IMG/VR virus record: IMGVR_UViG_2778261505_000002
Strand: one strand, 5' to 3'
Length of the DNA stretch: 64,000 bases
From: a virus
Lineage: Duplodnaviria > Heunggongvirae > Uroviricota > Caudoviricetes
Made by a program: the position numbers and the translations under genes
The notes under the pieces: generated by a model
Seen by the model: only the letters and a program-made list of their open reading frames with translations
Database searches by the model: none
What the model was told of the DNA's origin: nothing
In this document: piece by piece, positions 1 through 64,000 of the stretch
Layout of the letters: each line of letters begins with the position of its first letter
Position numbering within the stretch: the stretch's first letter is position 1

Positions 1-8
1 TTCCGTGG

Positions 9-500
9 ATGATTCTGGCTATTCGCAAGAATGTTGAGGGAGATGCCCCTTTCCATTTTAGCGAGATGAATGTGATCACACCTGATGGTTTCGAAATGCC
101 ATACCTGGGTAGACCGTATGTATTTGGCGTATTCGATTGCTGGATGTTGTGTCGGGACTATTTGAAGCGTGAGTTTAACGTCGAACTAAACCCGAACGCA
201 CACCTGCATATTCCATCGTGGTACACCGGCGATAACGACATTCTCGATCAGAACTACCGTAACGAGGGATTGGTACGGCTTGCACCCGGAACAGAGCCTC
301 AACGTGGGGACGTATTCTTTATCCAATACGGGAAAATGCCTGACCACTGCGCGGTTTATATCGGCGATGGAATGATTCTTCATCACCAGATCGACCGCCT
401 AAGTTGTCGTGCTTATTACGGCGGAATGTATCAGAAACATACGACGCATCACTTGCGTCACAGAGACTTGCTCAAGGGAGATGAGACGTGTCTGAGTTAG
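9..500 (+). CDS. Tail tip assembly protein, lambda gpK-like (NlpC/P60-type); probably 5'-truncated by the window edge
   Basis: NlpC/P60-like Cys motif (FDCWMLCRDY) and a His-containing C-terminal half; reading frame is open to position 1; sits directly upstream of gpI-like and gpJ-like genes. Confidence 0.65.
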   Translation: MILAIRKNVEGDAPFHFSEMNVITPDGFEMPYLGRPYVFGVFDCWMLCRDYLKREFNVELNPNAHLHIPSWYTGDNDILDQNYRNEGLVRLAPGTEPQRGDVFFIQYGKMPDHCAVYIGDGMILHHQIDRLSCRAYYGGMYQKHTTHHLRHRDLLKGDETCLS

Positions 501-1078
501 TTCATGTGCAGCTTGGCGGCCCTATGGCCAAACATTTTGGCCGCCACTGGCATCTAAAGGTGCGTAATACAAAACAAGCTCTGGATTTAATTGAGGCCAA
601 CAAGCCTGGGTTTAAAGCATGGATGAAGCGCAATATCAAAACCTATGACAGATACCACATCCAGATCACCAATAAACAGGGCCACAAGTGGTCTGTGGAC
701 GAGAGTGAATATCAGATGATGGGGCAGTCTGACAATATTGCAAAAATCCGCATTACACCTGTTCCGCGAGGAAGCGGTGGATCTGCTTTTGGATGGTTTC
801 AGACGGTTGTTGGAGCAGTATTAATGGTTGCCTCGATATGGGTGCCCGCTCTTGCGCCTCTCGGTTTGTCACTGATGATGGGCGGTATAGCGCAAATCAT
901 ATCTCCGCAAGCCACTAACGAAAGTGTGAGGCAGGCGGATAACTCGAACTCTTATTACTTTGATGGACCTCAAAACACAACAAACCAGGGGAACCCTGTA
1001 CAGCTTATCTATGGCGAGGAAATTTTAGTTGGCTCACAGGTCGTGAGTTCTTCTATCACCATCGACCAGCTTATGTAA
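488..1078 (+). CDS. Tail assembly protein, lambda gpI-like
   Basis: Position between K-like and J-like genes, 13-bp overlap with the upstream gene, Gly-rich hydrophobic C-terminal half typical of gpI. Confidence 0.6.
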   Translation: MSELVHVQLGGPMAKHFGRHWHLKVRNTKQALDLIEANKPGFKAWMKRNIKTYDRYHIQITNKQGHKWSVDESEYQMMGQSDNIAKIRITPVPRGSGGSAFGWFQTVVGAVLMVASIWVPALAPLGLSLMMGGIAQIISPQATNESVRQADNSNSYYFDGPQNTTNQGNPVQLIYGEEILVGSQVVSSSITIDQLM

Positions 1079-1089
1079 TCAAGGATTTT

Positions 1090-4000
1090 TTGGACATGGA
1101 ACAGTTCAAGAAGAAAAAATTACCGCTTCTTATTGCCGGTGCTGGTGGCAAGAAAAGTAAAAGCTCCAGCCGTACCCCGGTTGAAGCTGATGATACTGTC
1201 AATTCTCGTGCTATGGCAGCCATCCTCGACCTTCTTGGCGAGGGGGTTATCGGTGGCCTGGTAAATGGCGCAAAGTCGATCTTCATCGACGATTTACCGA
1301 TCTTGAATGAAGATGGCTCTTCCAACTTCAGCGGTATTACATGGGATTTTCGTGACGGCTCACAAGACCAGACGCCAATGGCTGGTTTTGATTTTGTTGA
1401 AACGCCTAAGTCCGTAAATATTCAGCTTAAAAAAACACACGACGTTACGGTTTCAATCGATAACGATGAAGCTGATCGCGTTCGTGTCATCATGAAATTC
1501 CCCTCTTTACGTAGCGTTGATAAAAGCTCTGGCGATACAAATGGCACTACGGTGAAGTACAAATTCCAGATCGCCAACGCAGACGCAACATTTTCTGATG
1601 TAGTGGCAGAAGGTGAGAAAAGCGTTGATATCACGCTAACGGCAAAGAAAACCGGCGTGTATTACCGTAGCTATGAGCTGAAACTGCCTAAGCCTGGTCG
1701 TGCATACAAGGTTAGGGTGATTCGTCTTACAGATGATAATAGTAGCCAGTACCTCTACAACGACACATGGGTTGATTCCATCGGTGAGATTGTCGACACG
1801 CCAATGAACTACCCTAACTCTGCTCTTGTTGGCTTGAAGGTCAATTCAGAGCAGTTTGGTAGCACAATGCCTTCCCGTTCGTATTTGGTGCGCGGTATCA
1901 AAATCCGAGTACCGTCAAACTACAACGAATACACCAATACTTATGTCGGCGTATGGGACGGTACTTTTAAGCTGTTGTCTTCTTCAAACCCTGCGTGGAT
2001 TCTCTACGATTTGCTTACCAATACTCGGTATGGTCTTGGGCAATTTGTGTCGGAATCCATGATTGACCTCGGCCAGCTCTACCAGATTGGTCGATATTGT
2101 GACGAAGAGGTCGATGATGGCTTTGGGGGTAAAGAGAAACGCTTTGCAATCAATACGCAGATCACCAGTCGACAAGACGCATACCGATTAATTCAGGATA
2201 TTGCCGGTGCATTCCGCGGCATGGTGTTTTGGGCTGGTGGCATGGTTAACATCATGCAGGATAGCCCATCAGATCCGGTAATGATGTTTACCAACTCCAA
2301 CGTCAAAGATGGACTGTTTACCTATAAAGGTTCTGCGCGTAAAGATCGCCCATCCGTTGCGCTCGTAACCTACAACAACAAGGAGGACGGTTATAAGCAA
2401 AATATCGAGTACGTTGAAGATCAGGACGCAATGCGCCGTTATGGTGAGCGTAAAACAGAAGTCGTAGCATTTGGATGTACAAGCCGAGGCCAGGCTCACC
2501 GAGTTGGTTTGTGGCTGTTGTATACCGCCAGAATGGAGTCGGATGTAATTACATTTACTGCCGGCTTAGACGCCTCATTTCTGATGCCTGGTGAAACCGT
2601 TCTGATTCAGAACAAATATCGTGCAGGTAAACGTAACTCCGGTCGAATTGTGGAGTTTACCAAAAACAGCATCACTCTCGATGCGCCTGTGTCGTTAGCT
2701 AAAAGCGGCAGCTTTATTCGGATATTGAATCAGGAAGGCAAAATCGTTGAACGCGATGTTCTTGAAACTGGCGAAAACATAACAAAGGTTACGTTTTCAA
2801 AAGCCCTGTCGTCAGCGGAAACGCCTGTTTTGAACGGTGTCTGGACAATTACAGAACCAGATCTCGAACCTATGCGCGTTCGCATCGTTAACATCGCACA
2901 GGGGGAAACGTCGGGTAGCTTTGACATCACCGCTGTTGAGAACAATCCGTCTAAATATGAGGCAATCGACAATGGTGCAACGCTGATCCCGCAGAATACG
3001 ACGGTATTGGACCCAACTTACTCCAAGCCATCTAATCTGCAAATCACTGAAGGGACTTATCTCTCAAGCCCGGGCAACCTGTCAGTAAAACTGACTGCAA
3101 CATGGGAAGGGAAATCTCCAGAGTATTGGATCAGTTGGCGACGTTCTGATGAAAACAATGTATCGAACTGGCAATCGGCGCGTGTAACCGAAGAGCAATA
3201 CGAAATCGTTAATGTCGCGGAGAATGGACGCTACGACTTCCAGCTGTATGCGGTTTCATTCAACGGTAAAAAAACAGAGATTATCAGTACCGTTTATCAG
3301 GTGTTGGGCACAATGACACCGCCTGATGCCCCAACGTCATTAACGGCCGTTGGAGACTATCGTAATGTGATACTGAATTGGGTTAATCCAGATTCGGTAG
3401 ACCTTGATCACATTAATGTTTACGCATCCCAGACCAACAATCTGGATACGGCGAAACTGATCGCAGAGTCTGCAAGCACCACCTTTACACATGCTGGTCT
3501 TGGGGATAGCGAAACGTGGTATTACTGGGTTCGAGCATCGAACAAGCGAGGTATGTTAAGTCCTCCGAACTCAAACTTGGGTACAGAGGCGACAACTCGC
3601 GATGTACTGTCGTTCCTGACTGGCAAAATTACATCTTCCGAGCTTGGTCAGGCTCTGCTTGAGGACATCAACAGCAAAGTCTCTCAAGAAGCAGTTGACG
3701 AGTTAAATGAGCATATCAACCAGAGCGTCGAATCTTTAGAGGGGGCGGTAAACGACGTTAAGGAAGATATAGCTGAATTAGATAAGCAGTTCAGCGATAA
3801 CCTCGCGGGTTTTGAAATAAAATTCAACGAGCGTAGCGATGCTTTGGAGAACGCACAAACCGAGCTTAAAGGTGAGGTTTCGGCAACGATTAACAAGGTC
3901 AATGAAGCGTTTGAAAAAATTGATGCTACTGATGCTGCAATTGTTGAAATCGAAAACACCGTATCTGAACACGATAAAGCTCTCGCTAATACAGTCGAGG

Positions 4001-5820
4001 CAATAAAGGCTGCAAGAGATGAAGCGGCGGCTCTTATTGCTAAGGAAAGCGAGGCTCGTGTTGAAGGTGATGCTGCAAACGCTAAACAACTGGAAGTGTT
4101 GCAGTCAACGGTAGAGGAAAGCTCCGCTGCCGTTGAAGAAATGAAAAAGACGGTTGCAGAGGTCGATCGTGCCAGTGCAGAACTGACTACGAACATTGAG
4201 GCTTTGGCCAAAACAAATATTGACCTGGCTCTTCGTCAAGATGAAGACCAGCACAAGCAGATGGTCAATAACGCGAAGATCGCAACAACACAGAAAACCT
4301 TTGCTGATGATATGTCTGCAATGGCCACGAAGGTTGAGGAAATTCGCGTAGAAATTGGCGAAGATATTAAGGCCAGTATTCTGGAAGAGTCCACCGCTCG
4401 TGCCGATGGCGATGAAGCGTTGGCAAAGCGTGTCACTCAGCTGCAATCTAAGTTTGAAGGAGATATCAGCGCGGCGATTAGTACAGAGCAGGAGGCTCGT
4501 ACATCTGCCGATGAAGCTCTGACGACACAAATCACTCAGCTTGAGTCGAAAGTAAGCAACGATATCGTCGCAGCTATTAAGGAAGAGCAAGAAGCCCGAG
4601 CAACGGAAGATTCGGCTCTGGCAAGCCAGATCACCCAACTTCAGGCAAAGGTTGATGATGATATTTCTGCTGCAATACGCAGTGAGCAGGAGGCCCGAGC
4701 AAGCGGGGACTCTGCGTTAGCCAAACAAATAAACCAGCTTCAGTCAAAGGTTGACGGTGATATATCCGCTGCCATCACTCAGGAGCAGGAGGCCAGAGCA
4801 AGTGCTGACCAGGCGCTCTCACGAGAAATTAACAGCCTGCGAGCACAAACCGGAACTGATATTGCCGCAGCGGTTGCTGTAGAGACAAAAGCAAGGACTG
4901 ATGCCGATAGTGCATTGTCTACCCAGATTACGTCTCTTACAGCAAAAGCTAATGATCTCAAGGCGTCTCTTGCCAGAGAAACAACGGCTCGTGCAGATGG
5001 TGATACCGCTTTAACAAAAGAGGTTTCAAGTTTAAAAGCACAGACAGCGAAAGATATTAGTGCGGCCGTTGCAGTTGAAACGCAGGCTCGAACTGATGCT
5101 GACTCGGCGTTGTCGTCTCAGATCACCAAGCTGACCTCTCAATACAAAGAGGATATTAAAGCGGCTGTAGCAACCGAAACGAAAACGCGTACAGAGCAAG
5201 ATGCTGCATTGGCGACTCAAATCACAAACTTAGAGTCTCAAACGGCAGCCAACATTTCCGCGGCGGTCACAACTGAAACGAAAGCGAGAACGCAGGCAGA
5301 TAATGCTCTGAGTGGGCGAATCGATACTCTGAAAGCAGAGGTGAATGGAAATACCGCGACAATTCAACAGCAGGCAACAGCTATTGCTGATACCAACAAA
5401 AAAGTGTCAACCGCGTGGACGTTGAAAATGGAGACTTCAACGAGCGGAGGGCAGAAGTATGTTGCCGGTATTGCGCTTGGTATTGACACCACTGGGCTAT
5501 CTCAGTTTTTGGTTCAGGCGGACAGGTTTGGTTTGGTCAACTCTGTTAACGGGAAGATCACAACGCCATTTGTTATCGAAAACAGTATCGCCTATATGAA
5601 TGGAGCGTATATCAAGGATGGCACAATCACCAATGCAAAAGTAGGCGATCTGCAATCTACCAATTTTGTTAGCGGTAGATCTGGATGGCGGTTCGGCAAA
5701 AATGGAACGCTTGAGATCAACGGTAATAGCGGCGGCAATGGGCGATTGGTTATAAATGGTCAGCGGATTGACGTTTATGACGATAACAACGTCTTACGAG
5801 TAAGAATTGGCCGTCTGTGA
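1090..5820 (+). CDS. Tail tip / host specificity protein, lambda gpJ-like (central tail fibre), with a coiled-coil tandem-repeat domain
   Basis: 1576 aa; N-terminus resembles lambda J; FN3-like middle section; about ten tandem ~33-aa repeats (EQEARxxxDxALxxQIxxLxSKVxxDIxAAI) between ~4380 and 5340. Confidence 0.8.
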   Translation: MDMEQFKKKKLPLLIAGAGGKKSKSSSRTPVEADDTVNSRAMAAILDLLGEGVIGGLVNGAKSIFIDDLPILNEDGSSNFSGITWDFRDGSQDQTPMAGFDFVETPKSVNIQLKKTHDVTVSIDNDEADRVRVIMKFPSLRSVDKSSGDTNGTTVKYKFQIANADATFSDVVAEGEKSVDITLTAKKTGVYYRSYELKLPKPGRAYKVRVIRLTDDNSSQYLYNDTWVDSIGEIVDTPMNYPNSALVGLKVNSEQFGSTMPSRSYLVRGIKIRVPSNYNEYTNTYVGVWDGTFKLLSSSNPAWILYDLLTNTRYGLGQFVSESMIDLGQLYQIGRYCDEEVDDGFGGKEKRFAINTQITSRQDAYRLIQDIAGAFRGMVFWAGGMVNIMQDSPSDPVMMFTNSNVKDGLFTYKGSARKDRPSVALVTYNNKEDGYKQNIEYVEDQDAMRRYGERKTEVVAFGCTSRGQAHRVGLWLLYTARMESDVITFTAGLDASFLMPGETVLIQNKYRAGKRNSGRIVEFTKNSITLDAPVSLAKSGSFIRILNQEGKIVERDVLETGENITKVTFSKALSSAETPVLNGVWTITEPDLEPMRVRIVNIAQGETSGSFDITAVENNPSKYEAIDNGATLIPQNTTVLDPTYSKPSNLQITEGTYLSSPGNLSVKLTATWEGKSPEYWISWRRSDENNVSNWQSARVTEEQYEIVNVAENGRYDFQLYAVSFNGKKTEIISTVYQVLGTMTPPDAPTSLTAVGDYRNVILNWVNPDSVDLDHINVYASQTNNLDTAKLIAESASTTFTHAGLGDSETWYYWVRASNKRGMLSPPNSNLGTEATTRDVLSFLTGKITSSELGQALLEDINSKVSQEAVDELNEHINQSVESLEGAVNDVKEDIAELDKQFSDNLAGFEIKFNERSDALENAQTELKGEVSATINKVNEAFEKIDATDAAIVEIENTVSEHDKALANTVEAIKAARDEAAALIAKESEARVEGDAANAKQLEVLQSTVEESSAAVEEMKKTVAEVDRASAELTTNIEALAKTNIDLALRQDEDQHKQMVNNAKIATTQKTFADDMSAMATKVEEIRVEIGEDIKASILEESTARADGDEALAKRVTQLQSKFEGDISAAISTEQEARTSADEALTTQITQLESKVSNDIVAAIKEEQEARATEDSALASQITQLQAKVDDDISAAIRSEQEARASGDSALAKQINQLQSKVDGDISAAITQEQEARASADQALSREINSLRAQTGTDIAAAVAVETKARTDADSALSTQITSLTAKANDLKASLARETTARADGDTALTKEVSSLKAQTAKDISAAVAVETQARTDADSALSSQITKLTSQYKEDIKAAVATETKTRTEQDAALATQITNLESQTAANISAAVTTETKARTQADNALSGRIDTLKAEVNGNTATIQQQATAIADTNKKVSTAWTLKMETSTSGGQKYVAGIALGIDTTGLSQFLVQADRFGLVNSVNGKITTPFVIENSIAYMNGAYIKDGTITNAKVGDLQSTNFVSGRSGWRFGKNGTLEINGNSGGNGRLVINGQRIDVYDDNNVLRVRIGRL

Positions 5821-5913
5821 TGGTGGAAAAAAAATTTTATATCGGTAAAAATAGGTAAGTATCTACTTAATGGCGGGCAAGGATAGCCCGCCAAATCAAG
5901 GAGCATATTCAAC

Positions 5914-8900
5914 ATGTGGTACAGGGAAGGTACTATCACATTTACACAGGGCAGCAATACTCTGGTTGGGGCAGGGACAGCCTGGAACGTAACAGCTAAT
6001 GGTGTGTTGCCGGGGATGATCGTCATTGGCCCCGACAATAAGCTGTATGAGATCAAGCGCGTAACCAGTGATACGAACATTGTTCTCTCAGAACCTTATA
6101 CCGGCGAAACTCAGTCTGAAGTTCCGTGCCGAATCATTACGACCTATGAAGGCGACTTAACACAGTTTAGCGCGCGCTTTACTGCGCTAATGTCGCGTAT
6201 ATCGGCTGATTCCAAGTCCATACGCAGTTGGTTGACTGCGCTGGATGAGGTGACAATCGAGCGTGAAGACGGTACAGAAGTGACCGTTAAGCCGCTAATG
6301 CAGATCGTCAACGAGCACAACGAAAACGTTGAGTGGTATAAAAATAACACTGACGCGATTGATGCTGCTGGCGACAAAGCTCGTGAGGCGGCGGCCAGTG
6401 CTGCCGCAGCAGCAAAAAGCGCCAATGCCGCTGGAGAAAAAGCCTCTCAAGCGTCTCAAAGTGCATCCGCTGCGGCATCCTCACAAAGTGCCGCAAGTGC
6501 GAGTGCAACTGCTGCGAAAAAATCTGAAACGAATGCTGCAGCGTCACAAAAATCTGCAGCCACTTCTGCATCCACCGCGACCACGAAGGCGTCAGAAGCT
6601 GCCACCTCAGCCCGGGATGCGGCGGCCTCAAAAGAGGCAGCGAAATCATCAGAAACGAGCGCAGCCTCGAGCGCCAGTAATGCCGCTTCCTCGGCAACGG
6701 CGGCAGGAAATTCCGCGAAGGCGGCAAAAACGTCCGAGACGAACGCCAGGTCTTCTGAAACGGCAGCGGGACAGAGCGCCTCGGCTGCGGCAGGCTCAAA
6801 AACAGCGGCTGCGTCGTCTGCCAGTGCCGCGTCAACAAGTGCCGGGCAGGCCTCAGCCAGTGCCACCGCCGCCGGAAAATCGGCAGAAAGTGCCGCATCG
6901 TCTGCTTCAACTGCCACAACGAAGGCTGGCCAAGCCACTGAACAGGCCAGCGCAGCAGCGAGGTCTGCTTCCGCAGCGAAGACATCCGAAACGAACGCGA
7001 AAGCGTCGGAAACCCGTGCAGAATCCTCAAAAACGGCAGCCGCATCGTCCGCCAGTTCGGCGGCGTCATCGGCATCATCGGCGTCTGCTTCAAAAGATGA
7101 GGCGACCAGACAGGCGTCAGCAGCGAAGGGCAGCGCCACGACGGCATCCACGAAAGCAACAGAGGCGGCAGGCAGTGCGACGGCAGCATCTCAGAGCAAA
7201 ACTGCTGCTGAATCCGCTGCGACCCGTGCGGAAGCTGCTGCTGATCGTGCTGAAGAGATTGCCGGTGCAGTTGCGATGGAAGACGCAAGCCTTACAACTA
7301 AAGGTGTTGTGAAACTTAGCAGTGCTGTCGACAGCACCAGTGAATCGCTGGCCGCAACGCCAAAAGCAGTTAAAGCAGCCAATGACAATGCGAATAGCAG
7401 GGTGCCATCTAACCGAAAAGTTAACGGTAAAGCACTGACTGCGGATATCAAATTAACGCCGAAAGATATTGGTACTTTAAATTCAGTAACGATGTCTTTC
7501 TCTGGCGGGGCAGGGTGGTTCAAACTGGCTACGGTTACCATGCCACAAGCGAGTTCCATCGTTTACATCGCATTGATTGGTGGCGCTGGTTACAACGTCG
7601 GCTCCCCACATCAGGCAGGCATTTCAGAACTGGTTCTACGAGCAGGCAATGGAAACCCCAAAGGGATTACAGGTGCTTTGTGGAAGCGTACAGCTGTCGG
7701 ATTAACGAATTTCGCCTGGATCAACACATCCGGCGATACATATGATATTTACGTTGAGATTGGCAATTATGCGACTCGTGTAAATATCCATTGGGATTGT
7801 ACTGCAAATGCGACAGTTTCTATTTATACCTCGCCAACATATTCAGCGAGTAAGCCTTCCAGCGTTACCGATGGTGTTGTTTATACGATGTATAGCACAC
7901 ATCAGAAACCGACGCCGTTAGATATTGGAGCACTGCCAACAACCGGAGGAACAGTTTCAGGTCCGTTGTCTGTTACAGGTGGATTAACTGGTTCATTGAA
8001 TGGTAATGCAAGTACAGCCACGAAATTGCAGACGGCAAGATCTATCGGTGGAGTTGTTTTCGACGGTTCTGCAAATATTAACCTTCCAGGTGTAAACACT
8101 ACGGGTAATCAGAACACCACTGGTAATGCTGCAACTGCTACAAAACTTCAGACGGCAAGAACTATCGGCGGCGTGAGCTTTGATGGTACTGCGAATATTA
8201 ATTTGCCAGGTGTTAATACGACTGGTAATCAGAACACAACGGGCAACGCGGCTACTGCTACGAAGTTGCAGACTGCGCGTACTATCAATGGGGTGTCGTT
8301 TGACGGCTCGGCAAATATTGCCTTGTCGCCAGCAAATATAGGTTGCCCGGCATCTCCTACTGGTTGGTTAACTACAGGAAGTAATGGAGGAGCAATAACG
8401 ACAGCCCAGTTAGTTACTTTGTTGCAAAATAACGGGGCATTCAGTACGAAAGCATGGATCGCTCGTTGTGCATGGGCGTATGCGAATAGTGCATCCATAC
8501 CAGACAGTGAAACTGGTTGTGGCATTATTCCACTGGCGGGTGCTGTGATAGAAGTATTCAGCAATAATACCAACAATTACACCATTCGAATAACAACGGC
8601 CACTACGACAAATGTCTCTGGTGCACTCACTAATGCGGAGTTTATCTATGTGTCTAATGGCTCAAGTTATTCACCTGGATGGCGCAGAGCGTATAACACT
8701 AGAAACAAACCAACAGCTTCTGATGTAGGAGCATTACCGCTTTCAGGTGGCACATTATCTGGAGGGTTAACGTCTTCTGGTGAGATCGTTTCAAAATATG
8801 CAAATGGTTTCCGCATTGCTTACGGTAACTTTGGGTTCTTTATCCGTAATGATGGGGCGAACACATATTTCCTGCTAACAGCATCAGGAGACACATTAGG

Positions 8901-10065
8901 TTCATGGAACGGTTTGCGACCTATTACAATTAATAATACCAGCGGTGCTGTATCAATTGGTAATGGACTAAATGTGACTGGTGGCGTAAATGGTAGTTTG
9001 AACGGTAATGCTTCAACAGCTACGAAGTTGCAAACAGCGAGAAACATCAATGGTGTTAAGTTTGATGGTTCAGGCGATATCAATATTAATACATTGGTAT
9101 CTCGTGGCCGAGTTACGGCGTTAAGCGGCTCTACTCAAGGCACTGCTGGCATTCAAATGTATGAGGTGTACAACAATAGCTACCCGACCACGTATGGCAA
9201 CGTATTGCACATGAAAGGTGCGAGTGCTGCTGGTGAGGGCGAGTTGCTTATTGGCTGGAGTGGTACGAGCGGTGCACATGCGCCGGTTTTCATTCGCTCC
9301 CGAAGAGATTACACAGGTGCGGCATGGTCAGCGTGGGCGCAGGTATATACATCAAGGGACTCCATTCCTGGTGTGAATGCCACTGGTAATCAGAACACTA
9401 CTGGTAATGCCGCAACCGCCACAAAATTGCAGACAGCAAGGAAAATTGCTGGTGTGGCGTTTGATGGCTCTGCCGATATAACTTTGACTGCGGCTAACCT
9501 TAATGCTTACACGAAAACAGAGGTAGCAAACCTTCTAAGTTCCTATGCAAGCAGATCATCACTGACAGGCTATAGTGGCAACCTGGATATTGTTGCTGAA
9601 ACACTGGTTGTCAAATCAGGCGGTAGTGGAGGGTTTGCTATATGGGATATTGGCACAACTACTAGCGGTGCCAATATGTACATTGATCCAAACCCAGGTA
9701 TCAATACAGTTTGGCGTTCAACGTCTTCAAGGCGCTATAAAAAGGATATTGAAACATTACAAGATCGATATGCTGATGAACTTTTGTCATTAAGACCTGT
9801 TTGGTATCGTTCAATTTGTCGAGGTGACCGAAAGGATTGGGGGTATTACGGCCTTATTGCTGAAGAGGTTGGTGAGATTGCCCCGCAATATGTCCATTGG
9901 CGTGAACCAACAAATAATGATTCTCCAGAAGATATTTCCTCAAATGGTATGGTCGCTGAAGGAGTGATGTATGAGCGTTTGGTTGTACCACTCATTCATC
10001 ATATTCAGCAATTGACCAAAAGGGTTGAGGAGCTTGAAACGAAGTTAAATTCACCTAAAGAATAA
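5914..10065 (+). CDS. Tail fibre protein with C-terminal intramolecular chaperone (peptidase S74-like) domain
   Basis: 1383 aa; Ala/Ser-rich repeats (SETNA...); repeated NTTGNAATATKLQTARxIGGVxFDGxANI modules; C-terminal segment (YKKDIETL...GLIAEEV...ELETKLN) typical of the auto-cleaving chaperone domain of endosialidase/T5 pb1-type fibres. Confidence 0.8.
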   Translation: MWYREGTITFTQGSNTLVGAGTAWNVTANGVLPGMIVIGPDNKLYEIKRVTSDTNIVLSEPYTGETQSEVPCRIITTYEGDLTQFSARFTALMSRISADSKSIRSWLTALDEVTIEREDGTEVTVKPLMQIVNEHNENVEWYKNNTDAIDAAGDKAREAAASAAAAAKSANAAGEKASQASQSASAAASSQSAASASATAAKKSETNAAASQKSAATSASTATTKASEAATSARDAAASKEAAKSSETSAASSASNAASSATAAGNSAKAAKTSETNARSSETAAGQSASAAAGSKTAAASSASAASTSAGQASASATAAGKSAESAASSASTATTKAGQATEQASAAARSASAAKTSETNAKASETRAESSKTAAASSASSAASSASSASASKDEATRQASAAKGSATTASTKATEAAGSATAASQSKTAAESAATRAEAAADRAEEIAGAVAMEDASLTTKGVVKLSSAVDSTSESLAATPKAVKAANDNANSRVPSNRKVNGKALTADIKLTPKDIGTLNSVTMSFSGGAGWFKLATVTMPQASSIVYIALIGGAGYNVGSPHQAGISELVLRAGNGNPKGITGALWKRTAVGLTNFAWINTSGDTYDIYVEIGNYATRVNIHWDCTANATVSIYTSPTYSASKPSSVTDGVVYTMYSTHQKPTPLDIGALPTTGGTVSGPLSVTGGLTGSLNGNASTATKLQTARSIGGVVFDGSANINLPGVNTTGNQNTTGNAATATKLQTARTIGGVSFDGTANINLPGVNTTGNQNTTGNAATATKLQTARTINGVSFDGSANIALSPANIGCPASPTGWLTTGSNGGAITTAQLVTLLQNNGAFSTKAWIARCAWAYANSASIPDSETGCGIIPLAGAVIEVFSNNTNNYTIRITTATTTNVSGALTNAEFIYVSNGSSYSPGWRRAYNTRNKPTASDVGALPLSGGTLSGGLTSSGEIVSKYANGFRIAYGNFGFFIRNDGANTYFLLTASGDTLGSWNGLRPITINNTSGAVSIGNGLNVTGGVNGSLNGNASTATKLQTARNINGVKFDGSGDININTLVSRGRVTALSGSTQGTAGIQMYEVYNNSYPTTYGNVLHMKGASAAGEGELLIGWSGTSGAHAPVFIRSRRDYTGAAWSAWAQVYTSRDSIPGVNATGNQNTTGNAATATKLQTARKIAGVAFDGSADITLTAANLNAYTKTEVANLLSSYASRSSLTGYSGNLDIVAETLVVKSGGSGGFAIWDIGTTTSGANMYIDPNPGINTVWRSTSSRRYKKDIETLQDRYADELLSLRPVWYRSICRGDRKDWGYYGLIAEEVGEIAPQYVHWREPTNNDSPEDISSNGMVAEGVMYERLVVPLIHHIQQLTKRVEELETKLNSPKE

Positions 10066-10077
10066 ACAACTTCAATC

Positions 10078-10105
10078 GGGGCTGGAGCTAAACCAGCCCC
10101 TGCTT
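10078..10105 (+). terminator. Candidate terminator hairpin after the tail fibre gene
   Basis: GGGGCTGG-(7 nt)-CCAGCCCC stem-loop directly after the stop codon; T-tract is weak. Confidence 0.4.
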
Positions 10106-10125
10106 AAAAGTATAAGGATATATTT

Positions 10126-10380
10126 ATGAGCTATGGTGCACAGGTTTGGTCGCCATCAAGACAGGAGATGGTCAATGCGTTGGCCCCTGTTTATTACCTC
10201 GATTATTTTACTCCCTCTGGTTCAGGAAGTAGAACATATGAGGTTGAGGCGGGATTGGGAATCGACTATTACATAATGGACGTAACCAATGGAAAGTACA
10301 CAAGTCTTACGGTTTCTGGAAATACCATTTCGTGGTCTGGAGCTAGTGGTAATTTAAACATATTGGTTTTTCAAAAATAA
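10126..10380 (+). CDS. Hypothetical protein (tail-fibre-adjacent)
   Basis: ORF with upstream AAGGA RBS; no recognisable motif. Confidence 0.4.
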   Translation: MSYGAQVWSPSRQEMVNALAPVYYLDYFTPSGSGSRTYEVEAGLGIDYYIMDVTNGKYTSLTVSGNTISWSGASGNLNILVFQK

Positions 10381-10988
10381 TGTACGGAAGCAAGATATAT
10401 CGATCTGACGGGAAGGTCTGGATGTCTCCTTCTTTGTCTCCTATCGTTTTTCAGAGAAAGCAGGTTGTTTCTTTGTCCGGCGGAACAGAGTTTAACACCA
10501 AAATATCTCCAGATCGTTCACCGATTATTTTTGTTGCCTATTCGAAAGCTGTTTCATTAATAGCCAACAGAATAGTGCGTAACAACCAGGTGATTTACAG
10601 TTTCGGAGGTCAGGGTAGCGACTCTAGTGCCACGATATACGTATTTTCGAAAGGTATAGCCAAAAAAGAAACTTGGGGCATGAGTTTTTTCAATGCACAA
10701 GGGGAGGAAATCTATAATACGGCAAATATCCCACTTTCATTTACCTTTCTTAATAATACAGAGTGGAACAGCTCTGGAGGGCATGTTTTTGATTACCCTC
10801 CAGCGATAATCCCAACATATGCGAATGTGTTCGCTGTTCCAGTACCGGGCGGAGCCATGACAATGGTTTATGGATATGCGGCATATGGAAATACTGTTAG
10901 CTCGATATTCGTAAACCAACTTAATGGCGGCCATAGTTTTAGCGTAAATGGCAGAGTACCGGTAATAAATAGAAATCTGTATAACTGA
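10380..10988 (+). CDS. Hypothetical protein (tail-fibre-adjacent, possible fibre accessory or assembly protein)
   Basis: 202-aa ORF whose start abuts the upstream stop; Gly/Ser/Asn/Tyr-rich composition. Confidence 0.4.
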   Translation: MYGSKIYRSDGKVWMSPSLSPIVFQRKQVVSLSGGTEFNTKISPDRSPIIFVAYSKAVSLIANRIVRNNQVIYSFGGQGSDSSATIYVFSKGIAKKETWGMSFFNAQGEEIYNTANIPLSFTFLNNTEWNSSGGHVFDYPPAIIPTYANVFAVPVPGGAMTMVYGYAAYGNTVSSIFVNQLNGGHSFSVNGRVPVINRNLYN

Positions 10989-10995
10989 TGAGTAA

Positions 10996-11229
10996 ATGAT
11001 GAAAAGATTATTTCTAACAATAGCTGTTGTTCTCTCTCTTACTGGCTGCCAGAAATTGCCGACACCTATATGTTATGGTGAAGCTATCATTGGTGGACAG
11101 GAGACAGTCATACCCATATATGCTGTTAAAAAAGTGAACGACTATACCTTATACAAAGCGGGTAGCATCTATAACTGGCGATGGGTTGGAGTAGGTGCTT
11201 TCTCATCAATCGGTTGCAATGCTGAATGA
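10996..11229 (+). CDS. Small lipoprotein; candidate Cor/Llp-like superinfection-exclusion protein
   Basis: Signal peptide with lipobox (LSLTG|C); 77 aa; located immediately downstream of the tail fibre genes. Confidence 0.5.
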   Translation: MMKRLFLTIAVVLSLTGCQKLPTPICYGEAIIGGQETVIPIYAVKKVNDYTLYKAGSIYNWRWVGVGAFSSIGCNAE

Positions 11230-11298
11230 TAGGTAAGTACACACCTACAACAAAAGGGTGAAATGTGATATAAATCCGCCATCCCGATTTGACTTTTC

Positions 11299-11634
11299 AT
11301 GGAGGAAAACATGTCGAACGAGATGGCGGGCGTTACAACAGAGCAAGTTGAGCGTATTGCCGCGATCGTTGCTCGGGAGGTTGTTGGCAAATTAGGTAAA
11401 GAGCTACGTGAAGAAATTGGCCAGGAGGTCAATGATCAGCTGAAAACCTACTTTGGTGATATGACCCCGGCGCAACATAGTATTCAACACTCCAATCTGG
11501 ACAAACTCCTTAACCGGTTAGATTCCATCTCAAGTGGGTTCTTTGGCGGCATTGTTTCTAAAATAACGTCGTTCATTATTACCGCACTGCTTTTGGGGTT
11601 AGCCGCGTATGGCGTAAAAAGTGGACTGCAATAA
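11299..11634 (+). CDS. Hypothetical membrane protein; candidate holin
   Basis: 111 aa, soluble N-terminal part and one C-terminal TM helix; first gene of the putative lysis cassette. Confidence 0.35.
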   Translation: MEENMSNEMAGVTTEQVERIAAIVAREVVGKLGKELREEIGQEVNDQLKTYFGDMTPAQHSIQHSNLDKLLNRLDSISSGFFGGIVSKITSFIITALLLGLAAYGVKSGLQ

Positions 11635-11647
11635 CAGGAGATCAAGG

Positions 11648-12340
11648 ATGAAGACTCCGAGAGGCATTCGTAATAATAACCCCGGTAATCTTGATAAAGG
11701 ATCACCGTGGCAAGGTCTGGTTGCGAATCCAGACGAACCGCGCTTTTGCACGTTTAAAGACCCTGTTTGGGGGATTCGTGCGCTGGCGGTGACTCTAATT
11801 ACCTACCACGACAAACGTCGCGCAAAAGACGGCTCAAGTATCGATACCATTCGTGAAGTTATTGAACGTTGGGCACCGCCGAATGAAAACAATACTGACG
11901 CCTACATTAATGAGGTGTCTAAAGCCGTTGGTGTAACCGCAGACATGATCATCGATCTGCATGATTACGACATCCTTCGACCTTTGGTTGAGGCAATCAT
12001 TCGCCACGAGAATGGCCGAGGCCCGCTAAAAACGCTGAACACCTGGTATGCGGCAGAAGTTATTGAGGAAGGTCTGCGTCGAGCTGGCGTTGTTAAGCCG
12101 GTGAAAACCGTGAAGGCTGTTCCTGTAACTAAAGAAACCGCAGGCGCAACTGTTACAGCAGGTATTGGTCTGGCGCAGCTGGCCGATGTTATGCCGCAGG
12201 TTTCCGCTGCTATGGATAAAGCACAAGGTCATATCTCTAGCGGGGATACAGTACGCATCATCTTCGGTATTGCCACTATTGTTGTGGCAGGATTCATTGC
12301 CTGGTCGCAGGTAAGAAAACACCAGAAAGGGATGGTCTAA
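11648..12340 (+). CDS. Hypothetical protein with C-terminal TM anchor; candidate endolysin by position only
   Basis: Start chosen at the ATG preceded by AGGAG (the track ORF begins 27 nt earlier at 11621); conserved-looking N-terminal RNNNPGN motif; lies between the holin candidate and Rz/Rz1. Confidence 0.4.
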   Translation: MKTPRGIRNNNPGNLDKGSPWQGLVANPDEPRFCTFKDPVWGIRALAVTLITYHDKRRAKDGSSIDTIREVIERWAPPNENNTDAYINEVSKAVGVTADMIIDLHDYDILRPLVEAIIRHENGRGPLKTLNTWYAAEVIEEGLRRAGVVKPVKTVKAVPVTKETAGATVTAGIGLAQLADVMPQVSAAMDKAQGHISSGDTVRIIFGIATIVVAGFIAWSQVRKHQKGMV

Positions 12341-12341
12341 T

Positions 12342-12593
12342 ATGCTAGGCAGCCTGATGACAAAGCTAAAAGTTGCTTTGATTACGCTGGCTGCCGTTCT
12401 TTTCGTTCTTGTCGGCGCTTACACGATGGGCGGGAATGCGGCGCGACGAGCAATGGAAGAGAAGGCAAAACAGGAAGACAGAAAACGACTTCAAAGCACA
12501 GTGGAAGTGGTGAATGAGACGAGCAATAAAATACGTCAGAAAGATGCTTCTGCCGTTCATCGTGAGTTGTATGATAAGTGGGTGCGTCATTAA
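12342..12593 (+). CDS. i-spanin (Rz-like)
   Basis: N-terminal TM helix followed by a charged coiled-coil region; a +1-frame lipoprotein ORF overlaps its 3' end. Confidence 0.7.
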   Translation: MLGSLMTKLKVALITLAAVLFVLVGAYTMGGNAARRAMEEKAKQEDRKRLQSTVEVVNETSNKIRQKDASAVHRELYDKWVRH

Positions 12594-12729
12594 ACCACAA
12601 ACCGCCAGCGTATTGTTCTGCGATGGAGCTGGGCCTATCTATATCAGCAATAATGATGTGATGACCGAAGAAACCGAACGCCAAATCCTTTTTCACAATA
12701 CGATGGGAGAGAGAGTTTGCGGTTGGTGA
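12544..12729 (+). CDS. o-spanin (Rz1-like outer-membrane lipoprotein)
   Basis: Lipobox (MISG|C) in an ORF overlapping the 3' end of the Rz-like gene in another frame; start set at the internal Met before the signal peptide (track ORF begins at 12514). Confidence 0.65.
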   Translation: MLLPFIVSCMISGCVIKPQTASVLFCDGAGPIYISNNDVMTEETERQILFHNTMGERVCGW

Positions 12730-12738
12730 TGCGAAGTT

Positions 12739-12754
12739 CCCCTCACTTGAGGGG
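12739..12754. terminator. Hairpin between convergent genes (candidate bidirectional terminator)
   Basis: CCCCTC-ACTT-GAGGGG stem-loop between the Rz1 stop and the stop of the minus-strand GNAT gene. Confidence 0.4.
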
Positions 12755-12760
12755 AGTACA

Positions 12761-13282
12761 TTATTCTTCGAACAATTTTTCGATAGATTTTGTAGGATAG
12801 AACAAAGAACGCTCGTTGTTACCAACCAGCTGGATAAAGTCTAAACTTTTATAAAACGCCTTGGCTTTGTCATTTAACGCCTCAACGAAAAGTCCATGAA
12901 TGCCTACAGCAAGAGATGCATTGTACACAACGCGCATTGCATGTGTTACAAGCATTGAGCCAAATCCTTGACCTTGAAGGGACTTGTCCAAAGCCAGCCT
13001 ACCCAAAGTAACACTTGGAACATTCCGATAAGGTACCTTCTTTTGCTGGCTTCTTGAAGGTAAGGACTCCTTTTCAAAGCAGCTACCTGACAAAGTGTAA
13101 TACCCTAACACTTTTGGTCTGCCTTCTTTCGTGCAAAGCACATAAGCGCGAAGAATTTTTCCCTCATGCTGCCTTTTTAAGTGGTTGGTTAAAAAGGCAT
13201 TTAGTGATTCTTCACCGCAATCAAAACCATTCAAATCATAATCTTTCTCTCCAGAGAAAATTTCTATCTTTATATTATCCAC
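12761..13282 (-). CDS. GNAT-family acetyltransferase toxin (TacT/AtaT/KacT-like)
   Basis: GNAT fold motifs (QGQGFGSML, acetyl-CoA binding region); 173 aa; immediately downstream of a DUF1778-type RHH antitoxin gene. Confidence 0.8.
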   Translation of the reverse strand: MDNIKIEIFSGEKDYDLNGFDCGEESLNAFLTNHLKRQHEGKILRAYVLCTKEGRPKVLGYYTLSGSCFEKESLPSRSQQKKVPYRNVPSVTLGRLALDKSLQGQGFGSMLVTHAMRVVYNASLAVGIHGLFVEALNDKAKAFYKSLDFIQLVGNNERSLFYPTKSIEKLFEE

Positions 13283-13289
13283 GAGTAAA

Positions 13290-13559
13290 CTACTCCATGC
13301 TTTTCAGACGATCAGCAGCTCGTTTCAGCTTGTCGTTCGGTGCCGGAGGATTGCTTATAGCGTCCATAACCAGATTCCAGGATTCTTCATTCAGAACTAG
13401 TCTACGGTGTTGCTCTATAACTTTCACGGCACGTTCAGATGCACTGCTAACCATAAACTGAGTAATGCTCTGGTTAGACATTGCGGCAGCTTCCTCGATG
13501 ATGCTTTTATCGTCATCGGTTAATCTCAAATCGATGCGCTGCTTTTTTAGTGCTGACAT
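13290..13559 (-). CDS. RHH antitoxin (TacA/DUF1778-like) of the GNAT toxin
   Basis: About 90 aa; start set at the ATG preceded by AGGAGG (track ORF extends to 13598); operonic with and upstream of the GNAT gene. Confidence 0.75.
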   Translation of the reverse strand: MSALKKQRIDLRLTDDDKSIIEEAAAMSNQSITQFMVSSASERAVKVIEQHRRLVLNEESWNLVMDAISNPPAPNDKLKRAADRLKSME

Positions 13560-13877
13560 GTATTCCTCCTGATGGCCGTGATGTAGGAAGGCCATCAATC
13601 TCCTCTGTTCAAACTGAGTTTTCGACTCAAAAATTACTTTAAAAGGCTATAGCCCATTACGTGTGCATTATCAAATTGTGTACGGCATATCACCGTACTT
13701 GTAATATAGAGGTCATTGTTACTTTTTTCAACAGACAAATACAAGCTATGTTTGCCAATTGTTAATCACAACCTACCATTTAACCTTTACACCGCAGCCG
13801 TAGGCATTTAGGCTATATCACATATAAGAAAACAAGTTGTTTCAGACGATAATTATATACGCAAAGGGAACTCTCCA

Positions 13878-14546
13878 ATGACCAAGATCTTTGTGGTTGG
13901 CGGCACAAAGGGCGGGCCTGGCAAATCCACCGTTGCCCAGCAAATTGCCGTTTGCCTGAAAGTCAAAAAGAAGAAGAAGGTTTATATTACCGATATAGAT
14001 ATTCAGCGCACGACAACGAGCTGGTGTGAAGACCGTCGACAGAACGAAGACCTTGAGCTGATTCCTTTTGCATACGTTCAGGATGACATCATTAAGCACC
14101 TAAAATCGCTTCAGGGTAGAGCTGAGTTTGTAGTGGTAGATGCTGGTGGCTTCGACTCCGAAATTCAGCGACAAGCGATGCTGATGGCTGACGTTATCAT
14201 TATCCCGCTGCGTCCTAAGCGTCGTGATTTGAAATCTTTACGTGACATCGATCCTATTATCGACAATGTTCGCAATGTAAACGATAAAGTGAAGGTCCGC
14301 GCGGTCATGAACCAGTGCCCGGCTTTGCCATCACAAGTGTCTCGCATTCTGGCGGCTAAAGAGATTGTTGAGACGTTTGGAATCGAGTCTGCGCCAGTCA
14401 ATCTATATAACCGCAACGTCTATGATGATGCGGAAGAGTCTGGTCGTTCTATCTTTGAAATGACCGGTAGCGAGCGCGACAAAAAGGCGGAAGCCGAGTT
14501 TGAAGAATTTGTAGATTATCTGTTGAGTCTGGAGGAAGAAGAATAA
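13878..14546 (+). CDS. parA: ParA-family partition ATPase
   Basis: Deviant Walker A (GGTKGGPGKST); 222 aa; followed by a small basic ParB/ParG-like gene whose start overlaps the parA stop. Confidence 0.85.
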   Translation: MTKIFVVGGTKGGPGKSTVAQQIAVCLKVKKKKKVYITDIDIQRTTTSWCEDRRQNEDLELIPFAYVQDDIIKHLKSLQGRAEFVVVDAGGFDSEIQRQAMLMADVIIIPLRPKRRDLKSLRDIDPIIDNVRNVNDKVKVRAVMNQCPALPSQVSRILAAKEIVETFGIESAPVNLYNRNVYDDAEESGRSIFEMTGSERDKKAEAEFEEFVDYLLSLEEEE

Positions 14547-14905
14547 TGTCCATGAAAATGGGTGACCTAGCAAAGCGCAAAGAGCCTGATGCACCGGCTA
14601 AGAACACAACTCCTTTGCGCCAACCAGTCAGACCACAGGGACGCCCGACTCGTGGCAAAGAGAAAATTAAAAGCCGCACAATGTCACTGGAGGACGAATA
14701 CTTCGAACTGCTGGAGATGATGAAGTTCATCCCTCGCTTCGAGAAGTTCACTCGTTCTGACGTGATTCGAGCAGCCATTTTCCATCTGGCAGAGAAGTCA
14801 CCGCAGGAAATCGAGGACATCGTGAAATTGAATGAGGCGATCACCGCTGCCGATGTCACGATGCGTACCGATGAAATCAAACGAGAGTTGATGAAGAAAG
14901 GTTAA
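14546..14905 (+). CDS. Small centromere-binding partition protein (ParG/ParB-like, type Ib)
   Basis: 119 aa, basic N-terminal tail, operonic with parA (overlapping start/stop). Confidence 0.6.
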   Translation: MSMKMGDLAKRKEPDAPAKNTTPLRQPVRPQGRPTRGKEKIKSRTMSLEDEYFELLEMMKFIPRFEKFTRSDVIRAAIFHLAEKSPQEIEDIVKLNEAITAADVTMRTDEIKRELMKKG

Positions 14906-14910
14906 AAATC

Positions 14911-14941
14911 ATGCATTGGCGCGTACATTGCGCCAATGCAT
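14911..14941. terminator. 12-bp perfect hairpin between convergent genes (terminator or protein-binding site)
   Basis: ATGCATTGGCGC-GTACATT-GCGCCAATGCAT; a T-run follows on the minus strand. Confidence 0.5.
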
Positions 14942-14957
14942 AACTACAGTGTCAGCT

Positions 14958-15725
14958 TTATGCCGCGCTAACACTATGTTCAGTCCTAACCACCCCAACC
15001 TTCACAAAAGGGCTACCGTAGCTTGGTGGCTTCTTGATTAATTTGCCTACATACAGTTTTCTAATATGCTCATCGGCTATTCTGCCAACAAATTCATAAC
15101 GTTTTGTGTCGGGGCCAAGAGCTATATCCCTTGTAAAGTACTGCTGAGAACCGGCTTTGACCCAGCATTCAATCTGATAAACTTCCATTATCAGCCCACC
15201 ATATGTAGCGTAGGCATATTTGAGATTCTCGTCTCTTGGAACCTTTGCCCATACGCCACGCGTAGCTTCATATAATGCCAGAGCGGACATTCCTGACTTG
15301 TAGGTGCTGTTTAGCAGGAAGGCAAGACCGGCGTGCTCAGGAGCAATTTCAGTTTCCTCTTGCAGCACTAAGTGATGGTAGGCGTCTAGTGATATTCTGC
15401 CCATCATGGAACCACTTCCTCGTACCTTATTCGTAAGCTCTCCGACCCCCATAAGGTCGATGCATGTCGCCTCAACAAGTTTGGCTGTGGTTTCATCCAT
15501 ACCATGACGAAGTATATCTATGCCTAATTTTTTATTAGCCAAAAGTTCTTTGATCCGCATGGATTTGGGAGAGTCATCGGGATACTTGATGTGATCGAGA
15601 CAACGAGTCGATTTGCCTTTTCCTATGTAAAACGGTCTTTTCATCTTGTCTTCTGTATCATAGAGACAGTAAACATAGTATTTAGCCTTATCCAATGATC
15701 TCGCGTATACCGATAAATCGTCCAT
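14958..15725 (-). CDS. GIY-YIG nuclease-domain protein
   Basis: N-terminal YVYCLYD...PFYIGKGK motif (GIY-YIG); 255 aa; isolated on the minus strand. Confidence 0.6.
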   Translation of the reverse strand: MDDLSVYARSLDKAKYYVYCLYDTEDKMKRPFYIGKGKSTRCLDHIKYPDDSPKSMRIKELLANKKLGIDILRHGMDETTAKLVEATCIDLMGVGELTNKVRGSGSMMGRISLDAYHHLVLQEETEIAPEHAGLAFLLNSTYKSGMSALALYEATRGVWAKVPRDENLKYAYATYGGLIMEVYQIECWVKAGSQQYFTRDIALGPDTKRYEFVGRIADEHIRKLYVGKLIKKPPSYGSPFVKVGVVRTEHSVSAA

Positions 15726-15837
15726 TATTGCATCTCTTTGCTACTGACTAATGCGTTCTATTTTACACATAAGTTTTTAATCAATTTAACAGGCTCAAAG
15801 TGTAGAGCTTCTGGGCGTCTAAGACGACAAGTTATGC

Positions 15838-15892
15838 CTGCTTCCGTATATATAAATAATAAGTAACTTATTAAATATATACGGAAGCAGGT
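15838..15892. repeat. Large palindrome (17-bp inverted arms around an AT-rich palindromic core)
   Basis: CCTGCTTCCGTATATAT ... ATATATACGGAAGCAGG; a near-identical element recurs at 61770-61825. Confidence 0.7.
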
Positions 15893-15998
15893 CTTTTAAA
15901 AGACACCACCAGAACAACTCCCTTCCGTTTCCACTTCCAAAAACTGCCACCAGTCGCTATCATCCGCTCATTGTGATAAGTAAGTAACTACCTACCAG

Positions 15999-16748
15999 GT
16001 GAGCCACATGAGCCAAATCTTTTTCGATACCATCGACAACGACCAGTACGACTTCATGACAGAGTGGAATACCGCTGTTATGGACAAGTGGGTCGCTGAA
16101 AACATTGGTTTGTCGCGCTGTAAAGACGAGGCTGAACTCTTCGAGACGAAGTGGTTTGATTACCGCGACATGCATCCTCTCATGGCCACCTGTCTTTTTA
16201 CGGAGGCATACAAACGTCAGTACTCAAATATCATGCTGACGCACGGTCGCGAACACTTTGAAACAGCTCCGTTCACCACCGGGTTAAAACGTCTGCCTTA
16301 TCAGGAGTTGTCGACTGCCAATAAAACGTCGCTATGGAAAGCACGCCAGTTTGCGGATCGCTATTGCTGCTCATACGACTACTTTATCTCCACCGTTCTT
16401 TCCGCAGCTGCACGACGGCTGTGGGACAAGCTGCCGCGCCCACAGCATTTATGGCAGCCAGAACTGATTGAGATATTTGAAGAGAAATTAGCCAGACGCG
16501 CAACAACCCGTCTGGATGACTCTCTGGTTAGCTTTAAGCATATGGGAGACATGCAGTTCAACCCGATTCAGGAAAGCTATTTTGAGTGGATTCTGGAGCG
16601 TTTGCGCACCATCCCTCGCAGCAAGCGCATACGCGCAATTTTCTCCGCTATCTGGCTAATGGAAATCGTTCCAGAGCGCCTTATTTCCGCCCACTTTCCA
16701 GAAGAACTGGAAGAAGCACGGCGGTTTATTGATCCCCTATCTAATTAA
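15999..16748 (+). CDS. Hypothetical protein (first gene of the replication block; possible helicase loader)
   Basis: 249-aa ORF directly upstream of the DnaB-like helicase; no motif recognised. Confidence 0.4.
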   Translation: MSHMSQIFFDTIDNDQYDFMTEWNTAVMDKWVAENIGLSRCKDEAELFETKWFDYRDMHPLMATCLFTEAYKRQYSNIMLTHGREHFETAPFTTGLKRLPYQELSTANKTSLWKARQFADRYCCSYDYFISTVLSAAARRLWDKLPRPQHLWQPELIEIFEEKLARRATTRLDDSLVSFKHMGDMQFNPIQESYFEWILERLRTIPRSKRIRAIFSAIWLMEIVPERLISAHFPEELEEARRFIDPLSN

Positions 16749-16791
16749 CTAATACTAGAAAACAATTTGTTTAAAAAACAAAGGAAAGCAC

Positions 16792-18132
16792 ATGACCGAA
16801 CTTTGCCATACAGGACGCGGGCTGTCCGAAGAATTTGATGAAGATTTCCAGAACAGACTGACGGCATATTTTTGTCGTGATCACGAGTTTCTTACTCGTG
16901 CGGGAGATCTGGTTGTGCCTAGCCAGTTTGCCAATGCGGCCAATGCCATATTGGTTAATATGGTTTCGGGCTATTACCGTATGTACAAGAGCGCGCCCTC
17001 TTCATCTGCAATTCTGGATATGCTTAAGCGTGCGAAACGCGATAAGACTATCCGTGAGGAACTATTCGCCGATGTTGTTGCTGCGTTTAAGCGCATCCTT
17101 GCAGAAAAATTGTCCGATACCTCGTACATGGTTGACCAGGTATCAACCTTCGCAAAAAGTGTAGCGTTTGATGATGCTCTGATTAAGGCTGCTGAACTGA
17201 AAGAGAAAGGCGACTTTCAGGGGGCGATGGCAATCATGGCCAAGGTTCAGCAGATTGGATCGAACGAAGCGACCGGAATCTATGACTACTACACCTCCGC
17301 AAGTGAGCGATTGAAAGCGCGTGAATATGAGGCTTCAGAGGAGTATGTACCAAACAGTATTACAACTGGACTCCCTCTTCTCGATAGGTTGCTGTACCAA
17401 AAAGGCTGGGCAAAGCGCGAAATGGTGCTCTTCATGGGGTTCGCTAAATCCGGTAAATCGACCGCAATGGGGGAGTTTTCCATAAACGCAACACTTGCTG
17501 GCTACAATGTTCTGTATCTCTCGCTGGAGGTTCACACCACCATTTTATCCGACCGTTTTGATGCAAGATTGTCGGAGACGGAAATGTCCAAGTTGGTGGA
17601 ACGGCGCGATGAAGTTCATCGTAAGTTGGCAGAGTTGGGAGCCTCTAAGGGGATTGGTAGTTTGTGGGTTGTTGAGCGTCCGTCAGGAAGTATGTCACCG
17701 GCAGATCTGGACCGTATGCTTAACAGTATGAAAGCCAATGGCATGGTGCCTGACATGGTTGTTGTCGACTACGCAGATTTGATGCGTGCCAGTTATGACC
17801 TTCGTGATGATCGCGCCAACATTCGTAGTATCTACACCGATTTACGTGCTCTTTATGACAAGCATAACGTTGCTGGGATCACGGCATCGCAGACAAACCG
17901 TGAAGGTGGCGCGTCAGAAGTTGCCACAATGATGCACGCTGCCGACAACATCGAAAAAGTACGTATTGCTGACCTGGTAATAACGATCAACAAAACCGAA
18001 GAAGAAGAAGCGAAAGGAGAGGCTCGTCTCTACTTTGCTGGTTCACGTAACCAGCAGGGAGGGATCAGCATTCGCGTTAAACAAAACCTCGAACAAATGC
18101 GCTTCATTGAGCGAATCTTAGACGTTACCTAA
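16792..18132 (+). CDS. Replicative DNA helicase (DnaB-like, RecA-fold C-terminal domain)
   Basis: Walker A GFAKSGKST, Walker B VVVDYADLM, and arginine-finger region (ASQTNREG). Confidence 0.8.
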   Translation: MTELCHTGRGLSEEFDEDFQNRLTAYFCRDHEFLTRAGDLVVPSQFANAANAILVNMVSGYYRMYKSAPSSSAILDMLKRAKRDKTIREELFADVVAAFKRILAEKLSDTSYMVDQVSTFAKSVAFDDALIKAAELKEKGDFQGAMAIMAKVQQIGSNEATGIYDYYTSASERLKAREYEASEEYVPNSITTGLPLLDRLLYQKGWAKREMVLFMGFAKSGKSTAMGEFSINATLAGYNVLYLSLEVHTTILSDRFDARLSETEMSKLVERRDEVHRKLAELGASKGIGSLWVVERPSGSMSPADLDRMLNSMKANGMVPDMVVVDYADLMRASYDLRDDRANIRSIYTDLRALYDKHNVAGITASQTNREGGASEVATMMHAADNIEKVRIADLVITINKTEEEEAKGEARLYFAGSRNQQGGISIRVKQNLEQMRFIERILDVT

Positions 18133-18213
18133 AAAATAAGCGTGGAGAACACCTCCACGCTTGATTCATTGGTGAAACAACTTTTCTTTTGCCAAACCAC
18201 AAAAGAAAAACAC

Positions 18214-19395
18214 ATGAGCCTTTATGTTATATCAACATTTAGGTTGGTCACAATATTGCCTGTTAAAAGTGGAATTATCGTGAGCGAGCTGAAAGAGCTA
18301 ATTACCGAATTAGATTTTGAACAATGGTTGGATACTGAAGGTATCGTTTATCGACGTGGAGGCGTGAGTGCTCGCGGTCGTGAAGTGAATATCAAGGAGT
18401 GTCCGGTATGCGGCAGCTCCAACTGGAAGGTATATTTCAATCTGACCAGTGGCGTCGGTAAATGCTTCGCTGGTGATCATCCCGAAGAGATTCAGTTCAA
18501 TAAGCTGGTCTTCCTCAAGCACTACAGCGGCAAATCACGACGACAGTTCGAGGAATATGTGCAGAACGCCCTTCTTTCCCAGGGGTGGGCACCAAAGAAA
18601 GAAGAGCTAGTGCTTGCAAGCACAGTCGAGTTAGAGGGGCCAGTTGCACTCCCTCGTCATTACGAGCTTCCTATAGATGGTCGTCTTCCAGACTATCTGG
18701 TTGAACGAAACATATCGCCTGAAATGGCAAAGTATTTTGACCTACGATACTGCGTCGAAGGCAAGCACGCCTATGTAGATCCGTATACAGATCAGGTTAA
18801 AGGACAGATATTCGATATGCGAATACTGATACCGGTTTACGATCTGGATGGGGTAATGAAGACATTTCAGGGACGAGACATTACCGGTACAGCAGAACGC
18901 CGCTACCTCTTTCCTATGCAGCTTCCAGCTTCAGGTAAATTTCTCTACAACGGCCATAATGCAGTCGGCAAACAGACTGTAGTTGTCTGTGAGGGTGCGT
19001 TCGATGTTATGGGGGTCAAACGAGCTATTTTCGACGAAGAAACATTACGTGATTACGTGGAGCCAATAGGAACGTTCGGGATGCATCTATCTGGCAACAC
19101 CACTCAGGATGCAGAAGATCAGTTGGGCGCGTTCCTGACGCTCAAGGCGCGTGGATTACGTAATGTGATCATGATGTGGGATAGTGAAAAGCAAGCTATA
19201 CGCAACACGATGGCCGCAGCCAGGCGACTGACCAGTATTGGTCTTAATGTCAAAGTGGCGTGTTTGGGCGAGGAAGGACTCGACCCGGGCGATGCAACGC
19301 CAGAGCAAATCATCAAAGCCTATTATCGGGCAAAACCGTATACCAAGCAGTTGGAGTTGCAAAGCAAGGTTTTGGGCATTAAGGCTCTATCATAA
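18214..19395 (+). CDS. DNA primase (zinc-binding + TOPRIM)
   Basis: CPVCGSS...CFAGDH zinc-ribbon-like motif and TOPRIM-like VVVCEGAFDVMG; start ambiguous (track ORF starts at 18142; 18214 carries the conserved AAAGAAAAACACATG context). Confidence 0.7.
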   Translation: MSLYVISTFRLVTILPVKSGIIVSELKELITELDFEQWLDTEGIVYRRGGVSARGREVNIKECPVCGSSNWKVYFNLTSGVGKCFAGDHPEEIQFNKLVFLKHYSGKSRRQFEEYVQNALLSQGWAPKKEELVLASTVELEGPVALPRHYELPIDGRLPDYLVERNISPEMAKYFDLRYCVEGKHAYVDPYTDQVKGQIFDMRILIPVYDLDGVMKTFQGRDITGTAERRYLFPMQLPASGKFLYNGHNAVGKQTVVVCEGAFDVMGVKRAIFDEETLRDYVEPIGTFGMHLSGNTTQDAEDQLGAFLTLKARGLRNVIMMWDSEKQAIRNTMAAARRLTSIGLNVKVACLGEEGLDPGDATPEQIIKAYYRAKPYTKQLELQSKVLGIKALS

Positions 19396-19470
19396 CAATC
19401 ACCTTCAAAATAAGTAGATGATTACTTATCTTTCTGTGAGAATACTTTCATCTGTTAGCTAGGAGTTGGT

Positions 19471-20253
19471 ATGAAAGACGAAATTCAGAAATTAGCCTGC
19501 GACATCATTGATAAAACTGGTTTAGAAATCAGCGAGAGCAATCGGCTAGACATCATTGAAAAAGCCGTAAAAACAGCAATGGATCATATCGCCACTCGTT
19601 TGGTCGAGATCCCGCTACCGGGGCTACCTTATCTGAAGGTTAAGTTACACGTATGGGGTGAACCTTCTTGTGCACGGCGTTCTGCATTAGTTGTTTTTAT
19701 TAGCAAAGAAAACCCGATCAGTCTTAAAGTGCAGGTTGGGGCATGGATGGATGGCAAAGTGATCTACACAAATACCGTTTTTTGTGCGTCAAATGACAGT
19801 ATTATTGAAGAGGCTATTCAAGAATCACTTCTAACTATGCATAGCTTATTTTTGCTGGAAGACAAGCAAAACTACGAAGAGTACTTACGGTCGATAAAAG
19901 GTGAGAGAACATTGTCACTTAAAGCCGATTTCGTTACCCCGACAAACCTGTTGGAAGTCTTGCTTAATAAAGGGGCTAATGATGCCGTAAATGTAATCAG
20001 AGAGAGTGAGTATGCGTCTCTTTGCGACATGTGCAAAAGCCAGTTGGATCTGGTGCATATCGTTATTGATGCTGGGAAGGCATGTGATGGCGTAATGGCG
20101 GAGTTTGCTGGGAAGATGGTCAGGATTGCTAACGAATTACCGATGATAGAGCAAGAGGCTAAATCATACGCCACCAATCATGTCACAGAGCTTCTTGTCC
20201 CCTATCGCTTAGAAAGCGATCAGCGCAAGATGATTAGCTGGGGAAGTTGGTAA
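19471..20253 (+). CDS. Hypothetical protein
   Basis: 260-aa ORF with upstream palindromic motif and GGAG RBS. Confidence 0.45.
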   Translation: MKDEIQKLACDIIDKTGLEISESNRLDIIEKAVKTAMDHIATRLVEIPLPGLPYLKVKLHVWGEPSCARRSALVVFISKENPISLKVQVGAWMDGKVIYTNTVFCASNDSIIEEAIQESLLTMHSLFLLEDKQNYEEYLRSIKGERTLSLKADFVTPTNLLEVLLNKGANDAVNVIRESEYASLCDMCKSQLDLVHIVIDAGKACDGVMAEFAGKMVRIANELPMIEQEAKSYATNHVTELLVPYRLESDQRKMISWGSW

Positions 20254-20308
20254 GCTCTCAGTGTGTCGTTTTTTACGCAAATAATGATAGGTAAGCACAA
20301 GATTATTT

Positions 20309-20791
20309 TTGGCGGTAATTGTGAAAGCTGATTTGTCAAAAATCCCCTCTATTTCAGGAAATAATGGTTATTCACTTCGTTGTGAGGAAGTAAAGATAAA
20401 CGGTGAGTCGGCATATTGCAGCTACTCCGTTTGCCAGCACACCATTCTTGCCTTCAAAGAAAACCGTCTTCCTCGAACTTCATTCCAGTCGTGCGCAACC
20501 GCTATCAAAGCAGGCAAATGCAAGGCGTTAAAAATGATGGTTGAAGAGATTCGTAAAGGAGAATCTCTGTATTTCGAAGATATGACCGCGCTCATTAAGG
20601 AGGTTGAAGAACGGAATAAACAAGCCAGAACTTTAAAACGAAAACGTGACAGTGTAACGATTAATAGCATGGTTAAGAAGAGCGCCACATCACAAACAGC
20701 GATCACTGACGTGTATGCGGCGTTGCTTGAAGAAACAACAAAAGAAACACATGAGCAAATCGATCAACATATGGAGGTAAAACAACAATGA
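20309..20791 (+). CDS. Hypothetical Cys-rich protein
   Basis: 160-aa ORF; several Cys in the N-terminal half; 3' end overlaps the ligase start. Confidence 0.4.
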   Translation: MAVIVKADLSKIPSISGNNGYSLRCEEVKINGESAYCSYSVCQHTILAFKENRLPRTSFQSCATAIKAGKCKALKMMVEEIRKGESLYFEDMTALIKEVEERNKQARTLKRKRDSVTINSMVKKSATSQTAITDVYAALLEETTKETHEQIDQHMEVKQQ

Positions 20792-22110
20792 AAAAGTTGA
20801 TCGCACTTAAGCATAAGCTGGACGAAATGAAAGTTATGGGCACCAATGCAAAAAAAGAGGCATTGGCCAACATGGATGACTTTGAACAAAGCATGGTTTC
20901 ATTGATGCTCAACCCTTTCATCCGTTTTGGGGTAAAGAAATACAAAGTGGCAGAGCCGCTTAGTGAGTCCATCCCAAGTGACGAAAAAGCCATTGATGTA
21001 CTGAATAAGCTGGCCTCTCGCGAGCTAACGGGGAACGCAGCAATAGCAGCTGTTGAGTCTATCGTGGCGTCAATGTGCGCCGATGGGCAGGACGTGTTCC
21101 GTCGTTTCCTCTTAAAAGACCCGAAAGCTGGCGTTGGGATTAGCCTATGCAACAAGGTTTTTGAAAATCCCATTCCGAAATTCGAGGTGCAGCTGGCGTC
21201 ACCGTATAAAGAAAAAGGCGACAAATACCCCTTCAAGCCAAATCCTAAAGCAAAATGGCCGATGATTGGCAGTCTTAAGCTCGATGGTTTGCGAGTAATT
21301 TGCGAGGTTATTGTTGACGAGGAAGAGGTTAACTTCCTTTCTCGTACTGGTAATCCAATCACGTCTCTCGATCACCTAAAGCCAGCCATGCTCGAATTAG
21401 GCAAACTTTCAGGCCACAAACACATCTTCTTCGATGGTGAAGGAACTGCCGGTTCATTTAACCAGTCCGTATCTGCATTGCGCAAAAAGAACGTGCAGGC
21501 AATTGGCGCTATTTATCATGTTTTCGACTTCTTCCTACCGGAATGGCGAGCACAGGCTAAATCCAAAGAGTATGCAAAGACAGGTATGAAGCTGAAAGAG
21601 CGCCTGGCTATGCTGGTGGCGTTGTTCAAAAACGATCGCAGTGAAGGCTACACACAAGACATTCACCTGCATCCGTTCTATATCATCCATAGCCACGAAG
21701 ACTTCATCGAACGCTTCATGAAACGCCTGGACGATAACGAAGAAGGGGAGATGGGCAAAGATCCGAACTCTGTTTACGAGTTTAAACGTACCCGCAGCTG
21801 GTGGAAGTTAAAAGACGAAGATTCAGAAGATGGTGAAATTATCGACTTTGAGCCGGGCGACCCGGACTCTGGTTTTGCCAACACACTTGGAAAAATTGTT
21901 ATTCGTCTTGAAAACGGCGTCATCGTTCGTGCGAGCGGCATTAAGCATAAATATCTGGATGAGATCTGGAACAACAAAGAGAAGTACCGTGGTCGTATTG
22001 TCGAGGTTCATTGTCACGAGAAAACACCGGACGGCAGCTTACGCCACCCACGACTGAAATGGCCGCGTTGCTTACGCGATACAGAAGATCGAATCGGAGA
22101 TAAAGAATGA
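20788..22110 (+). CDS. ATP-dependent DNA ligase
   Basis: Adenylation motif I (KLDGLR) and downstream nucleotidyltransferase motifs; 440 aa. Confidence 0.8.
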   Translation: MKKLIALKHKLDEMKVMGTNAKKEALANMDDFEQSMVSLMLNPFIRFGVKKYKVAEPLSESIPSDEKAIDVLNKLASRELTGNAAIAAVESIVASMCADGQDVFRRFLLKDPKAGVGISLCNKVFENPIPKFEVQLASPYKEKGDKYPFKPNPKAKWPMIGSLKLDGLRVICEVIVDEEEVNFLSRTGNPITSLDHLKPAMLELGKLSGHKHIFFDGEGTAGSFNQSVSALRKKNVQAIGAIYHVFDFFLPEWRAQAKSKEYAKTGMKLKERLAMLVALFKNDRSEGYTQDIHLHPFYIIHSHEDFIERFMKRLDDNEEGEMGKDPNSVYEFKRTRSWWKLKDEDSEDGEIIDFEPGDPDSGFANTLGKIVIRLENGVIVRASGIKHKYLDEIWNNKEKYRGRIVEVHCHEKTPDGSLRHPRLKWPRCLRDTEDRIGDKE

Positions 22111-22269
22111 TGCTCGGCTGGATGATTGCATTTTTAGCAGTTGGTTTTTTCATAGGTATTGTGGTGATGTCCAGTTGCATCAATGACTACATTAAAAGCG
22201 GTGTTATAGAAAGACGCGGTCGTATTTATCGCATTGTAGAAATAACCAACACCCTGAAGGAGATTAAGG

Positions 22270-22485
22270 ATGATCGTATTAAGTAAACGGGAGAAGGAAA
22301 CGCTTCATGAAATCAGTAAGTGGCCGGAGTTCCCTGAGTACTGGAAGCCTAAAACGCGAGCTAAGTTAGAGCGTTTAGGGTTGGTTGCAAACGTTTCTGA
22401 AACGTGGTGTTCGGCCAACTACCAGTTAACTGATAAAGGGAAAGTATTGCTACAGCAATTAGTAGAATCAGGAGCGTTAAAATGA
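22270..22485 (+). CDS. Hypothetical small protein
   Basis: 71-aa ORF with AAGGAG RBS. Confidence 0.4.
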   Translation: MIVLSKREKETLHEISKWPEFPEYWKPKTRAKLERLGLVANVSETWCSANYQLTDKGKVLLQQLVESGALK

Positions 22486-22630
22486 TTCCATACATCTCAT
22501 TAGCTTTTATGGGTGGCTTCCTTATCGGCTTCGGCATCTGTCGTGATTTAATTAAGCAGGAACTTAAAACCAAAACACTGTGCATCGGAAAGCGTGTGTA
22601 TCGGGTAGTTCATGAAACAAAGGTGAAAAT

Positions 22631-22921
22631 ATGAGCAATTTAACTTCTTGGGAATGGTGGTTGGCCACCTATTTCTTAGCGGCCGGAGTCGCATTCGCCT
22701 TTTACGTAGGTCAGTTAGTCGTAAAACTGTTGCTGATTAAATTTGCTAGTCATAAACGTATCGATGATGGTCTGTGGCGTCTTGGCACCCTGGTGGAAAC
22801 TCGCTACGGGCAACTTAAGGAGAACGAAACCATTACTATCCAAGCGAAACGATTCACTGCCACCATTACAAGAACACCTAGTCGTAGAGTGGCCTTGATC
22901 AAAAAAGTCACAACCGAATAA
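22631..22921 (+). CDS. Hypothetical membrane protein
   Basis: 96-aa ORF with an N-terminal TM helix. Confidence 0.4.
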   Translation: MSNLTSWEWWLATYFLAAGVAFAFYVGQLVVKLLLIKFASHKRIDDGLWRLGTLVETRYGQLKENETITIQAKRFTATITRTPSRRVALIKKVTTE

Positions 22922-23699
22922 AAACATATTGATAAGTATTTACTTACTTATCTTTTATGTATAAGATGACTTTGTTTTCGTTGAGACGCGACTGTTTGAA
23001 CTTAAATACAAGTGCAAACGAAGAAGTCTATCTGGCAGTAGCCTAATAAGCCAAACACCAGCGAGGTCAGTTTCCAGCCTCGTTACCGAAATGGGACACA
23101 CTGAGCGAGTGTGATTGCAGAACGCAGGAGGGAACATTCATGTTCCCTCCGATGAAGTAACAGAATGGGCGGTTGGTATATTTTCAACTCCATATGACTC
23201 CCGGATTCTTAGCCACTGACCGCCCATCCTGTTACGTCATTTTGTTCAATTATGTCGTTTATACTGGGTTAAAAAGCGGCGACGTAGCCCGGCTGGTATG
23301 GTTAGCCAGCACACAACGTTGAGGCCATTACATTTTTATCAATTCTAAGGTTCTATTCACAGAGATACCGGCGAGCGTTGATATGTAACATGTTGGGCAA
23401 ACATTCAATCGGAGTAGTGGCCTCAACGTTGTGAAGACAGGATTGTTGTGTAGGTTTAACCACTGTTGCCATTGGTGCCTGTTTTCACAACAAATGATTC
23501 CATACATCACATTGTATAAATTACAAAGTAGGTGCTGTCCTCAGAAACATCATCTACTTAAAGATTTTGCCTTCTACTATTGAGCGAAGTCGAAAGCGTC
23601 TGGCACTAACGAAAAGTGCAAGTAGCGGTGCGTTTCCTGGCAGAAACTAAACCGTCGCGATTGGCACTGTTGAGTAATAAATACTGGCAGTGCTGAATT

Positions 23700-23774
23700 G
23701 ATGGTGTAGCTCAGCGGTAGAGCAGTTGGCTGTTAACCAACTGGTCGGTGGTTCGAATCCACCCACCATCGCCA
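23700..23774 (+). tRNA. tRNA-Asn (anticodon GTT)
   Basis: Cloverleaf folded by hand: 7-bp acceptor stem GATGGTG/CACCATC, anticodon loop CTGTTAA, GGTTCGAATCC T-arm, encoded CCA. Confidence 0.85.
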
Positions 23775-23779
23775 ATTTA

Positions 23780-23866
23780 GGGGAGTTAGTCCGTAGAGGT
23801 AGCGGTGTAGACTGTAAATCTACTGTCATTGCGACTCGGGTGGTTCGACTCCATCACTCCCCACCA
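23780..23866 (+). tRNA. tRNA-Tyr (anticodon GTA), long variable arm
   Basis: Acceptor GGGGAGT/ACTCCCC, anticodon stem-loop GTAGA-CTGTAAA-TCTAC, long variable arm, T-loop TTCGACT, CCA; D-arm pairing is atypical. Confidence 0.75.
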
Positions 23867-23870
23867 AATT

Positions 23871-23946
23871 GCCGGTTTAGCTCAGTTGGTAGAGCGCCTG
23901 CCTTGTAAGCAGGATGTCAGCGGTTCGAGTCCGTTAACCGGCACCA
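23871..23946 (+). tRNA. tRNA-Thr (anticodon TGT)
   Basis: Acceptor GCCGGTT/AACCGGC, D-arm GCTCAGTTGGTAGAGC, anticodon loop CTTGTAA, T-loop TTCGAGT, CCA. Confidence 0.85.
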
Positions 23947-24163
23947 ACACAACAGGAAAGAGCATTGAAAACCGCCGAGACTGCCCTGTTTTAAGCGTAA
24001 GTCCGTGCAAACGTCATACAGTGCTCTTTTCGTTGTGGTTGATGCGCAGACTGATGCGCGGAAAGAAATGCCCCAGCGACACACGAGGCGAGTTCACACA
24101 CTGCAATGCAGTCAGTAGCCGGGGTCGCTAAGCCGGAGATCAGTACCGGTAACCACAACAATT

Positions 24164-24250
24164 GGAGAGTAGGGAGCATGGTGCTCAAGCGGTCTTGAAA
24201 ACCGTCCCATTGTGCAAGCGATGATGGTTCGATTCCATTACTCTCCGCCA
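24164..24250 (+). tRNA. tRNA-Ser (anticodon TGA), type II with long variable arm
   Basis: Acceptor GGAGAGT/ACTCTCC, anticodon loop CTTGAAA, 17-nt variable arm, T-loop TTCGATT, CCA. Confidence 0.75.
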
Positions 24251-24405
24251 GACACAGCGTTGAGCGGTTTGGCCTTTTAATCACCCAGATTAAGACTCCG
24301 CTAACATAAACCAGACCGCTCAACGCTGTGATAGACAATTACGGCAGACGTTCTTAACCATAGCTTGCTAACATCCTAGCAACACTTTTTTTCAGCGCAA
24401 AATTC

Positions 24406-24428
24406 AAAGGGGCTTCGGCCCCTTTTTT
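24406..24428 (+). terminator. Rho-independent terminator
   Basis: AAAGGGGC-TTCG-GCCCCTTTTTT: GC stem, tetraloop, T-tract; closes the tRNA cluster. Confidence 0.85.
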
Positions 24429-24471
24429 GCAACTGAAAGAGTCAAGTCTACGAACTTTGTAGGAAGAAATA

Positions 24472-24822
24472 ATGACCAGCAAAGAGAACACACCACTAAA
24501 AGTCACCCCTGAACACATTGAACAACTCATTCAAAGTGAACATTATTTCACTGCATATGATGCCAGCCACGGGGATAACTTCATCTCTGTTTACAATTCA
24601 AAAACAGATATCGACAAAGGTCATGAGTCGTTAAAACTCTTAACGTTCTGCGTTATGGTTCTCAAAAATGGATATACCGTAACGGGAAAATCTGCGTGCG
24701 TAAGACCAGAAATCTTCAACTTTGATGTTGGTCGCGAGTACGCTCGAAAAGATGCTATCGATCAAATCTGGCCCCTGGAAGGCTATCTCCTGAAGCAAAA
24801 GTGGCATGAGGCAAAGCAATGA
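24472..24822 (+). CDS. Hypothetical protein
   Basis: 116-aa ORF; stop overlaps the glutaredoxin start. Confidence 0.45.
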   Translation: MTSKENTPLKVTPEHIEQLIQSEHYFTAYDASHGDNFISVYNSKTDIDKGHESLKLLTFCVMVLKNGYTVTGKSACVRPEIFNFDVGREYARKDAIDQIWPLEGYLLKQKWHEAKQ

Positions 24823-25064
24823 CGATCACTATCTACGGACGAGATAACTGCTCATACTGCAAACGTGCGGTCGAGCTGGCGAAGCAACTAAAGGGACATG
24901 GCTACGGTGATTATGAGTACATCGACATCACCACTGCCGGTATCGACAAGGAAAAACTAAGTGAAATTGTTGGTAAACCGGTAGAGACTATCCCCCAAGT
25001 GCTGATCGATGGCCAACCGATTGGCGGATACACTGAACTGGCTGCATACGTCAGCACCCTCTGA
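24819..25064 (+). CDS. Glutaredoxin (NrdH/NrdC-like redoxin)
   Basis: 81 aa with CSYC redox motif near the N-terminus and TIPQV...G motif; thioredoxin-fold size. Confidence 0.8.
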   Translation: MTITIYGRDNCSYCKRAVELAKQLKGHGYGDYEYIDITTAGIDKEKLSEIVGKPVETIPQVLIDGQPIGGYTELAAYVSTL

Positions 25065-25066
25065 TT

Positions 25067-25095
25067 TTAACGGCTCACAGGAGCCGTTTTTATTC
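25067..25095 (+). terminator. Rho-independent terminator
   Basis: AACGGCTC-ACAG-GAGCCGTT followed by TTTTATT. Confidence 0.75.
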
Positions 25096-25274
25096 CCACC
25101 AAACTCACTCCCGTTTCCCTTAAAATTCAAAAAACAACGTCAAAATGATTCCATACCTACTATGTATGGAATCATTACTGAAAATGAGTTACTTTTACTC
25201 TTGATCCTATAAGAATCTATGCCTAATATACTGTTTACTTATACAGTGAATCGGCGTAACTCGGTGATTGTCAT

Positions 25275-26378
25275 ATGAAAAATAGCTTTGACAGAGCACG
25301 CGCTGCGGAGAACACCTCAAAAGAGGCGATTGAGTATCTCGAAAGAGCATCTCAAATGCAGGCCGTTATGATCTCGCAGGTTAGCAATGATATGAGATTC
25401 TCGGACGCATTCATGTTATTTACTCGCTTATCTCTGCTGATAACCAGACGTCGGCCAGAGATCGCTGTTCATTGTATTTTGATACATGTTTTGCCGCACA
25501 TTGCCGATGTAAAAGTAAGTGACATTAATAGGTTCATGGTGAACCAACTGGTCAACCCACTAATACTGGATGGCAAAATTGTTATGGGCCGCCGCGTTTT
25601 CTCTCTGATGAAGCAGTTCCTTAGCTGGTGCGCCTTCCAGGGGATGATAGACGTGTCACCGTTAAACGATATGTCACTTAACAAAGTTGCCGGTGGCGCA
25701 AAGCCCACACCTCGCGAGCGGAAGCTGACCGACGCAGAGGTATGGGTGTTCTGGAATATATGGGACTACTTCAATGTGTGCGCTGGTACAAAATGGGCGG
25801 CCAGGCTGTGTCTTGTATCCGCAAGACGACCTGACGAAGTACTGCGGGCTAAAAAAAGTGAGTTCAATCTTAAGCGTGGGGTTTGGAATCAAGGCAAGAG
25901 GAACAAATCTGCCCGTGAGCATTCGCTGCCTTTAAGCACATTAATGCGCACATGTATTGAAGAGTTGTTCGAATACGGTAAAGGCAGCCAGTGGCTCGTG
26001 CCTTCGAATAAAAAAATCGGGAAAGACCTTCCTATGTCTAAAGTGGCAATAGCCCAGGCATTACGTCGTATTCTGGAACGACCAGAACTGATGGAGCTTG
26101 AGCCATTTACACCCCGAGACTTGCGCCGTACTGCGCGTAGTTACTTCCCAGCATTAGGCATAAGCCAGGAGGTATCACGTAAAATCATGAACCACAGTCT
26201 TGAGGGGATAGATCGAGTCTACGACCGGCACGATTATATGGACGAGATGCGAGACGCCTTAGAAAGTTTCTCGACGTACATCGCATCAATCGTAGAGCAA
26301 CCGGATTTAGACGAAATTGACCACAAATTCAAGGGAGATCGTCTATCAACAGAGCTTATTCGTGTAAATTTTTCATAG
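25275..26378 (+). CDS. Tyrosine site-specific recombinase (integrase or resolvase)
   Basis: C-terminal catalytic-domain pattern (…RRPDEV…, FTPRDLRRTARSY, MNHSLEGIDRVYDRHDY) consistent with the R-H-R-Y signature. Confidence 0.7.
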   Translation: MKNSFDRARAAENTSKEAIEYLERASQMQAVMISQVSNDMRFSDAFMLFTRLSLLITRRRPEIAVHCILIHVLPHIADVKVSDINRFMVNQLVNPLILDGKIVMGRRVFSLMKQFLSWCAFQGMIDVSPLNDMSLNKVAGGAKPTPRERKLTDAEVWVFWNIWDYFNVCAGTKWAARLCLVSARRPDEVLRAKKSEFNLKRGVWNQGKRNKSAREHSLPLSTLMRTCIEELFEYGKGSQWLVPSNKKIGKDLPMSKVAIAQALRRILERPELMELEPFTPRDLRRTARSYFPALGISQEVSRKIMNHSLEGIDRVYDRHDYMDEMRDALESFSTYIASIVEQPDLDEIDHKFKGDRLSTELIRVNFS

Positions 26379-26759
26379 AGACTTTATGGCCTCAACAACC
26401 TTTTGTGATGCGCCTTTCTCTTTACCGAATCGCTCGTTATATGCAGCAAGAACCTGTTTTTCGTCCTCGTTAAGAGGAGCGGTGCCTTCTTTGTATAAAA
26501 ATGCTGCGAGTTCAGGTTGGCGTTCTTCCAGCACCATCATCATAAGACGACTTGGCTCAATACCCAGCGCCAGCGCCAACGGACGAACCTTATCGATAGG
26601 CAAAGGAATTTTGCCACTTTTAATTAAAGAAAGGTTGTTGGCATTTTTATAACCAATAAGTCTGGCTATTTGGGCCTGACTCATAGGTGAGGATTCAATC
26701 AGCCCTGCGATAAAAGCAGCATAGCGACTTTCTATAAATTCAATCTTGTTGTCAGACAT
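26373..26759 (-). CDS. XRE-family helix-turn-helix transcriptional regulator
   Basis: HTH segment (MSQAQIARLIGYKNANNLSLIKSGK); start set at internal ATG (track ORF extends to 26789); divergent from the downstream AT-rich region. Confidence 0.65.
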   Translation of the reverse strand: MSDNKIEFIESRYAAFIAGLIESSPMSQAQIARLIGYKNANNLSLIKSGKIPLPIDKVRPLALALGIEPSRLMMMVLEERQPELAAFLYKEGTAPLNEDEKQVLAAYNERFGKEKGASQKVVEAIKSL

Positions 26760-27010
26760 TGTTACAACCTTTGCGCGTTCAATTCTCACTGGTAAGTGCT
26801 TACCGATATTACATCAAAGGTTAGGGTTGTAAAGCTATTATCATTTTTTTCGATAGGCACTTAAAAGACCGGTTAAAGGCCATTGCACGGAGAAAAATTA
26901 GCCCAAAACAGGTAAGAAAATTAACTTGTATATGATATGAATGTATTCAGTATTGATATAAATTTTAGTAGTATTCCTTACCATAGTATAAGTTAGAATG
27001 GATTGATTGA

Positions 27011-27223
27011 ATGAACACCACTATTTCCAGCCTAATCGCTCTTGAGATCGGACACGTACAGAAATTAGCTGATGAGTGTGTAGCTGACATCCTCACCGAT
27101 CTACCGAATGAGCAGATTCAGGTTGGTGTGAATGACACAACTGGCTTTATATTCGAATTTAACAACAAACGCTTCACGCTTCTCAATACCGGCTCCGGGT
27201 CTTTAGCCGTCAGAATCTGTTAA
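27011..27223 (+). CDS. Hypothetical small protein
   Basis: 70-aa ORF followed by an inverted repeat (CTGCGCGAA...TTCGCGCAG). Confidence 0.35.
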   Translation: MNTTISSLIALEIGHVQKLADECVADILTDLPNEQIQVGVNDTTGFIFEFNNKRFTLLNTGSGSLAVRIC

Positions 27224-27321
27224 CCCCTCTTCTCCCTGCGCGAATGGCTTAGTTCCCTGTTCGCGCAGTGCTACATTAAACACACTAGTAAATAATTTGT
27301 TTTCATAACAAAGGATTAGCC

Positions 27322-29430
27322 ATGTCTAAAAAACGTTCCATCAAAGAGGTTCAGGACTTCCGTGACAGTGTAAAACGAGTAGTCGCTCTCCTTTCAGGTA
27401 AAAACATCCCTGTTGCAGAACGAGGGGACGACGCTTATGTTCGCTATAACGATGATGGAGAGCCAATTCTCGTAAACATCCCATCAATCCCGGATAACGC
27501 AACACCGGCATTGATGAATGCTGTGCGCGGATTTCTCGATCATGAGGTTGCTCACATTTTGTTTACCGATATTCGTGTGTCCAACAAAATGAGAGAAAAA
27601 GGACGCGTTCCTTCCTGGTCGCTATGGAATGCCTTAGAAGACGTGTTCATCGAGCGAAAAATGGGTCAGGTCTTTAACGGAACAAGACGTAATCTGATGG
27701 CAACTCAGCGCCTTATAATCGAAAAAGTCTTTAAACCAAAGGCTTCAGAGGCTATTGCTTATTGTGGCAAAGATCAGCGCGCGCTTTTTCTAAACTTCTT
27801 TCTCTGTCCGGTTGTAAGAGCCTGGGATGGCCAAGCACCGTTCGTAGATTTCATGGATGAATATTGGCCTGTCATTGAGAAACCAATTTCATTATTAAAA
27901 GAACATGGTATCGATGTGGCCGTGCGTAACATGTCTTGCACCGAGGATTGTGTAAAGGTGGCTGCGACCATAGCTAAGATCCTCAAAGACACTGAAAGTG
28001 AAAGCAAAGGTAAGGAGTCAGCTCCGGGAAAAACTTCCGATCCTTCAGACGCTGACCAGACGGATGCCTCTGGAGAAAACAGTGAAGACAACGAAGATCA
28101 TGAGACACCCTCAGTGTTAGATAATCACAAATCTATCAAATCAGAATCACACAGTAAGCACAAACATGATAATAACGACAGTGATGATTCAGATAATTCT
28201 GAATCATCAGAAACAATATTCGATGATACAGAAAATGATAAAGAGGTATCAGATTCTGATGCTTCTGATAACGCGGCGTCAGAATCATTAACCGCTGACC
28301 ACGAAAAAAGAAAAACGACAGAAGACGGCTCTTCAGATATCCCAACTCCGTCAAAAATGAGTCTGGAAGAGGCTTTAGAGGAGTTGGATAGCATGGAAGA
28401 TGAAGTCGGAGGCATGACAGAAGATGCGCTATCCGAAACGATTAAAAGCGAGTTAACAGAAAGCTCGAAAAGCGAATACAGGCCATACAATCGCTCATAC
28501 GACTTCATCGGCTCGATTGATCAGGCAGAAGCCCATATCAAACGGCTTATTAAAACATTCTCCGATATTGATTTGGGAGGATATCCAATCAGCCGCTATC
28601 GCATCGTTCCTGAAGGCAACCAGCTCTTCGACAAATATATTGAAAAGCATCTTTCGTCAGGTGTTTCGTCGACGCTGGCAAAAGACCTGGAGCGAGCAAT
28701 AGCAAGCAGAAACAGAGTTCAGTTTATACCGGGCCAGCGTCGGGGGCGCATTCATGGTTCTAGTATCTACAGATTAGCAATGAATGATGCTCGCGTGTTT
28801 CGTAAAAAAGAAGAATCTAAAGCCGTTAACGCCTGTGTTCAACAAGTGATTGATTTATCAGGTTCAATGAGTGGTATAACGATACAATTGGCTCTTGCAA
28901 GTGCATATACCATCGCCGATGCCCTTGATCGAATAAATGTTCCCAACATTATCACCGGCTTCACTACATTTGGTAGTCATATGGCGGCAGGAGAACTTAA
29001 GGCTGTCAAGTATGAGTTCTCTCGCTTTGAATCTTTAATGCTACCTATCATCAAAAATTGGAATGAAAAGGTAAATTCTCGCGAAGTTCGCTCACGTATG
29101 GGGTGCGTAGGCTACACATTCCCACTTCTTAATAACGTGGATGGTGAAAGCATAGCCAGCCTTGCATCGTTATTTTCCGGTCGCTTGGAGGACAGGAAGA
29201 TCATGCTTGTTCTGAGTGATGGCGCGCCGTGGGCTGTTGGGAGAGGTTTTGACGCTCATTTGCGTTCAGTTGCGAAGCAAATTGAAACGCAGACTGATAT
29301 TGATTTGATGGCAATTGGCATCATGACTGACGCACCGGAGAGATTTTACTCAAATCATGCCCTGGTAACGAGCGTTGATAGTCTTGGTTCATCTGTAGTT
29401 ACTGAACTATCTCGTATCATTTTAAAGTGA
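27322..29430 (+). CDS. vWA-domain protein with acidic Ser/Asp-rich linker (CobT-like partner of an AAA+ ATPase)
   Basis: C-terminal MIDAS-type motif (VIDLSGSMSG ... LVLSDGAP); ~130-aa low-complexity acidic stretch (SDDSDNSESSE...); directly upstream of a MoxR/CobS-like AAA+ gene. Confidence 0.65.
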   Translation: MSKKRSIKEVQDFRDSVKRVVALLSGKNIPVAERGDDAYVRYNDDGEPILVNIPSIPDNATPALMNAVRGFLDHEVAHILFTDIRVSNKMREKGRVPSWSLWNALEDVFIERKMGQVFNGTRRNLMATQRLIIEKVFKPKASEAIAYCGKDQRALFLNFFLCPVVRAWDGQAPFVDFMDEYWPVIEKPISLLKEHGIDVAVRNMSCTEDCVKVAATIAKILKDTESESKGKESAPGKTSDPSDADQTDASGENSEDNEDHETPSVLDNHKSIKSESHSKHKHDNNDSDDSDNSESSETIFDDTENDKEVSDSDASDNAASESLTADHEKRKTTEDGSSDIPTPSKMSLEEALEELDSMEDEVGGMTEDALSETIKSELTESSKSEYRPYNRSYDFIGSIDQAEAHIKRLIKTFSDIDLGGYPISRYRIVPEGNQLFDKYIEKHLSSGVSSTLAKDLERAIASRNRVQFIPGQRRGRIHGSSIYRLAMNDARVFRKKEESKAVNACVQQVIDLSGSMSGITIQLALASAYTIADALDRINVPNIITGFTTFGSHMAAGELKAVKYEFSRFESLMLPIIKNWNEKVNSREVRSRMGCVGYTFPLLNNVDGESIASLASLFSGRLEDRKIMLVLSDGAPWAVGRGFDAHLRSVAKQIETQTDIDLMAIGIMTDAPERFYSNHALVTSVDSLGSSVVTELSRIILK

Positions 29431-29525
29431 ACAAAACAGCCTTAATGATAAGTAACCACTTACGATAGATGATGATATATTTATATAAGAAGTTGAACGC
29501 TCATTAGAGAACAAAGGAAAAACGC

Positions 29526-30761
29526 ATGACGACTACTGCACTGCAAAATGAAAAAAATCCTTCTGATTACCTTGTTTGCAAGTGGTGCGGCAAATCATTT
29601 CACTATTTTAAGTCCCATGTAGCCAATGGTAATTGCGAGGGCATTCCTGAGTCAGTAAAAGATGCCGATCCTGACACCGTACTGAAAATGTACACAACGC
29701 AGTTTCCAGATGAACCAACGCTATCGAAAAAGGCACTTGATGCAATTCAAGCTAAACGTGCCGAGCAAAAAAGCGAAATGGCCAAATCTTCTGGCTTGAC
29801 CAGTAGCCCTGGCTACACAGGCACAGTTGAGTACAAGACAGATCTGGTCGCAGCTCACGAACTGCTAAACGTAACGGTGGAAGAACTCGGAACAAAACGT
29901 GGGACGCCGCTCATGGTTAGCGTCAACGTCAATACGCCGTATCCAGAGTTCGTTCCCGAAGTGAAGAAAGGCTACGTATATGGCGACTTCGAACTGATCA
30001 AAGATATTTTCATGATGCTTGAACTTGGCATACCTGGCTATTTGTGGGGTCATGCAGGAACAGGCAAATCGTCATTGCCTACACAGCTATGTGCTTTGCT
30101 CAATCGTCCGTTGATCCGTGCCCAACATACAGCATCAATGGAAGAGGCACATGTTACGGGGCAAATTCTGGCGCGTGATGGCTCTACGTATTTCGAACCT
30201 GGCTTGCTTGCGCTCGCAATGAAGCATGGCTGGGTTTACCTCGCGGATGAATACGACTTTGCGTTTCCACAAATTCTTGGCGTGTATCAGCCAGTGCTGG
30301 AAGGTGAAGCGTTGGTCATCAAAGAGGCAACTCCAGAATGGCGTCGCATTACTCCGCATGAACGGTTTGCTTTCATTGGCACTGGCAACACGAACGGATC
30401 TGGTGATGAAACCGGCTTGTACCAGGGTACAAACATCCAGAACGCCGCGAACTTTTCGCGTTTTGGCATCGTTTCGAATGTGAAATACATGAGCAAAGAC
30501 GCAGAGATCAACATGCTGACAAATGCAGGCATCGTGGATGAATACGCTGAAAAGATGGTTAAGTTTGCCGGTATCGTTCGCGATGGATACGAAGAACACC
30601 TCATTAGTCAGCCAATTGGCCCTCGTGAACTTTTGTTGTCGGCCAAGATTGGAATGATGCGAGGCGACTTTGTGACAGGTATTGAGCGTTCTTTCATTAA
30701 CAAACTCCCTTCAGCTTCTGCACAAGCGGCTCGTGAAGTTGTTCAAAAAATATTTGGTTAA
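29526..30761 (+). CDS. AAA+ ATPase, MoxR/CobS-like
   Basis: Walker A GHAGTGKSS, Walker B (WVYLADEYD), sensor region; N-terminal Cys/His cluster (CKWCGKSFHYFKSH). Confidence 0.7.
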   Translation: MTTTALQNEKNPSDYLVCKWCGKSFHYFKSHVANGNCEGIPESVKDADPDTVLKMYTTQFPDEPTLSKKALDAIQAKRAEQKSEMAKSSGLTSSPGYTGTVEYKTDLVAAHELLNVTVEELGTKRGTPLMVSVNVNTPYPEFVPEVKKGYVYGDFELIKDIFMMLELGIPGYLWGHAGTGKSSLPTQLCALLNRPLIRAQHTASMEEAHVTGQILARDGSTYFEPGLLALAMKHGWVYLADEYDFAFPQILGVYQPVLEGEALVIKEATPEWRRITPHERFAFIGTGNTNGSGDETGLYQGTNIQNAANFSRFGIVSNVKYMSKDAEINMLTNAGIVDEYAEKMVKFAGIVRDGYEEHLISQPIGPRELLLSAKIGMMRGDFVTGIERSFINKLPSASAQAAREVVQKIFG

Positions 30762-30941
30762 TCGTGCGTAAAGGATGTTTCGGCTCTCTTATCGCTGCTT
30801 CTGAAACTGGTAAGGCTTGTCTGGTGTGTCCAGACAAGCCCGATTGTCACCAATCAGCAAAAGAAGTTGCGATTTCGATGCATGGGAAGTTCGTAGGCTT
30901 CCCCAATGACAAAATCAAAAAAACCAGAAAGGTAAAAACAC

Positions 30942-33900
30942 ATGAAGGCACTGATGGTTCGAACTGACTTCTCACTTGGGGAGTCGGCTCTAAAAGCAGA
31001 AAACGCGGTGAAGATTGCCAGAGAAGCTGGCTACACCGCTGTAATTTCAGCAGATAGCATGAATATTGCGAGCGTTATTCCACTACAACGTGCCGCTGGT
31101 GACGACATGGCGGTTATTTGTGGTGTGAAACTAAACATTGTTGATGATCCCACATACGAGCACCGGGCTAAACTTGCTAAAGAATCTATGAGATGTATGG
31201 AATCATTAGAGCGAGGACGTAACTACTCGTTTACCGCTCTAATTAAAAATGAGAAAGGATATCGCGACATCTGCGAACTAATGACGGCGGCCAACACACG
31301 AGAACAGTTCTACTTTGTACCGCGTCTCTCGCTCGAACAGTTGGTTTCTACATATGCCAAAGGCAACATCATCCTGCTTACTTCCGACATCGGTAGCGTG
31401 TTCCAACGCAACGATTTTGCAAAAATCATAAGCACACTGATTACAGCGGGTGGAAAAGACAACTTCTATAGTGTGGTTTATCCGCACCCTACCCCATTCT
31501 ACGACCAGATTAACGTCCGGGCGATGAAAGTCGCCAGCGCATTGAAAATAGAGCCAGTGGCGTTCTATCCCGCTTATTACGAATCGATCGACGATGCAGA
31601 CATTAAAGACATTGCGCACATGGTTACGAACAACATCAAAATCGACCAGCCGCATCGTCTGCGTATCCCCCACCAGCGAGATAACGCCGTCAATGGTCGC
31701 CGCCATCTCCTTGAGGCGCTTAAAGCCTTCTCCGTTCGCATGGATGTGCCGGTAACAGCTGCAATGGCCTCAACAACGCAGGATACCATTATCGATGCCT
31801 GCACATGGCGCTGGCATGAATTGCCGCCAGCACTGCCAAAGATGGCAGACGACGAGCCTGCAACGCTGATGAAACTGGCTGTTGCAGGGCTGCGTAAACG
31901 TCTTACCACAAAAGAGTTTGGATACACACCACCTGCTTCTGAGAACAGGGTTTATGTTGAGCGGCTAAAGTACGAAATGGACACGCTGACTCGCCTGGGA
32001 TTCTGTGGTTACTTCCTGATGGTACGCGATCTGATGAATCACAGCCGTGAAACTGGCATTCCTGTCGGGCCTGGTCGTGGTTCCTCCGCTGGATCTCTGG
32101 TGGCATGGTGCATAGGCATAACCAACGTCGACCCAATCCGTCACGGTCTTCTGTTTGAGCGTTTCATCAACCCTGAGCGTCTCGACTTGCCAGATGCGGA
32201 TTTGGACTTCAGCCAGGCACGTCGCCATGAGGTGATCGAGTATCTGAATGAACGATACGGCGAAGATTACGTTGCAGGTATTCCTAACTTCACATATCTG
32301 GGCGCAGCCTCTGCACTACGTGACACCGCTCGTATTTATGGTGTGGAGTCCGCAGATATGGCGGTATCAAAAGAGCTGAGGAACGTCGAGGATGATAGCC
32401 TTCCATTGGAAGAGCTGCGCGAACAACTGGCAAGTCTCGACAAATACGCGACAAAATACCCTGATGCATTCAATGCAGCCTGCAAGTTACAAAGCCTTAT
32501 GCGTGGCTTTGGTAGACATGCGGCAGGGATGATTGTAGCAGGTGTTCCTCTGACAGAACGTACACCGGTTGAACGACGTGGTGACGCGCGTTGTATCGCA
32601 TTTGACAAGCGTTACTGCGAGGCTATGGGCCTAATTAAGCTGGACGTGCTTGGCCTGGCAACTCTCGATTTGCTCGATAGTGCAAAACGCTACATAAAAG
32701 AGAACACAGGTGAAGATATCAATCTTGATGCCATTTCTCTTGAAGATCGCAAGGTGCTGGATGGTTTTGCTGCTGGGTACACTCAAGGTGTTTTCCAGCT
32801 TGAATCAGGCCCAATGCGCAAGCTGCTTAAAGATTTAGGTGGTGGAATTGAGCCAATGAGCTTTAAAACGGTCGTTGCTACGACTGCGCTCTTCCGGCCG
32901 GGGCCAATTCAGTCAGGCATGTTGGATGATTATGTTTCTGTCGCCAAAGGCTTTATGACGCCGGAATCATTACACCCCGTTCTTGATGAACTTACCGCAG
33001 AAACAAATGGCGTGATTCTTTATCAGGAACAGACGATGAACGCGACTCGATTGCTTGCTGGCTTCACAATGGCTGAAGCTGACGGCGTTCGTAAAGCGAT
33101 CGGCAAAAAAGACATGGAGAAAATGAAGAGCATGGGTGAGAAGTTCATCGTTCAGGCTCAAGCTGGCTGGATAGACGTTGAGCTGGAAGATGGCACTACA
33201 CAGCGCATTCACCGTGCGGAACATTTTAAATGCGAAGACGGAACACTGAAAACTGTCGAAGAGGCACTTGAGTACGGCGCAAAACTACCTATAAACGCAG
33301 TACGCGTTACAGCGTCACATCCAGGGCTATCAGAGATGAAAGCGAAGGAGATCTGGACCGCATTCGAAAAGAATGGTGCCTACCAGTTCAACAAATCACA
33401 CTCTGTTGCTTACTCCTTAATCAGTTATCAATCTATGTGGTTGAAAACTCATTATCCCGCAGAGTTTTTCGCTGCTGCTCTCACTATTCTTGGCGAAGAT
33501 AAACACCAGGGGCTGGTTAAAGATGCGCTGACCTATGGTATTCGCGTATTGCCACCAGACGTTAACGTGTCATCTAACCGAATCGAGATCCGCACGCTTG
33601 AAGATGGCAGCCAGGTGCTGTATGCGCCCTTCTCTGCTGTGAAAGGGTGTTCTGAGAATGGCTGCCAAGCCATCATGAGAGCGCGAGAAAAAGTTGGCGG
33701 CAAATTCGAGTCACTGGCGCAATTCGAAGAAGCTGTCGAGAAACGTGCCTGTAATAGTCGAGTGCGCGAATCACTGCAAAAAGTAGGTGCGTTTGCATCC
33801 ATCGAGCCAGGTAGTCTGCCAGCAACTGATCCAGAGCGTCTCCGCGACCAGGCTGAATTGATGGGAAACCTTGTCATAGACGCAGTTAAAGCCTCACGTC

Positions 33901-34460
33901 CGTTTGAGATGAACCCCAAACGTTCGGCTGAAATTAACGCACTCATGACACGGATGGCGGCTGAAATGGGCTTAGGTGATGAACTAATCCGCCCCAGCAT
34001 TGGTATTAAGCCGAAAATCATGATCATTCTGGACAATGCGAACGGCAATGATGCTCGAACCGGTTACTTCATGGAGAACGGATACGACGACTTTAAGGCC
34101 AAGCTATTGACGGCTGGAGATTTACGCATGGGCGATCTCTATGTCACAGGCGTTTGCAAGAAGGTTAAAGACAAAGAAAAAGACTACACCAAAGACGAGA
34201 TCGGCCAGTTCACCGACTTTATACGTGAAGAGATCAATCTGGTGCGTCCGACCTATGTGCTGACGTGTGGCAGCCGGGCAACGGCATTGTTTAACAACAA
34301 AAACAAGCCATCCGATTTGGTCGGCAGGAAGGAGTATCTTCCAGACCTTGACGTTACTGTCTTTTACGGGTTTAACCCCAACATTCTTTACTTCAGACCT
34401 GAAGAGGGAGAACGACTAGAAGCGATATTAGCCGACGTAGCAGAAACTATTAAGACGTGA
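30942..34460 (+). CDS. dnaE: DNA polymerase III alpha subunit (DnaE-type, with PHP domain)
   Basis: 1172 aa; N-terminal PHP-like start, polymerase core motifs GPGRGSSAGSLVAWCIGITNVDP and FERFINPER...DADLDF, downstream HhH-like segment. Confidence 0.9.
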   Translation: MKALMVRTDFSLGESALKAENAVKIAREAGYTAVISADSMNIASVIPLQRAAGDDMAVICGVKLNIVDDPTYEHRAKLAKESMRCMESLERGRNYSFTALIKNEKGYRDICELMTAANTREQFYFVPRLSLEQLVSTYAKGNIILLTSDIGSVFQRNDFAKIISTLITAGGKDNFYSVVYPHPTPFYDQINVRAMKVASALKIEPVAFYPAYYESIDDADIKDIAHMVTNNIKIDQPHRLRIPHQRDNAVNGRRHLLEALKAFSVRMDVPVTAAMASTTQDTIIDACTWRWHELPPALPKMADDEPATLMKLAVAGLRKRLTTKEFGYTPPASENRVYVERLKYEMDTLTRLGFCGYFLMVRDLMNHSRETGIPVGPGRGSSAGSLVAWCIGITNVDPIRHGLLFERFINPERLDLPDADLDFSQARRHEVIEYLNERYGEDYVAGIPNFTYLGAASALRDTARIYGVESADMAVSKELRNVEDDSLPLEELREQLASLDKYATKYPDAFNAACKLQSLMRGFGRHAAGMIVAGVPLTERTPVERRGDARCIAFDKRYCEAMGLIKLDVLGLATLDLLDSAKRYIKENTGEDINLDAISLEDRKVLDGFAAGYTQGVFQLESGPMRKLLKDLGGGIEPMSFKTVVATTALFRPGPIQSGMLDDYVSVAKGFMTPESLHPVLDELTAETNGVILYQEQTMNATRLLAGFTMAEADGVRKAIGKKDMEKMKSMGEKFIVQAQAGWIDVELEDGTTQRIHRAEHFKCEDGTLKTVEEALEYGAKLPINAVRVTASHPGLSEMKAKEIWTAFEKNGAYQFNKSHSVAYSLISYQSMWLKTHYPAEFFAAALTILGEDKHQGLVKDALTYGIRVLPPDVNVSSNRIEIRTLEDGSQVLYAPFSAVKGCSENGCQAIMRAREKVGGKFESLAQFEEAVEKRACNSRVRESLQKVGAFASIEPGSLPATDPERLRDQAELMGNLVIDAVKASRPFEMNPKRSAEINALMTRMAAEMGLGDELIRPSIGIKPKIMIILDNANGNDARTGYFMENGYDDFKAKLLTAGDLRMGDLYVTGVCKKVKDKEKDYTKDEIGQFTDFIREEINLVRPTYVLTCGSRATALFNNKNKPSDLVGRKEYLPDLDVTVFYGFNPNILYFRPEEGERLEAILADVAETIKT

Positions 34461-34468
34461 TCCCATAA

Positions 34469-34495
34469 ACATGGCCTCTATGGCCATGTTTTCCC
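34469..34495 (+). terminator. Rho-independent terminator
   Basis: AACATGGCC-TCTAT-GGCCATGTT followed by TT run. Confidence 0.6.
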
Positions 34496-34585
34496 TTATC
34501 CCCTCATATCCCCTATCCTCGAACTCCTTGCCTTATCATCACAATGATATAATCAATATAAGATGATAAGTAAAAAGGAAAGCAC

Positions 34586-35017
34586 ATGATCACCGATATT
34601 TACGAGAAAATAATGTCTGATCTCGAGTTTGACCGAGACAATCTGGAGGAAGTCTGGCGTAGACAACCCCGCCTTTTAATGGAGTATGGCTCAAAACTCG
34701 CTCATGCAGAAAGAAGTGTCGCAGAGGCAAAACTTAACCTTGAAGCTGTTGAAGCAAAGCTATACGACACAGAGCGTAAGAACTTGAGTATGAACGGCAT
34801 TAAGTTCAACGAATCTGTACTGGACGCTAAGGTTAAAACAAACCCACAGTATCTGTCTAAACGGCAGAAGTTGGATGAAGCACGGCACATCGCAGACATA
34901 TACAAACATGCTGTCGCCGCCTTTTCGCATCGCCGAGACATGATCGTTCAGGCGTCAAAGATGGCCATCGTTGAATTAGAGCGATTAGGCTCTGAACGCT
35001 TTATTACTCCCCGTTGA
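34586..35017 (+). CDS. Hypothetical protein; possible recombination mediator (UvsY-like)
   Basis: 143-aa mostly helical ORF directly upstream of the gp32-like SSB; UvsY-like size and charge pattern only. Confidence 0.3.
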   Translation: MITDIYEKIMSDLEFDRDNLEEVWRRQPRLLMEYGSKLAHAERSVAEAKLNLEAVEAKLYDTERKNLSMNGIKFNESVLDAKVKTNPQYLSKRQKLDEARHIADIYKHAVAAFSHRRDMIVQASKMAIVELERLGSERFITPR

Positions 35018-35134
35018 TTTTTGATAGATAATAAGTAAGTACTGATCTATCATTTAACAGCTCGAAAGAGCCACGAATGAACGAAAGCCCAACGCGCATA
35101 GCGCCATCGGCCAAATCACAACAAGGAGAAACAC

Positions 35135-36163
35135 ATGTCTAAGACATTACTTGATTTGCTTAACAAAACTCGTGAAGACATTGCCGCCAAACGTGGTAAC
35201 AACGTTGATCTGACTCGCTTAAAAGACGGCGTCAACTATATTCGCATCTTCCCGAATAAAGACGACCCAAACGGTAAGTTCTTCCAGACTTTCGGTATGC
35301 ACTACGTTAAGTATCAGAACGAGGAAGGTAAAGAAGCAACCAACGCTTATATTTGTGAGCAACATACTCACGGTCGCGCTTGTCAGCTATGCGAAATGGT
35401 GATGGAAGGTCGCGCTCGTCACAAGGGTAACAAAGCAATGGAAGAACGCATCGGTCAAATGCGTGCCACTCCTCGCTACCTGGTCAACGGCATTCTTTCT
35501 GCTCGTGAGGATTTCGCAGATGCTGAGAAATGCCAGTTAATCGAGCTGCCGTCTACTGTATTCGATGATATCTGCAAAGCAATCACCGAAGACATCGCTG
35601 ATGATATCGGCAATCCACTGAGCAAAGAGGAAGGCTACGCATTCCTGATTAAACGTACTGGCTCTGGTCGCGATACCAAATATGACGTCTCGCCTAAGCG
35701 TAAAGTCTACAAAGGCGATATCGAAGATAAATTCTGGAATACCCAGCATGATCTGATCGCATACGCAAATCAGGCTGATGAAACTCGTCTTCTGTCGACA
35801 GTTCGCACTATGGGTCGTCTGATTGGCATCGCTGCACCAACTGCCGCAGCATCTGCACCAGCAATTTCCTCAACCGCGAAAACATCGGCTGCGGCACTAC
35901 CTGGATTTGGCTCTGTCACTGGTCATACGGAGGGTGCGACTGCTGTAGCTACCGCTCATACCCCAGCTTCTGAACCAACCAGTCTGGTTGATGAAGAAAT
36001 CCTCCGTGCCGTTGAAACTGAATTTAAACCAGAAGCAAGTCCCGCTGCCGTTGCAGTATCAGTCAAAGAGTCTGAAGCAGTCGCAGCGACATCTGTAGCA
36101 GCCGCATCTGCGACGGAAGATGAAGGTCTGGATGACCTACTGAGAGAGCTGGACTCTCTGTAA
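35135..36163 (+). CDS. Single-stranded DNA-binding protein, T4 gp32-like
   Basis: IRIFPNKDD motif and His/Cys cluster (CEQHTHGRACQLC) matching the gp32 zinc-binding subdomain; acidic C-terminal tail (EDEGLDDLLRELDSL). Confidence 0.75.
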   Translation: MSKTLLDLLNKTREDIAAKRGNNVDLTRLKDGVNYIRIFPNKDDPNGKFFQTFGMHYVKYQNEEGKEATNAYICEQHTHGRACQLCEMVMEGRARHKGNKAMEERIGQMRATPRYLVNGILSAREDFADAEKCQLIELPSTVFDDICKAITEDIADDIGNPLSKEEGYAFLIKRTGSGRDTKYDVSPKRKVYKGDIEDKFWNTQHDLIAYANQADETRLLSTVRTMGRLIGIAAPTAAASAPAISSTAKTSAAALPGFGSVTGHTEGATAVATAHTPASEPTSLVDEEILRAVETEFKPEASPAAVAVSVKESEAVAATSVAAASATEDEGLDDLLRELDSL

Positions 36164-36177
36164 TCCCATTACGTGAC

Positions 36178-36208
36178 CAGTAAGGCGTCTACGGACGCCT
36201 TACTTTTT
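36178..36208 (+). terminator. Rho-independent terminator (GGCGTC hairpin family)
   Basis: TAAGGCGTC-TACG-GACGCCTTA followed by CTTTTT. Confidence 0.85.
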
Positions 36209-36223
36209 GGAAGGAATGTACCG

Positions 36224-37168
36224 GTGAATTATCTCTTCGTAGATGGCAATAGCCTGGGTTATTACCACCAACAATCTGACAAATTGCACAACGGCGAAAT
36301 GGAAGTACAGGCTGCTTTCGGCTTTGTTAAGAACGTCCGTCGTTATGCCTCCATCCTTCATGCCCGACCTATGATTCTTTGGGATGGATTTAGTGACAAG
36401 CGTCGCGACTTTTACCCGGACTACAAAGCAAATCGCGACGACGATCCTGATATGAAAAAGATGAAGGAAGGCTTTGCTATCCAGAAGCCATACATCCTCA
36501 AAATGATGACCGCGCTTGGAGTTACCCAACTCATTGCAAAAGATGCAGAAGCGGATGATCTGGCCGGGCTGCTGGTAGCCAGCATTGCACCGCAGCCAAT
36601 CGTTGAACACATCTATCTGTTAACAGGCGATAGCGACTGGCTTCAGTTAGTTCGCGAAAACGTAAGCTGGGTAAGCCTGCGCGAAGACGCCAAAAACAAG
36701 CAGGTTAATTTTGAGCAATTTGCGGAACTGACAGGATTCGCTACTCCTCGCGCATTTTTGGAAGCAAAAGCATTACAAGGCGATAACTCGGACAACATTA
36801 GCGGTGTTGGTGGCATTGGTGCTGGCGGTGCGAAAGAGCTGCTGCATGAATGGGGAAGTGTCGCAACGATGGTACGCGGCATCAACGACGGCTCAATCGT
36901 GGTTAATAAAGGGCGTCATAAGACCGCCTTCAACAAACTAGCGAAGAATGCCTTCAACGAGAAAACAGGCTGTCGAATGCTCGAAGCGTTCAAGAGAAAC
37001 ATCACGCTAATGAACCTGATTGAGACGAAGTTTCCGCCTACCGAAATCGAAACAATCAAAGGCAATCGTGACGTGAAAGCATTCGAGCAACTGTGCTACG
37101 AGCTGAATTTCCGTTCGTTCCTTGAAGACCTTGAAGTGTTTGTTCTTCCATTCGAAAGGTATTGCTAA
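36224..37168 (+). CDS. 5'-3' exonuclease / flap endonuclease (FEN, RNase H-like)
   Basis: LFVDGNSL, AKDAEADD and LLTGDSDWLQL acidic motifs; start set at GTG after GGAAGGAA RBS because the track ATG at 36173 lies inside the upstream terminator. Confidence 0.75.
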   Translation: MNYLFVDGNSLGYYHQQSDKLHNGEMEVQAAFGFVKNVRRYASILHARPMILWDGFSDKRRDFYPDYKANRDDDPDMKKMKEGFAIQKPYILKMMTALGVTQLIAKDAEADDLAGLLVASIAPQPIVEHIYLLTGDSDWLQLVRENVSWVSLREDAKNKQVNFEQFAELTGFATPRAFLEAKALQGDNSDNISGVGGIGAGGAKELLHEWGSVATMVRGINDGSIVVNKGRHKTAFNKLAKNAFNEKTGCRMLEAFKRNITLMNLIETKFPPTEIETIKGNRDVKAFEQLCYELNFRSFLEDLEVFVLPFERYC

Positions 37169-37434
37169 TGCTTAAATCGATTATCAATGGCGCTACAACC
37201 ACCCCTGCCCAACTGGCAAAAGAGATTGTCTTTTATCACGGTGAGTACGCTGTCATCGCACTGCCGTCAATTCTAGGCGCTGCCGGAATGAAAGCGACAG
37301 ATCGCGAGTTTGGATTAGTCAGCGAGCAGGTCGTAAAAATCCTCGCTCGTGTATCCAGACTCCTTAACCACGATGCGATTGTATTCGATGAATCCGCCGC
37401 TTTAAAACGAATCAACGAAACAAAAGGAGCCTGA
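37162..37434 (+). CDS. Hypothetical protein
   Basis: 90-aa ORF overlapping the FEN stop; AAAGGAG RBS precedes the following gene. Confidence 0.4.
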   Translation: MLMLKSIINGATTTPAQLAKEIVFYHGEYAVIALPSILGAAGMKATDREFGLVSEQVVKILARVSRLLNHDAIVFDESAALKRINETKGA

Positions 37435-37436
37435 TC

Positions 37437-38510
37437 ATGGCAAAAGGAAAATCCGCACTGGCACTTGCTCTGAAAAAGAAAATCGGTAGCAACGACGAAA
37501 TTCAGAAAGTAACTCATTGGATTGATACAGGCTTTCCACCGTTAAACAAAGCTATTTCTGGTCGTTACGATGGCGGCTTCCCATGTGGTCGTATCGTCGA
37601 AGTATTCGGTCCTCCAAGTGCAGGGAAAACGTTCCTTGCAACAGCAGCGATGATCTCCGCTCAAAAACAAGATGGTCTGGCGGTATTCCTCGATCATGAA
37701 AACAGTTTTGACGTTGGCCTGGCTGTCGCCAATGGCCTGAACGCAGATGAGGATGACGGTCAGTGGGTATACAAGCAGCCTGACACCTTCGAAGACTCTG
37801 TAGAGTTGATCGGCACAATACTTAAATTGGTACGTGATGAAGAGCTTATCCCTGAATCAGCACCTATCTGTATCGTGGCTGACTCACTTGCGTCTATGGT
37901 TCCGAACTCCAAAGCCGAGAAGTTCGAAAAGATGGCTGAAGGCACTGCCAAAGACAAAGATCAGCTAAACATGAACGACAATACGGCACTGGCTCGTGCG
38001 ACAAGTGCGAACTTCCCTACTCTGGCTTTGTGGGCACGCAAATACAACGCCTGCATCATCTTCTTGAATCAGGTTCGCACAAAAATCGGTGTAATGTTTG
38101 GCGACCCTACTACGTCGCCAGGTGGAGATTCACCGAAGTTCTACGCTTCTGTACGTATCCGTCTTGGTGCATCGGTGATGAAGGATGGTAAAGAGAAGAT
38201 CGGCCAGGACGTAGGCGCAGAATGCATCAAAAACAAAGTTGCACCACCGTATGGCAAATGCACCTGGAAATTCTACTTCGATCCTACTCGTGGCCTCGAC
38301 GTTATCGAATCGCTCGTCGAGTACATGCTGGAAGAAGGATACCTGCCAAAGAACGCCAGCGGGCGAGTTGAAATTGGTGACAAGAAATACACCAAATCAC
38401 AGATCGTCGAGATGTATCGGGAGAAGCCACTGGCTGAAATCATTGCGGCTTTGCAGGCAATCGACGACCGAAGAGCAAAAGACAACCCCACCGAGTCAGT
38501 AGAAGAGTAA
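37437..38510 (+). CDS. RecA/UvsX-like recombinase
   Basis: Walker A (FGPPSAGKT), Walker B-like IIFLNQVR, and RecA-signature GGDSPKFYASVRIRL. Confidence 0.8.
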   Translation: MAKGKSALALALKKKIGSNDEIQKVTHWIDTGFPPLNKAISGRYDGGFPCGRIVEVFGPPSAGKTFLATAAMISAQKQDGLAVFLDHENSFDVGLAVANGLNADEDDGQWVYKQPDTFEDSVELIGTILKLVRDEELIPESAPICIVADSLASMVPNSKAEKFEKMAEGTAKDKDQLNMNDNTALARATSANFPTLALWARKYNACIIFLNQVRTKIGVMFGDPTTSPGGDSPKFYASVRIRLGASVMKDGKEKIGQDVGAECIKNKVAPPYGKCTWKFYFDPTRGLDVIESLVEYMLEEGYLPKNASGRVEIGDKKYTKSQIVEMYREKPLAEIIAALQAIDDRRAKDNPTESVEE

Positions 38511-38514
38511 ACAC

Positions 38515-38541
38515 AAGGCGTCCACAGGACGCCTTTTTTAT
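38515..38541 (+). terminator. Rho-independent terminator (GGCGTC hairpin family)
   Basis: AAGGCGTCC-ACAG-GACGCCTT followed by TTTTATC. Confidence 0.85.
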
Positions 38542-38602
38542 CTCTTGAAAATATATAAGTACTTACTTATTATTTTCGCATAACAACCACATAGGAAAAC
38601 AC

Positions 38603-38803
38603 ATGATCAAAATCTATCTATTGGCAGTAGCCACAGGCGTTTCAGTGGCTCTCATCTACGGTTTACTGGTTCCGTCGCTGATTTCTACCAAGAGTGATTT
38701 AGCCGTCATGTTTGGAGTTATCGTTGGTTTTGGTGCTCCTGTAATCGGTCTTATTGCTGGTCGTAAGTTTATCAACTCATTAATCAAAGCAAAGGGGAAA
38801 TAA
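38603..38803 (+). CDS. Small membrane protein
   Basis: 66 aa, two predicted TM helices; AGGAAAACACATG start context. Confidence 0.5.
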   Translation: MIKIYLLAVATGVSVALIYGLLVPSLISTKSDLAVMFGVIVGFGAPVIGLIAGRKFINSLIKAKGK

Positions 38804-38806
38804 GTA

Positions 38807-39637
38807 ATGAAGAAAGGTTTACTTGCAGTTGCTCTGGCGGCTATTTGCACAATGGGTCTTACTGGCTGTGATCGCGTGGAGCCTGGATACGTTGGCATCA
38901 AAGTAAACAAATTAGGTGAAGACAAAGGGATCGGTGAAGTGGTTGGCGTTGGGCGCCAATGGACAGGTCTTAACACCGAACTTTACGTATTCCCGACCTT
39001 CAAACAAATGAAGACCTACGACGAACCGTTCACATTCCAGATGAGTGACGGTACTGCTATTGGTCACAAAATTGGCGTTGCGTATCTGGTTAATCGTGAC
39101 AAGGTAACGACGGTGTTCCAGACCTATCGCAAAGGCGTAGACGATATCACCGAATCAGATCTGCGTCAGAAAATTGCCGACTCTCTAAACCGTTTGGCCA
39201 GCCGTATGACCACTGACTCATTTATCGACGGTGGTAAGGCGCAATTGCTGGACAACGCACTGAAAGATATTCAGAAAGAGATGTCTCCGGTTGGTATTGA
39301 GGTACTGAGCCTGTCATGGGTTGGAAAGCCTGATTACCCAAAAACCGTCATTGAATCTATCAACGCCAAAGTAACGGCTAACCAGCGTACTCTGCAACGT
39401 CAGCAGGAAGTTGAACAACGTAAAGCTGAGGCGAATATGCTACGTGAACAGGCTAATGGTGAAGCTGATGCTATCCGTGCTCGCGCGCAAGCAGAAGCCG
39501 ACGCCATTCGTCTGCGCGGTGAAGCTCTGCGTCAAAACCCGAACGTTATGGAGCTGGAAGCCATCAATAAATGGAATGGCCAGTTACCGCAGTACATGAC
39601 TCAAGGGGCTAACACTCCTTTCATTACAGTGAAATAA
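38807..39637 (+). CDS. SPFH/band-7 domain lipoprotein
   Basis: Lipobox (GLTG|C) then a prohibitin/HflK-like core and a C-terminal coiled coil (EADAIRARAQAEADAIRLRGEA). Confidence 0.6.
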   Translation: MKKGLLAVALAAICTMGLTGCDRVEPGYVGIKVNKLGEDKGIGEVVGVGRQWTGLNTELYVFPTFKQMKTYDEPFTFQMSDGTAIGHKIGVAYLVNRDKVTTVFQTYRKGVDDITESDLRQKIADSLNRLASRMTTDSFIDGGKAQLLDNALKDIQKEMSPVGIEVLSLSWVGKPDYPKTVIESINAKVTANQRTLQRQQEVEQRKAEANMLREQANGEADAIRARAQAEADAIRLRGEALRQNPNVMELEAINKWNGQLPQYMTQGANTPFITVK

Positions 39638-39653
39638 CTCTCATTAAGAAGAT

Positions 39654-39682
39654 CAGGCGTCCAGTTGGACGCCGTTTTATTC
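39654..39682 (+). terminator. Rho-independent terminator (GGCGTC hairpin family)
   Basis: CAGGCGTCC-AGTT-GGACGCC followed by GTTTTATT. Confidence 0.85.
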
Positions 39683-39732
39683 TCGTTATTATCACACACA
39701 AGAAAACAATTTGTTAAAAGGTTAAGTTAATT

Positions 39733-40557
39733 ATGCCCAACCACATTACAAACGAAATCCGAGTCATAGGTGGTACAAATAAACAACGCTTAGATTTCAT
39801 ACGTGCCATAACTAACAAAAAAGGTCTAATTGACTTTAATACCATTTGCAGACGTCCGAAAAGTATAGAAATGGAAGAAAACAATCATATCAGGCGCATG
39901 GCCTCTGCAATGGCGGGCGAAACAGTTTACGACCACATGTTCGGTGAATTAAAAACTCCAGAACAGGTCGAATTAGCTATGCGTGAATCAGGAATGACAC
40001 GCAAGGAAATTCGCAAAATCAAAGAGCAGGCTCTTATGCGGCTTGAGAATTATCGTCGCTATGGCTATTACTCATGGTTTGACTGGTCGCGAGCTAATTG
40101 GGGAACAAAATGGAATGCCTACAACATCGAAATGCCCGTAAAACGTATCCCTACACGTATTAAGTACGGCCATAATTTCCGCCATACACACGTTCGAGCA
40201 TATGCAAAACGAATCTATAAAAAACGTCTTGCAAGACATGCCGCAACTGGTGGTGAGTTGGTGATTCGCTTTGAAACAGCATGGTCTATGCCAAAACCAA
40301 TTTATCAGGCGATGGCTAGAAAGTTCCCGCACCTTGAGTTTGTAATACGTTATGCAGACGAAGACTTCGGCAATAACTGCGGATTCATTTTACTTCGCAA
40401 CGGCAAATGGGAATATGACTACATTGCACCGGCGAATAACGAACAATCGTCAGAAGAAAAAATCAAATGGTGCAAGTTCGCCTTTGAGTTATGTTGTCCT
40501 GGTATCACTCCACAAGAATACGGTCTAAATGAAAAATACGAATACGCCGGATATTAA
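39733..40557 (+). CDS. Hypothetical protein (Trp-rich SWFDWSRANWGTKWNA motif)
   Basis: 274-aa ORF preceded by the AAAACAATTTGTT palindrome; family not recognised. Confidence 0.45.
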   Translation: MPNHITNEIRVIGGTNKQRLDFIRAITNKKGLIDFNTICRRPKSIEMEENNHIRRMASAMAGETVYDHMFGELKTPEQVELAMRESGMTRKEIRKIKEQALMRLENYRRYGYYSWFDWSRANWGTKWNAYNIEMPVKRIPTRIKYGHNFRHTHVRAYAKRIYKKRLARHAATGGELVIRFETAWSMPKPIYQAMARKFPHLEFVIRYADEDFGNNCGFILLRNGKWEYDYIAPANNEQSSEEKIKWCKFAFELCCPGITPQEYGLNEKYEYAGY

Positions 40558-40589
40558 TGCTTTACGCACGAAGCATAGAGGTTAAGAAG

Positions 40590-41330
40590 ATGAAAAGAAA
40601 AATTGAAGAACCAAAAACGACCCTTAATAAACATGGGGAAAAAATTCAAACACACCCAGCGTTCGGTCTTGTGAAAACAAGCCGTGTTAGCACGACTGGC
40701 ATTCGTCTATTTGATTCAGAACTGGAACATAGAGACTATATTGAAATAGGCGTTTACGAGGCTGAACTATCCTTGGATAATGAACGAACCCGGCCACAAA
40801 GGAGTAGCAATAGACGGCCTTTAGTTGAAATTAGACTTAGCCAGGCACAATGGGCTGCTATGGTTAGCAGTTTTGGTGTGGGCGAAGGTGTGCCATGCAC
40901 TATTTCATATAAAACCATTGGCGACTCAATTAGAGTTCATGATATTGCCGAGCAAAAAAGTATTCGACAAAAATTCAACGATCAAATAAAGGCAGCTACG
41001 AATAGTGAGATTGATCGACTTAATCAGCAAGTATCAGAGCTAGGTGAGCTTGTGAAAAAAGGAAGAGCTGGAAAACGTGACCTTGAAGAACTATATAGAA
41101 AACTTGCATCTGCTGTAGCTAACCTTCCTGAAAATCTGTGCTTTGCTACCGAATTAATGCAGGAGCAAATGGATGAAATTGTCTCATCTGGAAAGGCGGA
41201 GATTGAGGCGTATGTTGCAGGCACTGTTATGCGTAAAGGGTTAGCAGCATTAGGCACAGAATCATGCATTAACGATGCTCCTACTGTCTCTATCACCAAA
41301 ATGGAAAGCGGTAAAGAATTACTGCCATAA
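40590..41330 (+). CDS. Hypothetical protein with central coiled coil
   Basis: Start set at ATG after GAGG RBS (track ORF begins at 40557); no motif recognised. Confidence 0.4.
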   Translation: MKRKIEEPKTTLNKHGEKIQTHPAFGLVKTSRVSTTGIRLFDSELEHRDYIEIGVYEAELSLDNERTRPQRSSNRRPLVEIRLSQAQWAAMVSSFGVGEGVPCTISYKTIGDSIRVHDIAEQKSIRQKFNDQIKAATNSEIDRLNQQVSELGELVKKGRAGKRDLEELYRKLASAVANLPENLCFATELMQEQMDEIVSSGKAEIEAYVAGTVMRKGLAALGTESCINDAPTVSITKMESGKELLP

Positions 41331-41398
41331 ATGTATCTGAGGTACTGACAATGCTTTTAATTCAACCTGGGTTCGGTTTAAAGATAAAAAAAGGACAT

Positions 41399-41740
41399 AT
41401 GTTCGGTTTCAAAGAATCGAAACGAAAAATTCTGTCCATTAGATTGCCGTTTATCACCATTCATTGGTTAAACAGAGAGTCAACCGATTATTGGTATAAA
41501 TGTGCTCTGGCCGCATTTAACGACCCTGACTGGTTTATAGAAAACCACCATGCTGTTCGTCAGGCAAAGAGAAAAGCTAATACGACATACATGAAGGCGT
41601 ATCGGAAGGCATGGAAAGAACACCGCGATCGATACCAAAAAGACATGGAGAAACTTGAATTGGAAAATATGGATCTAAGAAGGAAGCTCGGTGAAGCACG
41701 GCGAGATATTGAAGCATATAAACGTCTTGTATCGGAGTGA
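41399..41740 (+). CDS. Hypothetical basic protein with C-terminal coiled coil
   Basis: Start at ATG after AAGGA (track ORF begins at 41351). Confidence 0.35.
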   Translation: MFGFKESKRKILSIRLPFITIHWLNRESTDYWYKCALAAFNDPDWFIENHHAVRQAKRKANTTYMKAYRKAWKEHRDRYQKDMEKLELENMDLRRKLGEARRDIEAYKRLVSE

Positions 41741-41873
41741 ATATGACTTTACATTGTTTTTTCAAAGGGCATTGCTTTTCACTATACAGAAACAGAAATA
41801 ATAATGGGGCATTCTACATATGTAGTAAATGTGGGAGGACAAAATATCTTCCAGATGTCAAATTTGAAGGTCC

Positions 41874-42320
41874 TTGAATGTTTGCATTAAATGGGCAATA
41901 CAGATGATCACAACAGACTTTTCTAAATTAAGTGATTTTGAAATTAACAGACGAGTATGTGAGGCTTTAGATATGGAGGAGTATTTCTTCATACCTGATG
42001 ACGAAGCAGATTTCGATTCGGAGATCCCCACTGACGAAAGAGGTCCTGTTTGGCAGACGTCAAAAAGGGATATTAATGGCTTCCGTGCTTCAAACGGAAA
42101 TTGCTTCAATCCTTGCAACAACCCGGCGGACGCAAAGCCCATTATCGTAGAGAACAGAATTGGCATTATTCCTGCGCCAGAAAATGGATTATGGAAGGCA
42201 GCGCATAGAAAGATTGGTAACGATAATACTCCATACCATATGACTCAAAATGTAAATCCACTCCGCGCCGCCATGATTGTCTTTCTGATGATGAAAGAAA
42301 GTGAGAGTTGTACCGATTAA
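41874..42320 (+). CDS. Hypothetical protein
   Basis: 148-aa ORF; no motif recognised. Confidence 0.35.
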   Translation: MNVCIKWAIQMITTDFSKLSDFEINRRVCEALDMEEYFFIPDDEADFDSEIPTDERGPVWQTSKRDINGFRASNGNCFNPCNNPADAKPIIVENRIGIIPAPENGLWKAAHRKIGNDNTPYHMTQNVNPLRAAMIVFLMMKESESCTD

Positions 42321-42619
42321 TGAATATATACGATTTTTTTAAAAAACCTAACACATGTGTCAGAAAAGGGTATAAACCGTCAGTCATCGATTGCTGGTCG
42401 CTATCAGCAAATAATCTCAACAATGTATTCAAAATGCATTGGGAGTTTCTTTGTGAAGCGCGCGGCGTTCTCGACATGACAGTCAGAGAAGCAATTATCT
42501 GGATTCTTTGGTTTCCGGTAAGAACATTTATGACTCTGACGTACCCATTTACCTTCTGGATTTGGGGAACCGTCCTTTATTTCATATTAAAAGGAGAAGT
42601 AAAACATGGCAGCAATTAA
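42308..42619 (+). CDS. Hypothetical membrane protein
   Basis: 103 aa; Trp/Phe-rich predicted TM segments. Confidence 0.35.
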   Translation: MYRLMNIYDFFKKPNTCVRKGYKPSVIDCWSLSANNLNNVFKMHWEFLCEARGVLDMTVREAIIWILWFPVRTFMTLTYPFTFWIWGTVLYFILKGEVKHGSN

Positions 42620-43031
42620 GAAACTCTACGATGCCGCAAACGCGGCTCTGGATGTTATTGATGATGAAGTATCAAAAGGCTTTCCTGAACCTGATTGGGC
42701 GCATCAGCTACGAAACGCTATCGCCGAAATGAATCCACCAGATCCGACCACCGACGAGACAGACTGGCAGCGATTTATCCGTATGTACGCTCAGGAAATA
42801 GGTCCAACGCCAACGGCAGAGCAAGCAATGCTGCTGAAATACTTCAAAGAGGCGGGAGAGGATTTACCAATTGATGACTCAGCATATTGGTTCCACTGCG
42901 CATGGCGTAAGTATGACGTGATATTCACACAAGGCATGGGAAGCAAAGATATGGTTGTGTGGCATCTACTCCATATAGACACAGCCGTTGACAGAGTTAT
43001 TGAACAGTTTTTCCCTAACCAAGAAGATTGA
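42606..43031 (+). CDS. Hypothetical protein
   Basis: 141-aa ORF with GGAG RBS. Confidence 0.4.
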   Translation: MAAIKKLYDAANAALDVIDDEVSKGFPEPDWAHQLRNAIAEMNPPDPTTDETDWQRFIRMYAQEIGPTPTAEQAMLLKYFKEAGEDLPIDDSAYWFHCAWRKYDVIFTQGMGSKDMVVWHLLHIDTAVDRVIEQFFPNQED

Positions 43032-43086
43032 TCGCCTATTCATAACTAACAAAATAAGTAAACACTAACCACAAAAGGAAAAACAC

Positions 43087-43362
43087 ATGAGAGTTTTAGT
43101 TCGAATCGTTACCAGCACTGTCTATGACGTGTTTCCGCTTTTTATGGTCAAAGTCGATGGCCTTAACGATGAAGAAACTGACGCGCTGATCCAGCGTACT
43201 CTTGTTGAATATACAGGTCATGACGCTGATTCAGTGATGGTTGATGATGATGGTGTTTGTTGGCATAACGGCAACTGTTGGTACGTAGAAGAGACTCAAC
43301 AAATCAGTAATGAAGATGCTGAACATCTTGAGCGTATTTTAAGCATCAGCACTTTTGAGTGA
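43087..43362 (+). CDS. Hypothetical protein
   Basis: 91-aa ORF with the conserved AAAGGAAAAACACATG start context. Confidence 0.45.
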   Translation: MRVLVRIVTSTVYDVFPLFMVKVDGLNDEETDALIQRTLVEYTGHDADSVMVDDDGVCWHNGNCWYVEETQQISNEDAEHLERILSISTFE

Positions 43363-43577
43363 GTTTACAGTAAAGTTTATATAAGTTAGTATCTACCTAT
43401 CATGAAGATTTTTATTGAATACTTGTTACTCATCGTTTCAATAGCTTTTGTCATCGACTGCATTTTCACTGGTGTCATTCGTAAAGTCTTTTCCCCGGTG
43501 CACGACGTAGTCATAAACGCTTTGGCTATCGTGCTCGTATTTAATTCAGCATTTGATGTAATCAAAGAGGTGGCAGC

Positions 43578-43913
43578 ATGAAGACCATCCCATTCGCGCT
43601 GTTGTTTCTTTCTTCGATCGTTGTGGCCGACACCACTGTTTATCAGTGTGAAATGTCTGTAGCCGACGTTAAGAATGGCACTCTTACCGACGTCATAAAA
43701 GCACCATATGGAGCGATGGTCGTAGACAGCGGCGACCAGTTCTATGTTGTGCGTGACGATCGAGTGTTGTCATCCCCATATCTCACAAATCGTAATGGCA
43801 AATTAACCGGCGTCGGAGAAGACCACTTCGTATACAACAAATACAAGGGCTTCTATGGCGTTCACGCTTCTCAGCAAAGCTACCTTTTCGATGACTGCAA
43901 GGAGGTTGGGTAA
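43578..43913 (+). CDS. Hypothetical secreted protein
   Basis: N-terminal signal peptide (MKTIPFALLFLSSIVVA); 111 aa. Confidence 0.45.
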   Translation: MKTIPFALLFLSSIVVADTTVYQCEMSVADVKNGTLTDVIKAPYGAMVVDSGDQFYVVRDDRVLSSPYLTNRNGKLTGVGEDHFVYNKYKGFYGVHASQQSYLFDDCKEVG

Positions 43914-44125
43914 TGGCATTAACACTGGCAGGTCTGGAAATCGAGAAAACAAGCGGCTACTGGCGTGCTAAGGGTTTCAAGCAGCCTGGCATTCTTGAGC
44001 GTCTGGAACGTGAAGATGGGTATATCGTCCACCAGCGGCGTGAATGGCGTATGTACGATCCAGAAACAGGAAAACTGACTACAAAAGCCGGAACACTTTG
44101 GGGTCTGTTAAAGAAAATACACTAA
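43913..44125 (+). CDS. Hypothetical small protein
   Basis: 70-aa ORF whose start overlaps the upstream stop. Confidence 0.35.
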   Translation: MALTLAGLEIEKTSGYWRAKGFKQPGILERLEREDGYIVHQRREWRMYDPETGKLTTKAGTLWGLLKKIH

Positions 44126-44172
44126 ATGCAAACTGACTGCGGAACGTGCCGCAGTCATATTTCATAGTCGTC

Positions 44173-44705
44173 ACCGCTGACAGCATACACAATCAACTAC
44201 CGCTGATAGCATATCGAGAGTCTATCTCACCGCTCACAGCATACATTACTCGATTTTTTACCGCTGACAGCATACTTAAGAAATTGCATGAATAATGTGT
44301 CCCGGTATGGGTATAACCAGAACAAAATTACCGCTGGCAGCATACGAATGTCTGACATATACCATTAATTACCGCTGATAGCATATCCAAACAAAAATTC
44401 CTCAATAAAACACCGCTGACAGCATACATTCTATCAGAGAGTAGCAGGCAATAAATGCCTTTCACTACAAGCAATCAGCGCAATAGCAATAGAATGTTAG
44501 TGAGCGCAAACCTATATGGAATGCACTCTTCGAGGTTAGTAACCACTGGGGAGGTATGACAGAGCATTGAGTGGTGATAGATGATTTACCGCTCACAGCA
44601 TACGTTCATCTCACTATACCGCTGGTAGCATATCTTTAACCGTTCACAGCATACTTTTCAGAAAAATAGCCGCTGATAGCATACATTTCACCGCTGACAG
44701 CATAT
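44173..44705. repeat. Iteron array downstream of repA (incA-like), about 12 copies of a 16-bp repeat
   Basis: ACCGCTGACAGCATAC and close variants at about 44173, 44199, 44228, 44259, 44329, 44370, 44411, 44587, 44618, 44639, 44668, 44690; variable spacing; ends at the rep stop codon. Confidence 0.85.
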
Positions 44706-45799
44706 CAAAGCAGTTTGAGACTATTGGAAAGGATCTCAATCATCTTGATATTTTCAGGCGTCAAATTCTGCGAAAGTTCGGTTATCTTGTTGATAATGTT
44801 CTGTTTGGCATCAATTTCCCCAGCTTTCTCATCTGGTTTTTTGGGTTCGATGTCTTCAGGTTTTGGCGGTGCGACTTTGAGTTTTGGATTGCGGCTGTGA
44901 ATCTGGATATAGATCGACCGCCCACGCTTAATCTCGCTGTATTCGAGATAGCCCAAATCTTGGAGAGCTTTTAAGCCGTTACGTATAGTCTGATTCTGCG
45001 AGCTGACATTCCTGCTACTCAAATTGAGTCGCGCACGCAATCGAGCAAGCGATACCGGCGCAGGCTTGGTTGGAAGACTTTCGATGAAGGTGTACAGAGC
45101 CTGTGCTGTTTCTTTGCGTGGTAGCTTATTGATAACCTTTAACTGCAAAAGAACCTTATGGTCAAAGCGATATAGTTCGGCCAGCTTCGGTTCTGCATAG
45201 AACACCACCGTATCTTTCTGCTCGTTGTAGTCCACGCTATTGATGAGGTGCACCATCAGAAGCGAGATCTTGTTAGAGCCGTCGACGTTCTTTTCTTCAT
45301 ACGTTCTCTGGAAAGACAGAGTTGTACGCATGATCTTCAAAAGACTGTTTGTAAGCCGGTCGCGGAGTGTTTTGCGGATCTGTGACGATGGATAGCCACA
45401 AAACTTAGCAAATTTCGTGATACTTAACTCGACACGACCGTTAGGTTCGCCGTATTCTGCCAGCGAACGCACAACGCCCACCCACGTTTTGAAATCATGA
45501 TCCATGTCGAGACGAGGACCGGTTATCTTGATATCGGAATAGCCTTCAGAACGGGCTACTTCGAGCTGGACAAGCTCCTTTGAAGCATCGATCTCATTTG
45601 GCTTGTTACGTTTACTGTATTTTGTTCCCTTAAGCGTGGGGACGAACAACCCCAGTCGCATCAACGCAATTGGTTGGACTGTATTGTTGCTATTAGGGAC
45701 AAGTTCCCCTGTGTACAATTCAAGGGAACCTTCTTCAAAGTTGTCGATGTTATCTTCTACTTCTTTGTTATTTTTACCTTTTTTATTTTTTGTGGACAT
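44705..45799 (-). CDS. repA: Plasmid-type replication initiator (RepA-like, iteron-binding)
   Basis: Flanked on both sides by arrays of the same 16-bp iteron; start set at ATG after AAAGG RBS (track ORF extends to 45919 across the upstream iterons); basic protein of RepA-like size. Confidence 0.7.
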   Translation of the reverse strand: MSTKNKKGKNNKEVEDNIDNFEEGSLELYTGELVPNSNNTVQPIALMRLGLFVPTLKGTKYSKRNKPNEIDASKELVQLEVARSEGYSDIKITGPRLDMDHDFKTWVGVVRSLAEYGEPNGRVELSITKFAKFCGYPSSQIRKTLRDRLTNSLLKIMRTTLSFQRTYEEKNVDGSNKISLLMVHLINSVDYNEQKDTVVFYAEPKLAELYRFDHKVLLQLKVINKLPRKETAQALYTFIESLPTKPAPVSLARLRARLNLSSRNVSSQNQTIRNGLKALQDLGYLEYSEIKRGRSIYIQIHSRNPKLKVAPPKPEDIEPKKPDEKAGEIDAKQNIINKITELSQNLTPENIKMIEILSNSLKLL

Positions 45800-45819
45800 G
45801 TGGACACCTTTGTCATTCA

Positions 45820-45921
45820 ACCGCTGACAGCATACTTGATTTGCCGCTGACAGAATACCAAAAACAGTTGGCAGCATACGGTGAACCGCTGACAGACTAT
45901 CAATTACCGCTGACAGCATAC
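45820..45921. repeat. Iteron array upstream of repA (incC/origin-like), 5 copies at ~21-23 bp spacing
   Basis: ACCGCTGACAGCATAC-type repeats at 45820, 45843, ~45864, 45885, 45906, overlapping the presumed rep promoter. Confidence 0.85.
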
Positions 45922-45959
45922 ATGAACATGACTTCAGACCAGTCGTGGCGCGGCTTACA

Positions 45960-46040
45960 GCGATCGGGGATCTTATTTGATCTATATAAGGATCTATCTA
46001 TGGATCTCTTTATTAGGATCTATCCTGTGGATATGTGAAT
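45960..46040. promoter_or_regulatory. Candidate replication origin core: GATC cluster in AT-rich DNA plus DnaA-box-like site
   Basis: Six GATC sites within ~60 bp (45962-46020) and TGTGGATAT (46026-46034, 8/9 match to the DnaA box complement) immediately beyond the upstream iterons. Confidence 0.65.
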
Positions 46041-46120
46041 AATTAAAACAGGCATTTACTACCTTCGGCGCACCTGGTGGGTTATCGTTGCCTCGGCTAA
46101 CAATCACAGAAAAATGACAT

Positions 46121-46765
46121 ATGGATCTAAAACGCACGCGCTGGGTTCGTCGTCTTGAAGACGGCTCCTACACTATCGAATCAAATTCCAACCTGAATAA
46201 GCAGAAGTTGCTTTGTGACATCTGCGGTATAGCGGCGAAGTGCCCGATCTACGAAACCAGAATTAAACTTGATAAGGCTGGTGTGAATTTTCATTTAAAC
46301 AGTTGCATCAGGTACGTTCCATTACTCGCATTTCGTAAACCGATCATCGGATTGGATGCCCCCTACTTCAACACACTCCGTTCAGGTGTGACGTGGCGAG
46401 ATCGTTTATCACCAGACAAGCTGATTTGCCTCGTATCCGCAGACACAGGGAAAATCATCCGTTTTGGGAAAGTAGACAAGGTTTACTCAGGCCCAGTAGA
46501 CGAAATGTTGCGGAAACACAGCCGGTTTAATCATCTCTGTATGGGTGGTGAGAAAATCGAGAAGGTAGAAGAAGTGATCCGCAAATCCTACGGACACTTT
46601 CTGACCAAAGATAGCCTGCTCACCGCAATCTACATCAGACATGTAAAACGTGAGTTCGACCTCGAATACCACAGCGAAGAAGAGCTTAACCTTGTTGACC
46701 CACGTCCAAAAGCTGGCGTCATAAGCATAAACGCAGCGCGTAAAAAGCCCACTGACGCGCTGTAA
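46121..46765 (+). CDS. Hypothetical protein
   Basis: 214-aa ORF adjacent to the origin region. Confidence 0.45.
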   Translation: MDLKRTRWVRRLEDGSYTIESNSNLNKQKLLCDICGIAAKCPIYETRIKLDKAGVNFHLNSCIRYVPLLAFRKPIIGLDAPYFNTLRSGVTWRDRLSPDKLICLVSADTGKIIRFGKVDKVYSGPVDEMLRKHSRFNHLCMGGEKIEKVEEVIRKSYGHFLTKDSLLTAIYIRHVKREFDLEYHSEEELNLVDPRPKAGVISINAARKKPTDAL

Positions 46766-47019
46766 CCCTCCAGATCGTATATTGGCGTAGATAGAATCTA
46801 CGCCTCCTCAAAATAGCTCTCATAGCGTTCTACAGTGATCCTGTCTTATTTTTAGTCATACAGACAAGCAAAGTTGCGCCACAATAAATAGGTATATACT
46901 TACTTATAAATTTTGTATATTAAGACGCTCGTTTCATTCCTAACATACCGTTATGCATAGTTGTTTACCTTCTCATTGCTCTTAAAATTTGTATCAAAAT
47001 AACCACAAAGGAAAAACAC

Positions 47020-48105
47020 ATGACTTTGCCATACGGCGTCATTTCTGACTGCCACTACCACAAATGGGATGCGTTCTCCACGACGAACGCAGAGGGGCTT
47101 AACTCCAGACTTGAAATACAGTTGGAAGCAACGAAAGAAGCAGCCATCGCCATGAAGAAGGCCGGTTGTAAGTACATGTTGGTTGCCGGTGATACATTTC
47201 ACGTCCGAGGAACTGTGTCCCCTTCTGTTTTGCATTACGTAACTGAAACGTACAAGTGGATTATCAACGAGCTTGATCTGACAGTAGTAATGCTGGCCGG
47301 TAATCACGATCTTGAAACCAACGATTCAGTATATAGCGCCAACGCAGCAGCATCGCTGAGTTCTATCGGCGTGGTAATCGTATGTGGCAAACGCCCACAC
47401 TCAATAAAAATTGGTGATGTGACTGTCCACCTGATTAGCTGGCGTAACAATCATGCGGAGCTTATCAGCGATCTGAAAGCATTACGTAAGAGCGTAGAAG
47501 GTGATAATCATGACGTTGTTATCCATACATCCATTAACAAAGCCATTCCAACAATGCCTGACGTCGGTATCGATGCGCAGGAGTTAAAGGATATCGGCTT
47601 TCGTCTCGTGCTTAGTGGGCATTACCACAACCACAAAGAGGTCATTCCTGGAGTTATCAGTGTCGGTGCGCTGACCCATCAAAATTGGGGAGATGTTGGA
47701 TCTCTGGCTGGTTACATGATCGTAAACCCGGACGGCAGTTTCAGTCACTACGAAACCAGTGCGCCTAAATTCATTAACCTGGAAGATTATGTTGCCGATG
47801 ACCAAATTCGCGGCAACTACGTGCGTTTCCGCGCCGTAATTGAGAACGATGAAGAAGGCATTAAGTACCAGAACATCCTCAAAACAATGGGTGCAAAAGG
47901 TGTCGTGTGCAACTTCATCCGTAAGTCATCAATGATGGAAGGGACAGCAAGCACAACGGAAACCAGCAAAATCGATAGCCTGGGAGAGTCGGTATCTGCT
48001 TATTGCAAGATTGTCCACGATACTGACGGCGGATTTGATCTGAGCAAGTTGGATATTTTGTGTCAGGAAATCCTCACCGAAGCGGAGAGTTCGGAGGCTG
48101 TGTGA
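47020..48105 (+). CDS. SbcD/Mre11-like nuclease (calcineurin-like phosphoesterase)
   Basis: Metallophosphoesterase motifs (VAGDTFH, LAGNHD, GHYH); followed by an SbcC-like gene. Confidence 0.8.
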   Translation: MTLPYGVISDCHYHKWDAFSTTNAEGLNSRLEIQLEATKEAAIAMKKAGCKYMLVAGDTFHVRGTVSPSVLHYVTETYKWIINELDLTVVMLAGNHDLETNDSVYSANAAASLSSIGVVIVCGKRPHSIKIGDVTVHLISWRNNHAELISDLKALRKSVEGDNHDVVIHTSINKAIPTMPDVGIDAQELKDIGFRLVLSGHYHNHKEVIPGVISVGALTHQNWGDVGSLAGYMIVNPDGSFSHYETSAPKFINLEDYVADDQIRGNYVRFRAVIENDEEGIKYQNILKTMGAKGVVCNFIRKSSMMEGTASTTETSKIDSLGESVSAYCKIVHDTDGGFDLSKLDILCQEILTEAESSEAV

Positions 48106-48334
48106 GGCAAAGTCGTTATGGGAGCTTTCGAGACTTTGCCATCACGATGAAAAGACTTGAACGAGGCCAGACGGTGATGTTTCACAAGCCCTACCCGCCA
48201 CAAGGAAATCCCGTAGCGTTTTATCTTGGAAGGTTAACCAGAAAAGGCGTATTGAGGCGCAGATCCTTCCCGGCGCATACGGAGTTCAGATTGAAAGAAG
48301 GTCAAAAGCTAACACACGGTATCAAAGGTGTTAT

Positions 48335-50251
48335 ATGAAGTTTTTAAAGCTCCAGGTTGAGAATTTTATGGCTATCGCCAGCGCGGAGGTCGAGTTAGAT
48401 CAGCGTGGTTTAGTGCTCATTCAGGGTGTTAATAGTGATGATAGTTCCGCATCAAGTAATGGCTCTGGAAAGTCAACGCTAATGAATAGCCTGATGTGGT
48501 GTCTTTATGGCGAAACAGCTCATGGTGTGAAGGGTGACGATGTGTTGTCTACCGACCATGAAAAGAACTGTCGTGTTGCAGTAACCATCGAGGATGAAGG
48601 CAAGAGATATGCGATCATTCGTCACCGTAAACACAAAGAGTTCAAAAATCGGCTTATCGTTCGTGGTGAAGACGGCGATATGACGAAAGGCAAAGATGCG
48701 CTGACGCAAGAGTTCGTCGAGCGTCTGATCGGTGCATCTAAAGAGGTTTTCATGGCTTCCATCTATGCGAGCCAAGAAGCTATGCCAGATTTACCTGGAA
48801 TGTCCGACAAAAACCTCAAAACCATCGTAGAAGAAGCCGCTGGCGTTGACAGACTGACACGCGCCTACGCTATTGCTCGTGAGCGAGCTAATGCAGCTGC
48901 CGCACGTATGGATGTGGTTAAAACCAAATTGGAGTCGACAATCTCGACCATTGAGGCAACACAGTCAGAAATTGAGTCAGCGAAAGCCTCCTCTGAATCA
49001 TGGGAGCAAGAGCGTTCTAAACGTTATGACGATGCCCTGGCTGGGCTGGCCAGTGCCGAAGTTGAGTTAACGGAAGTTGAACTTGAGATCCGCACTCTTC
49101 CCGAACAGATCCGTGATACCGAGAAGGCAATCGAAAGTGAGCGCAAAAAGTTAGCCTCAAAAGAAGAACATGACGCCAAGTTGCTCAAAGTTCGTGGTGC
49201 GATAACTGATATTCGGGCAAGCATCAAAGCTACAGAAAATAGTCAGGCTGATGCAATGAGCCGCGCGCGTAATTTTAAGACCAAAGCAGAAGAGGTTGGT
49301 ACTAAAGTGGGATCACCATGCCCTACTTGTGGCAAAGCCTACTGCGAAGAAGATCTATCAACGGTGAAGGAGAATTTCATTGAACAAGCACGTCAGGAAA
49401 TTGGTCAGGCGAAGACACTTGCAGAGGCAATGGCTAAACACAAAACGAATCTTGAGAAAGCGTTAAGCATTGAGTCTGCCCTTGTTAAAACGACACCTGA
49501 TGTAACGGCTATCATTGCCCGGATTGAAGAGCTTACGAAACAACTCTCATCTTTGCGTCATCGTGAGAAGGAGGTTGTTGCTATTGAGTCTCTTGTGACT
49601 CGTGCTCGTACTGAGGTCGATCGTATATCAAAAGAGATTAATCCGTTTATTGCTCTTATCGCCAGACACGAAGATAACCTGGTATCCAGTAAGTCTACCT
49701 TCAAGTCCTTAAAAGATGAGTTGAAGGCTATTCAGGAACAAACGTTGCTATTGGAAAAAGCTCGTCAGGTCTACTCTCCTGCCGGGGTGCGTTCTCATAT
49801 TTTGACGTCTGTTACGCCTTTCCTGAATACACGCACTGCCGAGTACCTCAATACGTTGTCTGACGGGAATATTACTGCTGAGTGGTCGACGATGGATGTC
49901 ACCAAAAAAGGTGAGTATCGCGACAAATTCAACATTAGTGTGCAGAAGAAAGGTTCAAGTAAGTCGTTCCAGACCCTCTCTGGTGGTGAGAAGCGGAAGG
50001 TTCGCATTGCGTGTTCTTTGGCATTGCAGGATCTGGTTAGTAACCGGGCGAGTAAAAACATCGATTTGTTTATCGGCGACGAAATTGACGATGCACTCGA
50101 TACAGCCGGTCTTGAACGCCTCATGGGTATTCTGGAGTCCAAAGCTCGCGAGCGAGGTACTGTGCTGATTATCTCCCATAAAGAGATGAAGTCATGGTTC
50201 CGGGAAACTATTACGCTGGAAGTTAAAGAGGGGCGCAGCTATGTCGTTTAA
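48335..50251 (+). CDS. SbcC/Rad50-like ATPase
   Basis: N-terminal Walker A (GSGKSTLMNSL), long coiled coil with CPTCGK zinc hook, C-terminal ABC signature (LSGGEKRKV) and Walker B (LFIGDEID). Confidence 0.85.
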   Translation: MKFLKLQVENFMAIASAEVELDQRGLVLIQGVNSDDSSASSNGSGKSTLMNSLMWCLYGETAHGVKGDDVLSTDHEKNCRVAVTIEDEGKRYAIIRHRKHKEFKNRLIVRGEDGDMTKGKDALTQEFVERLIGASKEVFMASIYASQEAMPDLPGMSDKNLKTIVEEAAGVDRLTRAYAIARERANAAAARMDVVKTKLESTISTIEATQSEIESAKASSESWEQERSKRYDDALAGLASAEVELTEVELEIRTLPEQIRDTEKAIESERKKLASKEEHDAKLLKVRGAITDIRASIKATENSQADAMSRARNFKTKAEEVGTKVGSPCPTCGKAYCEEDLSTVKENFIEQARQEIGQAKTLAEAMAKHKTNLEKALSIESALVKTTPDVTAIIARIEELTKQLSSLRHREKEVVAIESLVTRARTEVDRISKEINPFIALIARHEDNLVSSKSTFKSLKDELKAIQEQTLLLEKARQVYSPAGVRSHILTSVTPFLNTRTAEYLNTLSDGNITAEWSTMDVTKKGEYRDKFNISVQKKGSSKSFQTLSGGEKRKVRIACSLALQDLVSNRASKNIDLFIGDEIDDALDTAGLERLMGILESKARERGTVLIISHKEMKSWFRETITLEVKEGRSYVV

Positions 50252-50984
50252 ATTAAGCCGCTCGCAGTTTTTGCAGGTATTTGCAGTGATGCAGTCGATA
50301 AAACTGATCAATGGGCATACTTCCAATGGTGCGGCTCCACGTATTCTGTGGGGCAGCAACAATATTGACGGAGTACAATTTGCCGCGTTGCTTGGTCTAA
50401 TATCCGAGACGCCATTGATGCAAAGTTTGAAATCACTACCACCTGGATGTATTGCGCCGATCCTGATTAATCCTTTTGTTGAGGGGGGATATCTTCCCAA
50501 CGTCGGGCCTGGGTTTATTGCATCCCATGAAAATGAAGATCTTAACATTAATAGCGAAGGGTTCTTTGGGGGAATGGGTGCGCATCACTGTATGGCTTTC
50601 ACGAACCTTATTCGACTTGCCAATAAGCGGGTGGATAGTTTGGCATCGCCAGGTGATGCTTTTACTGGTTTCCTTATCCAAAGGAGGGATAAAAAGTACA
50701 GTGCGGACAAACTACAGTTTGTTGGTAAGTATGGAGAAATGGTAGAAATCGAACTTCAGCTCCCGCATGTTTTAGCAAACGATAGTGCAGACAGTCGGAG
50801 GCTGTTGGGCATCATGCGTCATTTCATAGCAAGTGGCGTTAAACATGCCGTAGATAAACGTGTCACGCAGGAAAATGAGTATTCAGACTTTGCAAACTCT
50901 CCCCAACCAACGTTGCAAACGGCAATAGTAACCAATTCGTTGGAGGCGAGATTATTGGAAAACCCTATATGGGGAACATGGTAA
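50241..50984 (+). CDS. Hypothetical protein
   Basis: 247-aa ORF overlapping the sbcC stop. Confidence 0.45.
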   Translation: MSFKLSRSQFLQVFAVMQSIKLINGHTSNGAAPRILWGSNNIDGVQFAALLGLISETPLMQSLKSLPPGCIAPILINPFVEGGYLPNVGPGFIASHENEDLNINSEGFFGGMGAHHCMAFTNLIRLANKRVDSLASPGDAFTGFLIQRRDKKYSADKLQFVGKYGEMVEIELQLPHVLANDSADSRRLLGIMRHFIASGVKHAVDKRVTQENEYSDFANSPQPTLQTAIVTNSLEARLLENPIWGTW

Positions 50985-50993
50985 GGAGACTAT

Positions 50994-51563
50994 ATGAGTA
51001 AAAAAATCAGCGTAGTTGGTGTTGATCCCTCAATGAGCAACTTTGGGCTTGCTGTGGGCACTTTAGACCTTGAGACGGACGAACTTGAGATTCACGGCCT
51101 TACTCTTGTTGAGACTAAAGCGGGGAGTAACAAAAAGACCGTTCGTGTGAACAGTGACGATCTGCGCCGAGCCAGTGAAATATGGCGTGTTGCGAAGCCA
51201 ATCATTGATAAGGCAAATATGGTTTTTTGTGAGCTACCGGTTGGGAGCCAAAGCTCTCGTTCGCAGACGTCTTACGGTATTTGTATCGGTGTACTTGCGT
51301 GTGTGGATAAGCCATTGATCCAGGTTACTCCAAACGAAATTAAGCATTTTGTCGGCAATAAACTTACTACATCGAAAGAAGAGATTATCCAGTGGGCTAC
51401 GAAAAAACACCCTAAAGCACCGTGGCTGCGTCGTAAGCAATCTGGACAGGATGTTCTCGTGAACAAAAACGAACATTTGGCTGATGCGGTGGCTGCCATC
51501 CATACCGGTATGCAAACAGATCAGTTCCGCCAGGTGCGCGATGTTCTTAAGTCTCTCATTTGA
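50994..51563 (+). CDS. RuvC-like Holliday junction resolvase
   Basis: N-terminal VVGVDPSMSNFGLAV (RuvC-fold first strand with catalytic Asp) and size ~190 aa. Confidence 0.55.
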   Translation: MSKKISVVGVDPSMSNFGLAVGTLDLETDELEIHGLTLVETKAGSNKKTVRVNSDDLRRASEIWRVAKPIIDKANMVFCELPVGSQSSRSQTSYGICIGVLACVDKPLIQVTPNEIKHFVGNKLTTSKEEIIQWATKKHPKAPWLRRKQSGQDVLVNKNEHLADAVAAIHTGMQTDQFRQVRDVLKSLI

Positions 51564-51636
51564 TTTCATTGATAGGTAAGTACTTATCTATTAACATGGG
51601 CCACTATATTTAGTGGCCCTCTTTATTTGGTGATAC

Positions 51637-53952
51637 ATGATAAGCATCGTAAAACGTAACGGCCAAACAGAGCCGTTATCCGAAGAAAAATACAACCGCG
51701 TCGTAATGTATGGCGTAGAAGGCATTCGTGGTGTAAGCGCATCCGCTGTAGCAATGGGAGCTGCGGCCAGCATTTTTGATGGGATGACCACCAGCCAGTT
51801 GCATGAGGCTTTGGTTAAATCTGCCGCTGATTTGATCTCACCAGAAGCACCAAATTACTCACAGGTGGCTGCCCGCCTGAACATTTTTAAAATCCGCAAA
51901 GATGCCTTCGGTCGTTACGACTATCCGAACTTCTACCAACACATTGTCAAGAACGTTAACAAGGGCGTTTATGACAAGGATTTGCTGACACATTATTCGT
52001 TTGAAGAGATCGAAGAACTCGGCAATTACATTAAGCCTAAACGTGACGATCTTTTTGGCTATGCAGCTACGGTGCAGTTGCAAAGCAAATACCTCGTTCA
52101 AAACCGTGTTACTGGTGAGATTCATGAGGGGCCGCAACATATCTATATGCTGGTAGGCATGTGTCTGTTCCAGAATTGGGAAGACGACTGCGCTGGCAAA
52201 ACACGTATGGAGATGGTCAAAGGTTTCTATGACGTTACAAGTACGTTCAAACTGTCTCTGCCCACACCAATCATGGCCGGCGTCCGTACTCCAACCCGTC
52301 AGTTCTCCAGTTGTGTGCTGATTGAGTCTGGCGATAGTCTGAAAGGGATTAGTGCAGCTTCAGCCGCAATTATCGACTACGTTTCACGTCGTGCTGGAAT
52401 TGGTATTGGTTTTGGCCGTATCCGTGCGCTGGGCAGCGAGATCCGCAATGGTGAAGCCACCCATACCGGAGTTATTCCATTCCTGAAGCATTTCCAGACA
52501 GCTGTTAAATCTTGTTCGCAAGGTGGTGTTCGTGGTGGCGCAGCAACAGCGTTTTACCCGATCTGGCATCTTGAAGTTGAAAGTCTGCTGGTGGTGAAAA
52601 ATAACCGTGGTATTGATGAAAACCGCGTTCGCCATCTTGATTACGGCGTCATGAGTAACCGTCTAATGTACCGTCGACTCGTCAGAAGCGAGAACATCAC
52701 TCTGTTCAGCCCGCATGATGTGCCTGATATGTACGAAGCCTTCTTCACAGACCAGGAGCTGTTTGAAAAGCTGTACCATAAATACGAAGCCGATGATTCA
52801 ATTCGCAAGAAGTCAGTACCTGCCATTGAGCTGTTCTCATCTCTGATGCAGGAACGAGCGTCCACGGGCCGAATTTATATTGCGAACGTCGATCATATTA
52901 ATGAGCATGGCGCTTTCATTCCTGCTCTTGCACCTGTCCGCCAGTCAAACCTGTGTATGGAGATCACCCTACCCACCCGTCCACTGGCATTTACCGACGA
53001 CCCGAACGGTGAGATCGCGCTATGCACTTTATCCGCTTTTAACCTCGGAGCCATCCGTTCACTGGAGTCTCTTAAAGAGGTGGCGTTCTATGCCGTTGCT
53101 GCACTGGATTCGTTACTGGATTATCAAGACTATCCGATGGAGGCAGCCGAAGTGCCTGCCAAAGCTCGTCGTAGCTTGGGAATTGGTGTAACCAACTTTG
53201 CTTATTACCTGGCAAAGAATGGCGTTCGTTATTCTGATACCGCTGGTAATAAACTGGTGCATGAAACATTCGAAGCTATCCAGTATTACCTTCTTGATGC
53301 CAGCTGCCGACTTGCTGAAGCAAAAGGTGAGTGTGACTGGTTTGAGCAGACCAAGTACGCAATTGGTCAGTTGCCGATCGACCATTACCGTTCTTCATTA
53401 GACGAAAGTGGCGAAACCAACTTTGAGTTAAAGATGCCGTGGGAAGAACTGCGTGAACGTATTGCAAAATACGGCCTTCGCAACTCCACACTGACGGCAC
53501 AAATGCCATGCGAGACTTCCAGCCAGATCACTAATTCCACCAACGGCATCGAACCGCCTCGTGGCCCGGTGTCGGTGAAATCTTCTAAGGACGGCATCGT
53601 TAAGATGGTCGTGCCTGAGTTTGAAAAACTGAAGGAACAGTATGAATACCTGTGGGATATGCCGGACAACCGCGGCTATCTGACAAAGGTGGCGATCATC
53701 CAGAAGTTCTTTGACCAGGCTATTTCAGCCAATACCAACTATGACCCTTCTCGCTTTGAAGGCGATAAAGTCCCAATGATGACGCTACTGTCAGATTTGC
53801 TTCTCGCCTACAAGATGGGAGTTAAAACGCTTTACTACCACAACACCAGAGATGGTGCAGGAAAGCGTGATGACGACGAACCGCAGAATCCACTGGCGCA
53901 AGCTGTAGCCGTCGAGCCAGAAGATGAGTGCGACGGAGCCTGCAAAATCTGA
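51637..53952 (+). CDS. nrdA: Ribonucleotide reductase class Ia large subunit
   Basis: N-terminal ATP-cone, active-site regions (SSCVLIE, NLCMEI, ETSSQ), C-terminal redox CxxC-type tail (ECDGACKI); strongly resembles enterobacterial NrdA as I recall it. Confidence 0.9.
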   Translation: MISIVKRNGQTEPLSEEKYNRVVMYGVEGIRGVSASAVAMGAAASIFDGMTTSQLHEALVKSAADLISPEAPNYSQVAARLNIFKIRKDAFGRYDYPNFYQHIVKNVNKGVYDKDLLTHYSFEEIEELGNYIKPKRDDLFGYAATVQLQSKYLVQNRVTGEIHEGPQHIYMLVGMCLFQNWEDDCAGKTRMEMVKGFYDVTSTFKLSLPTPIMAGVRTPTRQFSSCVLIESGDSLKGISAASAAIIDYVSRRAGIGIGFGRIRALGSEIRNGEATHTGVIPFLKHFQTAVKSCSQGGVRGGAATAFYPIWHLEVESLLVVKNNRGIDENRVRHLDYGVMSNRLMYRRLVRSENITLFSPHDVPDMYEAFFTDQELFEKLYHKYEADDSIRKKSVPAIELFSSLMQERASTGRIYIANVDHINEHGAFIPALAPVRQSNLCMEITLPTRPLAFTDDPNGEIALCTLSAFNLGAIRSLESLKEVAFYAVAALDSLLDYQDYPMEAAEVPAKARRSLGIGVTNFAYYLAKNGVRYSDTAGNKLVHETFEAIQYYLLDASCRLAEAKGECDWFEQTKYAIGQLPIDHYRSSLDESGETNFELKMPWEELRERIAKYGLRNSTLTAQMPCETSSQITNSTNGIEPPRGPVSVKSSKDGIVKMVVPEFEKLKEQYEYLWDMPDNRGYLTKVAIIQKFFDQAISANTNYDPSRFEGDKVPMMTLLSDLLLAYKMGVKTLYYHNTRDGAGKRDDDEPQNPLAQAVAVEPEDECDGACKI

Positions 53953-53957
53953 CATAT

Positions 53958-53984
53958 GGTGGGGGATATCCCCACCTTCTCTTT
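53958..53984 (+). terminator. Rho-independent terminator
   Basis: GGTGGGG-GATAT-CCCCACC followed by TTCTCTTT. Confidence 0.7.
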
Positions 53985-54058
53985 GATTTGTAAGCCTTGT
54001 TTAAACACATAAGATAACAACTTGTTTAAACGCACCAAAAAAGAAAAAGGAAAAACAC

Positions 54059-55201
54059 ATGTCATATTCAACGTTCCGTTTGGGTGCTAATGATGCAACC
54101 AAAGAGCCTATGTTCCTCGGACAATCTGTCAACGTGGCACGTTACGATCAGCAAAAATACCGTGATTTTGAAAAGTTGATTGAACGTCAATTGTCTTTCT
54201 TCTGGCGGCCGGAAGAAGTTGATATTTCGAGCGATCGTATCGACTTCAACACGAAGCTGCGGGACCACGAACGTCACATTTTTCTGAGCAATCTCCGTTA
54301 TCAAACGTTACTCGATTCAGTTCAGGGACGTAGTCCAAATGCAACGCTGCTGCCGCTTATCTCTATTCCTGAACTGGAAACGTGGGTTGAAACGTGGTCT
54401 TTCTCTGAGACTATCCATAGCCGCAGCTACACCCACATTATTCGTGGCATGGTGGACGATCCGAGCATTGTTTTTGACGGTATTGTTACGGATGAAGAAA
54501 TCATCAACCGAGCGATCAGTATCTCTGCTGAATATGACAGGCTTTATGGGATGACCTGCGAGCGCCAGTCGTTAGGTGAGAAGGAATTTGAGCGTCTGTA
54601 CGTAAATGAATATGGCTGGGAGCCATACCCTTTGCATCGTCAGCTTTTCCGCACGTTGGTGTCCATTAATGCGCTTGAGGCGATCCGTTTCTACGTAAGT
54701 TTTGCATGTACGTTTGCCTTTGGTGAACGGAAGTTGCTTGAGGGTAACACCAAAATTATGCGCTTTATTGCCCGTGATGAAGCTCTGCATTGCGAAGGAA
54801 CTGAACGCATGATCCGCTTCATGCGTACCGGTCGCGAAGGTTTATTGTGGAAAGAGATTGCTGCTGATGAAGAAAACGTCATTTACGACACCATGAAATC
54901 AGTCGCCGAACAAGAAATGAACTGGGCAGACTATCTCTTCAAAGACGGTTCGATGATTGGTTTAAACGCGGATATTCTCAAAACCTATGTAAAATACCGC
55001 ACCAATCTGGCTATGAATCGTCTTGGCCTGAAGGCTTTATTTCCAGAAGTTACCACTGATCCGCTGGTCTGGATGAACAAGTGGTTGTTAACCGACACAC
55101 TGCAAATTGCGCCACAAGAGGCAGAGCAAAGCACATATCTGGTAGGTCAGATCGATTCTACCGTGGATAAGGCTTCTCTAAGCCAGTTTGCAGACCTGTA
55201 A
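54059..55201 (+). CDS. nrdB: Ribonucleotide reductase class Ia small subunit
   Basis: Di-iron/tyrosyl-radical motifs ([23 protein letters not shown]); N-terminus closely resembles enterobacterial NrdB as I recall it. Confidence 0.9.
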
Positions 55202-55278
55202 ACCGATACAAAGCATTATATGGCCTGGCAACGCTGGGCCACAATGGATCACAAGAATTAAGAAGGAGCAAAACTAGC

Positions 55279-56148
55279 ATGAACTTTACCAAACTGACTG
55301 ACCACCTGAAACTTGCCACCGATCGACTCATTGGATTTAAGCCAGAACCATATGAGTTGCATGAAGGCCATGGTGTAGCCACTGAAAGTATTTACAAGAT
55401 GGTCGATCAGTTTCATGAACTCTTCCAGCATCCGAGACGCGTTATGCCGACACCAGAGCTGCTTCGTCTCCGTGCAAGCCTGATTCATGAAGAAGCTGTA
55501 GTGGAAGGTATTCCAGCCGCAATGAATGGGGATATTGAGCAACTGCTGGATGCAATGGCCGACTTTTTATACGTTGGTGTTGGTACGATGGTCGCCATCA
55601 AAGGTGGTATTTCTACCGGCATGACTTATTACACGCAGGAACAGAGCATTGATCGCTTTATGCAGACAATTTTTGTGCCTGGTAACACTGTTTTCGATGA
55701 TATGGCAATGCCATTTCAGGAAGCTCGTGAGGCGTCATGTATGCTCGAAGAGCTGGCAGATAAACTTGAGAAGAAGACTGTTAAGGATTCTGAGCTGATT
55801 CAGGAACTGCGCCGTGTAATGAACAAAATCTATGTGGCGTGCATGATGACTTATCGACTGGCTGATTTTCTCGGTATCAATGTCGTCGAGCTGGTTGGCG
55901 AAATTCATCGGTCCAACATGACAAAATTATGGCCTGCAGATGCCGAAGAGCGTCGCCATGCTGTGGCCAACTGCAAATACGACTCTTCTGACCTGGGATT
56001 TCGCCATGCTGATGGCACCGATAAGATGATCGGTTTTCGAATTTCCGATGGAAAGATTCTGAAGTCTCCAACCTATAGTGATGTCGATTTATCCTCCTTT
56101 GTTGAGCAAGCTAAAGCCTCAGCAATGTACGGAATGATCAAAAAATAA
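55279..56148 (+). CDS. Hypothetical protein; possibly MazG-like all-alpha NTP pyrophosphohydrolase
   Basis: Helical protein with EExxE...D acidic pattern (LIHEEAVVE...DAMADFLYV); weak assignment. Confidence 0.3.
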   Translation: MNFTKLTDHLKLATDRLIGFKPEPYELHEGHGVATESIYKMVDQFHELFQHPRRVMPTPELLRLRASLIHEEAVVEGIPAAMNGDIEQLLDAMADFLYVGVGTMVAIKGGISTGMTYYTQEQSIDRFMQTIFVPGNTVFDDMAMPFQEAREASCMLEELADKLEKKTVKDSELIQELRRVMNKIYVACMMTYRLADFLGINVVELVGEIHRSNMTKLWPADAEERRHAVANCKYDSSDLGFRHADGTDKMIGFRISDGKILKSPTYSDVDLSSFVEQAKASAMYGMIKK

Positions 56149-56292
56149 TTGTAGGTAGTTATCTATCTGTGTATATTGCGCTGGCGCGTTAAATTTCTGA
56201 AACAACTATTCGTTTTTGGTGGCCTATGGCCACCATTTTTTTATCTGTCTGGTCTTGTTCTCTCAATAAATGTAAACTCACGCAATGAATAA

Positions 56293-57423
56293 GTGGTTAC
56301 TTATCTTTGTGAGGTTTTTGTGTCACTCCTTTTGAATCGTGAGCATACGAACGGTCAGGTAACAAACGCATCGTATGCAAAAGTTATTGAGACGGTGCTT
56401 AAAAGCGGCGTGCAGGCTGATGATCGCACAGGCACTGGTACTTTAAGCACCTGCTACGTTCCCTCTTACTACATGCTTACTGGTGGGACTGTGCCGCTTA
56501 TTTCTGGAAAGGCGGTAAATCTTAAGCCACTGCTTGTCGAACTTGAGTGGTATCTGAAAGGCACGGGCAACATCCAATTTCTCAAGGATAACGGCGTTAA
56601 GATTTGGGATGCATGGGCCGATGAGAATGGCGATTTGGGGCCGGTTTACGGTAAGCAGTGGCGTCGATGGGAAGATACCCGCATCGTGAGCCATAGTGAA
56701 TATCTGAGCAAGATCGCTACTTTCCGTGAACGCGGGTACAAAGTCGAGGGATACCTGGGTATCAGTGAAGATCGCGTAGTGCTGTCCCGTGAAATCGATC
56801 AGCTACAGCGTATTGTCGATACACTGCGCACGAACCCTACCGATCGTCGCATCATGCTTAACGCATGGAACGTAGGCGAGCTTGAGGATATGAAACTGCC
56901 ACCTTGCCACTTTGTCTTCTCTTTGTGGAGTCGTGAACTGGATTTTGAAACCCGTTTAACGATGGCAACTGACATTGGTCTTCAACACAGTCGCCTCGGT
57001 TACGAGTCTATCTACACCAAGATGCTATACGATCTGGAGATGGACGGCAGTGTTACTGAAACTGAACTGGATGAACTTGGAATCCCCAAACGCATCCTCA
57101 ACTCCTGCCTCGTACAGCGTAGCGTAGACACTTTTGTTGGTATGCCATTCAATATTGCTGGCTATGGCATTCTCACTCATTTTCTCGCGAAGATTACGGG
57201 TCACATGGCCGGTGCATTTGTGCATTTTGGCTTTGACGTGCATTTGTACAACAACCACATGGAAGGTGTGTGTGAGCTAATGCAACGACAGGCTCCAGAG
57301 CATTCAGATCCGGTCGTTATATTCCCTAATGAATGGTCTGAGCTGGATGATTTCAAATGGGACGAGATTCTTATTCTTGGCTATGCCCCTCTACCGTGGA
57401 TCAAGGTTCCAGTGGCGGTGTGA
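56293..57423 (+). CDS. thyA: Thymidylate synthase (ThyA family) with internal insertions
   Basis: DRTGTGTLS, IWDAWADENGDLGPVYGKQWRRW, RRIMLNAWNVGEL, LPPCH, PFNIAGY motifs; ~45-aa insertion after the PCH active-site segment; start may be the GTG at 56320. Confidence 0.8.
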   Translation: MVTYLCEVFVSLLLNREHTNGQVTNASYAKVIETVLKSGVQADDRTGTGTLSTCYVPSYYMLTGGTVPLISGKAVNLKPLLVELEWYLKGTGNIQFLKDNGVKIWDAWADENGDLGPVYGKQWRRWEDTRIVSHSEYLSKIATFRERGYKVEGYLGISEDRVVLSREIDQLQRIVDTLRTNPTDRRIMLNAWNVGELEDMKLPPCHFVFSLWSRELDFETRLTMATDIGLQHSRLGYESIYTKMLYDLEMDGSVTETELDELGIPKRILNSCLVQRSVDTFVGMPFNIAGYGILTHFLAKITGHMAGAFVHFGFDVHLYNNHMEGVCELMQRQAPEHSDPVVIFPNEWSELDDFKWDEILILGYAPLPWIKVPVAV

Positions 57424-57424
57424 T

Positions 57425-57838
57425 ATGGCAAGAGGTATGTATGTCTTATGCGAAATTGAAGGTGTGCTGGCAAATACCAGCCATCGTAAATCTGTATCTG
57501 ACTCGGATGCAGGCCAATTCATTGCCGGTGATGAACTCATTTTCCCCACCAGCCGTATGTTGCGTGGTTTTGCTCGCTCAGGGGCTGAAGTGGTGCTTAT
57601 CAGTAGCCGCTCTGAAACTCTTGAAGCGCCCACTAAACGATGGCTGAAAGATTTTGGTGTTGATTACGACTGGCTTCACCTCGTACCGAATAGCACTAGT
57701 TATGAGAAGCATATTAAGCGCACATTAGCGGAGCATAAAGGCGATCTGCTTATCGCTGCGCTGGTGCACGATCCTCGACTCCGTGCCGCTTTAGCTGACT
57801 CTCATCATAGACCGGTCATCTATGAGGTGAGCAAATGA
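57425..57838 (+). CDS. Hypothetical protein
   Basis: Start set at ATG overlapping the thyA stop (track ORF begins at 57329 inside thyA); 3' end overlaps the DHFR start. Confidence 0.4.
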   Translation: MARGMYVLCEIEGVLANTSHRKSVSDSDAGQFIAGDELIFPTSRMLRGFARSGAEVVLISSRSETLEAPTKRWLKDFGVDYDWLHLVPNSTSYEKHIKRTLAEHKGDLLIAALVHDPRLRAALADSHHRPVIYEVSK

Positions 57839-58311
57839 AGATGATAGCTGCTGTTGGCCGTAACTATGAGATCGGCATAGCGAACGAACTGCCCTGGCGT
57901 TGTTCTACCGATCTGAAGCTATTTAAGAGACTCACCAAAAACGCCACTGTCGTTATGGGGCGTAAAACGATGGAAAGTCTCAAACGCCCTCTTCCAGAGC
58001 GTCATAACCTCGTTTTGACGCGCTCTCATGGCTTTGTACCAAATGGATTCTACCCTGCTGGTGTGGATGATGTGTTGCGATTACCAGAGCCTGTGTGGGT
58101 GATTGGCGGGGAACAAATTTACTCGCTATTCATGCCGCATGTTGAAGAGATTTGGCTCTCCCACATCGGCGTTGATGTGCCAAACGCCGATGCATTCTTC
58201 CCGGCAAGCATGATGCGTAATTTAGGCTTTGTGCCTGTTGAAACAGCTTATACCCAACGAGCCAGCGAGGAAGAGCCTGGCTTTTCGCAGATCGTATACA
58301 GAAGGTCGTAA
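57835..58311 (+). CDS. Dihydrofolate reductase
   Basis: DHFR motifs (IAAVGRN...LPW, VVMGRKTMESL, VWVIGGEQIY); 158 aa. Confidence 0.85.
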   Translation: MKMIAAVGRNYEIGIANELPWRCSTDLKLFKRLTKNATVVMGRKTMESLKRPLPERHNLVLTRSHGFVPNGFYPAGVDDVLRLPEPVWVIGGEQIYSLFMPHVEEIWLSHIGVDVPNADAFFPASMMRNLGFVPVETAYTQRASEEEPGFSQIVYRRS

Positions 58312-58955
58312 TGGATTACCGGATTGGGATCACTGGTGCTCAGGGCAGTGGGAAAACAACCCTGGCTAAATATATCGACAAACATTACGGAATCCCTTAC
58401 GTGGATGCTGGTGTCGGAAGTTTGATGAGCCGCCTCGGTGTTCGAGTAAGTGATTCTATGCCTCTATATGAGCGGCTTCAGATTCAAATGGAAATAGCAA
58501 AGCATATAGAGCTACTTACGCGTGGTGCTGAAGGCTTTGTTATCGATCGCACACCTGCTGATGTTATGGCCTACACGTTGGATTTGGTCGGCCATACAAA
58601 TGAAGATCGGTGTATTGAGTTAGCCCTCGATATCGAAAAGTTTTGCCACAAAACTGCTATTTCAAACTTTAACGCCATTGCTGGCCTACGCCCGGGGGTC
58701 GCTCTCTCAGAGCGAGATTACTTGCGGTCACAACGAGCATCATTAGACCGTCTGTATGTCGCTCGTATTGATGCGTTGATGTGCGGGGAACTGACAAAAA
58801 TTCACCTGCATCCGCAAAGGGGAGATCTGCAAACCTTCGTCGTTTCCAACCGGTATCGCACAGTTGAAGCAAGAGCCAGATCAGTGATGAGAATGCTAGA
58901 TAACGCTGTAGAAAAGATAGAAAACCGGTTCTGTGGCCGAGTGACCGTTCATTAG
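58311..58955 (+). CDS. P-loop kinase (putative nucleoside/nucleotide kinase)
   Basis: N-terminal Walker A (GITGAQGSGKTTLA); size and context within the nucleotide-metabolism cluster. Confidence 0.5.
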   Translation: MDYRIGITGAQGSGKTTLAKYIDKHYGIPYVDAGVGSLMSRLGVRVSDSMPLYERLQIQMEIAKHIELLTRGAEGFVIDRTPADVMAYTLDLVGHTNEDRCIELALDIEKFCHKTAISNFNAIAGLRPGVALSERDYLRSQRASLDRLYVARIDALMCGELTKIHLHPQRGDLQTFVVSNRYRTVEARARSVMRMLDNAVEKIENRFCGRVTVH

Positions 58956-59016
58956 AAATTGTTCGCCTCTTCGACATTGCGACAATAAAACTCTCAAAAT
59001 GGGTTAAGGATAAAAA

Positions 59017-59436
59017 ATGTTTAGTGAAATGTTGCTTGAAGATGAACTGGATCGGAAAACAACAGAGGCTTTGATTCGTGTAGCGGACGAACATTCCCGG
59101 TCGCTTATGAGCGATCGAGAGGCTCGTCTGGCTATTCGTGCCATATTCGAAACTGCGCAGGGGCTTGTTGGTACACAAGTGGGTGAAGCCATTAACATCG
59201 CCATGTCTCAGTTCAGTGAAGGCAGTAAAAAGCCTCTGTTTCCTATGCATTTGATGCTGGCTGGTGGCACGGTGCTTTATATCTCTGTTTGTCTGGATAG
59301 CAACCAAATCAATATTCTCAACACTGTGTCAGGTAAGTGGAAAGATCCGATTGTCTGTGAAACCAGTGAAGAAACTTTGAAAAAAGCGGCTCAATTTGTA
59401 CGTAGCGCACTACTTAAGGGCGCTAAGAAGTTGTAA
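59017..59436 (+). CDS. Hypothetical protein
   Basis: 139-aa ORF. Confidence 0.4.
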   Translation: MFSEMLLEDELDRKTTEALIRVADEHSRSLMSDREARLAIRAIFETAQGLVGTQVGEAINIAMSQFSEGSKKPLFPMHLMLAGGTVLYISVCLDSNQINILNTVSGKWKDPIVCETSEETLKKAAQFVRSALLKGAKKL

Positions 59437-59445
59437 GGAGTTCTG

Positions 59446-60003
59446 ATGACAACGATTGTTGCAGGCATCGATATCGAGTCTACGGGACTGGATTTCCTTG
59501 CTGGTCATAAAATTATTGAAATCGCAATTACCCGCTATGAACTGGAGACACAGAGACATATTGATAGTCTGGAGATGCGTTTTAACCCTCGCAGAAACAT
59601 AGATCCGAAAGCTCAAGCCGTTCATGGCATTTCATTGGAACAGCTCGCAGCTGAACCTTTGTTGTCAAATCATGCCAGCGAAATTGGCGCTTATATGGGG
59701 GCATGTAGTGTGTGGGTTGCTCATAACGGCGAAGCATTTGATATACCATTTATTCGACACGAGTTTTCAGGGTATGGAGTAAGACTGCCAGAAGTTCCTG
59801 TTATAGATACTATGTTATCGGGATTTTGGGCCACAGAAGACGGTAAACGTCCCCGCCTTGAAGAGTTGGCCTTCTCTCTTGGCTTTATATACGATCATGC
59901 CAAAGCACATAGTGCCTTATATGACACAAACTTAATGATGCAATGCTTCTTTAAGGCACGTAATAAGTACGGATTTTTTAAATTACCCTCTGAAATTGTG
60001 TAA
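59446..60003 (+). CDS. DnaQ-like 3'-5' exonuclease (DEDDh family)
   Basis: Exo I (GIDIESTGL), Exo II (VAHNGEAFDIPFI), Exo III (HSALYDT) motifs. Confidence 0.8.
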   Translation: MTTIVAGIDIESTGLDFLAGHKIIEIAITRYELETQRHIDSLEMRFNPRRNIDPKAQAVHGISLEQLAAEPLLSNHASEIGAYMGACSVWVAHNGEAFDIPFIRHEFSGYGVRLPEVPVIDTMLSGFWATEDGKRPRLEELAFSLGFIYDHAKAHSALYDTNLMMQCFFKARNKYGFFKLPSEIV

Positions 60004-60007
60004 AACA

Positions 60008-60046
60008 AAAGCCTACTTTAAAAAGTTTAAAGTAGGCTTTCTTTTA
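60008..60046 (+). terminator. Rho-independent terminator
   Basis: AAAGCCTACTTTAAA-AAG-TTTAAAGTAGGCTTT followed by CTTTT. Confidence 0.8.
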
Positions 60047-60161
60047 AAGAACAGTCGCCTTTCAATCATTTCCTGCCTGTATTTAATACTTTTCCGCCTG
60101 ATAGGTTTAGTCAAAATGCAGCCATCGAAACGCAAATGTAACCAAACAGAAGGAGACTTAC

Positions 60162-60971
60162 ATGAGTTCGGTTGAAAATGTAATGACAAATGATGATCTG
60201 GACGAGCTGACAGCCATGTTGCAATCACTTGATGAACCAGTAAAAAAAGCTGCACAGGTTGAAAATACTGATGATATTGACGATCTGCTGCTCGGCCTAG
60301 ATGCTGGCGTAGCCATGAGTTCTGATGATGTTGCCGAAGAACTGTTCAATGAAGAAAAAGCAGGTGATTTCAGCTCTGCTTTAAATGAGTTGGAGTTAGC
60401 GCATGAGCCTATAAACGTAATTAACGCTGAAAGTGTTGAAGCTGCCGAAAACGAGCCAGAACAATTGGGATTTATTGAGGTTGAAGAGTGTGTTGAGGTT
60501 AATGATGAATTAAAAGTTCAACAGTCAAATGATAGCAATACAAATAAAAAAGCTCGTACTGCAAGAGGTCCTCGTTTTACTTTAAGTGATAAAGATGATT
60601 CGTTTTTCAATAAAGCGGGCTTAGAAAAAGATATTTTCTTAGACGCTTACGATAACGCGCCTGTCAAAGCAAAGGATAAGATATTAAACCTTCTTAATTG
60701 GTTTAGCGGAGGTCCAGATATTAGTGTTTACACGGTAATTTCCATGAGACACCTTCTCACAGAAAAGAAGGCTACAAGTAATAGTATTAAGATTGCTTTA
60801 ATGAGCAATCCAGAAAAACCGTATCCGCTTAATACTGCGTCAACTCAGGCTGGGCAAATGATGGCTGTATTTCCAGCGACAGGAATTGCCGTTAGAGACG
60901 GTGGAAATCTAACATTGAACGAAGAATCACCGATCGTTAAGAAGTTTGTCGCGGAGTACACTATTGGATGA
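60162..60971 (+). CDS. Hypothetical protein with strongly acidic N-terminal half
   Basis: 269 aa; D/E-rich N-terminal ~110 aa; immediately upstream of the Dam-family MTase gene. Confidence 0.45.
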   Translation: MSSVENVMTNDDLDELTAMLQSLDEPVKKAAQVENTDDIDDLLLGLDAGVAMSSDDVAEELFNEEKAGDFSSALNELELAHEPINVINAESVEAAENEPEQLGFIEVEECVEVNDELKVQQSNDSNTNKKARTARGPRFTLSDKDDSFFNKAGLEKDIFLDAYDNAPVKAKDKILNLLNWFSGGPDISVYTVISMRHLLTEKKATSNSIKIALMSNPEKPYPLNTASTQAGQMMAVFPATGIAVRDGGNLTLNEESPIVKKFVAEYTIG

Positions 60972-61154
60972 CGTTCCCCTACTTAAAATAAAGCCCATAG
61001 AGAGCTTTATAGTACTGGGTAAGCCAATCACATACCCAGCACCACAAAAACGCGCTAGAGAGCTTCTCGTTTGCATTTCTGGCGCGTTTTATTTGATTGC
61101 CAGACATAAAATCAAATGCAAAAATAGGTATATACTTACCTATCGAGAAAGAAG

Positions 61155-61748
61155 ATGATTGCAGCCGAAAAAATCAAACAGCGAAAGCGCGACAACTCTC
61201 TTCGTGACCTCTGGAGAACACCTGACTGGCTGTTTTCTGCCATTCAACGTTATCTTGGAGTGACATTTGATGTTGACGTTGCCTGCAACAAGGACAATGC
61301 AAAGCTGCCTAATTTCATAGGCGTTGAGCGTGATGCTTTGAAATCTGAATGGGGACAGCCAGGTACAATTGCCTTCCTCAATCCACCCTACTCCAAAATC
61401 TACCCCTGGATTGATGCGGCTATACGTGAGCAGGCTCGCGGAGTTACAACAGTGATGCTAATTCCTCAATCCCTAGATACAAAGTGGTATGAGCGTGCAA
61501 CAGAGTGTGCGAATGAGACGATTATTCTGTCTGGTGGCCGCGTAGCGTTTGTCGAGCCTGACGTAAATCTGGGGCAGGTAGAAGTAAACATCAACCCAGG
61601 TGGCAGTATGCTCGTTGTTTTTCGAGGATTCTGTCAGGACGCTGGGCACTCTATAAGCAAGATCCCTTTGGACGTCATGAAAAGTCTGGGAGGGTATGAT
61701 CCTGCGAATGTGATCAGGAAAAAAAGACCATCAAAGAAGGCTGCTTAG
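61155..61748 (+). CDS. DNA N6-adenine methyltransferase (phage Dam family)
   Basis: Catalytic NPPY motif (IAFLNPPYSKIYPW) and T1-Dam-like architecture; 197 aa. Confidence 0.8.
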   Translation: MIAAEKIKQRKRDNSLRDLWRTPDWLFSAIQRYLGVTFDVDVACNKDNAKLPNFIGVERDALKSEWGQPGTIAFLNPPYSKIYPWIDAAIREQARGVTTVMLIPQSLDTKWYERATECANETIILSGGRVAFVEPDVNLGQVEVNINPGGSMLVVFRGFCQDAGHSISKIPLDVMKSLGGYDPANVIRKKRPSKKAA

Positions 61749-61769
61749 TTTGTTCTGGCGTCTGTAATT

Positions 61770-61825
61770 AGCCTGCTTCTGTATATATAAATAACTACAT
61801 ATTAATTATTAATATACGGAAGAAG
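61770..61825. repeat. Second copy of the large palindrome (CTTCTGTATATAT ... ATATACGGAAG)
   Basis: Near-identical in arms and AT-rich core to the element at 15838-15892. Confidence 0.65.
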
Positions 61826-61933
61826 GCTGTTTTGTATCAGAGACTCCAGACCTGAACATCACTACAGAATCCACTAGAACCCCTTCCCAGACGCTTTAAA
61901 ATCGATTTTATGAACCACTTTAAGGAAACCAAC

Positions 61934-62164
61934 ATGTCATACCCGACTAATGTCGTTGCGCTCGTAGAGAGCGATTTTCTGGCCCAGGCTCGTGAAATGA
62001 TGAAAGATCGTGAGCAGGCTTTCAACTTGTACGAATGGGCAATTAAGTGCTTGCATCTTGGCGAGCATCGCGAACTTGTTGAACAGCTTTTAGGTGAGTT
62101 GATCAATGAGGTGTTTGCCTTGAATGTTCAACTACATGGTAGAGAAAATAATCAATCACAATGA
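61934..62164 (+). CDS. Hypothetical small protein
   Basis: Start at ATG after AAGGAAAC (track ORF begins at 61910). Confidence 0.4.
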   Translation: MSYPTNVVALVESDFLAQAREMMKDREQAFNLYEWAIKCLHLGEHRELVEQLLGELINEVFALNVQLHGRENNQSQ

Positions 62165-62747
62165 TAGATAAGTACAAACTATTCATAAAGTGAATTGTAA
62201 GTGCTAAGATCTGATAGTTTCCAGTCGTAGACTGGAGACTCGACCTGATGGGTGGGGGTAAGCGTCACTGGCGTCAGGTTTAAAAAAAGCTCACTACCAG
62301 CGTAGAACTGGTGCCGTTTAGGTGTCGGGGAAGGGGGAACCAAAGTGAGCAGAGACAAGGGTCACTTTATGATTGTCGAGTCTGGGGTGTTTCGAGAGGT
62401 TGAATCCAGTACTCCCCTTCATAAAGTGTGGGAAGATCTCGGTTCTGGGGTGCTGTCATCCATAACTTCCCAAGTCTAAGCTGGCAGTAGACTTAGACCA
62501 TAACTTTTCAGGTTATGAAACGACCAGGTTGGTGAGAGATTTTTATACTCACCTCCCTGGGAGAGTATTACCTGAAAAGACAACCTCTCACTTCGTTCGA
62601 GGTGAACTTCACTCACTTCGTTCGTTCAGTTCAGGTTTATAAAAACCTGTTCTGGGAAGTAATTTGTTTATTTTAATAATTATTAACACGCACGCGTGTG
62701 CGCACGCGCGAGGAAAAATCGGCGCGGCGCTTGATTCAGGAGTTTAT

Positions 62748-63338
62748 ATGACGACGAAGACACCAGCCCGATCGCAAGCAAAAACTCGCAAAAAAGCCAA
62801 AAACAAAAATTCCCCCCGCACCAATCCCACAACGCCTGTCGTAGAGTTCAATCCCCAGCTTAAAACCGTGAAAATCTTTAGTGATGGCTCTTGCCTTAAA
62901 AATCCGGGTGGCCCGGGCGGTTACGGTATCGTTCTCCAGTATCGTGGTGAGGAACGCGAGTTCTCAGATGGTTTTCATAGCACCACCAATAACCGCATGG
63001 AGATGATGGGGGCACTTATCGGGCTGGAGCGTTTGAAATATCCATGCAACGTTATTTTGCACTCTGATAGCCAGTATCTGAAAAACGGCATGACACAGTG
63101 GATGAAATGGTGGAAACGCAATGGATGGATGACTTCTGACAAAAAACCAGTAAAGAATGTTGATCTGTGGAAGCGTCTGGATGAGGCCGCAAGTCGACAT
63201 AATGTTCGCTGGAAGTGGGTTAAAGGTCACGCCGGGCATCGTGAAAATGAAATATGTGATCGACTCGCGAAGATCGCAGCTTTTTCAGCAGCAGATATGC
63301 CTCACAAGAAAGATATTGGTTTTGTTTATAATAAATAG
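62748..63338 (+). CDS. rnhA: Ribonuclease HI with a basic N-terminal extension
   Basis: [60 protein letters not shown] closely match the enterobacterial RnhA motifs as I recall them; start set at ATG after GGAG (track ORF begins at 62664). Confidence 0.85.
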
Positions 63339-63486
63339 TAAGTAAGTGTTTACCTATCATTTTAAATCATGTATCTTATCGGCGTCAGGATGACAATGTG
63401 TCGGTAAGACACAGTTCCAGGATGGAACGAGAAAGGCGGCTGGCAATCGCCAGCCGCAACTCTTTCTGACACTGGATGGAGTCCAC

Positions 63487-63981
63487 ATGGCACGTCAAAC
63501 CTATTTCACTTCTGTAACTAAACGTCCTCGTTCTTTACGTCAAATTTTGGCCGAATTATTTAGCGGTCGGGTTATGTCACGCCTTGATGAACTAGAGACT
63601 ACCGTTCGGTTGCTGAATGAACGTTTAGATAATCAAGCGTCAGTTGTTGCGAACGTGGGGGCGATTGTTGCCTCTGGTTCTTCACGCGAAGCGAAAAATG
63701 CACGGCCTTTAGTGAAGGAGAAAAACAACAAGGACAGTTCGAATGGAAAATTTTCAAAGAAAGAGGCTGAAACCAATGGCCTACGTTCTCATTATAGTTT
63801 CACTGGCGACGGTAGCCGTTCCAGCCGGTCAGAGCCTTTTGATGCCGGATTCATCCATCACCACACCTTCGTCGACGACAATTACCACCACTCCAGTGGA
63901 GCGTCCTGTCACTCTGGATGGGATGGCGGTGGATGCGATACCTCAAGTTCATCCAGTTACTCAGGATCATGCTGTGACTAA
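63487..63981 (+). CDS. Hypothetical protein with Ser/Cys-rich C-terminus
   Basis: 164-aa ORF near the window edge; an alternative-frame ORF (63743-63994) with a TM helix overlaps it, so the true frame is uncertain. Confidence 0.3.
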   Translation: MARQTYFTSVTKRPRSLRQILAELFSGRVMSRLDELETTVRLLNERLDNQASVVANVGAIVASGSSREAKNARPLVKEKNNKDSSNGKFSKKEAETNGLRSHYSFTGDGSRSSRSEPFDAGFIHHHTFVDDNYHHSSGASCHSGWDGGGCDTSSSSSYSGSCCD

Positions 63982-64000
63982 GGCGGTTGTATGAACTGGT

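Follow-up and report, generated by a model that had tools for sequence, protein, structure and literature searches.

A phage-type CobT/CobS gene pair in the replication/early block of an SSU5-type phage-plasmid: a possible ATP-driven protein remodeller

The gene pair and its products

The window analysed here is a stretch of 64,000 nucleotides from an SSU5-type phage-plasmid of E. coli, to which Escherichia phage CMS-2020a is 99.8% identical. It carries on the + strand a gene for a CobT-like adaptor of 702 aa (27322..29430) and, 95 bp further on, a gene for a CobS-like MoxR-class AAA+ ATPase of 411 aa (29526..30761); each is preceded by AAGGA. The first-pass annotation had called the two genes an operon. 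Their adjacency on one strand holds, and no terminator-like site was seen on the + strand among cobT, cobS and the following dnaE gene; this layout is consistent with co-transcription of cobT and cobS rather than proof of it. A conserved 70-aa ORF upstream of cobT (phrog_2627; 27011..27223, +) is probably the first gene of the cobT/cobS transcription unit, and the relatives have a small ORF at this position too. On the other side, a Cys-rich ORF of 67 aa (30764..30967, +; phrog_6337, E 3e-45) starts 2 nt past the cobS stop and overlaps the start of dnaE (DNA polymerase III alpha; 30942..34460, +; Pfam PHP, DNA_pol3_alpha, finger and HHH_6). The ORF also gave a weak match to phrog_3616, to which the ORF immediately before dnaE in the relatives belongs. 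Probably, cobT and cobS are transcribed together with dnaE.

The adaptor is composed of an N-terminal domain, an acidic linker, a helical middle segment and a vWA/MIDAS domain. Pfam CobT was found on aa 9-294 (E 4e-27), and the vWA domain matched CobT_C over aa 492-701 (E 7e-82); the protein matched phrog_1576 with an E-value of about 1e-300, and its best PDB match was CobT 9uka_G (E 4.7e-13). The vWA domain (28792..29427, +) aligned with the solved CobT vWA domain 21vt_A (E 1.7e-15) and contains the MIDAS residues D511-L-S513-G-S515, T548/T549 and D633. In 64 distant relatives the signature D511-x-S513-G-S515 was invariant, and T548/T549 and S632-D633 were retained in at least 90%. The ORF, both Pfam models and the invariant MIDAS bear out the earlier assignment of a MIDAS vWA protein to this position.

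The N-terminal domain (aa 1-222; 27322..27987, +) is homologous to the N-domain of CobT and has an intact HExxH motif, H74-E75-V-A-H78 (27541..27555, +), which was invariant in three alignments and present in 148 of the 149 adaptor representatives (at most 50% identity). The motif is located in a long helix behind a small beta-sheet, and the next long helix carries a second, acidic motif, E106-D107-V-F-I-E111 (27637..27654, +). The pattern [ED]Dxx[IVL]E was found downstream of HExxH in 144 of these 149 proteins; E106, D107 and E111 were invariant among 64 representatives, and E111 is retained in true CobT too. At the position of HExxH, the CobT of 9uka_G and three RefSeq CobT proteins have D-(S/A)-(M/F/A)-A-L instead. 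The adaptor matched phrog_459 'peptidase' (E 1e-6), the peptidase-like Pfam family DUF2201_N, which occurs in vWA partners of MoxR ATPases, was matched by one of 64 relatives (E 1.7e-4, below its cut-off), and cyanophage homologues (P-RSM4) carry the annotation 'peptidase'. The two motifs suggest a metal site, with hydrolysis of a client protein as a possible activity.

The N-terminal domain is followed by the Ser/Asp/Glu linker (aa 223-385; 27988..28476, +), delimited by its composition: its 163 residues include 32 S, 26 E and 25 D, the net charge is -37 and the entropy is 3.50 bits, whereas the flanking domains have 4.1. The linker is fast-evolving, with 36-48% identity compared with 75-84% in the domains on either side, and indels of up to 73 aa were seen among close relatives. 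The solved CobT 9uka_G has a D/E/S linker in the same position, the linkers of three RefSeq CobT proteins contain 26-41 D+E per 100 aa, and the median for 127 full-length representatives is 47. The linker had been described beforehand as a low-complexity acidic stretch, which is correct, and as extreme, which it is not, true CobT and the 127 relatives being alike in this respect. The acidic linker is a family trait and no peculiarity of the 702-aa protein.

The AAA+ module and lid of the ATPase (aa 142-411; 29949..30758, +) could be aligned to residues 39-315 of CobS 9ujv_A, which was the first PDB match of the protein (E 1.1e-25), with midasin, CbbQ and NorQ next. Pfam AAA_5 was found on aa 173-293 (E 2e-15) and in all 22 relatives; the match to phrog_249 had an E-value of 1e-107. 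Walker A (G175..K181; 30048-30071, +), Walker B (D241-E242; 30246-30251, +), N288, R312, R352 and R367 were invariant in 22 homologues. The initial description of a MoxR/CobS-like ATPase was confirmed, and the nearest PDB entries are CobT 9uka_G for the adaptor and CobS 9ujv_A for the ATPase. For both proteins the homology is strong and cannot be put down to chance.

The N-terminal Cys/His cluster noticed at first reading is also present (C18, C21, H26, H31 and C37) and forms a putative Ros/MucR-like zinc-finger module (aa about 14-70; 29565..29735, +). Its core, C-x2-C-x4-H-x4-H, was invariant in 42 diverse homologues. The top PDB match of the finger was Ros (2jsp; E 1.7e-4) with the ligands aligned, and hhalign against Ros gave a probability of 94.3%. 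PF05443 (Ros/MucR) was found in 7 of the 22 ATPase relatives (best E 1.5e-4); the 411-aa protein of the window did not itself reach this model, and a fold search with the zinc-finger module did not retrieve Ros.

Distribution and gene neighbourhood

The cobT/cobS locus was 97-99.8% identical to that of phages CMS-2020a, Cyrano and PhiR41_1. RefSeq already annotates near-identical loci, and a near-identical plasmid, NZ_CP062854, is annotated in full with 114 features. Among 5,426 complete E. coli genomes, 244 contained the locus, in every case on a plasmid; the dnaE gene of the element was found in 244 and its helicase/primase in 253 of the same genomes. More than 1,000 plasmids carry the pair, from hosts such as Klebsiella, Escherichia, Acinetobacter, Yersinia and similar bacteria, and the phage-type CobT/CobS group comprises 1,123 representative clusters (E 0.001 or better). 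A viral cobST two-gene cluster has been described before (PMC8651126, PMC3037004, PMC1079782). With this cluster published and the RefSeq loci near-identical, the pair itself is already known, and the locus is a member of the viral cobST cluster.

The neighbours of the pair are integrase, repressor, dnaE, gp32, exonuclease and recA genes. The order cobT-cobS-(sigma-like)-small ORF-dnaE-gp32-exonuclease-recA was retained down to about 45% ATPase identity, and the pair is part of the core gene set of the replication/early block in SSU5-type phage-plasmids. Members of one large phage lineage inherit their gene order, so synteny among them is weak evidence of a functional tie to replication, and early or middle genes cluster in any case. 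Elsewhere, in lineages independent of this one, the gene pair precedes those for primase, helicase and polymerase (ICP2) or is flanked by gp46/47 and the gp45/gp44 clamp genes (cyanophage P-RSM4). A Sigma70_r2 gene immediately follows cobS in the loci of three relatives, and in three proteins the CobT N-domain and linker are fused to Sigma70_r4, all above the Pfam gathering score; the element in the window has no sigma-like gene.

Possible functions of the pair

In the literature we found no functional experiments on any phage CobT/CobS, so the function of these proteins is wholly inferred; what has been published is speculation that viral cobST boosts host B12 (PMC1079782, PMC3037004, PMC8651126). 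The reading we prefer, at a probability of about 0.45, is that the phage-type CobT/CobS pair is not a chelatase and remodels proteins as an ATP-driven MIDAS/AAA+ machine that belongs to the replication/early module. The MoxR-class ATPase would form a ring, and the adaptor would use its MIDAS site to hold a client protein by an acidic residue or peptide. The ring would hydrolyse ATP and, through the tether, pull on or reshape the client, which may be a part of the replication or transcription machinery. Attachment to DNA, or to a partner bound to DNA, would be the task of the Ros/MucR-like finger, and the putative metal site of the HExxH...ED..E motif might hydrolyse the client. Such docking would not be general, because the finger is missing in the cyanophage and ICP2 ATPases.

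A bolder version, which we put forward tentatively and regard as rather unlikely, makes phage 'CobT/CobS' a distinct DNA-docked, ATP-driven machine that is no kind of chelatase and in which the MIDAS grip is combined with remodelling or with cutting by an active HExxH, again with a client in replication or transcription. If this were true, the early programme of a very large phage group would have the pair as a core component, and the CobT of cellular cobaltochelatase would be a relative in which the catalytic HExxH has been lost. The client would be RNA polymerase or its sigma factor, as signalled by the sigma-domain fusions and neighbours, and the one-helix similarity to AcrIIA26 (see below) would be a genuine evolutionary link.

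Another possibility is that the pair serves as a chaperone for metal-centre assembly in a metalloenzyme of the element, such as di-iron NrdB, DnaE with its PHP domain or the metallophosphoesterase, in the manner of NorQ/NorD, CoxD/CoxE and CbbQ/CbbO. The ATPase does match the CbbQ and NorQ structures, CbbQ_C was found in 16 of its 22 relatives and vWA_CoxE in 19 of 64 adaptors; in addition, genes for NrdAB, for a DnaE with PHP domain and for a metallophosphoesterase are present in the element, and the conserved HExxH...E could bind the metal to be delivered. However, no metalloenzyme is common to all the lineages, ICP2 having a family A polymerase and the cyanophages a T4-type one, and the Ros-like finger and the sigma-domain associations would be left unexplained. 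We consider this explanation unlikely.

The first-pass annotation had thought of a device for host takeover or anti-defence. Such a device would act early in infection by stripping away or cleaving a host protein, for instance a nucleoid protein, a defence sensor or a Cas-like effector. With the integrase/repressor switch immediately upstream, the pair is probably among the first lytic genes, and the early/replication blocks of several phage lineages house it. Ros/MucR proteins bind AT-rich DNA, like H-NS. A profile of five adaptor N-domains also matched AcrIIA26 (PDB 9zq6_B; E 3e-4) over the helix that contains E49/D50, residues essential for blocking the PAM site of Cas9 (PMC13089141). This match, the one hint of an anti-defence role, is borderline and covers one helix: with a profile of 143 sequences it became weaker on the matched fragment (E 5.6e-3, about 45 residues aligned), the acidic nature of AcrIIA26 favours spurious matches, and Foldseek against the PDB did not return AcrIIA26. 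A search with PADLOC, whose library holds defence and not anti-defence proteins, gave zero matches for the ATPase and for the adaptor only a chance-level DrmE match in the low-complexity region (E 9e-4, 15.9 bits). Moreover, genes for counter-defence tend to be small, to vary and to be patchily distributed, whereas this pair is large, core and syntenic. The idea found no positive evidence and appears improbable.

The published interpretation would make the two genes an auxiliary metabolic pair, in which phage CobS and CobT team up with the CobN of the host, or with a CobN/ChlH-like protein, so that more cobalamin is made during infection. CobS and CobT are the nearest solved relatives, the Pfam CobT and CobT_C matches are strong, and CobN is present in some hosts of related phages (rhizobia, cyanobacteria and haloarchaea; PMC8651126). 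When compared with the NCBIfam equivalog models, however, the adaptor scored 66.7 bits against TIGR01651 CobT (cut-off 759.05) and the ATPase 86.6 bits against TIGR01650 PD_CobS (cut-off 558.55), i.e. 7- to 11-fold under the cut-offs. No CobN was found among the 114 annotated features of NZ_CP062854 and no cob/cbi genes in the neighbourhood of the pair. An Rfam search of 24200-31200 gave zero matches and hence detected no B12 riboswitch there. The ribonucleotide reductase of the element is the class Ia enzyme NrdAB, and a misfit of the B12 story with class I reductases was already noted by Sullivan et al. (PMC1079782). The many plasmids with the pair come from hosts of the Klebsiella, Escherichia, Acinetobacter and Yersinia kind, and neither the near-invariant HExxH nor the added zinc finger has a role in a chelatase. 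To our knowledge, E. coli has no CobN and does not make the corrin ring; Salmonella uses CbiK. CobNST requires CobN and hydrogenobyrinic acid a,c-diamide, and enteric bacteria use CbiK (PMC7242693). Because CobN, the third subunit and the one that binds the substrate, is lacking along with the aerobic corrin pathway, the pair is no working cobaltochelatase here; we rejected this candidate on the missed equivalog cut-offs, the lack of CobN and of a riboswitch, and the class Ia reductase. The doubt about cobalamin metabolism expressed at the outset was supported, and the auxiliary metabolic interpretation is very unlikely.

A chaperone of virion assembly is extremely improbable. There is a viral precedent in morphogenesis, in that a MoxR/vWA pair drives tail development in the archaeal virus ATV according to the work cited in PMC7159879, but the present pair is placed within the replication block of the element, well away from the genes for head and tail, and adjoins polymerase, clamp or primase genes in other lineages.

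Comparison with known systems

The proposed protein remodeller would most likely work in the way of the MoxR-vWA pairs (RavA-ViaA, NorQ-NorD, CbbQ-CbbO and CoxD-CoxE, with midasin/Rea1 in eukaryotes). We know of no report of an HExxH N-domain or a Ros-type finger in any of these partners. As in those pairs, an AAA_5 ATPase of the MoxR clade adjoins a MIDAS-vWA partner and the two are joined by charged flexible segments; their general mechanism has been described (PMC7159879). The clients of those systems are known, which sets them apart from the phage pair.

With the motor subunits CobS and CobT of CobNST, the aerobic cobaltochelatase of class I, the pair has in common the ATPase family, the plan of the adaptor (N-domain, acidic linker and vWA/MIDAS) and the Pfam families CobT and CobT_C. 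It differs in that HExxH is intact in the phage adaptor and lost in true CobT, and in that the phage ATPase begins with about 140 additional aa that contain the zinc finger. The gene order is also reversed, cobT preceding cobS here and cobS preceding cobT in three cellular loci, and the surroundings are devoid of CobN, cob genes and a riboswitch.

The motifs of the adaptor resemble those of zincin metallopeptidases in the conserved HExxH and a downstream acidic third ligand; unlike them, it matched neither a zincin fold nor a peptidase family model in fold and family-model searches. The ATPase finger, with the pattern I-x-C-x2-C-G-x8-H-L-x3-H-x4-6-Y, aligned with the zinc ligands C24, C27, H37 and H42 of Ros, but it has an extra invariant His (H26), the fourth ligand in the ATPase clade is a Cys shifted by one residue, and the finger is fused to an ATPase in place of the oligomerisation domain of Ros/MucR.

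The same gene pair is found as viral cobST in T4-like cyanophages, Vibrio phage ICP2, haloarchaeal tailed viruses and Rhizobium phages, and RHph_X66, ICP2 and P-RSM4 share its architecture; an adaptor with HExxH, acidic linker and MIDAS is common to ICP2 and cyanophage P-RSM4. The published B12-boost interpretation does not fit the host of the window. The Ros-like finger of the ATPase is an addition of the SSU5 supergroup, to which Rhizobium phage RHph_X66 belongs; the ATPases of the cyanophages and of ICP2 are without it.

The gene pair and the element that carries it

Both open reading frames were called on the + strand, where the first-pass annotation had placed them: cobT at 27322-29430, encoding the 702-aa CobT-like adaptor, and cobS at 29526-30761, encoding the 411-aa CobS-like ATPase. 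The genes are separated by 95 bp, AAGGA precedes each of them, and no terminator-like site was found on the + strand between cobT, cobS and dnaE. Residues 9-294 of the adaptor matched Pfam CobT (E 4e-27) and residues 492-701 matched CobT_C, the vWA domain of CobT (E 7e-82), whereas residues 173-293 of the ATPase matched AAA_5 (E 2e-15). These matches and the residue conservation described below confirm that the pair joins a vWA (MIDAS) protein to an AAA+ ATPase. In PHROGs the adaptor fell into phrog_1576 (E about 1e-300) and the ATPase into phrog_249, 'porphyrin biosynthesis' (E 1e-107).

The region shares 99.8% identity with Escherichia phage CMS-2020a, 98.5% with phage Cyrano and 74.7% with Salmonella phage SSU5, which identifies the window as an SSU5-type phage-plasmid. 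The locus was present in 244 of 5,426 complete E. coli genomes, every time on a plasmid; in the same set the dnaE of the element was found in 244 genomes and its helicase/primase in 253, so the pair belongs to the core gene set of the element and is not cargo. The vWA domain was detected on 1,020 PLSDB plasmids, mostly of about 100-115 kb, from Klebsiella, Escherichia, Acinetobacter, Enterobacter, Yersinia and Salmonella. The pair itself is already known: near-identical RefSeq loci (99.5-99.9%) carry the annotations 'cobaltochelatase CobT-related protein' and 'AAA family ATPase', and papers from 2005-2021 describe the viral cobST cluster (PMC1079782, PMC3037004, PMC8651126).

Upstream of cobT lie a tRNA cluster, a glutaredoxin gene, a tyrosine integrase gene (25275-26378), a divergent HTH repressor-like gene (26373-26789) and a conserved 70-aa ORF. 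In this plasmid-borne element, the cobT operon thus has an integrase and a divergent repressor-like gene (25275-26789) directly in front of it, and the 220-bp gap at 26790-27010 is likely the switch region controlling a unit made up of the 70-aa ORF, cobT, cobS and dnaE. Just upstream of the glutaredoxin and integrase genes, four tRNA genes were seen at 23700-24250 (Asn-GTT, Tyr-GTA, Thr-TGT and Ser-TGA); the annotation of phage Cyrano lists only Asn, Thr and Ser at this site.

Downstream of cobS follow a 67-aa Cys-rich ORF, dnaE, a gp32-type SSB, a 5'-3' exonuclease and recA. The 67-aa ORF (30764-30967) starts 2 nt past the cobS stop codon, shares 26 nt with the start of dnaE and contains four cysteines (C5, C19, C22, C28). 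It matched phrog_6337 and showed a weak likeness to the N-terminal part of phrog_3616, the 167-200-aa ORF preceding dnaE in relatives. The window dnaE (30942-34460, 1,172 aa) has PHP, polymerase, finger and HHH_6 domains and an unassigned tail of ~200 aa, and no UDG domain was found in it at E 0.01 or better. In distant relatives, a precomputed UDG match (PF03167) was noticed at the C-terminal end of DnaE (L089 11387-14809, L090 10739-14083, L091 11471-14854). The recA-type gene of the window (37437-38510) encodes 357 aa; at the same position the near-identical plasmid NZ_CP062854 and phage Cyrano carry a 2,340-bp gene (L002 22438-24777) for which the annotation gives a LAGLIDADG homing endonuclease or RecA. 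The difference suggests that these elements are polymorphic for an intein or for the insertion of a homing endonuclease.

The annotation of NZ_CP062854 also includes class Ia NrdAB, thymidylate synthase and DfrA51. The gene for the last of these, a trimethoprim-resistant DHFR, was seen at L008 19897-20373 on this plasmid (window about 57835-58311), between thymidylate synthase and an AAA ATPase (compare PMC12217456); it is part of the nucleotide-metabolism block of the element and not an inserted resistance cassette.

Domain architecture of the adaptor and the ATPase

The best solved relative of the ATPase was CobS (residues 142-411 against residues 39-315 of 9ujv_A, E 1e-25), followed by midasin, CbbQ and NorQ, and that of the adaptor was CobT (9uka_G, E 5e-13; 21vt_A, E 2e-15). 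Walker A, Walker B, N288, R312, R352 and R367 were invariant across 22 ATPases. Among 64 adaptors 27-61% identical to the window protein, the MIDAS residues D511, S513 and S515 were invariant, and T548/T549 and S632-D633 were retained in at least 90%. Judged by these alignments, the homology of the pair to CobS and CobT is real and the predicted catalytic residues are intact.

The N-domain of the adaptor contains H74-E75-x-x-H78, and the long helix that comes next carries E106-D107-x-x-x-E111. When 1.84 billion cluster representatives were scanned in full with this domain in HMMER, 1,123 proteins reached E 0.001 or better. Among the best 149 of these 1,123, the HExxH was conserved in 148 (the exception being a fragment), the downstream acidic motif in 144 and DxSGSM in 125. 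The HExxH and the residues E106, D107 and E111 were also invariant in alignments with Rhizobium phage RHph_X66, Vibrio phage ICP2 and cyanophage P-RSM4, and the P-RSM4 homologue is annotated as 'peptidase'. A search started from the Rhizobium-phage N-domain returned only 10 matches. In the confident AlphaFold2 model of the N-domain (pLDDT 89.4), a long helix comes first, followed by a small sheet, the HExxH helix and finally the acidic helix. Solved CobT and three RefSeq CobT proteins have D-(S/A)-(M/F/A)-A-L where the phage adaptors have HExxH, and the motif was found nowhere in these three RefSeq proteins when they were scanned in full. Since the glutamate is invariant along with both histidines, the conservation suggests a catalytic centre rather than metal binding alone. 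Membership in a Pfam peptidase family was rejected, as only one of the 64 distant relatives touched DUF2201_N ('putative metallopeptidase'), and below threshold; with such wide conservation of HExxH against this single contact, the motif is solid but the peptidase assignment is not.

The first-pass annotation had described the acidic low-complexity region of the vWA protein as extreme. The composition of residues 223-385 bears out the region itself (163 residues with 32 Ser, 26 Glu and 25 Asp, net charge -37), but not the adjective: a linker rich in D/E/S occupies the corresponding position in solved CobT, the content of D+E per 100 aa is 26-41 in three RefSeq CobT proteins and its median is 47 in 127 full-length representatives, so the linker is ordinary for the family. 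Among close relatives it is 36-48% identical, compared with 75-84% for the flanking domains, and it varies by indels of up to 73 residues, the adaptor lengths including 702, 743, 757 and 774 aa. It behaves as a disordered tether of which only the composition matters, in agreement with a published account in which flexible charged linkers couple the partners of MoxR-vWA pairs in general (PMC7159879).

The first ~140 residues of the ATPase have no counterpart in true CobS. They include the Cys/His cluster that had been noticed earlier at the N-terminus (C18, C21, H26, H31 and C37), which lies within a module at residues about 14-70 with the consensus KI-x-C-x2-C-G-x3-H-x4-H-L-x3-H-P-x6-Y-x3-F-P-x-A-P-x2-S. 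The module was present in 96 of the 120 homologues listed; the cyanophage and ICP2 ATPases are without it. A profile of 42 N-termini compared with all PDB sequences gave the Ros DNA-binding domain 2jsp as top match (E 1.7e-4), hhalign against an approximate Ros sequence gave 94% probability, and seven of 22 members matched Pfam ROS_MUCR. The conserved Cys/His residues aligned with C24, C27, H37 and H42 of Ros, which we take to be the zinc ligands in the numbering of the Ros87 structure; members of the SSU5 clade have, in place of the last His, a Cys that lies one position further on (C37). The module is best described as a putative, Ros-like zinc finger.

Gene neighbourhood in relatives and the proposed function

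The context in distant relatives was taken from a search for contigs encoding homologues; a pattern scan for diverse viral loci yielded nothing but near-identical contigs of the SSU5 type. Relatives from metagenomes and phages, with ATPases only ~45% identical, keep the order (integrase/HTH)-cobT-cobS-small ORFs-dnaE-gp32-exonuclease-recA. This synteny weighs little by itself, because these relatives form one large lineage and the order is inherited. In independent lineages too, the pair is found among replication genes: in ICP2 it lies upstream of primase, helicase and polymerase, and in cyanophage P-RSM4 it is flanked by gp46/47 on one side and by the genes for the clamp (gp45) and the clamp loader (gp44) on the other. 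Staphylococcus and Listeria phage ATPases, with ~25% identity over the AAA module, were rejected as members; the large neighbouring protein in a Kayvirus has neither HExxH nor MIDAS.

In three relatives the gene right after cobS, its start codon touching or overlapping the cobS stop codon, encodes a Sigma70_r2 domain that exceeds the gathering score of Pfam, and a fourth gave a weak match. The CobT N-domain and acidic linker are fused to Sigma70_r4, again above the gathering score, in three Methylobacterium-type proteins; at L092, the one such locus examined, a separate ORF encodes the vWA part. The sigma-domain loci are L089 10182-10856, L091 10185-10832, L003 8257-8901 and L092 1064-2104 and 5497-6123. 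These neighbours and fusions hint at a link to the transcription machinery. In the window no sigma-like gene occupies the position after cobS. The 67-aa ORF was rejected as a leftover of such a gene, since BLASTP was negative and PHROGs group it with the pre-dnaE ORF of the relatives.

The best-supported reading, to which we give a probability of roughly 45%, is that the pair would act, in the manner of MoxR-vWA systems, as a machine that remodels proteins at the expense of ATP. It is based on the MoxR-class motor and the MIDAS adaptor with its fast-evolving acidic tether, both predicted to be competent from their intact residues, on the core status of the pair in a replication/early block, on the absence of a chelatase partner and context, and on the HExxH centre and the Ros-like finger. 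With far lower confidence, the client would probably be a DNA-associated protein of replication or transcription, and it may, at a similarly low level of confidence, be processed at the HExxH site.

It is doubtful that the pair is instead a metal-centre chaperone for a phage metalloenzyme. We likewise hold it to be unlikely that it is an anti-defence or takeover device, as the first-pass annotation had guessed. The only positive hint was that the N-domain profile picked up AcrIIA26 (9zq6_B, E 3e-4), covering adaptor residues about 96-184 (window 27607-27870) with 'LNxVEDxFIE', whose ED stands opposite E49/D50 on the matched helix of AcrIIA26, residues essential for blocking the PAM site of Cas9 in a fold described as novel (PMC13089141). 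With a 143-sequence profile, however, the match dropped to E 5.6e-3 over about 45 residues, and as the deeper profile did not strengthen it, AcrIIA26 is a weak lead. The PADLOC scan was negative and the locus is core and syntenic, so a defence system was rejected.

Comparison with true cobaltochelatase

A remodelling role has to be set against the one that the gene names imply, a true auxiliary gene of B12 synthesis. We consider the latter very improbable. The NCBIfam equivalog scores were far under the cut-offs (86.6 against 558.55 for CobS, 66.7 against 759.05 for CobT), neither CobN nor any other cobalamin gene was present in the annotation of NZ_CP062854, and an Rfam scan of 24200-31200 gave no match at E 1 or better, so that neither a B12 riboswitch nor another RNA element is supported in the surroundings of the pair. 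The doubt expressed earlier about cobalamin metabolism was thus well placed. To our knowledge, E. coli makes no corrin ring. The CobNST reaction requires CobN and a late intermediate of the aerobic pathway, and enteric bacteria insert cobalt early via CbiK (PMC7242693). That the pair is a morphogenesis chaperone is hardly credible.

Several database names are misleading. In the record of phage Cyrano (OV696614; L001 12323-15762, the counterpart of window 27322-30761), the genes are called 'dimethylbenzimidazole phosphoribosyltransferase' and 'cobalamin synthetase'. These are the functions of CobT and CobS in Salmonella nomenclature, which are unrelated proteins (compare PMC8749415), and the annotation looks like a name collision. 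In other records the name is 'porphyrin biosynthesis protein', likewise misleading.

In marine and gut virome surveys, cobS and cobT have been catalogued since 2005 as 'auxiliary metabolic genes' and taken as evidence of phage control of B12 supply. If the pair has another job, such ecological interpretations fail for a gene that is very common; they are at stake because the pair occurs on >1,000 phage-plasmids of Enterobacteria, Acinetobacter and Yersinia, whose hosts cannot use a CobNST chelatase. SSU5-type phage-plasmids bear resistance genes, such as dfrA51 on the near-identical plasmid, so a core maintenance or replication factor is of some practical interest. The genes are no surprise to a specialist; the functional question is real and tractable. 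No functional study of phage CobS/CobT was found in the literature, in agreement with the earlier remark that the function in phages is not established. The analysis adds several points in which the pair differs from the true chelatase, which may not have been set out previously, and testable mutants: the HExxH, the Ros-like finger, the sigma-domain links and the core status beside dnaE lead to point mutants, and the question can be tested in a tractable E. coli system.

Gene order differs as well. On Cereibacter and Sphingomonas plasmids (L093 972-5657 and L094 850-5624), true cobS-cobT were seen beside BolA/J-domain genes rather than cob genes; in these alphaproteobacteria the pair adjoins genes for a BolA-family and a J-domain protein. 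In three annotated cellular loci the true genes run from cobS to cobT, whereas in the phage type cobT comes first and cobS follows.

Follow-up and report, generated by a model that had tools for sequence, protein, structure and literature searches.

A DnaE-UDG polymerase and a separate DnaQ-like exonuclease in an SSU5-type phage-plasmid of Escherichia coli

The viral DNA analysed here (a stretch of 64,000 nucleotides, called the window) encodes its own C-family DNA polymerase of the DnaE-UDG variant, together with a separate DEDDh exonuclease and a set of further replication genes (Table 1). The initial annotation had pointed to the polymerase and the exonuclease, and both genes are confirmed here. 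Gene content, domain architecture, residue conservation, synteny and co-occurrence were read directly, whereas the replication mode that uses the polymerase, its partnership with a proofreader and the origin of its processivity are what we infer. On balance, we favor a model with two modes, in which the element is copied by the host as a plasmid and otherwise by a lytic module built around DnaE-UDG, with a proofreader acting in trans and with processivity drawn from the host clamp or from the C-terminal domain of the polymerase.

The element and its relatives

The window belongs to a phage-plasmid of E. coli, a siphovirus of the SSU5 type that is already well known. Such elements are recognized as single circles of ~100-120 kb with close identity to genomes of the SSU5 group, and the SSU5 supergroup of phage-plasmids includes pHCM2, pMT1, pKpn and pSLy3 (Pfeifer et al. 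2021, PMC7969092). Siphovirus structural genes, a plasmid replicon, a ParA partition gene and close identity to the group were all found, with tail genes in the window and terminase, portal and head genes in a 97%-identical relative. The element is 97-98% identical to the Escherichia phages CMS-2020a and PhiR41_1; for dnaE, nucleotide identity is 98.4% to CMS-2020a, 97.1% to PhiR41_1 and 84.6% to SSU5. Across the group, which also includes Cyrano, dnaE is 85-98% identical to the window at the nucleotide level, gene order is the same, and the two genes are annotated as 'DNA polymerase III alpha subunit' and as epsilon or 3'-5' exonuclease. The window shows no substantive difference from these genomes and belongs to their group.

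The dnaE gene is also present in 745 enterobacterial plasmid records, Yersinia and Salmonella plasmids among them, of which 718 are non-mobilizable. NCBI names the exact proteins "DNA polymerase III subunit alpha" and "3'-5' exonuclease", and both genes are already annotated in hundreds of public GenBank/RefSeq records. With these annotations in place and the DnaE-UDG architecture published in 2014, neither the genes nor the architecture is new.

Table 1 Features of the window, by position.
Feature	Position	Strand	Remarks
Tail genes	1-10065		5' end of window
249-aa conserved protein (phrog_2500)	15999..16748	+	Just upstream of helicase gene
DnaB-like replicative helicase	16792..18132	+	Pfam DnaB_C 4e-13
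DnaG/Toprim-type primase	18142..19395	+	Pfam DNAG_N and Toprim_2, both weak
ATP-dependent DNA ligase	20788..22110	+	Pfam DNA_ligase_A_M 6e-13
CobT-like VWA protein	27322-29430	+	Pfam; upstream of CobS-like gene
CobS-like AAA_5/MoxR ATPase	29526-30761	+	Pfam; CobT/CobS pair directly upstream of dnaE
dnaE-like gene, C-family DNA polymerase, DnaE-UDG variant	30942..34460	+	ATG, 1172 aa
PHP domain, degenerate metal site	30942..31811	+	Residues about 1-290
Polymerase core (palm/thumb) and fingers	31866..33161	+	Residues 309-571 and 574-740; Pfam
Lineage-specific insertion between fingers and HhH	33165..33317	+	51 aa, residues 742-792
(HhH)2 duplex-DNA / beta-binding-type domain	33537..33806	+	Residues 866-955; HHH_6
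Conserved motif R-x-x-D-Q-x-E-L-[ML]-P-G-[LVI]	33849..33884	+	Residues 966-977; window sequence RLRDQAELMGNL
UDG-superfamily C-terminal domain	33909..34457	+	About residues 990-1172; replaces OB and tau-binding domains
Downstream co-oriented block	34586..38510	+	Starts with 143-aa protein, weak UvsY-like match
gp32-like SSB	35135-36163	+	
FEN/5'-3' exonuclease	36173-37168	+	Followed by 90-aa ORF
RecA-like recombinase	37437-38510	+	
15 iterons, core ACCGCTGACAGCATA	44167-44704 and 45814-45920		Flank Rep3 gene; replicon 44167..45920 (-)
Rep3-family initiator (RepA)	44705-45919	-	Pfam Rep3_N 5e-9
DnaQ/epsilon-like DEDDh 3'-5' exonuclease	59446..60003	+	185 aa, catalytic domain only
RNase H (type HI)	62664..63338	+	Pfam RNase_H 1e-44

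Domains of the DnaE-UDG polymerase

The polymerase ORF has exactly the limits first proposed for it, and four Pfam domains of a C-family core were matched far above their cut-offs (PHP 6e-13, DNA_pol3_alpha 1.7e-73, DNA_pol3_finger 2.6e-44, HHH_6 1.8e-16). Solved Pol III alpha structures from Taq (5e-122), M. tuberculosis (1.6e-114) and E. coli (5e-109) are all matched, and in an alignment of 1043 positions the protein is 33% identical to E. coli DnaE. Catalytic D418 and D420 (PDADLDF motif) are conserved in 40/40 family members, and the third aspartate, D568 (KLDVLGL motif), aligns with the KFDFLGL motif of E. coli; in Taq, the three correspond to D463, D465 and D618. Judged by sequence, this is a C-family enzyme with an intact catalytic triad, and no second DNA polymerase was found in this element of ~108 kb.

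A PHP-proofreading DnaE of the Taq or M. tuberculosis type is recognized by nine conserved PHP metal ligands, which in M. tuberculosis DnaE1 are, in order, H, H, D, H, E, H, C, D and H. At these positions the phage protein has M5, R7, E14, S39, K63, a gap, S148, P210 and Y212, so that every ligand is missing or replaced, in one case conservatively (D to E). Thus, although M. tuberculosis DnaE1 and Taq alpha are the best overall sequence matches to the polymerase core, they keep all nine ligands and proofread through the PHP domain, whereas the phage polymerase keeps none. Ligand loss was seen in 39 of the 40 family members. Because the ligands are lost or altered, the polymerase is predicted to have no built-in proofreading, its PHP domain being by all indications a structural remnant only.

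Between the fingers and the (HhH)2 domain lies an insertion that, among the 40 family members, is restricted to the window protein and P0008. The same site is occupied in P0047 by an intein with a LAGLIDADG endonuclease, and split C-terminal genes of roughly 390 aa start there. The (HhH)2 domain itself matches the corresponding region of Taq and E. coli alpha in Foldseek comparisons.

The enzyme had initially been described as a full-length Pol III alpha with a PHP domain. The PHP domain is present, but the protein is not full-length, as a UDG fold takes the place of the OB and tau-binding domains and no credible alignment to E. coli alpha was found past about residue 960. In the window protein this domain scores 19.3 bits against Pfam UDG, under the cut-off of 24.3; the homologues P0019, P0021, P0047 and P0016 exceed that cut-off, and the window protein is homologous to such UDG-passing proteins with E down to 1e-20 and below. 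An MSA-based AF2 model of the domain (mean pLDDT 88.9) gave family-4 UDGs and UdgX as best Foldseek matches (E ~2e-10, probability 1.00, target TM 0.74-0.80), and a fragment of the region carries the NCBI label 'uracil-DNA glycosylase'. This is the architecture of the DnaE-UDG variant, in which a PF03167 domain stands in place of the OB and C-terminal domains.

The variant was described by Timinskas et al. [quoted passage not shown] 'DnaEX', with its PHP-Pol3-(HhH)2 core and PF03167 domain, belongs to the same protein family as the window protein and shows no substantive difference from it. The C-terminal domain is common to about 145 clusters at 50% identity, and relatives are encoded by at least 573 viral-contig stretches; together with the invariant D418 and D420, this spread indicates a polymerase under constraint. 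The literature searched held no biochemical or genetic data on the DnaE-UDG polymerase.

An active family-4 UDG is expected to carry motif A (GE[AG]PG), motif B (HPS(P/A)) and four cysteines for a [4Fe-4S] cluster. In the window, motif A reads LDNAN, the HPS of motif B reads NPN, the CxxC region is deleted and the later cysteine is Q; with both motifs degenerate and the Fe-S cysteines gone, the domain does not fit an active family-4 enzyme. Family-wide, motif A takes the form x-D-[ACG]-P, and the His position of motif B is N, S or T in 39/40 members. The CxxC is kept by many relatives but not by the SSU5 lineage; there the Fe-S cysteines are gone, as is the proline of motif A, which are both retained in many relatives. 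From the modeled fold and these residues, the UDG-like domain more likely serves to bind DNA or to track along it than to act as a uracil glycosylase.

The exonuclease and the surrounding replication genes

The exonuclease matches Pfam RNase_T (4e-22) and PHROG 192, 'DNA polymerase exonuclease subunit' (2e-50), and its best structural-database match is E. coli epsilon (1.4e-10 against epsilon-186; 30% identity). The DEDDh residues, D9, E11, D99, H155 and D160, do not vary among five phage lineages and E. coli epsilon. About 15 residues past Exo III, where the QTSMAF clamp motif of E. coli epsilon would start, the protein ends with a short conserved tail, G-[FLY]-[FYV]-x-x-P. The five phage orthologues are all 185-190 aa, and the epsilon clamp motif and the alpha(PHP)-binding segment (E. 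coli ~182-243) are absent from the exonuclease. The "DnaQ-like proofreader" of the initial annotation is therefore only the epsilon-186 catalytic domain, so that its physical coupling to the polymerase is no more than putative; because it lacks the alpha-binding tail, it would have to dock otherwise than E. coli epsilon does.

A distance of 25 kb separates the exonuclease gene from dnaE, and its neighbours are ThyA, DHFR and kinase genes. Among the 31 INPHARED phages with DnaE-UDG, an orthologue (39-99% identity) was found by accession in 25, and in the remaining six its presence is supported by matching genus totals. This co-occurrence could be mere co-inheritance in one syntenic lineage. Homologues of the exonuclease also exist in phages that lack DnaE-UDG, for example in Flavobacterium and Ralstonia phages. 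As PHP ligands are lost family-wide, a trans-acting proofreader is expected for a 100-kb genome, and the exonuclease most likely proofreads for DnaE-UDG in trans. The proposed pairing of a PHP-bearing polymerase with a separate proofreader thus holds up in that a trans role fits both the ligand loss and the co-occurrence.

The helicase, primase, ligase, gp32-like SSB and RNase H listed previously are indeed present, as is a FEN. Both Pfam matches of the primase are weak (about 22-25 bits, at or just under the cut-offs); the helicase is 39% identical to the 'replicative DNA helicase' of Pseudomonas phage nickie, and the primase is annotated as such in PhiR41_1 and is 39% identical to nickie dnaG. 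SbcCD, a RuvC-like resolvase and genes for dNTP supply (RNR, ThyA, DHFR and a kinase) also belong to the module. The same module is found in nickie (Nickievirus), Rhizobium RHEph10-like phages, Stenotrophomonas ANB28/BUCTxx99 and Xanthomonas JGB6, in the order helicase, primase, ligase, CobT, CobS, DnaE-UDG, SSB, FEN, RecA, SbcCD, RuvC, RNR, ThyA and DnaQ-like, at only 26-46% protein identity to the window. Replication gene order is also kept in distant metagenomic contigs, and the block downstream of dnaE is syntenic both there and in nickie. The CobT/CobS pair, which immediately precedes dnaE in nickie as well, was found no more than 10 kb away from the DnaE match in 24-25 of the 25 distant viral contigs that are 15 kb or longer. 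No homologue of the Rep3 initiator was found in the 50 kb of nickie compared. Earlier, these genes had been read as a near-complete bacterial-style replisome, a description that does not survive: because of its T4-type gp32, weak UvsY-like match, RecA-like protein, ATP-dependent ligase and FEN, the replisome is a mosaic.

Processivity and modes of replication

No Pfam or PHROG match to clamp or clamp-loader families (beta, gamma/tau complex, gp45/44/62, PCNA/RFC) was found in the window ORFs tested, as had first been noted. A search of the remaining genome, which the initial annotation had proposed, likewise recognized none among the scanned ORFs of PhiR41_1 outside the window, a set that covers almost every such ORF of about 190 aa or more without informative annotation. 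Published annotations of PhiR41_1 and nickie agree in listing one polymerase and neither a clamp nor a loader. Sequence searches do not readily detect divergent clamps; the search was at the sequence level for three conserved proteins of 247-269 aa (19471-20253, 50241-50984 and 60162-60971) and at the structural level for the 249-aa protein beside the helicase gene. The latter has a 27%-identical homologue at the equivalent position in nickie and no match in the PDB by fold or sequence, and it was rejected as a clamp on its AF2 model, which is all helices (mean pLDDT 86.3).

Compared with the E. coli Pol III core (alpha DnaE1, epsilon DnaQ and theta), the phage system likewise has an intact Asp triad, a non-catalytic PHP domain and a separately encoded DEDDh exonuclease. 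In contrast to E. coli, the polymerase lacks the OB fold and tau-binding domain, the element has no recognizable theta, beta or clamp-loader genes, the exonuclease stops at the epsilon-186 equivalent without QTSMAF and the alpha-binding tail, and a QADMF-type motif is not established. The sole QL[SD]LF-like match in the polymerase, QAELM (970-974), lies inside the conserved motif at 966-977 (R 37/40, Q 37/40, L 32/40, P 33/40). This motif is predicted to be helical (pLDDT about 86-89), and its counterpart in the alignment to E. coli alpha is the structural helix RAALMNSL rather than QADMF; it is a candidate clamp-binding motif or a structural helix.

Processivity may be supplied by the beta clamp of the host, or the C-terminal domain of the polymerase itself may provide it. 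A further proposal, which we consider improbable, is that the UDG-fold domain, possibly with the CobS/CobT AAA+-VWA pair, substitutes for the clamp/tau link altogether. The UDG fold takes the exact place of the OB and tau-binding domain of DnaE1, no clamp or loader was recognized, and the CobS/CobT pair is retained near dnaE in nearly all distant loci. In poxviruses, the UDG D4 contributes to a processivity factor, and in vaccinia E9 with A20-D4 a UDG-fold module is attached to a replicative polymerase, as in DnaE-UDG; the vaccinia E9 system works without a ring clamp. However, E9 is a family B polymerase, unrelated to the family C phage enzyme, and D4 is a separate, catalytically active family-1-like UDG, so that the analogy is functional speculation only. 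The argument is also purely architectural, CobS/CobT pairs are also carried by phages that have other polymerases and are commonly interpreted as auxiliary metabolic genes of uncertain function, and for a C-family polymerase the host beta clamp is the simpler assumption.

As the element has its own RepA/iteron replicon, two replication modes are expected. In the plasmid mode, copying would start from the RepA (Rep3-family)/iteron origin, with partition by ParA and, by analogy with other iteron plasmids, on the host replisome. In one complete plasmid, pTW10722_119, dnaE is split by IS100; this single example, which indicates persistence and not fitness, suggests that dnaE is dispensable in the plasmid state. 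Given the separate replicon and this disrupted gene, the polymerase most likely serves the lytic mode and not plasmid maintenance. The lytic mode would use the element's own conserved ~40 kb module, including helicase, primase, ligase, CobT/CobS and DnaE-UDG, along with the gp32-like SSB, FEN, RecA-like protein, SbcCD, RuvC-like resolvase and dNTP-supply enzymes, and the 185-aa exonuclease would proofread for DnaE-UDG in trans.

The disrupted plasmid would also suit a polymerase of repair or damage tolerance (DnaE2-like, or in a uracil-excision, gap-filling pathway with FEN and ligase), with the host Pol III holoenzyme replicating the element in both modes. Such a role also agrees with the absent tau-binding domain and degenerate PHP domain, both as in DnaE2, with the fusion to a UDG fold near FEN and ligase genes, with a UmuD-like gene in PhiR41_1, with the absence of an encoded clamp or loader, and with plasmid-borne C-family polymerases being mostly DnaE2 (PMC3919608). 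We nevertheless regard it as quite unlikely: this is the sole polymerase of an element that itself encodes a helicase, a primase, an SSB, a ligase and enzymes of dNTP supply, synteny of the module extends to nickie, where no Rep3 homologue turned up in the region compared, ImuA/ImuB partners were not found, and the UDG catalytic motifs are degenerate. Moreover, a proofreading-type exonuclease co-occurs, which is unexpected with an error-prone enzyme. That exonuclease might instead act independently, for example in recombination, in the processing of ends, in salvaging nucleotides from host DNA or in counter-defence, leaving the polymerase unproofread or served by host epsilon. Its missing clamp motif and alpha-binding segment, its distance from dnaE amid nucleotide-metabolism genes and the homologues in Flavobacterium and Ralstonia phages are consistent with independence, which we hold to be unlikely, though less so than a repair polymerase. 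Its nearest solved relatives are Pol III epsilon subunits, the PHROG 192 name points the same way, co-occurrence with DnaE-UDG is complete as far as could be checked, a trans proofreader is expected where the PHP site is dead family-wide, and the conserved aromatic C-terminal tail could serve as a docking peptide.

With respect to the family described in 2014, the present analysis adds that PHP ligand loss is family-wide, that the UDG fold is backed by a structural model, that the SSU5 lineage has lost the cysteines and proline of its UDG domain, and that the family is widespread in phages of ~100-120 kb.

Polymerase core and C-terminal domain

The polymerase ORF, annotated initially as DnaE-type, is located exactly where that annotation placed it, and the assignment is confirmed by Pfam, by PDB matches and by the Asp triad. 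Pfam domains along its product, DnaE-UDG, comprise PHP (6e-13), DNA_pol3_alpha (1.7e-73), DNA_pol3_finger (2.6e-44) and HHH_6 (1.8e-16). Among solved structures, the protein matches Pol III alpha of Thermus (5e-122), M. tuberculosis (1.6e-114) and E. coli (5e-109), and it shares 33% identity with E. coli DnaE across 1043 aligned positions. All palm aspartates are present: D418 and D420 in PDADLDF and D568 in KLDVLGL align with Taq D463, D465 and D618, and D418 and D420 are kept in 40/40 family members.

The initial annotation described a full-length Pol III alpha with a PHP domain. The PHP domain is indeed present, but its metal site is lost, and the OB and tau-binding domains are replaced. 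At the nine positions that hold the PHP metal ligands of M. tuberculosis DnaE1 (H, H, D, H, E, H, C, D, H), DnaE-UDG instead carries M5, R7, E14, S39, K63, a gap, S148, P210 and Y212, and ligand loss is common to 39 of the 40 family members. Judged by these residues, the PHP domain is a structural remnant. Since the metal ligands are lost, DnaE-UDG is predicted to lack an exonuclease activity of its own, and a proofreader acting in trans is plausible.

Past residue ~960, neither the OB fold nor the tau-binding domain of E. coli alpha could be credibly aligned with DnaE-UDG. The C-terminal region scores 19.3 bits against Pfam UDG, just under the cut-off of 24.3, and four relatives (P0019, P0021, P0047 and P0016) exhibit PHP-Pol3-finger-HhH-UDG or HhH-UDG architectures with UDG over the cut-off. 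Residues 801-1172 gave a confident AF2 model (mean pLDDT 88.9), for which family-4 UDGs and UdgX are the top PDB matches (E ~2e-10, probability 1.00, target TM 0.74-0.80). Exhaustive HMMER searching identified 145 clusters (at 50% identity) with this domain. DnaE-like proteins of ~1080-1140 aa carry it at their C-terminus, split proteins of ~390 aa contain it too, and stand-alone UDGs match it distantly. Exactly this variant, with the OB and C-terminal domains replaced by a PF03167 UDG domain, was reported by Timinskas et al. 2014 (PMC3919608) as an additional polymerase in some Y. pestis and S. enterica strains.

An active UDG was considered for the C-terminal domain of this lineage and judged unlikely. 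Motif A is LDNAN rather than GE[AG]PG, motif B is NPN rather than HPS, and the N-terminal CxxC and later Fe-S cysteine, which many relatives keep, are absent. Because the glycosylase motifs are degenerate and the Fe-S cysteines missing, canonical uracil excision by this protein is unlikely.

Between the fingers and HhH, a 51-aa insertion (residues 742-792) was observed only in this protein and the relative P0008. At the same site, P0047 carries an intein with a LAGLIDADG endonuclease, and the ~390-aa split C-terminal genes start there. The site looks like an insertion hot spot, and the 51-aa insert may be the remnant of an earlier insertion.

Exonuclease and replication module

The separate DEDDh exonuclease of the initial annotation was likewise borne out, by RNase_T, by PHROG 192 "DNA polymerase exonuclease subunit" (2e-50) and by E. 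coli epsilon-186 (1.4e-10). Its residues D9, E11, D99, H155 and D160 are invariant in five phage lineages and E. coli epsilon. The protein stops where the QTSMAF clamp motif starts in E. coli epsilon and has no alpha-binding tail, and orthologues in Pseudomonas, Rhizobium and Stenotrophomonas phages are as short. By its sequence, the exonuclease corresponds to the epsilon catalytic domain only. A G-[FLY]-[FYV]-x-x-P tail is common to the Escherichia, Pseudomonas, Rhizobium and Stenotrophomonas phage exonucleases, and it may be a docking peptide in place of epsilon's long alpha-binding tail.

No DnaQ-like gene was found within 10 kb on either side of dnaE in 80 viral loci, as expected for genes that lie 25 kb apart. 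Co-occurrence was therefore counted on complete phage genomes (INPHARED). The DnaE-UDG domain is present in 31 phage records (Escherichia 4, Salmonella 2, Klebsiella 6, Pseudomonas 6, Rhizobium 10, Stenotrophomonas 2, Xanthomonas 1), and these genera, count for count, also have exonuclease orthologues (39-99% identity), 25 of the 31 being confirmed by accession among the matches listed. This pattern fits a functional pair of DnaE-UDG and exonuclease, but co-inheritance in one syntenic lineage would produce an identical pattern.

Helicase, primase, ligase, gp32-like SSB and RNase H, all named in the initial annotation, are present. The "bacterial-style replisome" that it proposed is rather a mosaic: the helicase, the primase and the polymerase-exonuclease are of bacterial type, and these are combined with a T4-type SSB, a weak UvsY-like match, an ATP-dependent ligase and FEN.

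Features of the 64,000-nt window
Feature	Position	Strand	Details
Tail genes (5' end of window)	1-10065		ORF size and synteny with PhiR41_1, a 97% identical Escherichia phage
Large tail-fibre gene	5914-10065
249-aa protein (phrog_2500)	15999-16748		directly upstream of helicase gene
DnaB-like helicase	16792-18132
Primase	18142-19395
ATP-dependent ligase	20788-22110
Four clustered tRNA genes	23700-24250		Asn-GTT, Tyr-GTA, Thr-TGT, Ser-TGA
CobT-like VWA protein and CobS-like AAA_5/MoxR ATPase	27322-30761		directly upstream of dnaE
dnaE-like ORF (DnaE-UDG)	30942-34460	+	ATG start, 1172 aa
51-aa insertion in DnaE-UDG	33165-33317
gp32-like SSB	35135-36163
FEN	36173-37168
RecA-like CDS	37437-38510		1074 nt
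Iteron-type replicon	44167-45920
Rep3-family initiator	44705-45919	-	flanked by iterons
SbcD-like	47020-48105
SbcC-like	48335-50251
RuvC-like	50994-51563
DEDDh exonuclease ORF	59446-60003		185 aa; Pfam RNase_T 4e-22
G-[FLY]-[FYV]-x-x-P tail of exonuclease	59950-60000
RNase H	62664-63338

The replication genes are co-oriented and make up a module whose synteny extends to distant relatives. In the distant Pseudomonas phage nickie, the same overall order is seen: helicase, primase, ligase, then CobT and CobS, then DnaE, then SSB, FEN and RecA, followed, as here, by SbcD, SbcC and RuvC, by NrdA, NrdB, ThyA and a kinase, and by the DnaQ-like exonuclease. Conservation was also assessed on 25 viral contigs of at least 15 kb with a DnaE C-terminus 32-41% identical to that of DnaE-UDG here, by counting homologues within 10 kb. 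CobS-like genes were near DnaE in all 25, CobT-like and FEN genes each in 24, RecA-like genes in 23, SbcC and SbcD as well as a 143-aa protein in 19, and the gp32-like SSB in 15. The SbcD-, SbcC-, RuvC-, RecA- and weakly UvsY-like genes make up a full recombination set. Distant relatives keep this set alongside the polymerase, a hint of recombination-dependent replication.

The CobT-CobS pair lies directly upstream of dnaE in nickie as well; the literature checked classes phage cobS/cobT among auxiliary metabolic genes, with their function regarded as uncertain. In PhiR41_1 (98798-101137), the annotated length of the RecA-like CDS is 2340 nt, compared with the much shorter one here, and the PhiR41_1 locus may contain an intein, an insertion or a gene fusion.

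Search for a clamp and clamp loader

The absence of an obvious clamp or clamp loader had been remarked on, with a search of the remaining genome proposed; this search was run on PhiR41_1. Essentially all non-tail ORFs of at least ~120 aa in the window, and nearly all remaining PhiR41_1 ORFs of at least ~190 aa without informative annotation, were scanned with Pfam and PHROGs. None of the ORFs scanned in either set matched a clamp or clamp-loader family, in agreement with the initial annotation, and the annotations of PhiR41_1 and nickie list neither. The CobS-like MoxR-type ATPase is the only AAA+ protein near the polymerase.

Clamp candidates were assessed by structure model for the 249-aa protein and by sequence for three other conserved proteins of 247-269 aa (19471-20253, 50241-50984 and 60162-60971). 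The 249-aa protein is conserved and holds the same position in nickie. Its AF2 model is confident and all-alpha, with neither a fold match nor a sequence match in the PDB, which rules it out as a clamp. It could be a helicase loader or origin-binding protein.

A beta-clamp-binding motif was sought by regular expression in DnaE-UDG, the DnaQ-like protein, FEN, ligase and others, and the only match was QAELM at DnaE-UDG residues 970-974. This match sits inside R..DQxEL[ML]PG, the most conserved non-catalytic motif of the family, is predicted to be helical, and aligns with the E. coli helix RAALMNSL, not with QADMF. QAELM is a candidate clamp-binding motif but probably a structural helix, and DnaE-UDG may or may not use the host beta clamp.

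Phage-plasmid biology and proposed modes of replication

The element belongs to the SSU5 supergroup of phage-plasmids, described by Pfeifer et al. 2021 (PMC7969092). Across the dnaE region, nucleotide identity is 98.4%, 97.1% and 90.5% to the Escherichia phages CMS-2020a, PhiR41_1 and Cyrano, respectively, and 84.6% to Salmonella phage SSU5. The gene, annotated dnaE, is carried by 745 PLSDB plasmid records (718 non-mobilizable) from Klebsiella, Escherichia, Enterobacter, Yersinia, Salmonella and other hosts. Together with the tail genes and the replicon, a ParA gene and an integrase-family gene give the window the make-up expected for a phage-plasmid. Its iteron-type replicon contains 15 copies of a ~21-nt repeat (core ACCGCTGACAGCATA): four overlap the 5' end of the Rep3-family initiator gene, and the other 11 lie downstream of that gene. 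Outside the replication genes, a tRNA cluster was observed (see table), and within the large tail-fibre gene, especially at 6308-7312, both strands contain ORFs of ~326 aa, the plus strand in a further frame as well, and local GC content climbs to 0.54. This suggests a repetitive, compositionally biased segment, possibly collagen-like.

No DNA polymerase other than DnaE-UDG was found in the element. The module is shared with nickie, and a 50-kb comparison revealed no Rep3 initiator homologue in that phage; together these make a role as lytic-cycle replicase the best reading. The RepA/iteron origin would serve plasmid maintenance using host enzymes, as is general for iteron plasmids, and the exonuclease would proofread for DnaE-UDG in trans. 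Separate plasmid maintenance and lytic replication fit the E. coli TW10722 plasmid pTW10722_119 (NZ_CP035843.1; 3001-8478 of locus L090), an otherwise complete 119.8-kb phage-plasmid in which IS100 (istA/istB) splits dnaE. This is a natural indication that the plasmid state does not need the polymerase. We consider this two-mode mechanism with trans proofreading reasonably probable.

A further reading concerns how the polymerase might stay on DNA. The degenerate UDG fold, which takes the place of the OB and tau-binding domains, could act as an integral module for DNA tracking, processivity or uracil sensing, in loose analogy with vaccinia, whose processivity factor includes the UDG subunit D4 (mentioned in Kazlauskas et al. 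2016). Instead of being cobalamin genes, the tightly linked CobS/CobT-like AAA+-VWA pair could act as a loader or remodeller accessory to the replisome, and the exonuclease, which has no long tail, may dock through its short G-Phi-Phi-x-x-P C-terminus. Taken jointly, a clamp-independent replicase with a recruited UDG-fold tracking, processivity or template-uracil-sensing module, a CobS/CobT accessory and a tail-docked exonuclease seems improbable.

As a discovery, the element carries little weight: hundreds of phage and plasmid records already annotate its genes, and NCBI lists the exact polymerase and exonuclease sequences under the names "DNA polymerase III subunit alpha" and "3'-5' exonuclease", respectively. 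Sequence and architecture are already known from GenBank/RefSeq annotation, from the described phage-plasmid group and from the 2014 publication of DnaE-UDG. Phages rarely encode C-family polymerases (Kazlauskas et al. 2016), so the initial sense of DnaE as unusual among tailed phages was fair. The DnaE-UDG family itself is very common, being found also in many environmental phages of ~100-120 kb, yet the literature searched yielded only the 2014 architectural note, with no biochemistry of the family and no functional study of an SSU5-group polymerase. DnaE-UDG appears to be a compact natural C-family replicase without PHP active site, OB fold, tau link or encoded clamp. The mechanism of its processivity and fidelity would inform replisome evolution and might explain the copy-number and mutation behaviour of clinically relevant phage-plasmids.

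Follow-up and report, generated by a model that had tools for sequence, protein, structure and literature searches.

A predicted SPFH lipoprotein and a small predicted hairpin membrane protein are conserved as a gene pair in divergent phages

Introduction

Cages formed by SPFH proteins are an active structural topic, with structures of HflK/C, prohibitin, erlin, stomatin and flotillin obtained between 2022 and 2026, and the client and purpose of these assemblies are mostly debated. HflK/HflC is a heteromer of the products of two paralogous genes, anchored by an N-terminal transmembrane (TM) helix. QmcA also has a TM anchor and faces the cytoplasm. In the QmcA-YbbJ pair (QmcA, PDB 8z5g) and in the archaeal stomatin-STOPP pair, the SPFH gene is co-transcribed with a gene for a small dedicated membrane protein. 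Assemblies of the superfamily are membrane-attached rings or cages with 16-44 subunits.

Phages are known to encode small inner-membrane proteins or lipoproteins that act in exclusion, such as T4 Imm and Sp, T5 Llp, TP-J34 Ltp and HK97 gp15, which are often morons and occur in virulent as well as temperate phages. The role of SPFH proteins in phages was still called unclear in a paper from 2026. Among SPFH proteins carried by phages, we found experimental data for one only, PM0222, an HflK/C-like protein of a Pasteurella multocida prophage, studied solely as an agonist of host immunity and as a virulence factor: it was reported in outer-membrane vesicles and activates TLR1/2, and its deletion attenuates virulence (PMC9872710). 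In the PHROG collection, the clusters phrog_200 ('lipoprotein') and phrog_1130 ('membrane protein') are without assigned function, and their consistent pairing was not described in the literature that we searched.

Here we analysed two adjacent genes, one from each of these clusters, in a stretch of 64,000 nucleotides (the window) from an SSU5-like E. coli phage-plasmid. We compared their products with the systems above and determined how widely the pair is conserved.

Results

Organisation of the locus

Both open reading frames (ORFs) that the initial annotation had placed at this locus are present on the plus strand, with exactly the boundaries it had given them (Table 1). The first hairpin terminator closes the recA-like gene on the upstream side and shields the pair from it, and in related phage-plasmids the similarity to the window stops just past the second one. 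The ATG of the SPFH gene follows the partner gene's stop codon after only 3 nt, which suggests translational coupling. Judged by its sequence, the pair appears to be a stand-alone, moron-like bicistronic unit consisting of a terminator, a promoter candidate, two genes and a terminator.

Table 1. Features of the two-gene unit, in coordinates of the window
Feature	Coordinates	Strand	Description
Upstream hairpin terminator	38515..38535	+	9-bp stem with 6 G-C pairs, then TTTTTT
Sigma-70-like promoter candidate	38545..38573	+	TTGAAA, 17 nt, TATTAT; 10/12 matches, a consensus match only, promoter-like sites being no commoner here than in shuffled sequence; small ORF begins 30 nt further downstream
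RBS AGGA	38593..38596	+	6 nt ahead of the small-ORF ATG, read from sequence
Partner gene, 66 aa	38603..38803	+	phrog_1130 family, no Pfam; predicted helical-hairpin inner-membrane protein
Loop codons P24-S-L-I-S28-T-K-S-D32	38672..38698	+	Hairpin turn, predicted periplasmic side
RBS AGGGGA for SPFH gene	38793..38798	+	Within 3' end of partner gene, read from sequence
SPFH/Band-7 lipoprotein gene (lipidation predicted), 276 aa	38807..39637	+	phrog_200 family
Signal peptide and lipobox LTG-C21	38807..38872	+	Asp22 at +2; read from sequence
Band_7/SPFH domain	38873..39433	+	Residues 23-209; about 5 residues between the Cys predicted to be lipidated and the first beta-strand
Long Ala/Glu-rich helix CC1	39341..39535	+	Residues 179-243, about 65 residues; wall-forming element of SPFH cages
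Conserved C-terminal tail	39569..39634	+	K-W-N-G-x-L-P ... P-F-x-x-V-K; W256, G258 and P261 invariant
Downstream hairpin terminator	39656..39681	+	GGCGTCC-AGTT-GGACGCC, then GTTTTATT; ends the two-gene unit

The SPFH protein

The larger protein matched the Pfam family Band_7 (PF01145; E=2.6e-30, 106.2 bits against a cut-off of 23.6) and phrog_200 (E=3e-108), and its Ala/Glu-rich helix gave a weak Flotillin-type Pfam match. Protease and transposase domains are absent, and the recurrent annotation of the SPFH gene as 'serine protease' or 'transposase' is wrong. The N terminus, MKKGLLAVALAAICTMGLTG followed by Cys21, obeys the lipobox rule (PROSITE PS51257-type, with the basic start MKK and a hydrophobic core), and Cys21 is predicted to be lipidated. 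A lipobox was also found in 174 of 203 distinct N-termini of the family.

In Enterobacterales, Asp at position +2 of a lipoprotein acts as a Lol-avoidance signal that leads to retention in the inner membrane. Asp is found at this position in 82 of the family N-termini, but the rule is valid for Enterobacterales only, and because many other members carry Ser, Tyr or Glu instead, the localisation elsewhere is uncertain. If the Pasteurella prophage protein PM0222 belongs to this family, its presence in outer-membrane vesicles (PMC9872710) would be a counter-sign to inner-membrane placement.

The AlphaFold model (pLDDT 77), made from a shallow alignment of sequences with 63-99% identity, consists of an SPFH core (residues 20-176), the long helix CC1 and a short helix (245-255), and is poor over the C-terminal 30 residues (pLDDT <50); a profile search with diverse SPFH proteins returned mostly the same enterobacterial proteins. 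The SPFH lipoprotein with an Ala/Glu-rich helix that had been proposed from the initial reading was thus borne out by the Band_7 match, the lipobox and this model. Full-length Foldseek matches (240-300 aligned columns, E=3e-14 to 1e-7) were obtained with HflC, HflK, prohibitin, erlin, stomatin, flotillin, QmcA and vault. As the architecture SPFH1/2-CC1-CC2-C-tail is common to these formers of rings and cages, we infer a cage-type assembly. The number of subunits has been related to the length of CC1 by the regression y = 0.1782x + 10.22 (PMC12624060), and extrapolation from the 65 residues of the predicted CC1 would give a ring of roughly 22 subunits. The C-terminal tail, disordered in the monomer model, is expected to form a cap or inter-subunit contacts.

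Comparison with HflK/C and QmcA

The top Foldseek matches were HflC (E=3e-14) and HflK (E=2e-13) (PDB 7vhq, 7wi3), which have the same SPFH1/2-CC1-CC2-C-tail layout as the phage protein and lie on the side of the inner membrane predicted for it, the periplasm. HflK was also the only sequence-level match in the PDB (E=0.007). However, identity to HflK/HflC is 14-19%, and the scores against the NCBIfam equivalogs were 18.7 bits for TIGR01933 (HflK; cut-off 159.4) and 30.2 bits for TIGR01932 (HflC; cut-off 134.4). The phage unit has one SPFH gene, presumably encoding a homo-oligomer, in place of the K/C pair, and a predicted lipid anchor in place of the N-terminal TM helix; its partner is a 66-aa hairpin. 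By the sub-cut-off scores and the single gene, the protein is not an HflK/C orthologue.

QmcA matched the phage SPFH protein in Foldseek with E=1e-7, and the phage pair shares with the SPFH-NfeD operons the conserved adjacency and common orientation of the two genes. A QmcA/YbbJ-type pair was nevertheless rejected, since the partner is a helical hairpin only, with no NfeD/OB domain (PF01957) and no Pfam family. Compared with the SPFH-NfeD operons, the phage SPFH protein is a predicted periplasmic lipoprotein and the partner gene lies upstream. The initial comparison with HflK/C or QmcA/YbbJ therefore holds for the fold, HflC and HflK being the best structural matches, and fails for family membership and for an NfeD-type partner.

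The hairpin partner

The 66-aa protein contains two hydrophobic stretches, and its predicted structure is a helical hairpin (H2-27 and H32-65, mean pLDDT 86). It is a clear member of phrog_1130 (E=9e-26), as are 13 of 14 diverse partners. No Pfam family was matched at E<=0.01 and its database relatives are likewise without Pfam domains. The family, with about 1,100 cluster representatives, is unnamed. It can be seen only by profile searches, tblastn with the 66-aa protein returning just 6 phage records.

The family is defined by the motif P-x-[LM]-[ILVMF]-S in the predicted periplasmic loop, which was found in 176 of 179 partners, and the only invariant positions in an alignment of 14 sequences were P24, S28 and G38. 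Lys and Arg average 4.2 in the C-tail versus 0.5 in the loop, and an N-in/C-in topology is predicted. Among the enterobacterial phages compared, the partners are just 21-32% identical, and the loop is nonetheless kept. The SPFH protein, by comparison, is 64-80% identical across unrelated enterobacterial phage backbones (SSU5-like, P2-like P88, lambdoid phiP27 and N4-like). At the level of sequence, a conserved SPFH protein with a divergent partner of kept loop fits a conserved host-side target and a lipid-embedded subunit.

Conservation of the pairing

A hidden Markov model (HMM) of the partner was trained on 8 phages and tested on held-out phages, in which it picked out a single ORF, located next to the SPFH gene (E=1e-13 to 1e-7). 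Similarly, only one match was obtained among all ORFs of the window. In a further set of 128 loci, grouped into 51 clusters at 80% identity, the partner was found upstream on the same strand in 37 of the 41 informative de-replicated clusters of this SPFH subfamily, abutting or overlapping the SPFH gene in 35, whereas it was found upstream in none of the 10 clusters of other SPFH subfamilies. The start and stop codons of the two genes typically overlap by 4-17 nt. The partner was present in all 80 close relatives. One apparent exception to the pairing is an IS1 insertion between the two genes. Conversely, the SPFH gene was downstream in six of seven informative distant representatives of the partner, directly so except in one case, in which it lies two genes away. 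The adjacency is far beyond chance, and the pairing of an SPFH protein with a small two-TM protein, suggested earlier for this single locus, is genuine and conserved.

Additionally, a natural in-frame fusion of partner and SPFH protein (P0021) is represented by 8 member sequences, but could be a frameshift artefact. When the fusion was included in MAFFT alignments, the short partners were misplaced on the signal peptide or core of the SPFH protein; the alignment of partners alone was clean.

The partner was undetected in 4 of the 41 clusters, in which the SPFH protein may act alone or the partner may be too diverged for detection. No partner was detected in phiCbK, which has a 116-aa ORF with three TM segments at that place, or in Bacillus phages, of which Atlee has a 44-aa ORF with one TM segment and an SPFH protein with a TM anchor. 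The HMM match was marginal in TL, Burkholderia vB_SR1 and the Bacteroidota megaphage Lak-B5; in the last of these a hairpin ORF bearing the motif abuts the SPFH gene (E=1.1).

Distribution

The pair is shared by hundreds of phages of unrelated kinds and by some bacteria, and the divergent phages that carry the partner include ones with hosts among the gamma-, alpha- and delta-proteobacteria. It occurs in N4-like Schitoviridae, Vequintavirinae, an Autographiviridae phage and Bruynoghevirus, with a weaker partner match in Ounavirinae; the SPFH gene is also carried by crAss-like phages. The N4-like Schitoviridae, Vequintavirinae, Autographiviridae, Bruynoghevirus, Ounavirinae and Lak megaphages are generally regarded as strictly virulent. 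The SPFH subfamily occurs in 413 phage records, 658 plasmid records and 737 of 5,426 complete E. coli genomes (13.6%), and plasmids of the Y. pestis pMT1 type carry the pair with 94% identity. In the roughly 20 phage contexts inspected, the pair usually lies among DNA-metabolism or early genes.

A syntenic chromosomal locus with the pair was found in about 20 species of Dyella. No recognisable phage genes were present within the 6.8 kb inspected, and the flanks gave no Pfam or PHROG clue except one hemerythrin.

Discussion

Our preferred reading, which we hold to be on balance probable, is that the products of this gene pair, a single conserved accessory module, build a scaffold at the inner membrane of the host, on its periplasmic side, in which an SPFH ring or cage and a dedicated hairpin subunit act on a conserved inner-membrane target. 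We infer oligomerisation, localisation and partner contact as follows. Judged by its sequence, the SPFH protein would be exported, lipidated on Cys21 and, because the residue at +2 is Asp, held in the inner membrane; lipidation together with retention would lay the SPFH domain flat against the outer leaflet, oriented as in HflK/C. As its fold suggests, it would then self-assemble into a closed ring or dome. The 66-aa hairpin, genetically linked to the SPFH protein and presumably in physical contact with it, would be the dedicated integral-membrane subunit. Its loop P-x-L-I-S would lie at the surface of the membrane on the periplasmic side, the place expected for the membrane-proximal SPFH domain as well, and the hairpin would supply the TM component missing from a lipid-anchored SPFH protein, standing in for NfeD or the TM helices of HflK/C. 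In the last and weakest step, the assembly might enclose a region of the inner membrane and, while the phage infects or is carried, act on a host envelope component that is conserved, as an accessory ('moron') function for virulent and temperate phages and not as a lysogeny switch.

By analogy with HflK/C, FtsH would be the leading candidate among single clients. In this more specific version of the last step, which we consider rather unlikely as it stands, the assembly mimics HflK/C and captures or modulates FtsH of the host, and an altered turnover of CII (lambda-type), LpxC or sigma-32 biases the lysis-lysogeny decision or host physiology. That the two best structural matches and the only sequence-level match in the PDB come from the FtsH-HflKC complex is consistent with this, as is the predicted periplasmic orientation. 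FtsH is present in all host phyla concerned. SPFH-AAA-protease partnerships, such as HflKC-FtsH and prohibitin-m-AAA, recur across life. However, the Foldseek scores of prohibitin, erlin and stomatin are within about 1-4 logs of those of HflK/C, at 14-19% identity, so that the fold does not discriminate between them, and the equivalog scores far under both cut-offs, the single SPFH gene without a K/C pair and the predicted lipid anchor in place of a TM helix argue against a mimic. The occurrence of the pair in many phages of groups that are generally taken to be strictly virulent and in a chromosomal lineage of Dyella indicates that a lysogeny decision cannot be its general function, and the role in lysis-lysogeny that the initial annotation had considered is weakened by it.

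Superinfection exclusion, likewise improbable in our estimate, would involve a periplasm-facing assembly that occludes or sequesters an inner-membrane entry site and thereby blocks incoming genomes, its own promoter driving expression in the carrier state and in early lytic infection. The moron-like organisation, in which the unit has a promoter candidate and terminators to itself, agrees with such a role, as does the frequent occurrence in prophages and phage-plasmids (counted above among complete E. coli genomes and plasmid records), and exclusion is usually effected by lipoproteins and small proteins of the inner membrane. The pair of an N4-like phage is directly preceded by a gene of phrog_1510 ('superinfection exclusion'), and in the Vi01-like phage PhiSH19 an SPFH gene adjoins an annotated exclusion gene, but these neighbouring labels are annotations only. 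Neither protein gave a match in PADLOC-DB 2.0 at E<=0.1, no experimental report was found in the literature searched, and no sequence or fold relationship was found to T4 Imm and Sp, T5 Llp, TP-J34 Ltp or HK97 gp15, none of which is an SPFH scaffold and whose conservation is much narrower. Exclusion proteins are, moreover, usually narrow in range and fast-evolving, whereas the SPFH protein is strongly conserved from phages of Proteobacteria to megaphages of Bacteroidota, and in the syntenic chromosomal locus of Dyella, a pattern that speaks for a target conserved in the host and not for one that diversifies among phages.

Two further roles are very improbable. For lysis timing, the partner would be a class II holin or pinholin-like protein regulated by the SPFH lipoprotein, and its size, two TM helices, N-in/C-in topology and basic C-tail do resemble class II holins, but this identity was rejected on context: a canonical holin-endolysin-Rz cassette lies at 11311-12593, 27 kb from the pair, an endolysin adjoins the pair in none of the roughly 20 phage contexts, and the conserved Dyella locus is chromosomal and free of recognisable phage genes over its 6.8 kb. 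A surface or vesicle factor of lysogenic conversion, released in outer-membrane vesicles as a TLR2 agonist or virulence factor, would have a precedent in the vesicle location, TLR1/2 activation and role in virulence reported for PM0222 (PMC9872710), if that protein belongs to the subfamily, and would agree with the Y. pestis plasmids of the pMT1 type, but hardly with the inner-membrane retention that Asp at +2 predicts or with virulent phages whose bacterial hosts come from soil, water or plants, in which a role in an animal host makes no sense, and TLR2 stimulation is common to any triacylated lipoprotein and need not be the selected function.

Returning to the membrane scaffold, the phage subfamily is attractive for the study of SPFH assemblies, being small, apparently homo-oligomeric and lipid-anchored by prediction, with a single partner of 60-90 aa. 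The obligate-looking hairpin partner gives a concrete complex to purify, and the viral setting, in which the subfamily is under selection, offers phenotypes that are easily scored, namely burst size, lysis time, exclusion and lysogeny. Recognition of the partner also corrects the annotations as protease or transposase. A broader interpretation, possible but doubtful at present, is that the pair encodes an ancient two-subunit nanocage, a lipid-anchored SPFH ring with a hairpin TM subunit, which encloses a conserved host machine (FtsH, or a genome-entry or secretion complex) at the periplasmic face of the inner membrane, and that it is shared by N4-like, LUZ24-like and SSU5/P1/P2/lambda-like phages and probably by FelixO1-like and Lak phages, for which the partner match is weak or marginal. 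If this is true, the nanocage would represent a general, previously unrecognised way in which viruses compartmentalise the membrane of the host, and the chromosomal copy in Dyella would be a domesticated one.

Structure of the SPFH lipoprotein

The window is an SSU5-like E. coli phage-plasmid, and the two ORFs called in the initial annotation are both present on the plus strand, separated by 3 nt and in an identical reading frame (coordinates in the table). Pfam Band_7 covers residues 23-209 of the 276-aa product (E=2.6e-30), and its Ala/Glu-rich segment gave a weak Flotillin-type match. The N-terminus (MKKGLLAVALAAICTMGLTG followed by C) reads as a textbook lipobox, with Cys21 and then Asp22; both the SPFH core and the lipoprotein assignment are upheld. 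An AlphaFold model from a 35-sequence alignment (mean pLDDT 77) showed a beta/alpha core (20-176), a single helix (CC1, 179-243) and a short helix (245-255), the C-terminal tail being disordered in this monomer model. When the model was compared with the PDB by Foldseek, each of the cage-forming SPFH proteins gave a full-length match at 14-19% identity, HflC (E=3e-14) and HflK (E=2e-13) leading and prohibitin, erlin, stomatin, flotillin, vault and QmcA coming next, and in a sequence search of the PDB HflK was the sole match (E=0.007). Based on the Pfam match, the fold model and the full-length structural matches, the protein is a bona fide SPFH scaffold with complete wall-and-cap architecture.

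The resemblance to HflK/C suggested initially does not extend to orthology, as the protein scored far below the cut-offs of both the HflK and HflC NCBIfam equivalogs. The labels 'serine protease' and 'transposase', found in many phage records, are baseless since Pfam detects neither domain.

The hairpin partner and its pairing with the SPFH gene

The 66-aa partner has the two hydrophobic stretches of the proposed two-TM protein and is modelled as a helical hairpin (helices 2-27 and 32-65, pLDDT 86). It is a member of phrog_1130 'membrane protein', and a Pfam search matched no family; with this hairpin the module falls outside the SPFH-NfeD family, and the suggested QmcA/YbbJ-type pair does not hold. 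A lineage-specific neighbour, first hinted at by tblastn (six phage records), was overturned by profile methods. An exhaustive search with the partner profile through 1.84 billion cluster representatives returned 1,111 relatives at E<=1e-3; among the best 150 almost all are 58-97 aa and match end to end, and relatives with database names are all 'hypothetical' and without a Pfam domain.

A two-TM ORF of 62-78 aa abuts or overlaps the SPFH gene start at every one of the 80 IMG/VR loci whose SPFH homologue is close (77-100% identity), including P2-like phage P88 and phiP27, where this ORF is unannotated. The same arrangement, with a shared loop motif, P-x-[LM]-[ILVMF]-S-x-x-[DS], occurs at 37-71% SPFH identity in KpCHEMY26, N4-like AlfredRasser (Schitoviridae), Vibrio CKB-S1, Pseudomonas vB_Pae_U2, Desulfovibrio ProddE (Autographiviridae), Stenotrophomonas Paxi and Phaeobacter MD18. 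The motif-bearing hairpin lies at least one gene further upstream in Vequintavirinae (4MG, pEa_SNUABM_55) and Sinorhizobium phiM6, where it passes the HMM described below, two genes upstream in LUZ24-like TL, and abuts the SPFH gene in Prevotella megaphage Lak-B5, the last two with marginal HMM matches.

A partner profile HMM from eight phages was run on all ORFs of loci kept out of its training and of the entire window. It identified exactly one ORF per locus, beside the SPFH gene or, in Vequintavirinae and phiM6, further upstream (P88, E=1e-13; Stx-type phage, 2e-13; phiP27, 9e-13; pEa55, 3e-12; phiM6, 6e-8; 4MG, 1e-7; FIfi106, 7e-3). Matches in TL, Lak-B5 and vB_SR1 were marginal. None of the ORFs at the phiCbK and Bacillus phage Atlee loci matched. 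Upstream of the SPFH gene phiCbK has a 116-aa three-TM ORF in place and Atlee a 44-aa one-TM ORF, the Atlee SPFH protein having a TM anchor, not a lipobox; these small membrane ORFs hint at non-homologous replacement of the membrane subunit.

A further 128 loci served as an independent set, taken from bacterial genomes that each represent a species and from viral contigs for which distant family members were the seeds; de-replication at 80% identity left 51 clusters. The partner abuts the SPFH gene in 35 of 41 informative subfamily clusters (gap -19 to +58 nt), lies within 1 kb in two more and was found in none of the other four. As a same-strand upstream gene it thus accompanies 37/41 clusters versus 0/10 with other SPFH subfamilies, according to the HMM, with true matches at 14-90 bits and second-best background at <=11.7 bits (95th percentile 6.5). 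An apparent exception in Shigella flexneri and E. coli chromosomes is due to IS1 between the two genes; in this prophage copy the element, with InsA and InsB ORFs, parts them by ~770 nt.

In the reverse direction, the contexts of eight of the more distant partner representatives were inspected. An SPFH-lipoprotein-family gene, confirmed by the SPFH profile (E=1e-26 to 1e-127), lies downstream in six of the seven informative ones, directly or, in one, two genes away. At the GCA_004283235.1 locus an Stx-phage-type partner gene has its C-terminal half frameshifted or truncated, with no SPFH gene nearby; it is apparently what remains of a decayed module. In P0021, a natural fusion of 347 aa (8 member sequences), one reading frame runs from an Stx-type partner into the SPFH lipoprotein, and the topology is self-consistent, with an N-in hairpin, the signal peptide as third TM and a periplasmic SPFH domain; the fusion lends the pairing weak support because it may be a frameshift product.

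Predicted membrane placement

The loop motif is present in 176 of 179 partners, and in a 14-sequence alignment only P24, S28 and G38 are invariant, while the TM helices vary freely. K/R residues average 4.2 in the C-terminal tail and 0.5 in the loop, where D/E average 1.2 (179 partners). From this K/R distribution the positive-inside rule predicts cytoplasmic termini and a periplasmic conserved loop.

A lipobox was found in 174 of 203 distinct family N-termini, with Asp (82), Ser (63), Tyr (15) or Glu (8) at +2; among the loci examined, Asp+2 members are mainly from enterobacterial phages. In Enterobacterales, Asp at +2 classically marks a lipoprotein for Lol avoidance and retention in the inner membrane; on this basis the window protein is predicted to sit in that membrane on its periplasmic side. 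In E. coli, this is how HflK/C are oriented, with QmcA the other way round. As the alignment leaves about five residues between the lipidated Cys and the first beta-strand, the membrane-proximal SPFH domain would rest right at the surface of the membrane, the place from which the partner's loop of four to nine residues would emerge. Purely by extrapolation from a published regression of subunit number on CC1 length (PMC12624060), we infer that the 65-residue CC1 may correspond to a ring of ~22 subunits.

Genomic setting of the pair

Identity in the region of the pair is 99.7% with Escherichia phage CMS-2020a and 92-95% with the phages Cyrano and PhiR41_1. Cyrano is annotated with tail genes, a lysis cassette, ParA/ParB, integrase and repressor, and a large DNA-metabolism block, and most of its annotated features have a counterpart in the window. 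Cyrano RepA and HicA have no nucleotide match within the 64 kb; another replication initiator may serve this phage-plasmid, or its initiator may lie outside this stretch.

A recA/uvsX-like gene and a block of unknown genes bound the pair, which lies outside the lysis cassette. Terminators on both sides, a promoter candidate and Shine-Dalgarno sequences give it a classic 'moron' layout. Terminator-like sites are enriched around it (5 versus 1.6 expected) and promoter-like sites are not (2 versus 2.7), so the promoter is a candidate only. The two terminators have an identical stem, GGCGTCC...GGACGCC, possibly through reuse of one terminator module or as a vestige of the unit's acquisition. Usual neighbours in other phages are early or DNA-metabolism genes (DNA polymerase, exonuclease, dUTPase, ThyX, glutaredoxin).

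The window RecA-like protein (357 aa) is preceded by a separate 90-aa ORF. It aligns with phrog_9666, a profile of 779 aa, only at positions 487-779, so a gene of the Cyrano type (779 aa) is ~420 residues longer; an intein, a fusion or a mis-call could account for these residues. Immediately 3' of the pair, ~2.9 kb missing from Cyrano looks like a variable cargo spot.

Features of the window and of loci compared with it
Sequence	Feature	Coordinates	Remarks
Window	lysis cassette	11311-12593	
Window	integrase homologue	25275-26378	
Window	repressor homologue	26373-26759	
Window	90-aa ORF with recA/uvsX-like gene	37162-38510	90-aa ORF phrog_2207
Window	recA/uvsX-like gene	37437-38510	
Window	strong hairpin terminator	38515-38535	past recA-like gene
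Window	sigma-70-like promoter candidate	38545-38573	consensus match
Window	Shine-Dalgarno sequences		ahead of both pair genes
Window	partner	38603-38803	+ strand, 66 aa
Window	SPFH lipoprotein	38807-39637	+ strand, 276 aa
Window	second hairpin terminator	39656-39673	past SPFH gene
Window	stretch missing from Cyrano	39733-42600	~2.9 kb
Window	DUF1281_C/Api92-like ORF	39733-40557	in this stretch; PF18406, E=6.6e-16
Window	coiled-coil ORF	40557-41330	in this stretch; phrog_6452
Window	phrog_1511 ORF	41351-41740	in this stretch
Window	next segment shared with Cyrano	42615-43031	in Cyrano ~100 nt past SPFH terminator
Cyrano (L001)	annotated RecA	3772-6111	
AlfredRasser (L085)	phrog_1510 gene	901-1215	
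phiCbK (L095)	three-TM ORF	1155-1505	
Atlee (L097)	one-TM ORF	1327-1461	
GCA_004283235.1 (L108)	partner gene	2001-2255	
S. flexneri, E. coli (L113, L114)	IS1	~2220-2950	

Distribution and conservation

The SPFH protein was detected in 413 phage and 658 plasmid records, the latter including Yersinia pestis pMT1-type (94% identity) and P1-size plasmids (78%); 620 of the 658 are non-mobilizable. Of 5,426 complete E. coli genomes 737 have it, at 418 chromosomal and 414 plasmid places. Carriers include Schitoviridae, Vequintavirinae, Ounavirinae, Bruynoghevirus, Autographiviridae and phiCbK-like phages, all generally regarded as strictly virulent, together with a crAss-like phage and Lak megaphages. 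Among loci L120-L163, from Dyella and other genomes of Rhodanobacteraceae, the pair has syntenic flanks in ~20 Dyella species, with no recognisable phage genes near it and no Pfam or PHROG match for the flanking ORFs except a downstream hemerythrin, which suggests a chromosomal, possibly domesticated lineage. In others the locus is of a second type, and two copies were found in D. marensis.

Enterobacterial phages with unrelated backbones have SPFH proteins that are 64-80% identical, and partners that fall to 21-32% with the loop kept. Strong purifying selection on an SPFH protein engaging a conserved host component would fit this pattern, with the partner as a lipid-embedded subunit constrained only at the contact point.

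Discussion

As a structural and genetic statement, the best-supported reading is a conserved two-subunit module, in which a predicted periplasm-facing, lipid-anchored SPFH ring would be combined with a dedicated hairpin TM subunit. The initial observation of an SPFH lipoprotein with a small two-TM partner was confirmed. Its interpretation is supported in part: the scaffold-partner pairing stands, membership of HflK/C or SPFH-NfeD does not, and a lysogeny-specific role is unlikely. The module resembles other SPFH scaffolds with small partners in its mode of working but lies outside both families. We found no functional study of the pair in the searchable literature, which omits many subscription journals. 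A 2026 paper calls the reason why phages carry the gene unclear (PMC13239085), another merely speculates about lysogeny (PMC10269572), and the only experimental prophage SPFH work found, on Pasteurella PM0222, concerns host inflammation (PMC9872710).

By analogy, modulation of FtsH would be the leading specific candidate function. Superinfection exclusion is plausible given the moron layout and the neighbourhood: in AlfredRasser the pair lies directly 3' of a phrog_1510 'superinfection exclusion' gene, and in Vi01-like PhiSH19 a gene so annotated adjoins the SPFH gene (PMC3220722). However, no defence database or publication found supports it, and the deep conservation of the SPFH protein disfavours it, fitting an arms-race protein less well. 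A lysogeny-specific role, through the proposed lysis-lysogeny effect, is unlikely because virulent phage groups carry the module. The module is a widespread, uncharacterised SPFH scaffold with a dedicated partner, and a well-defined target for purification and phenotyping.
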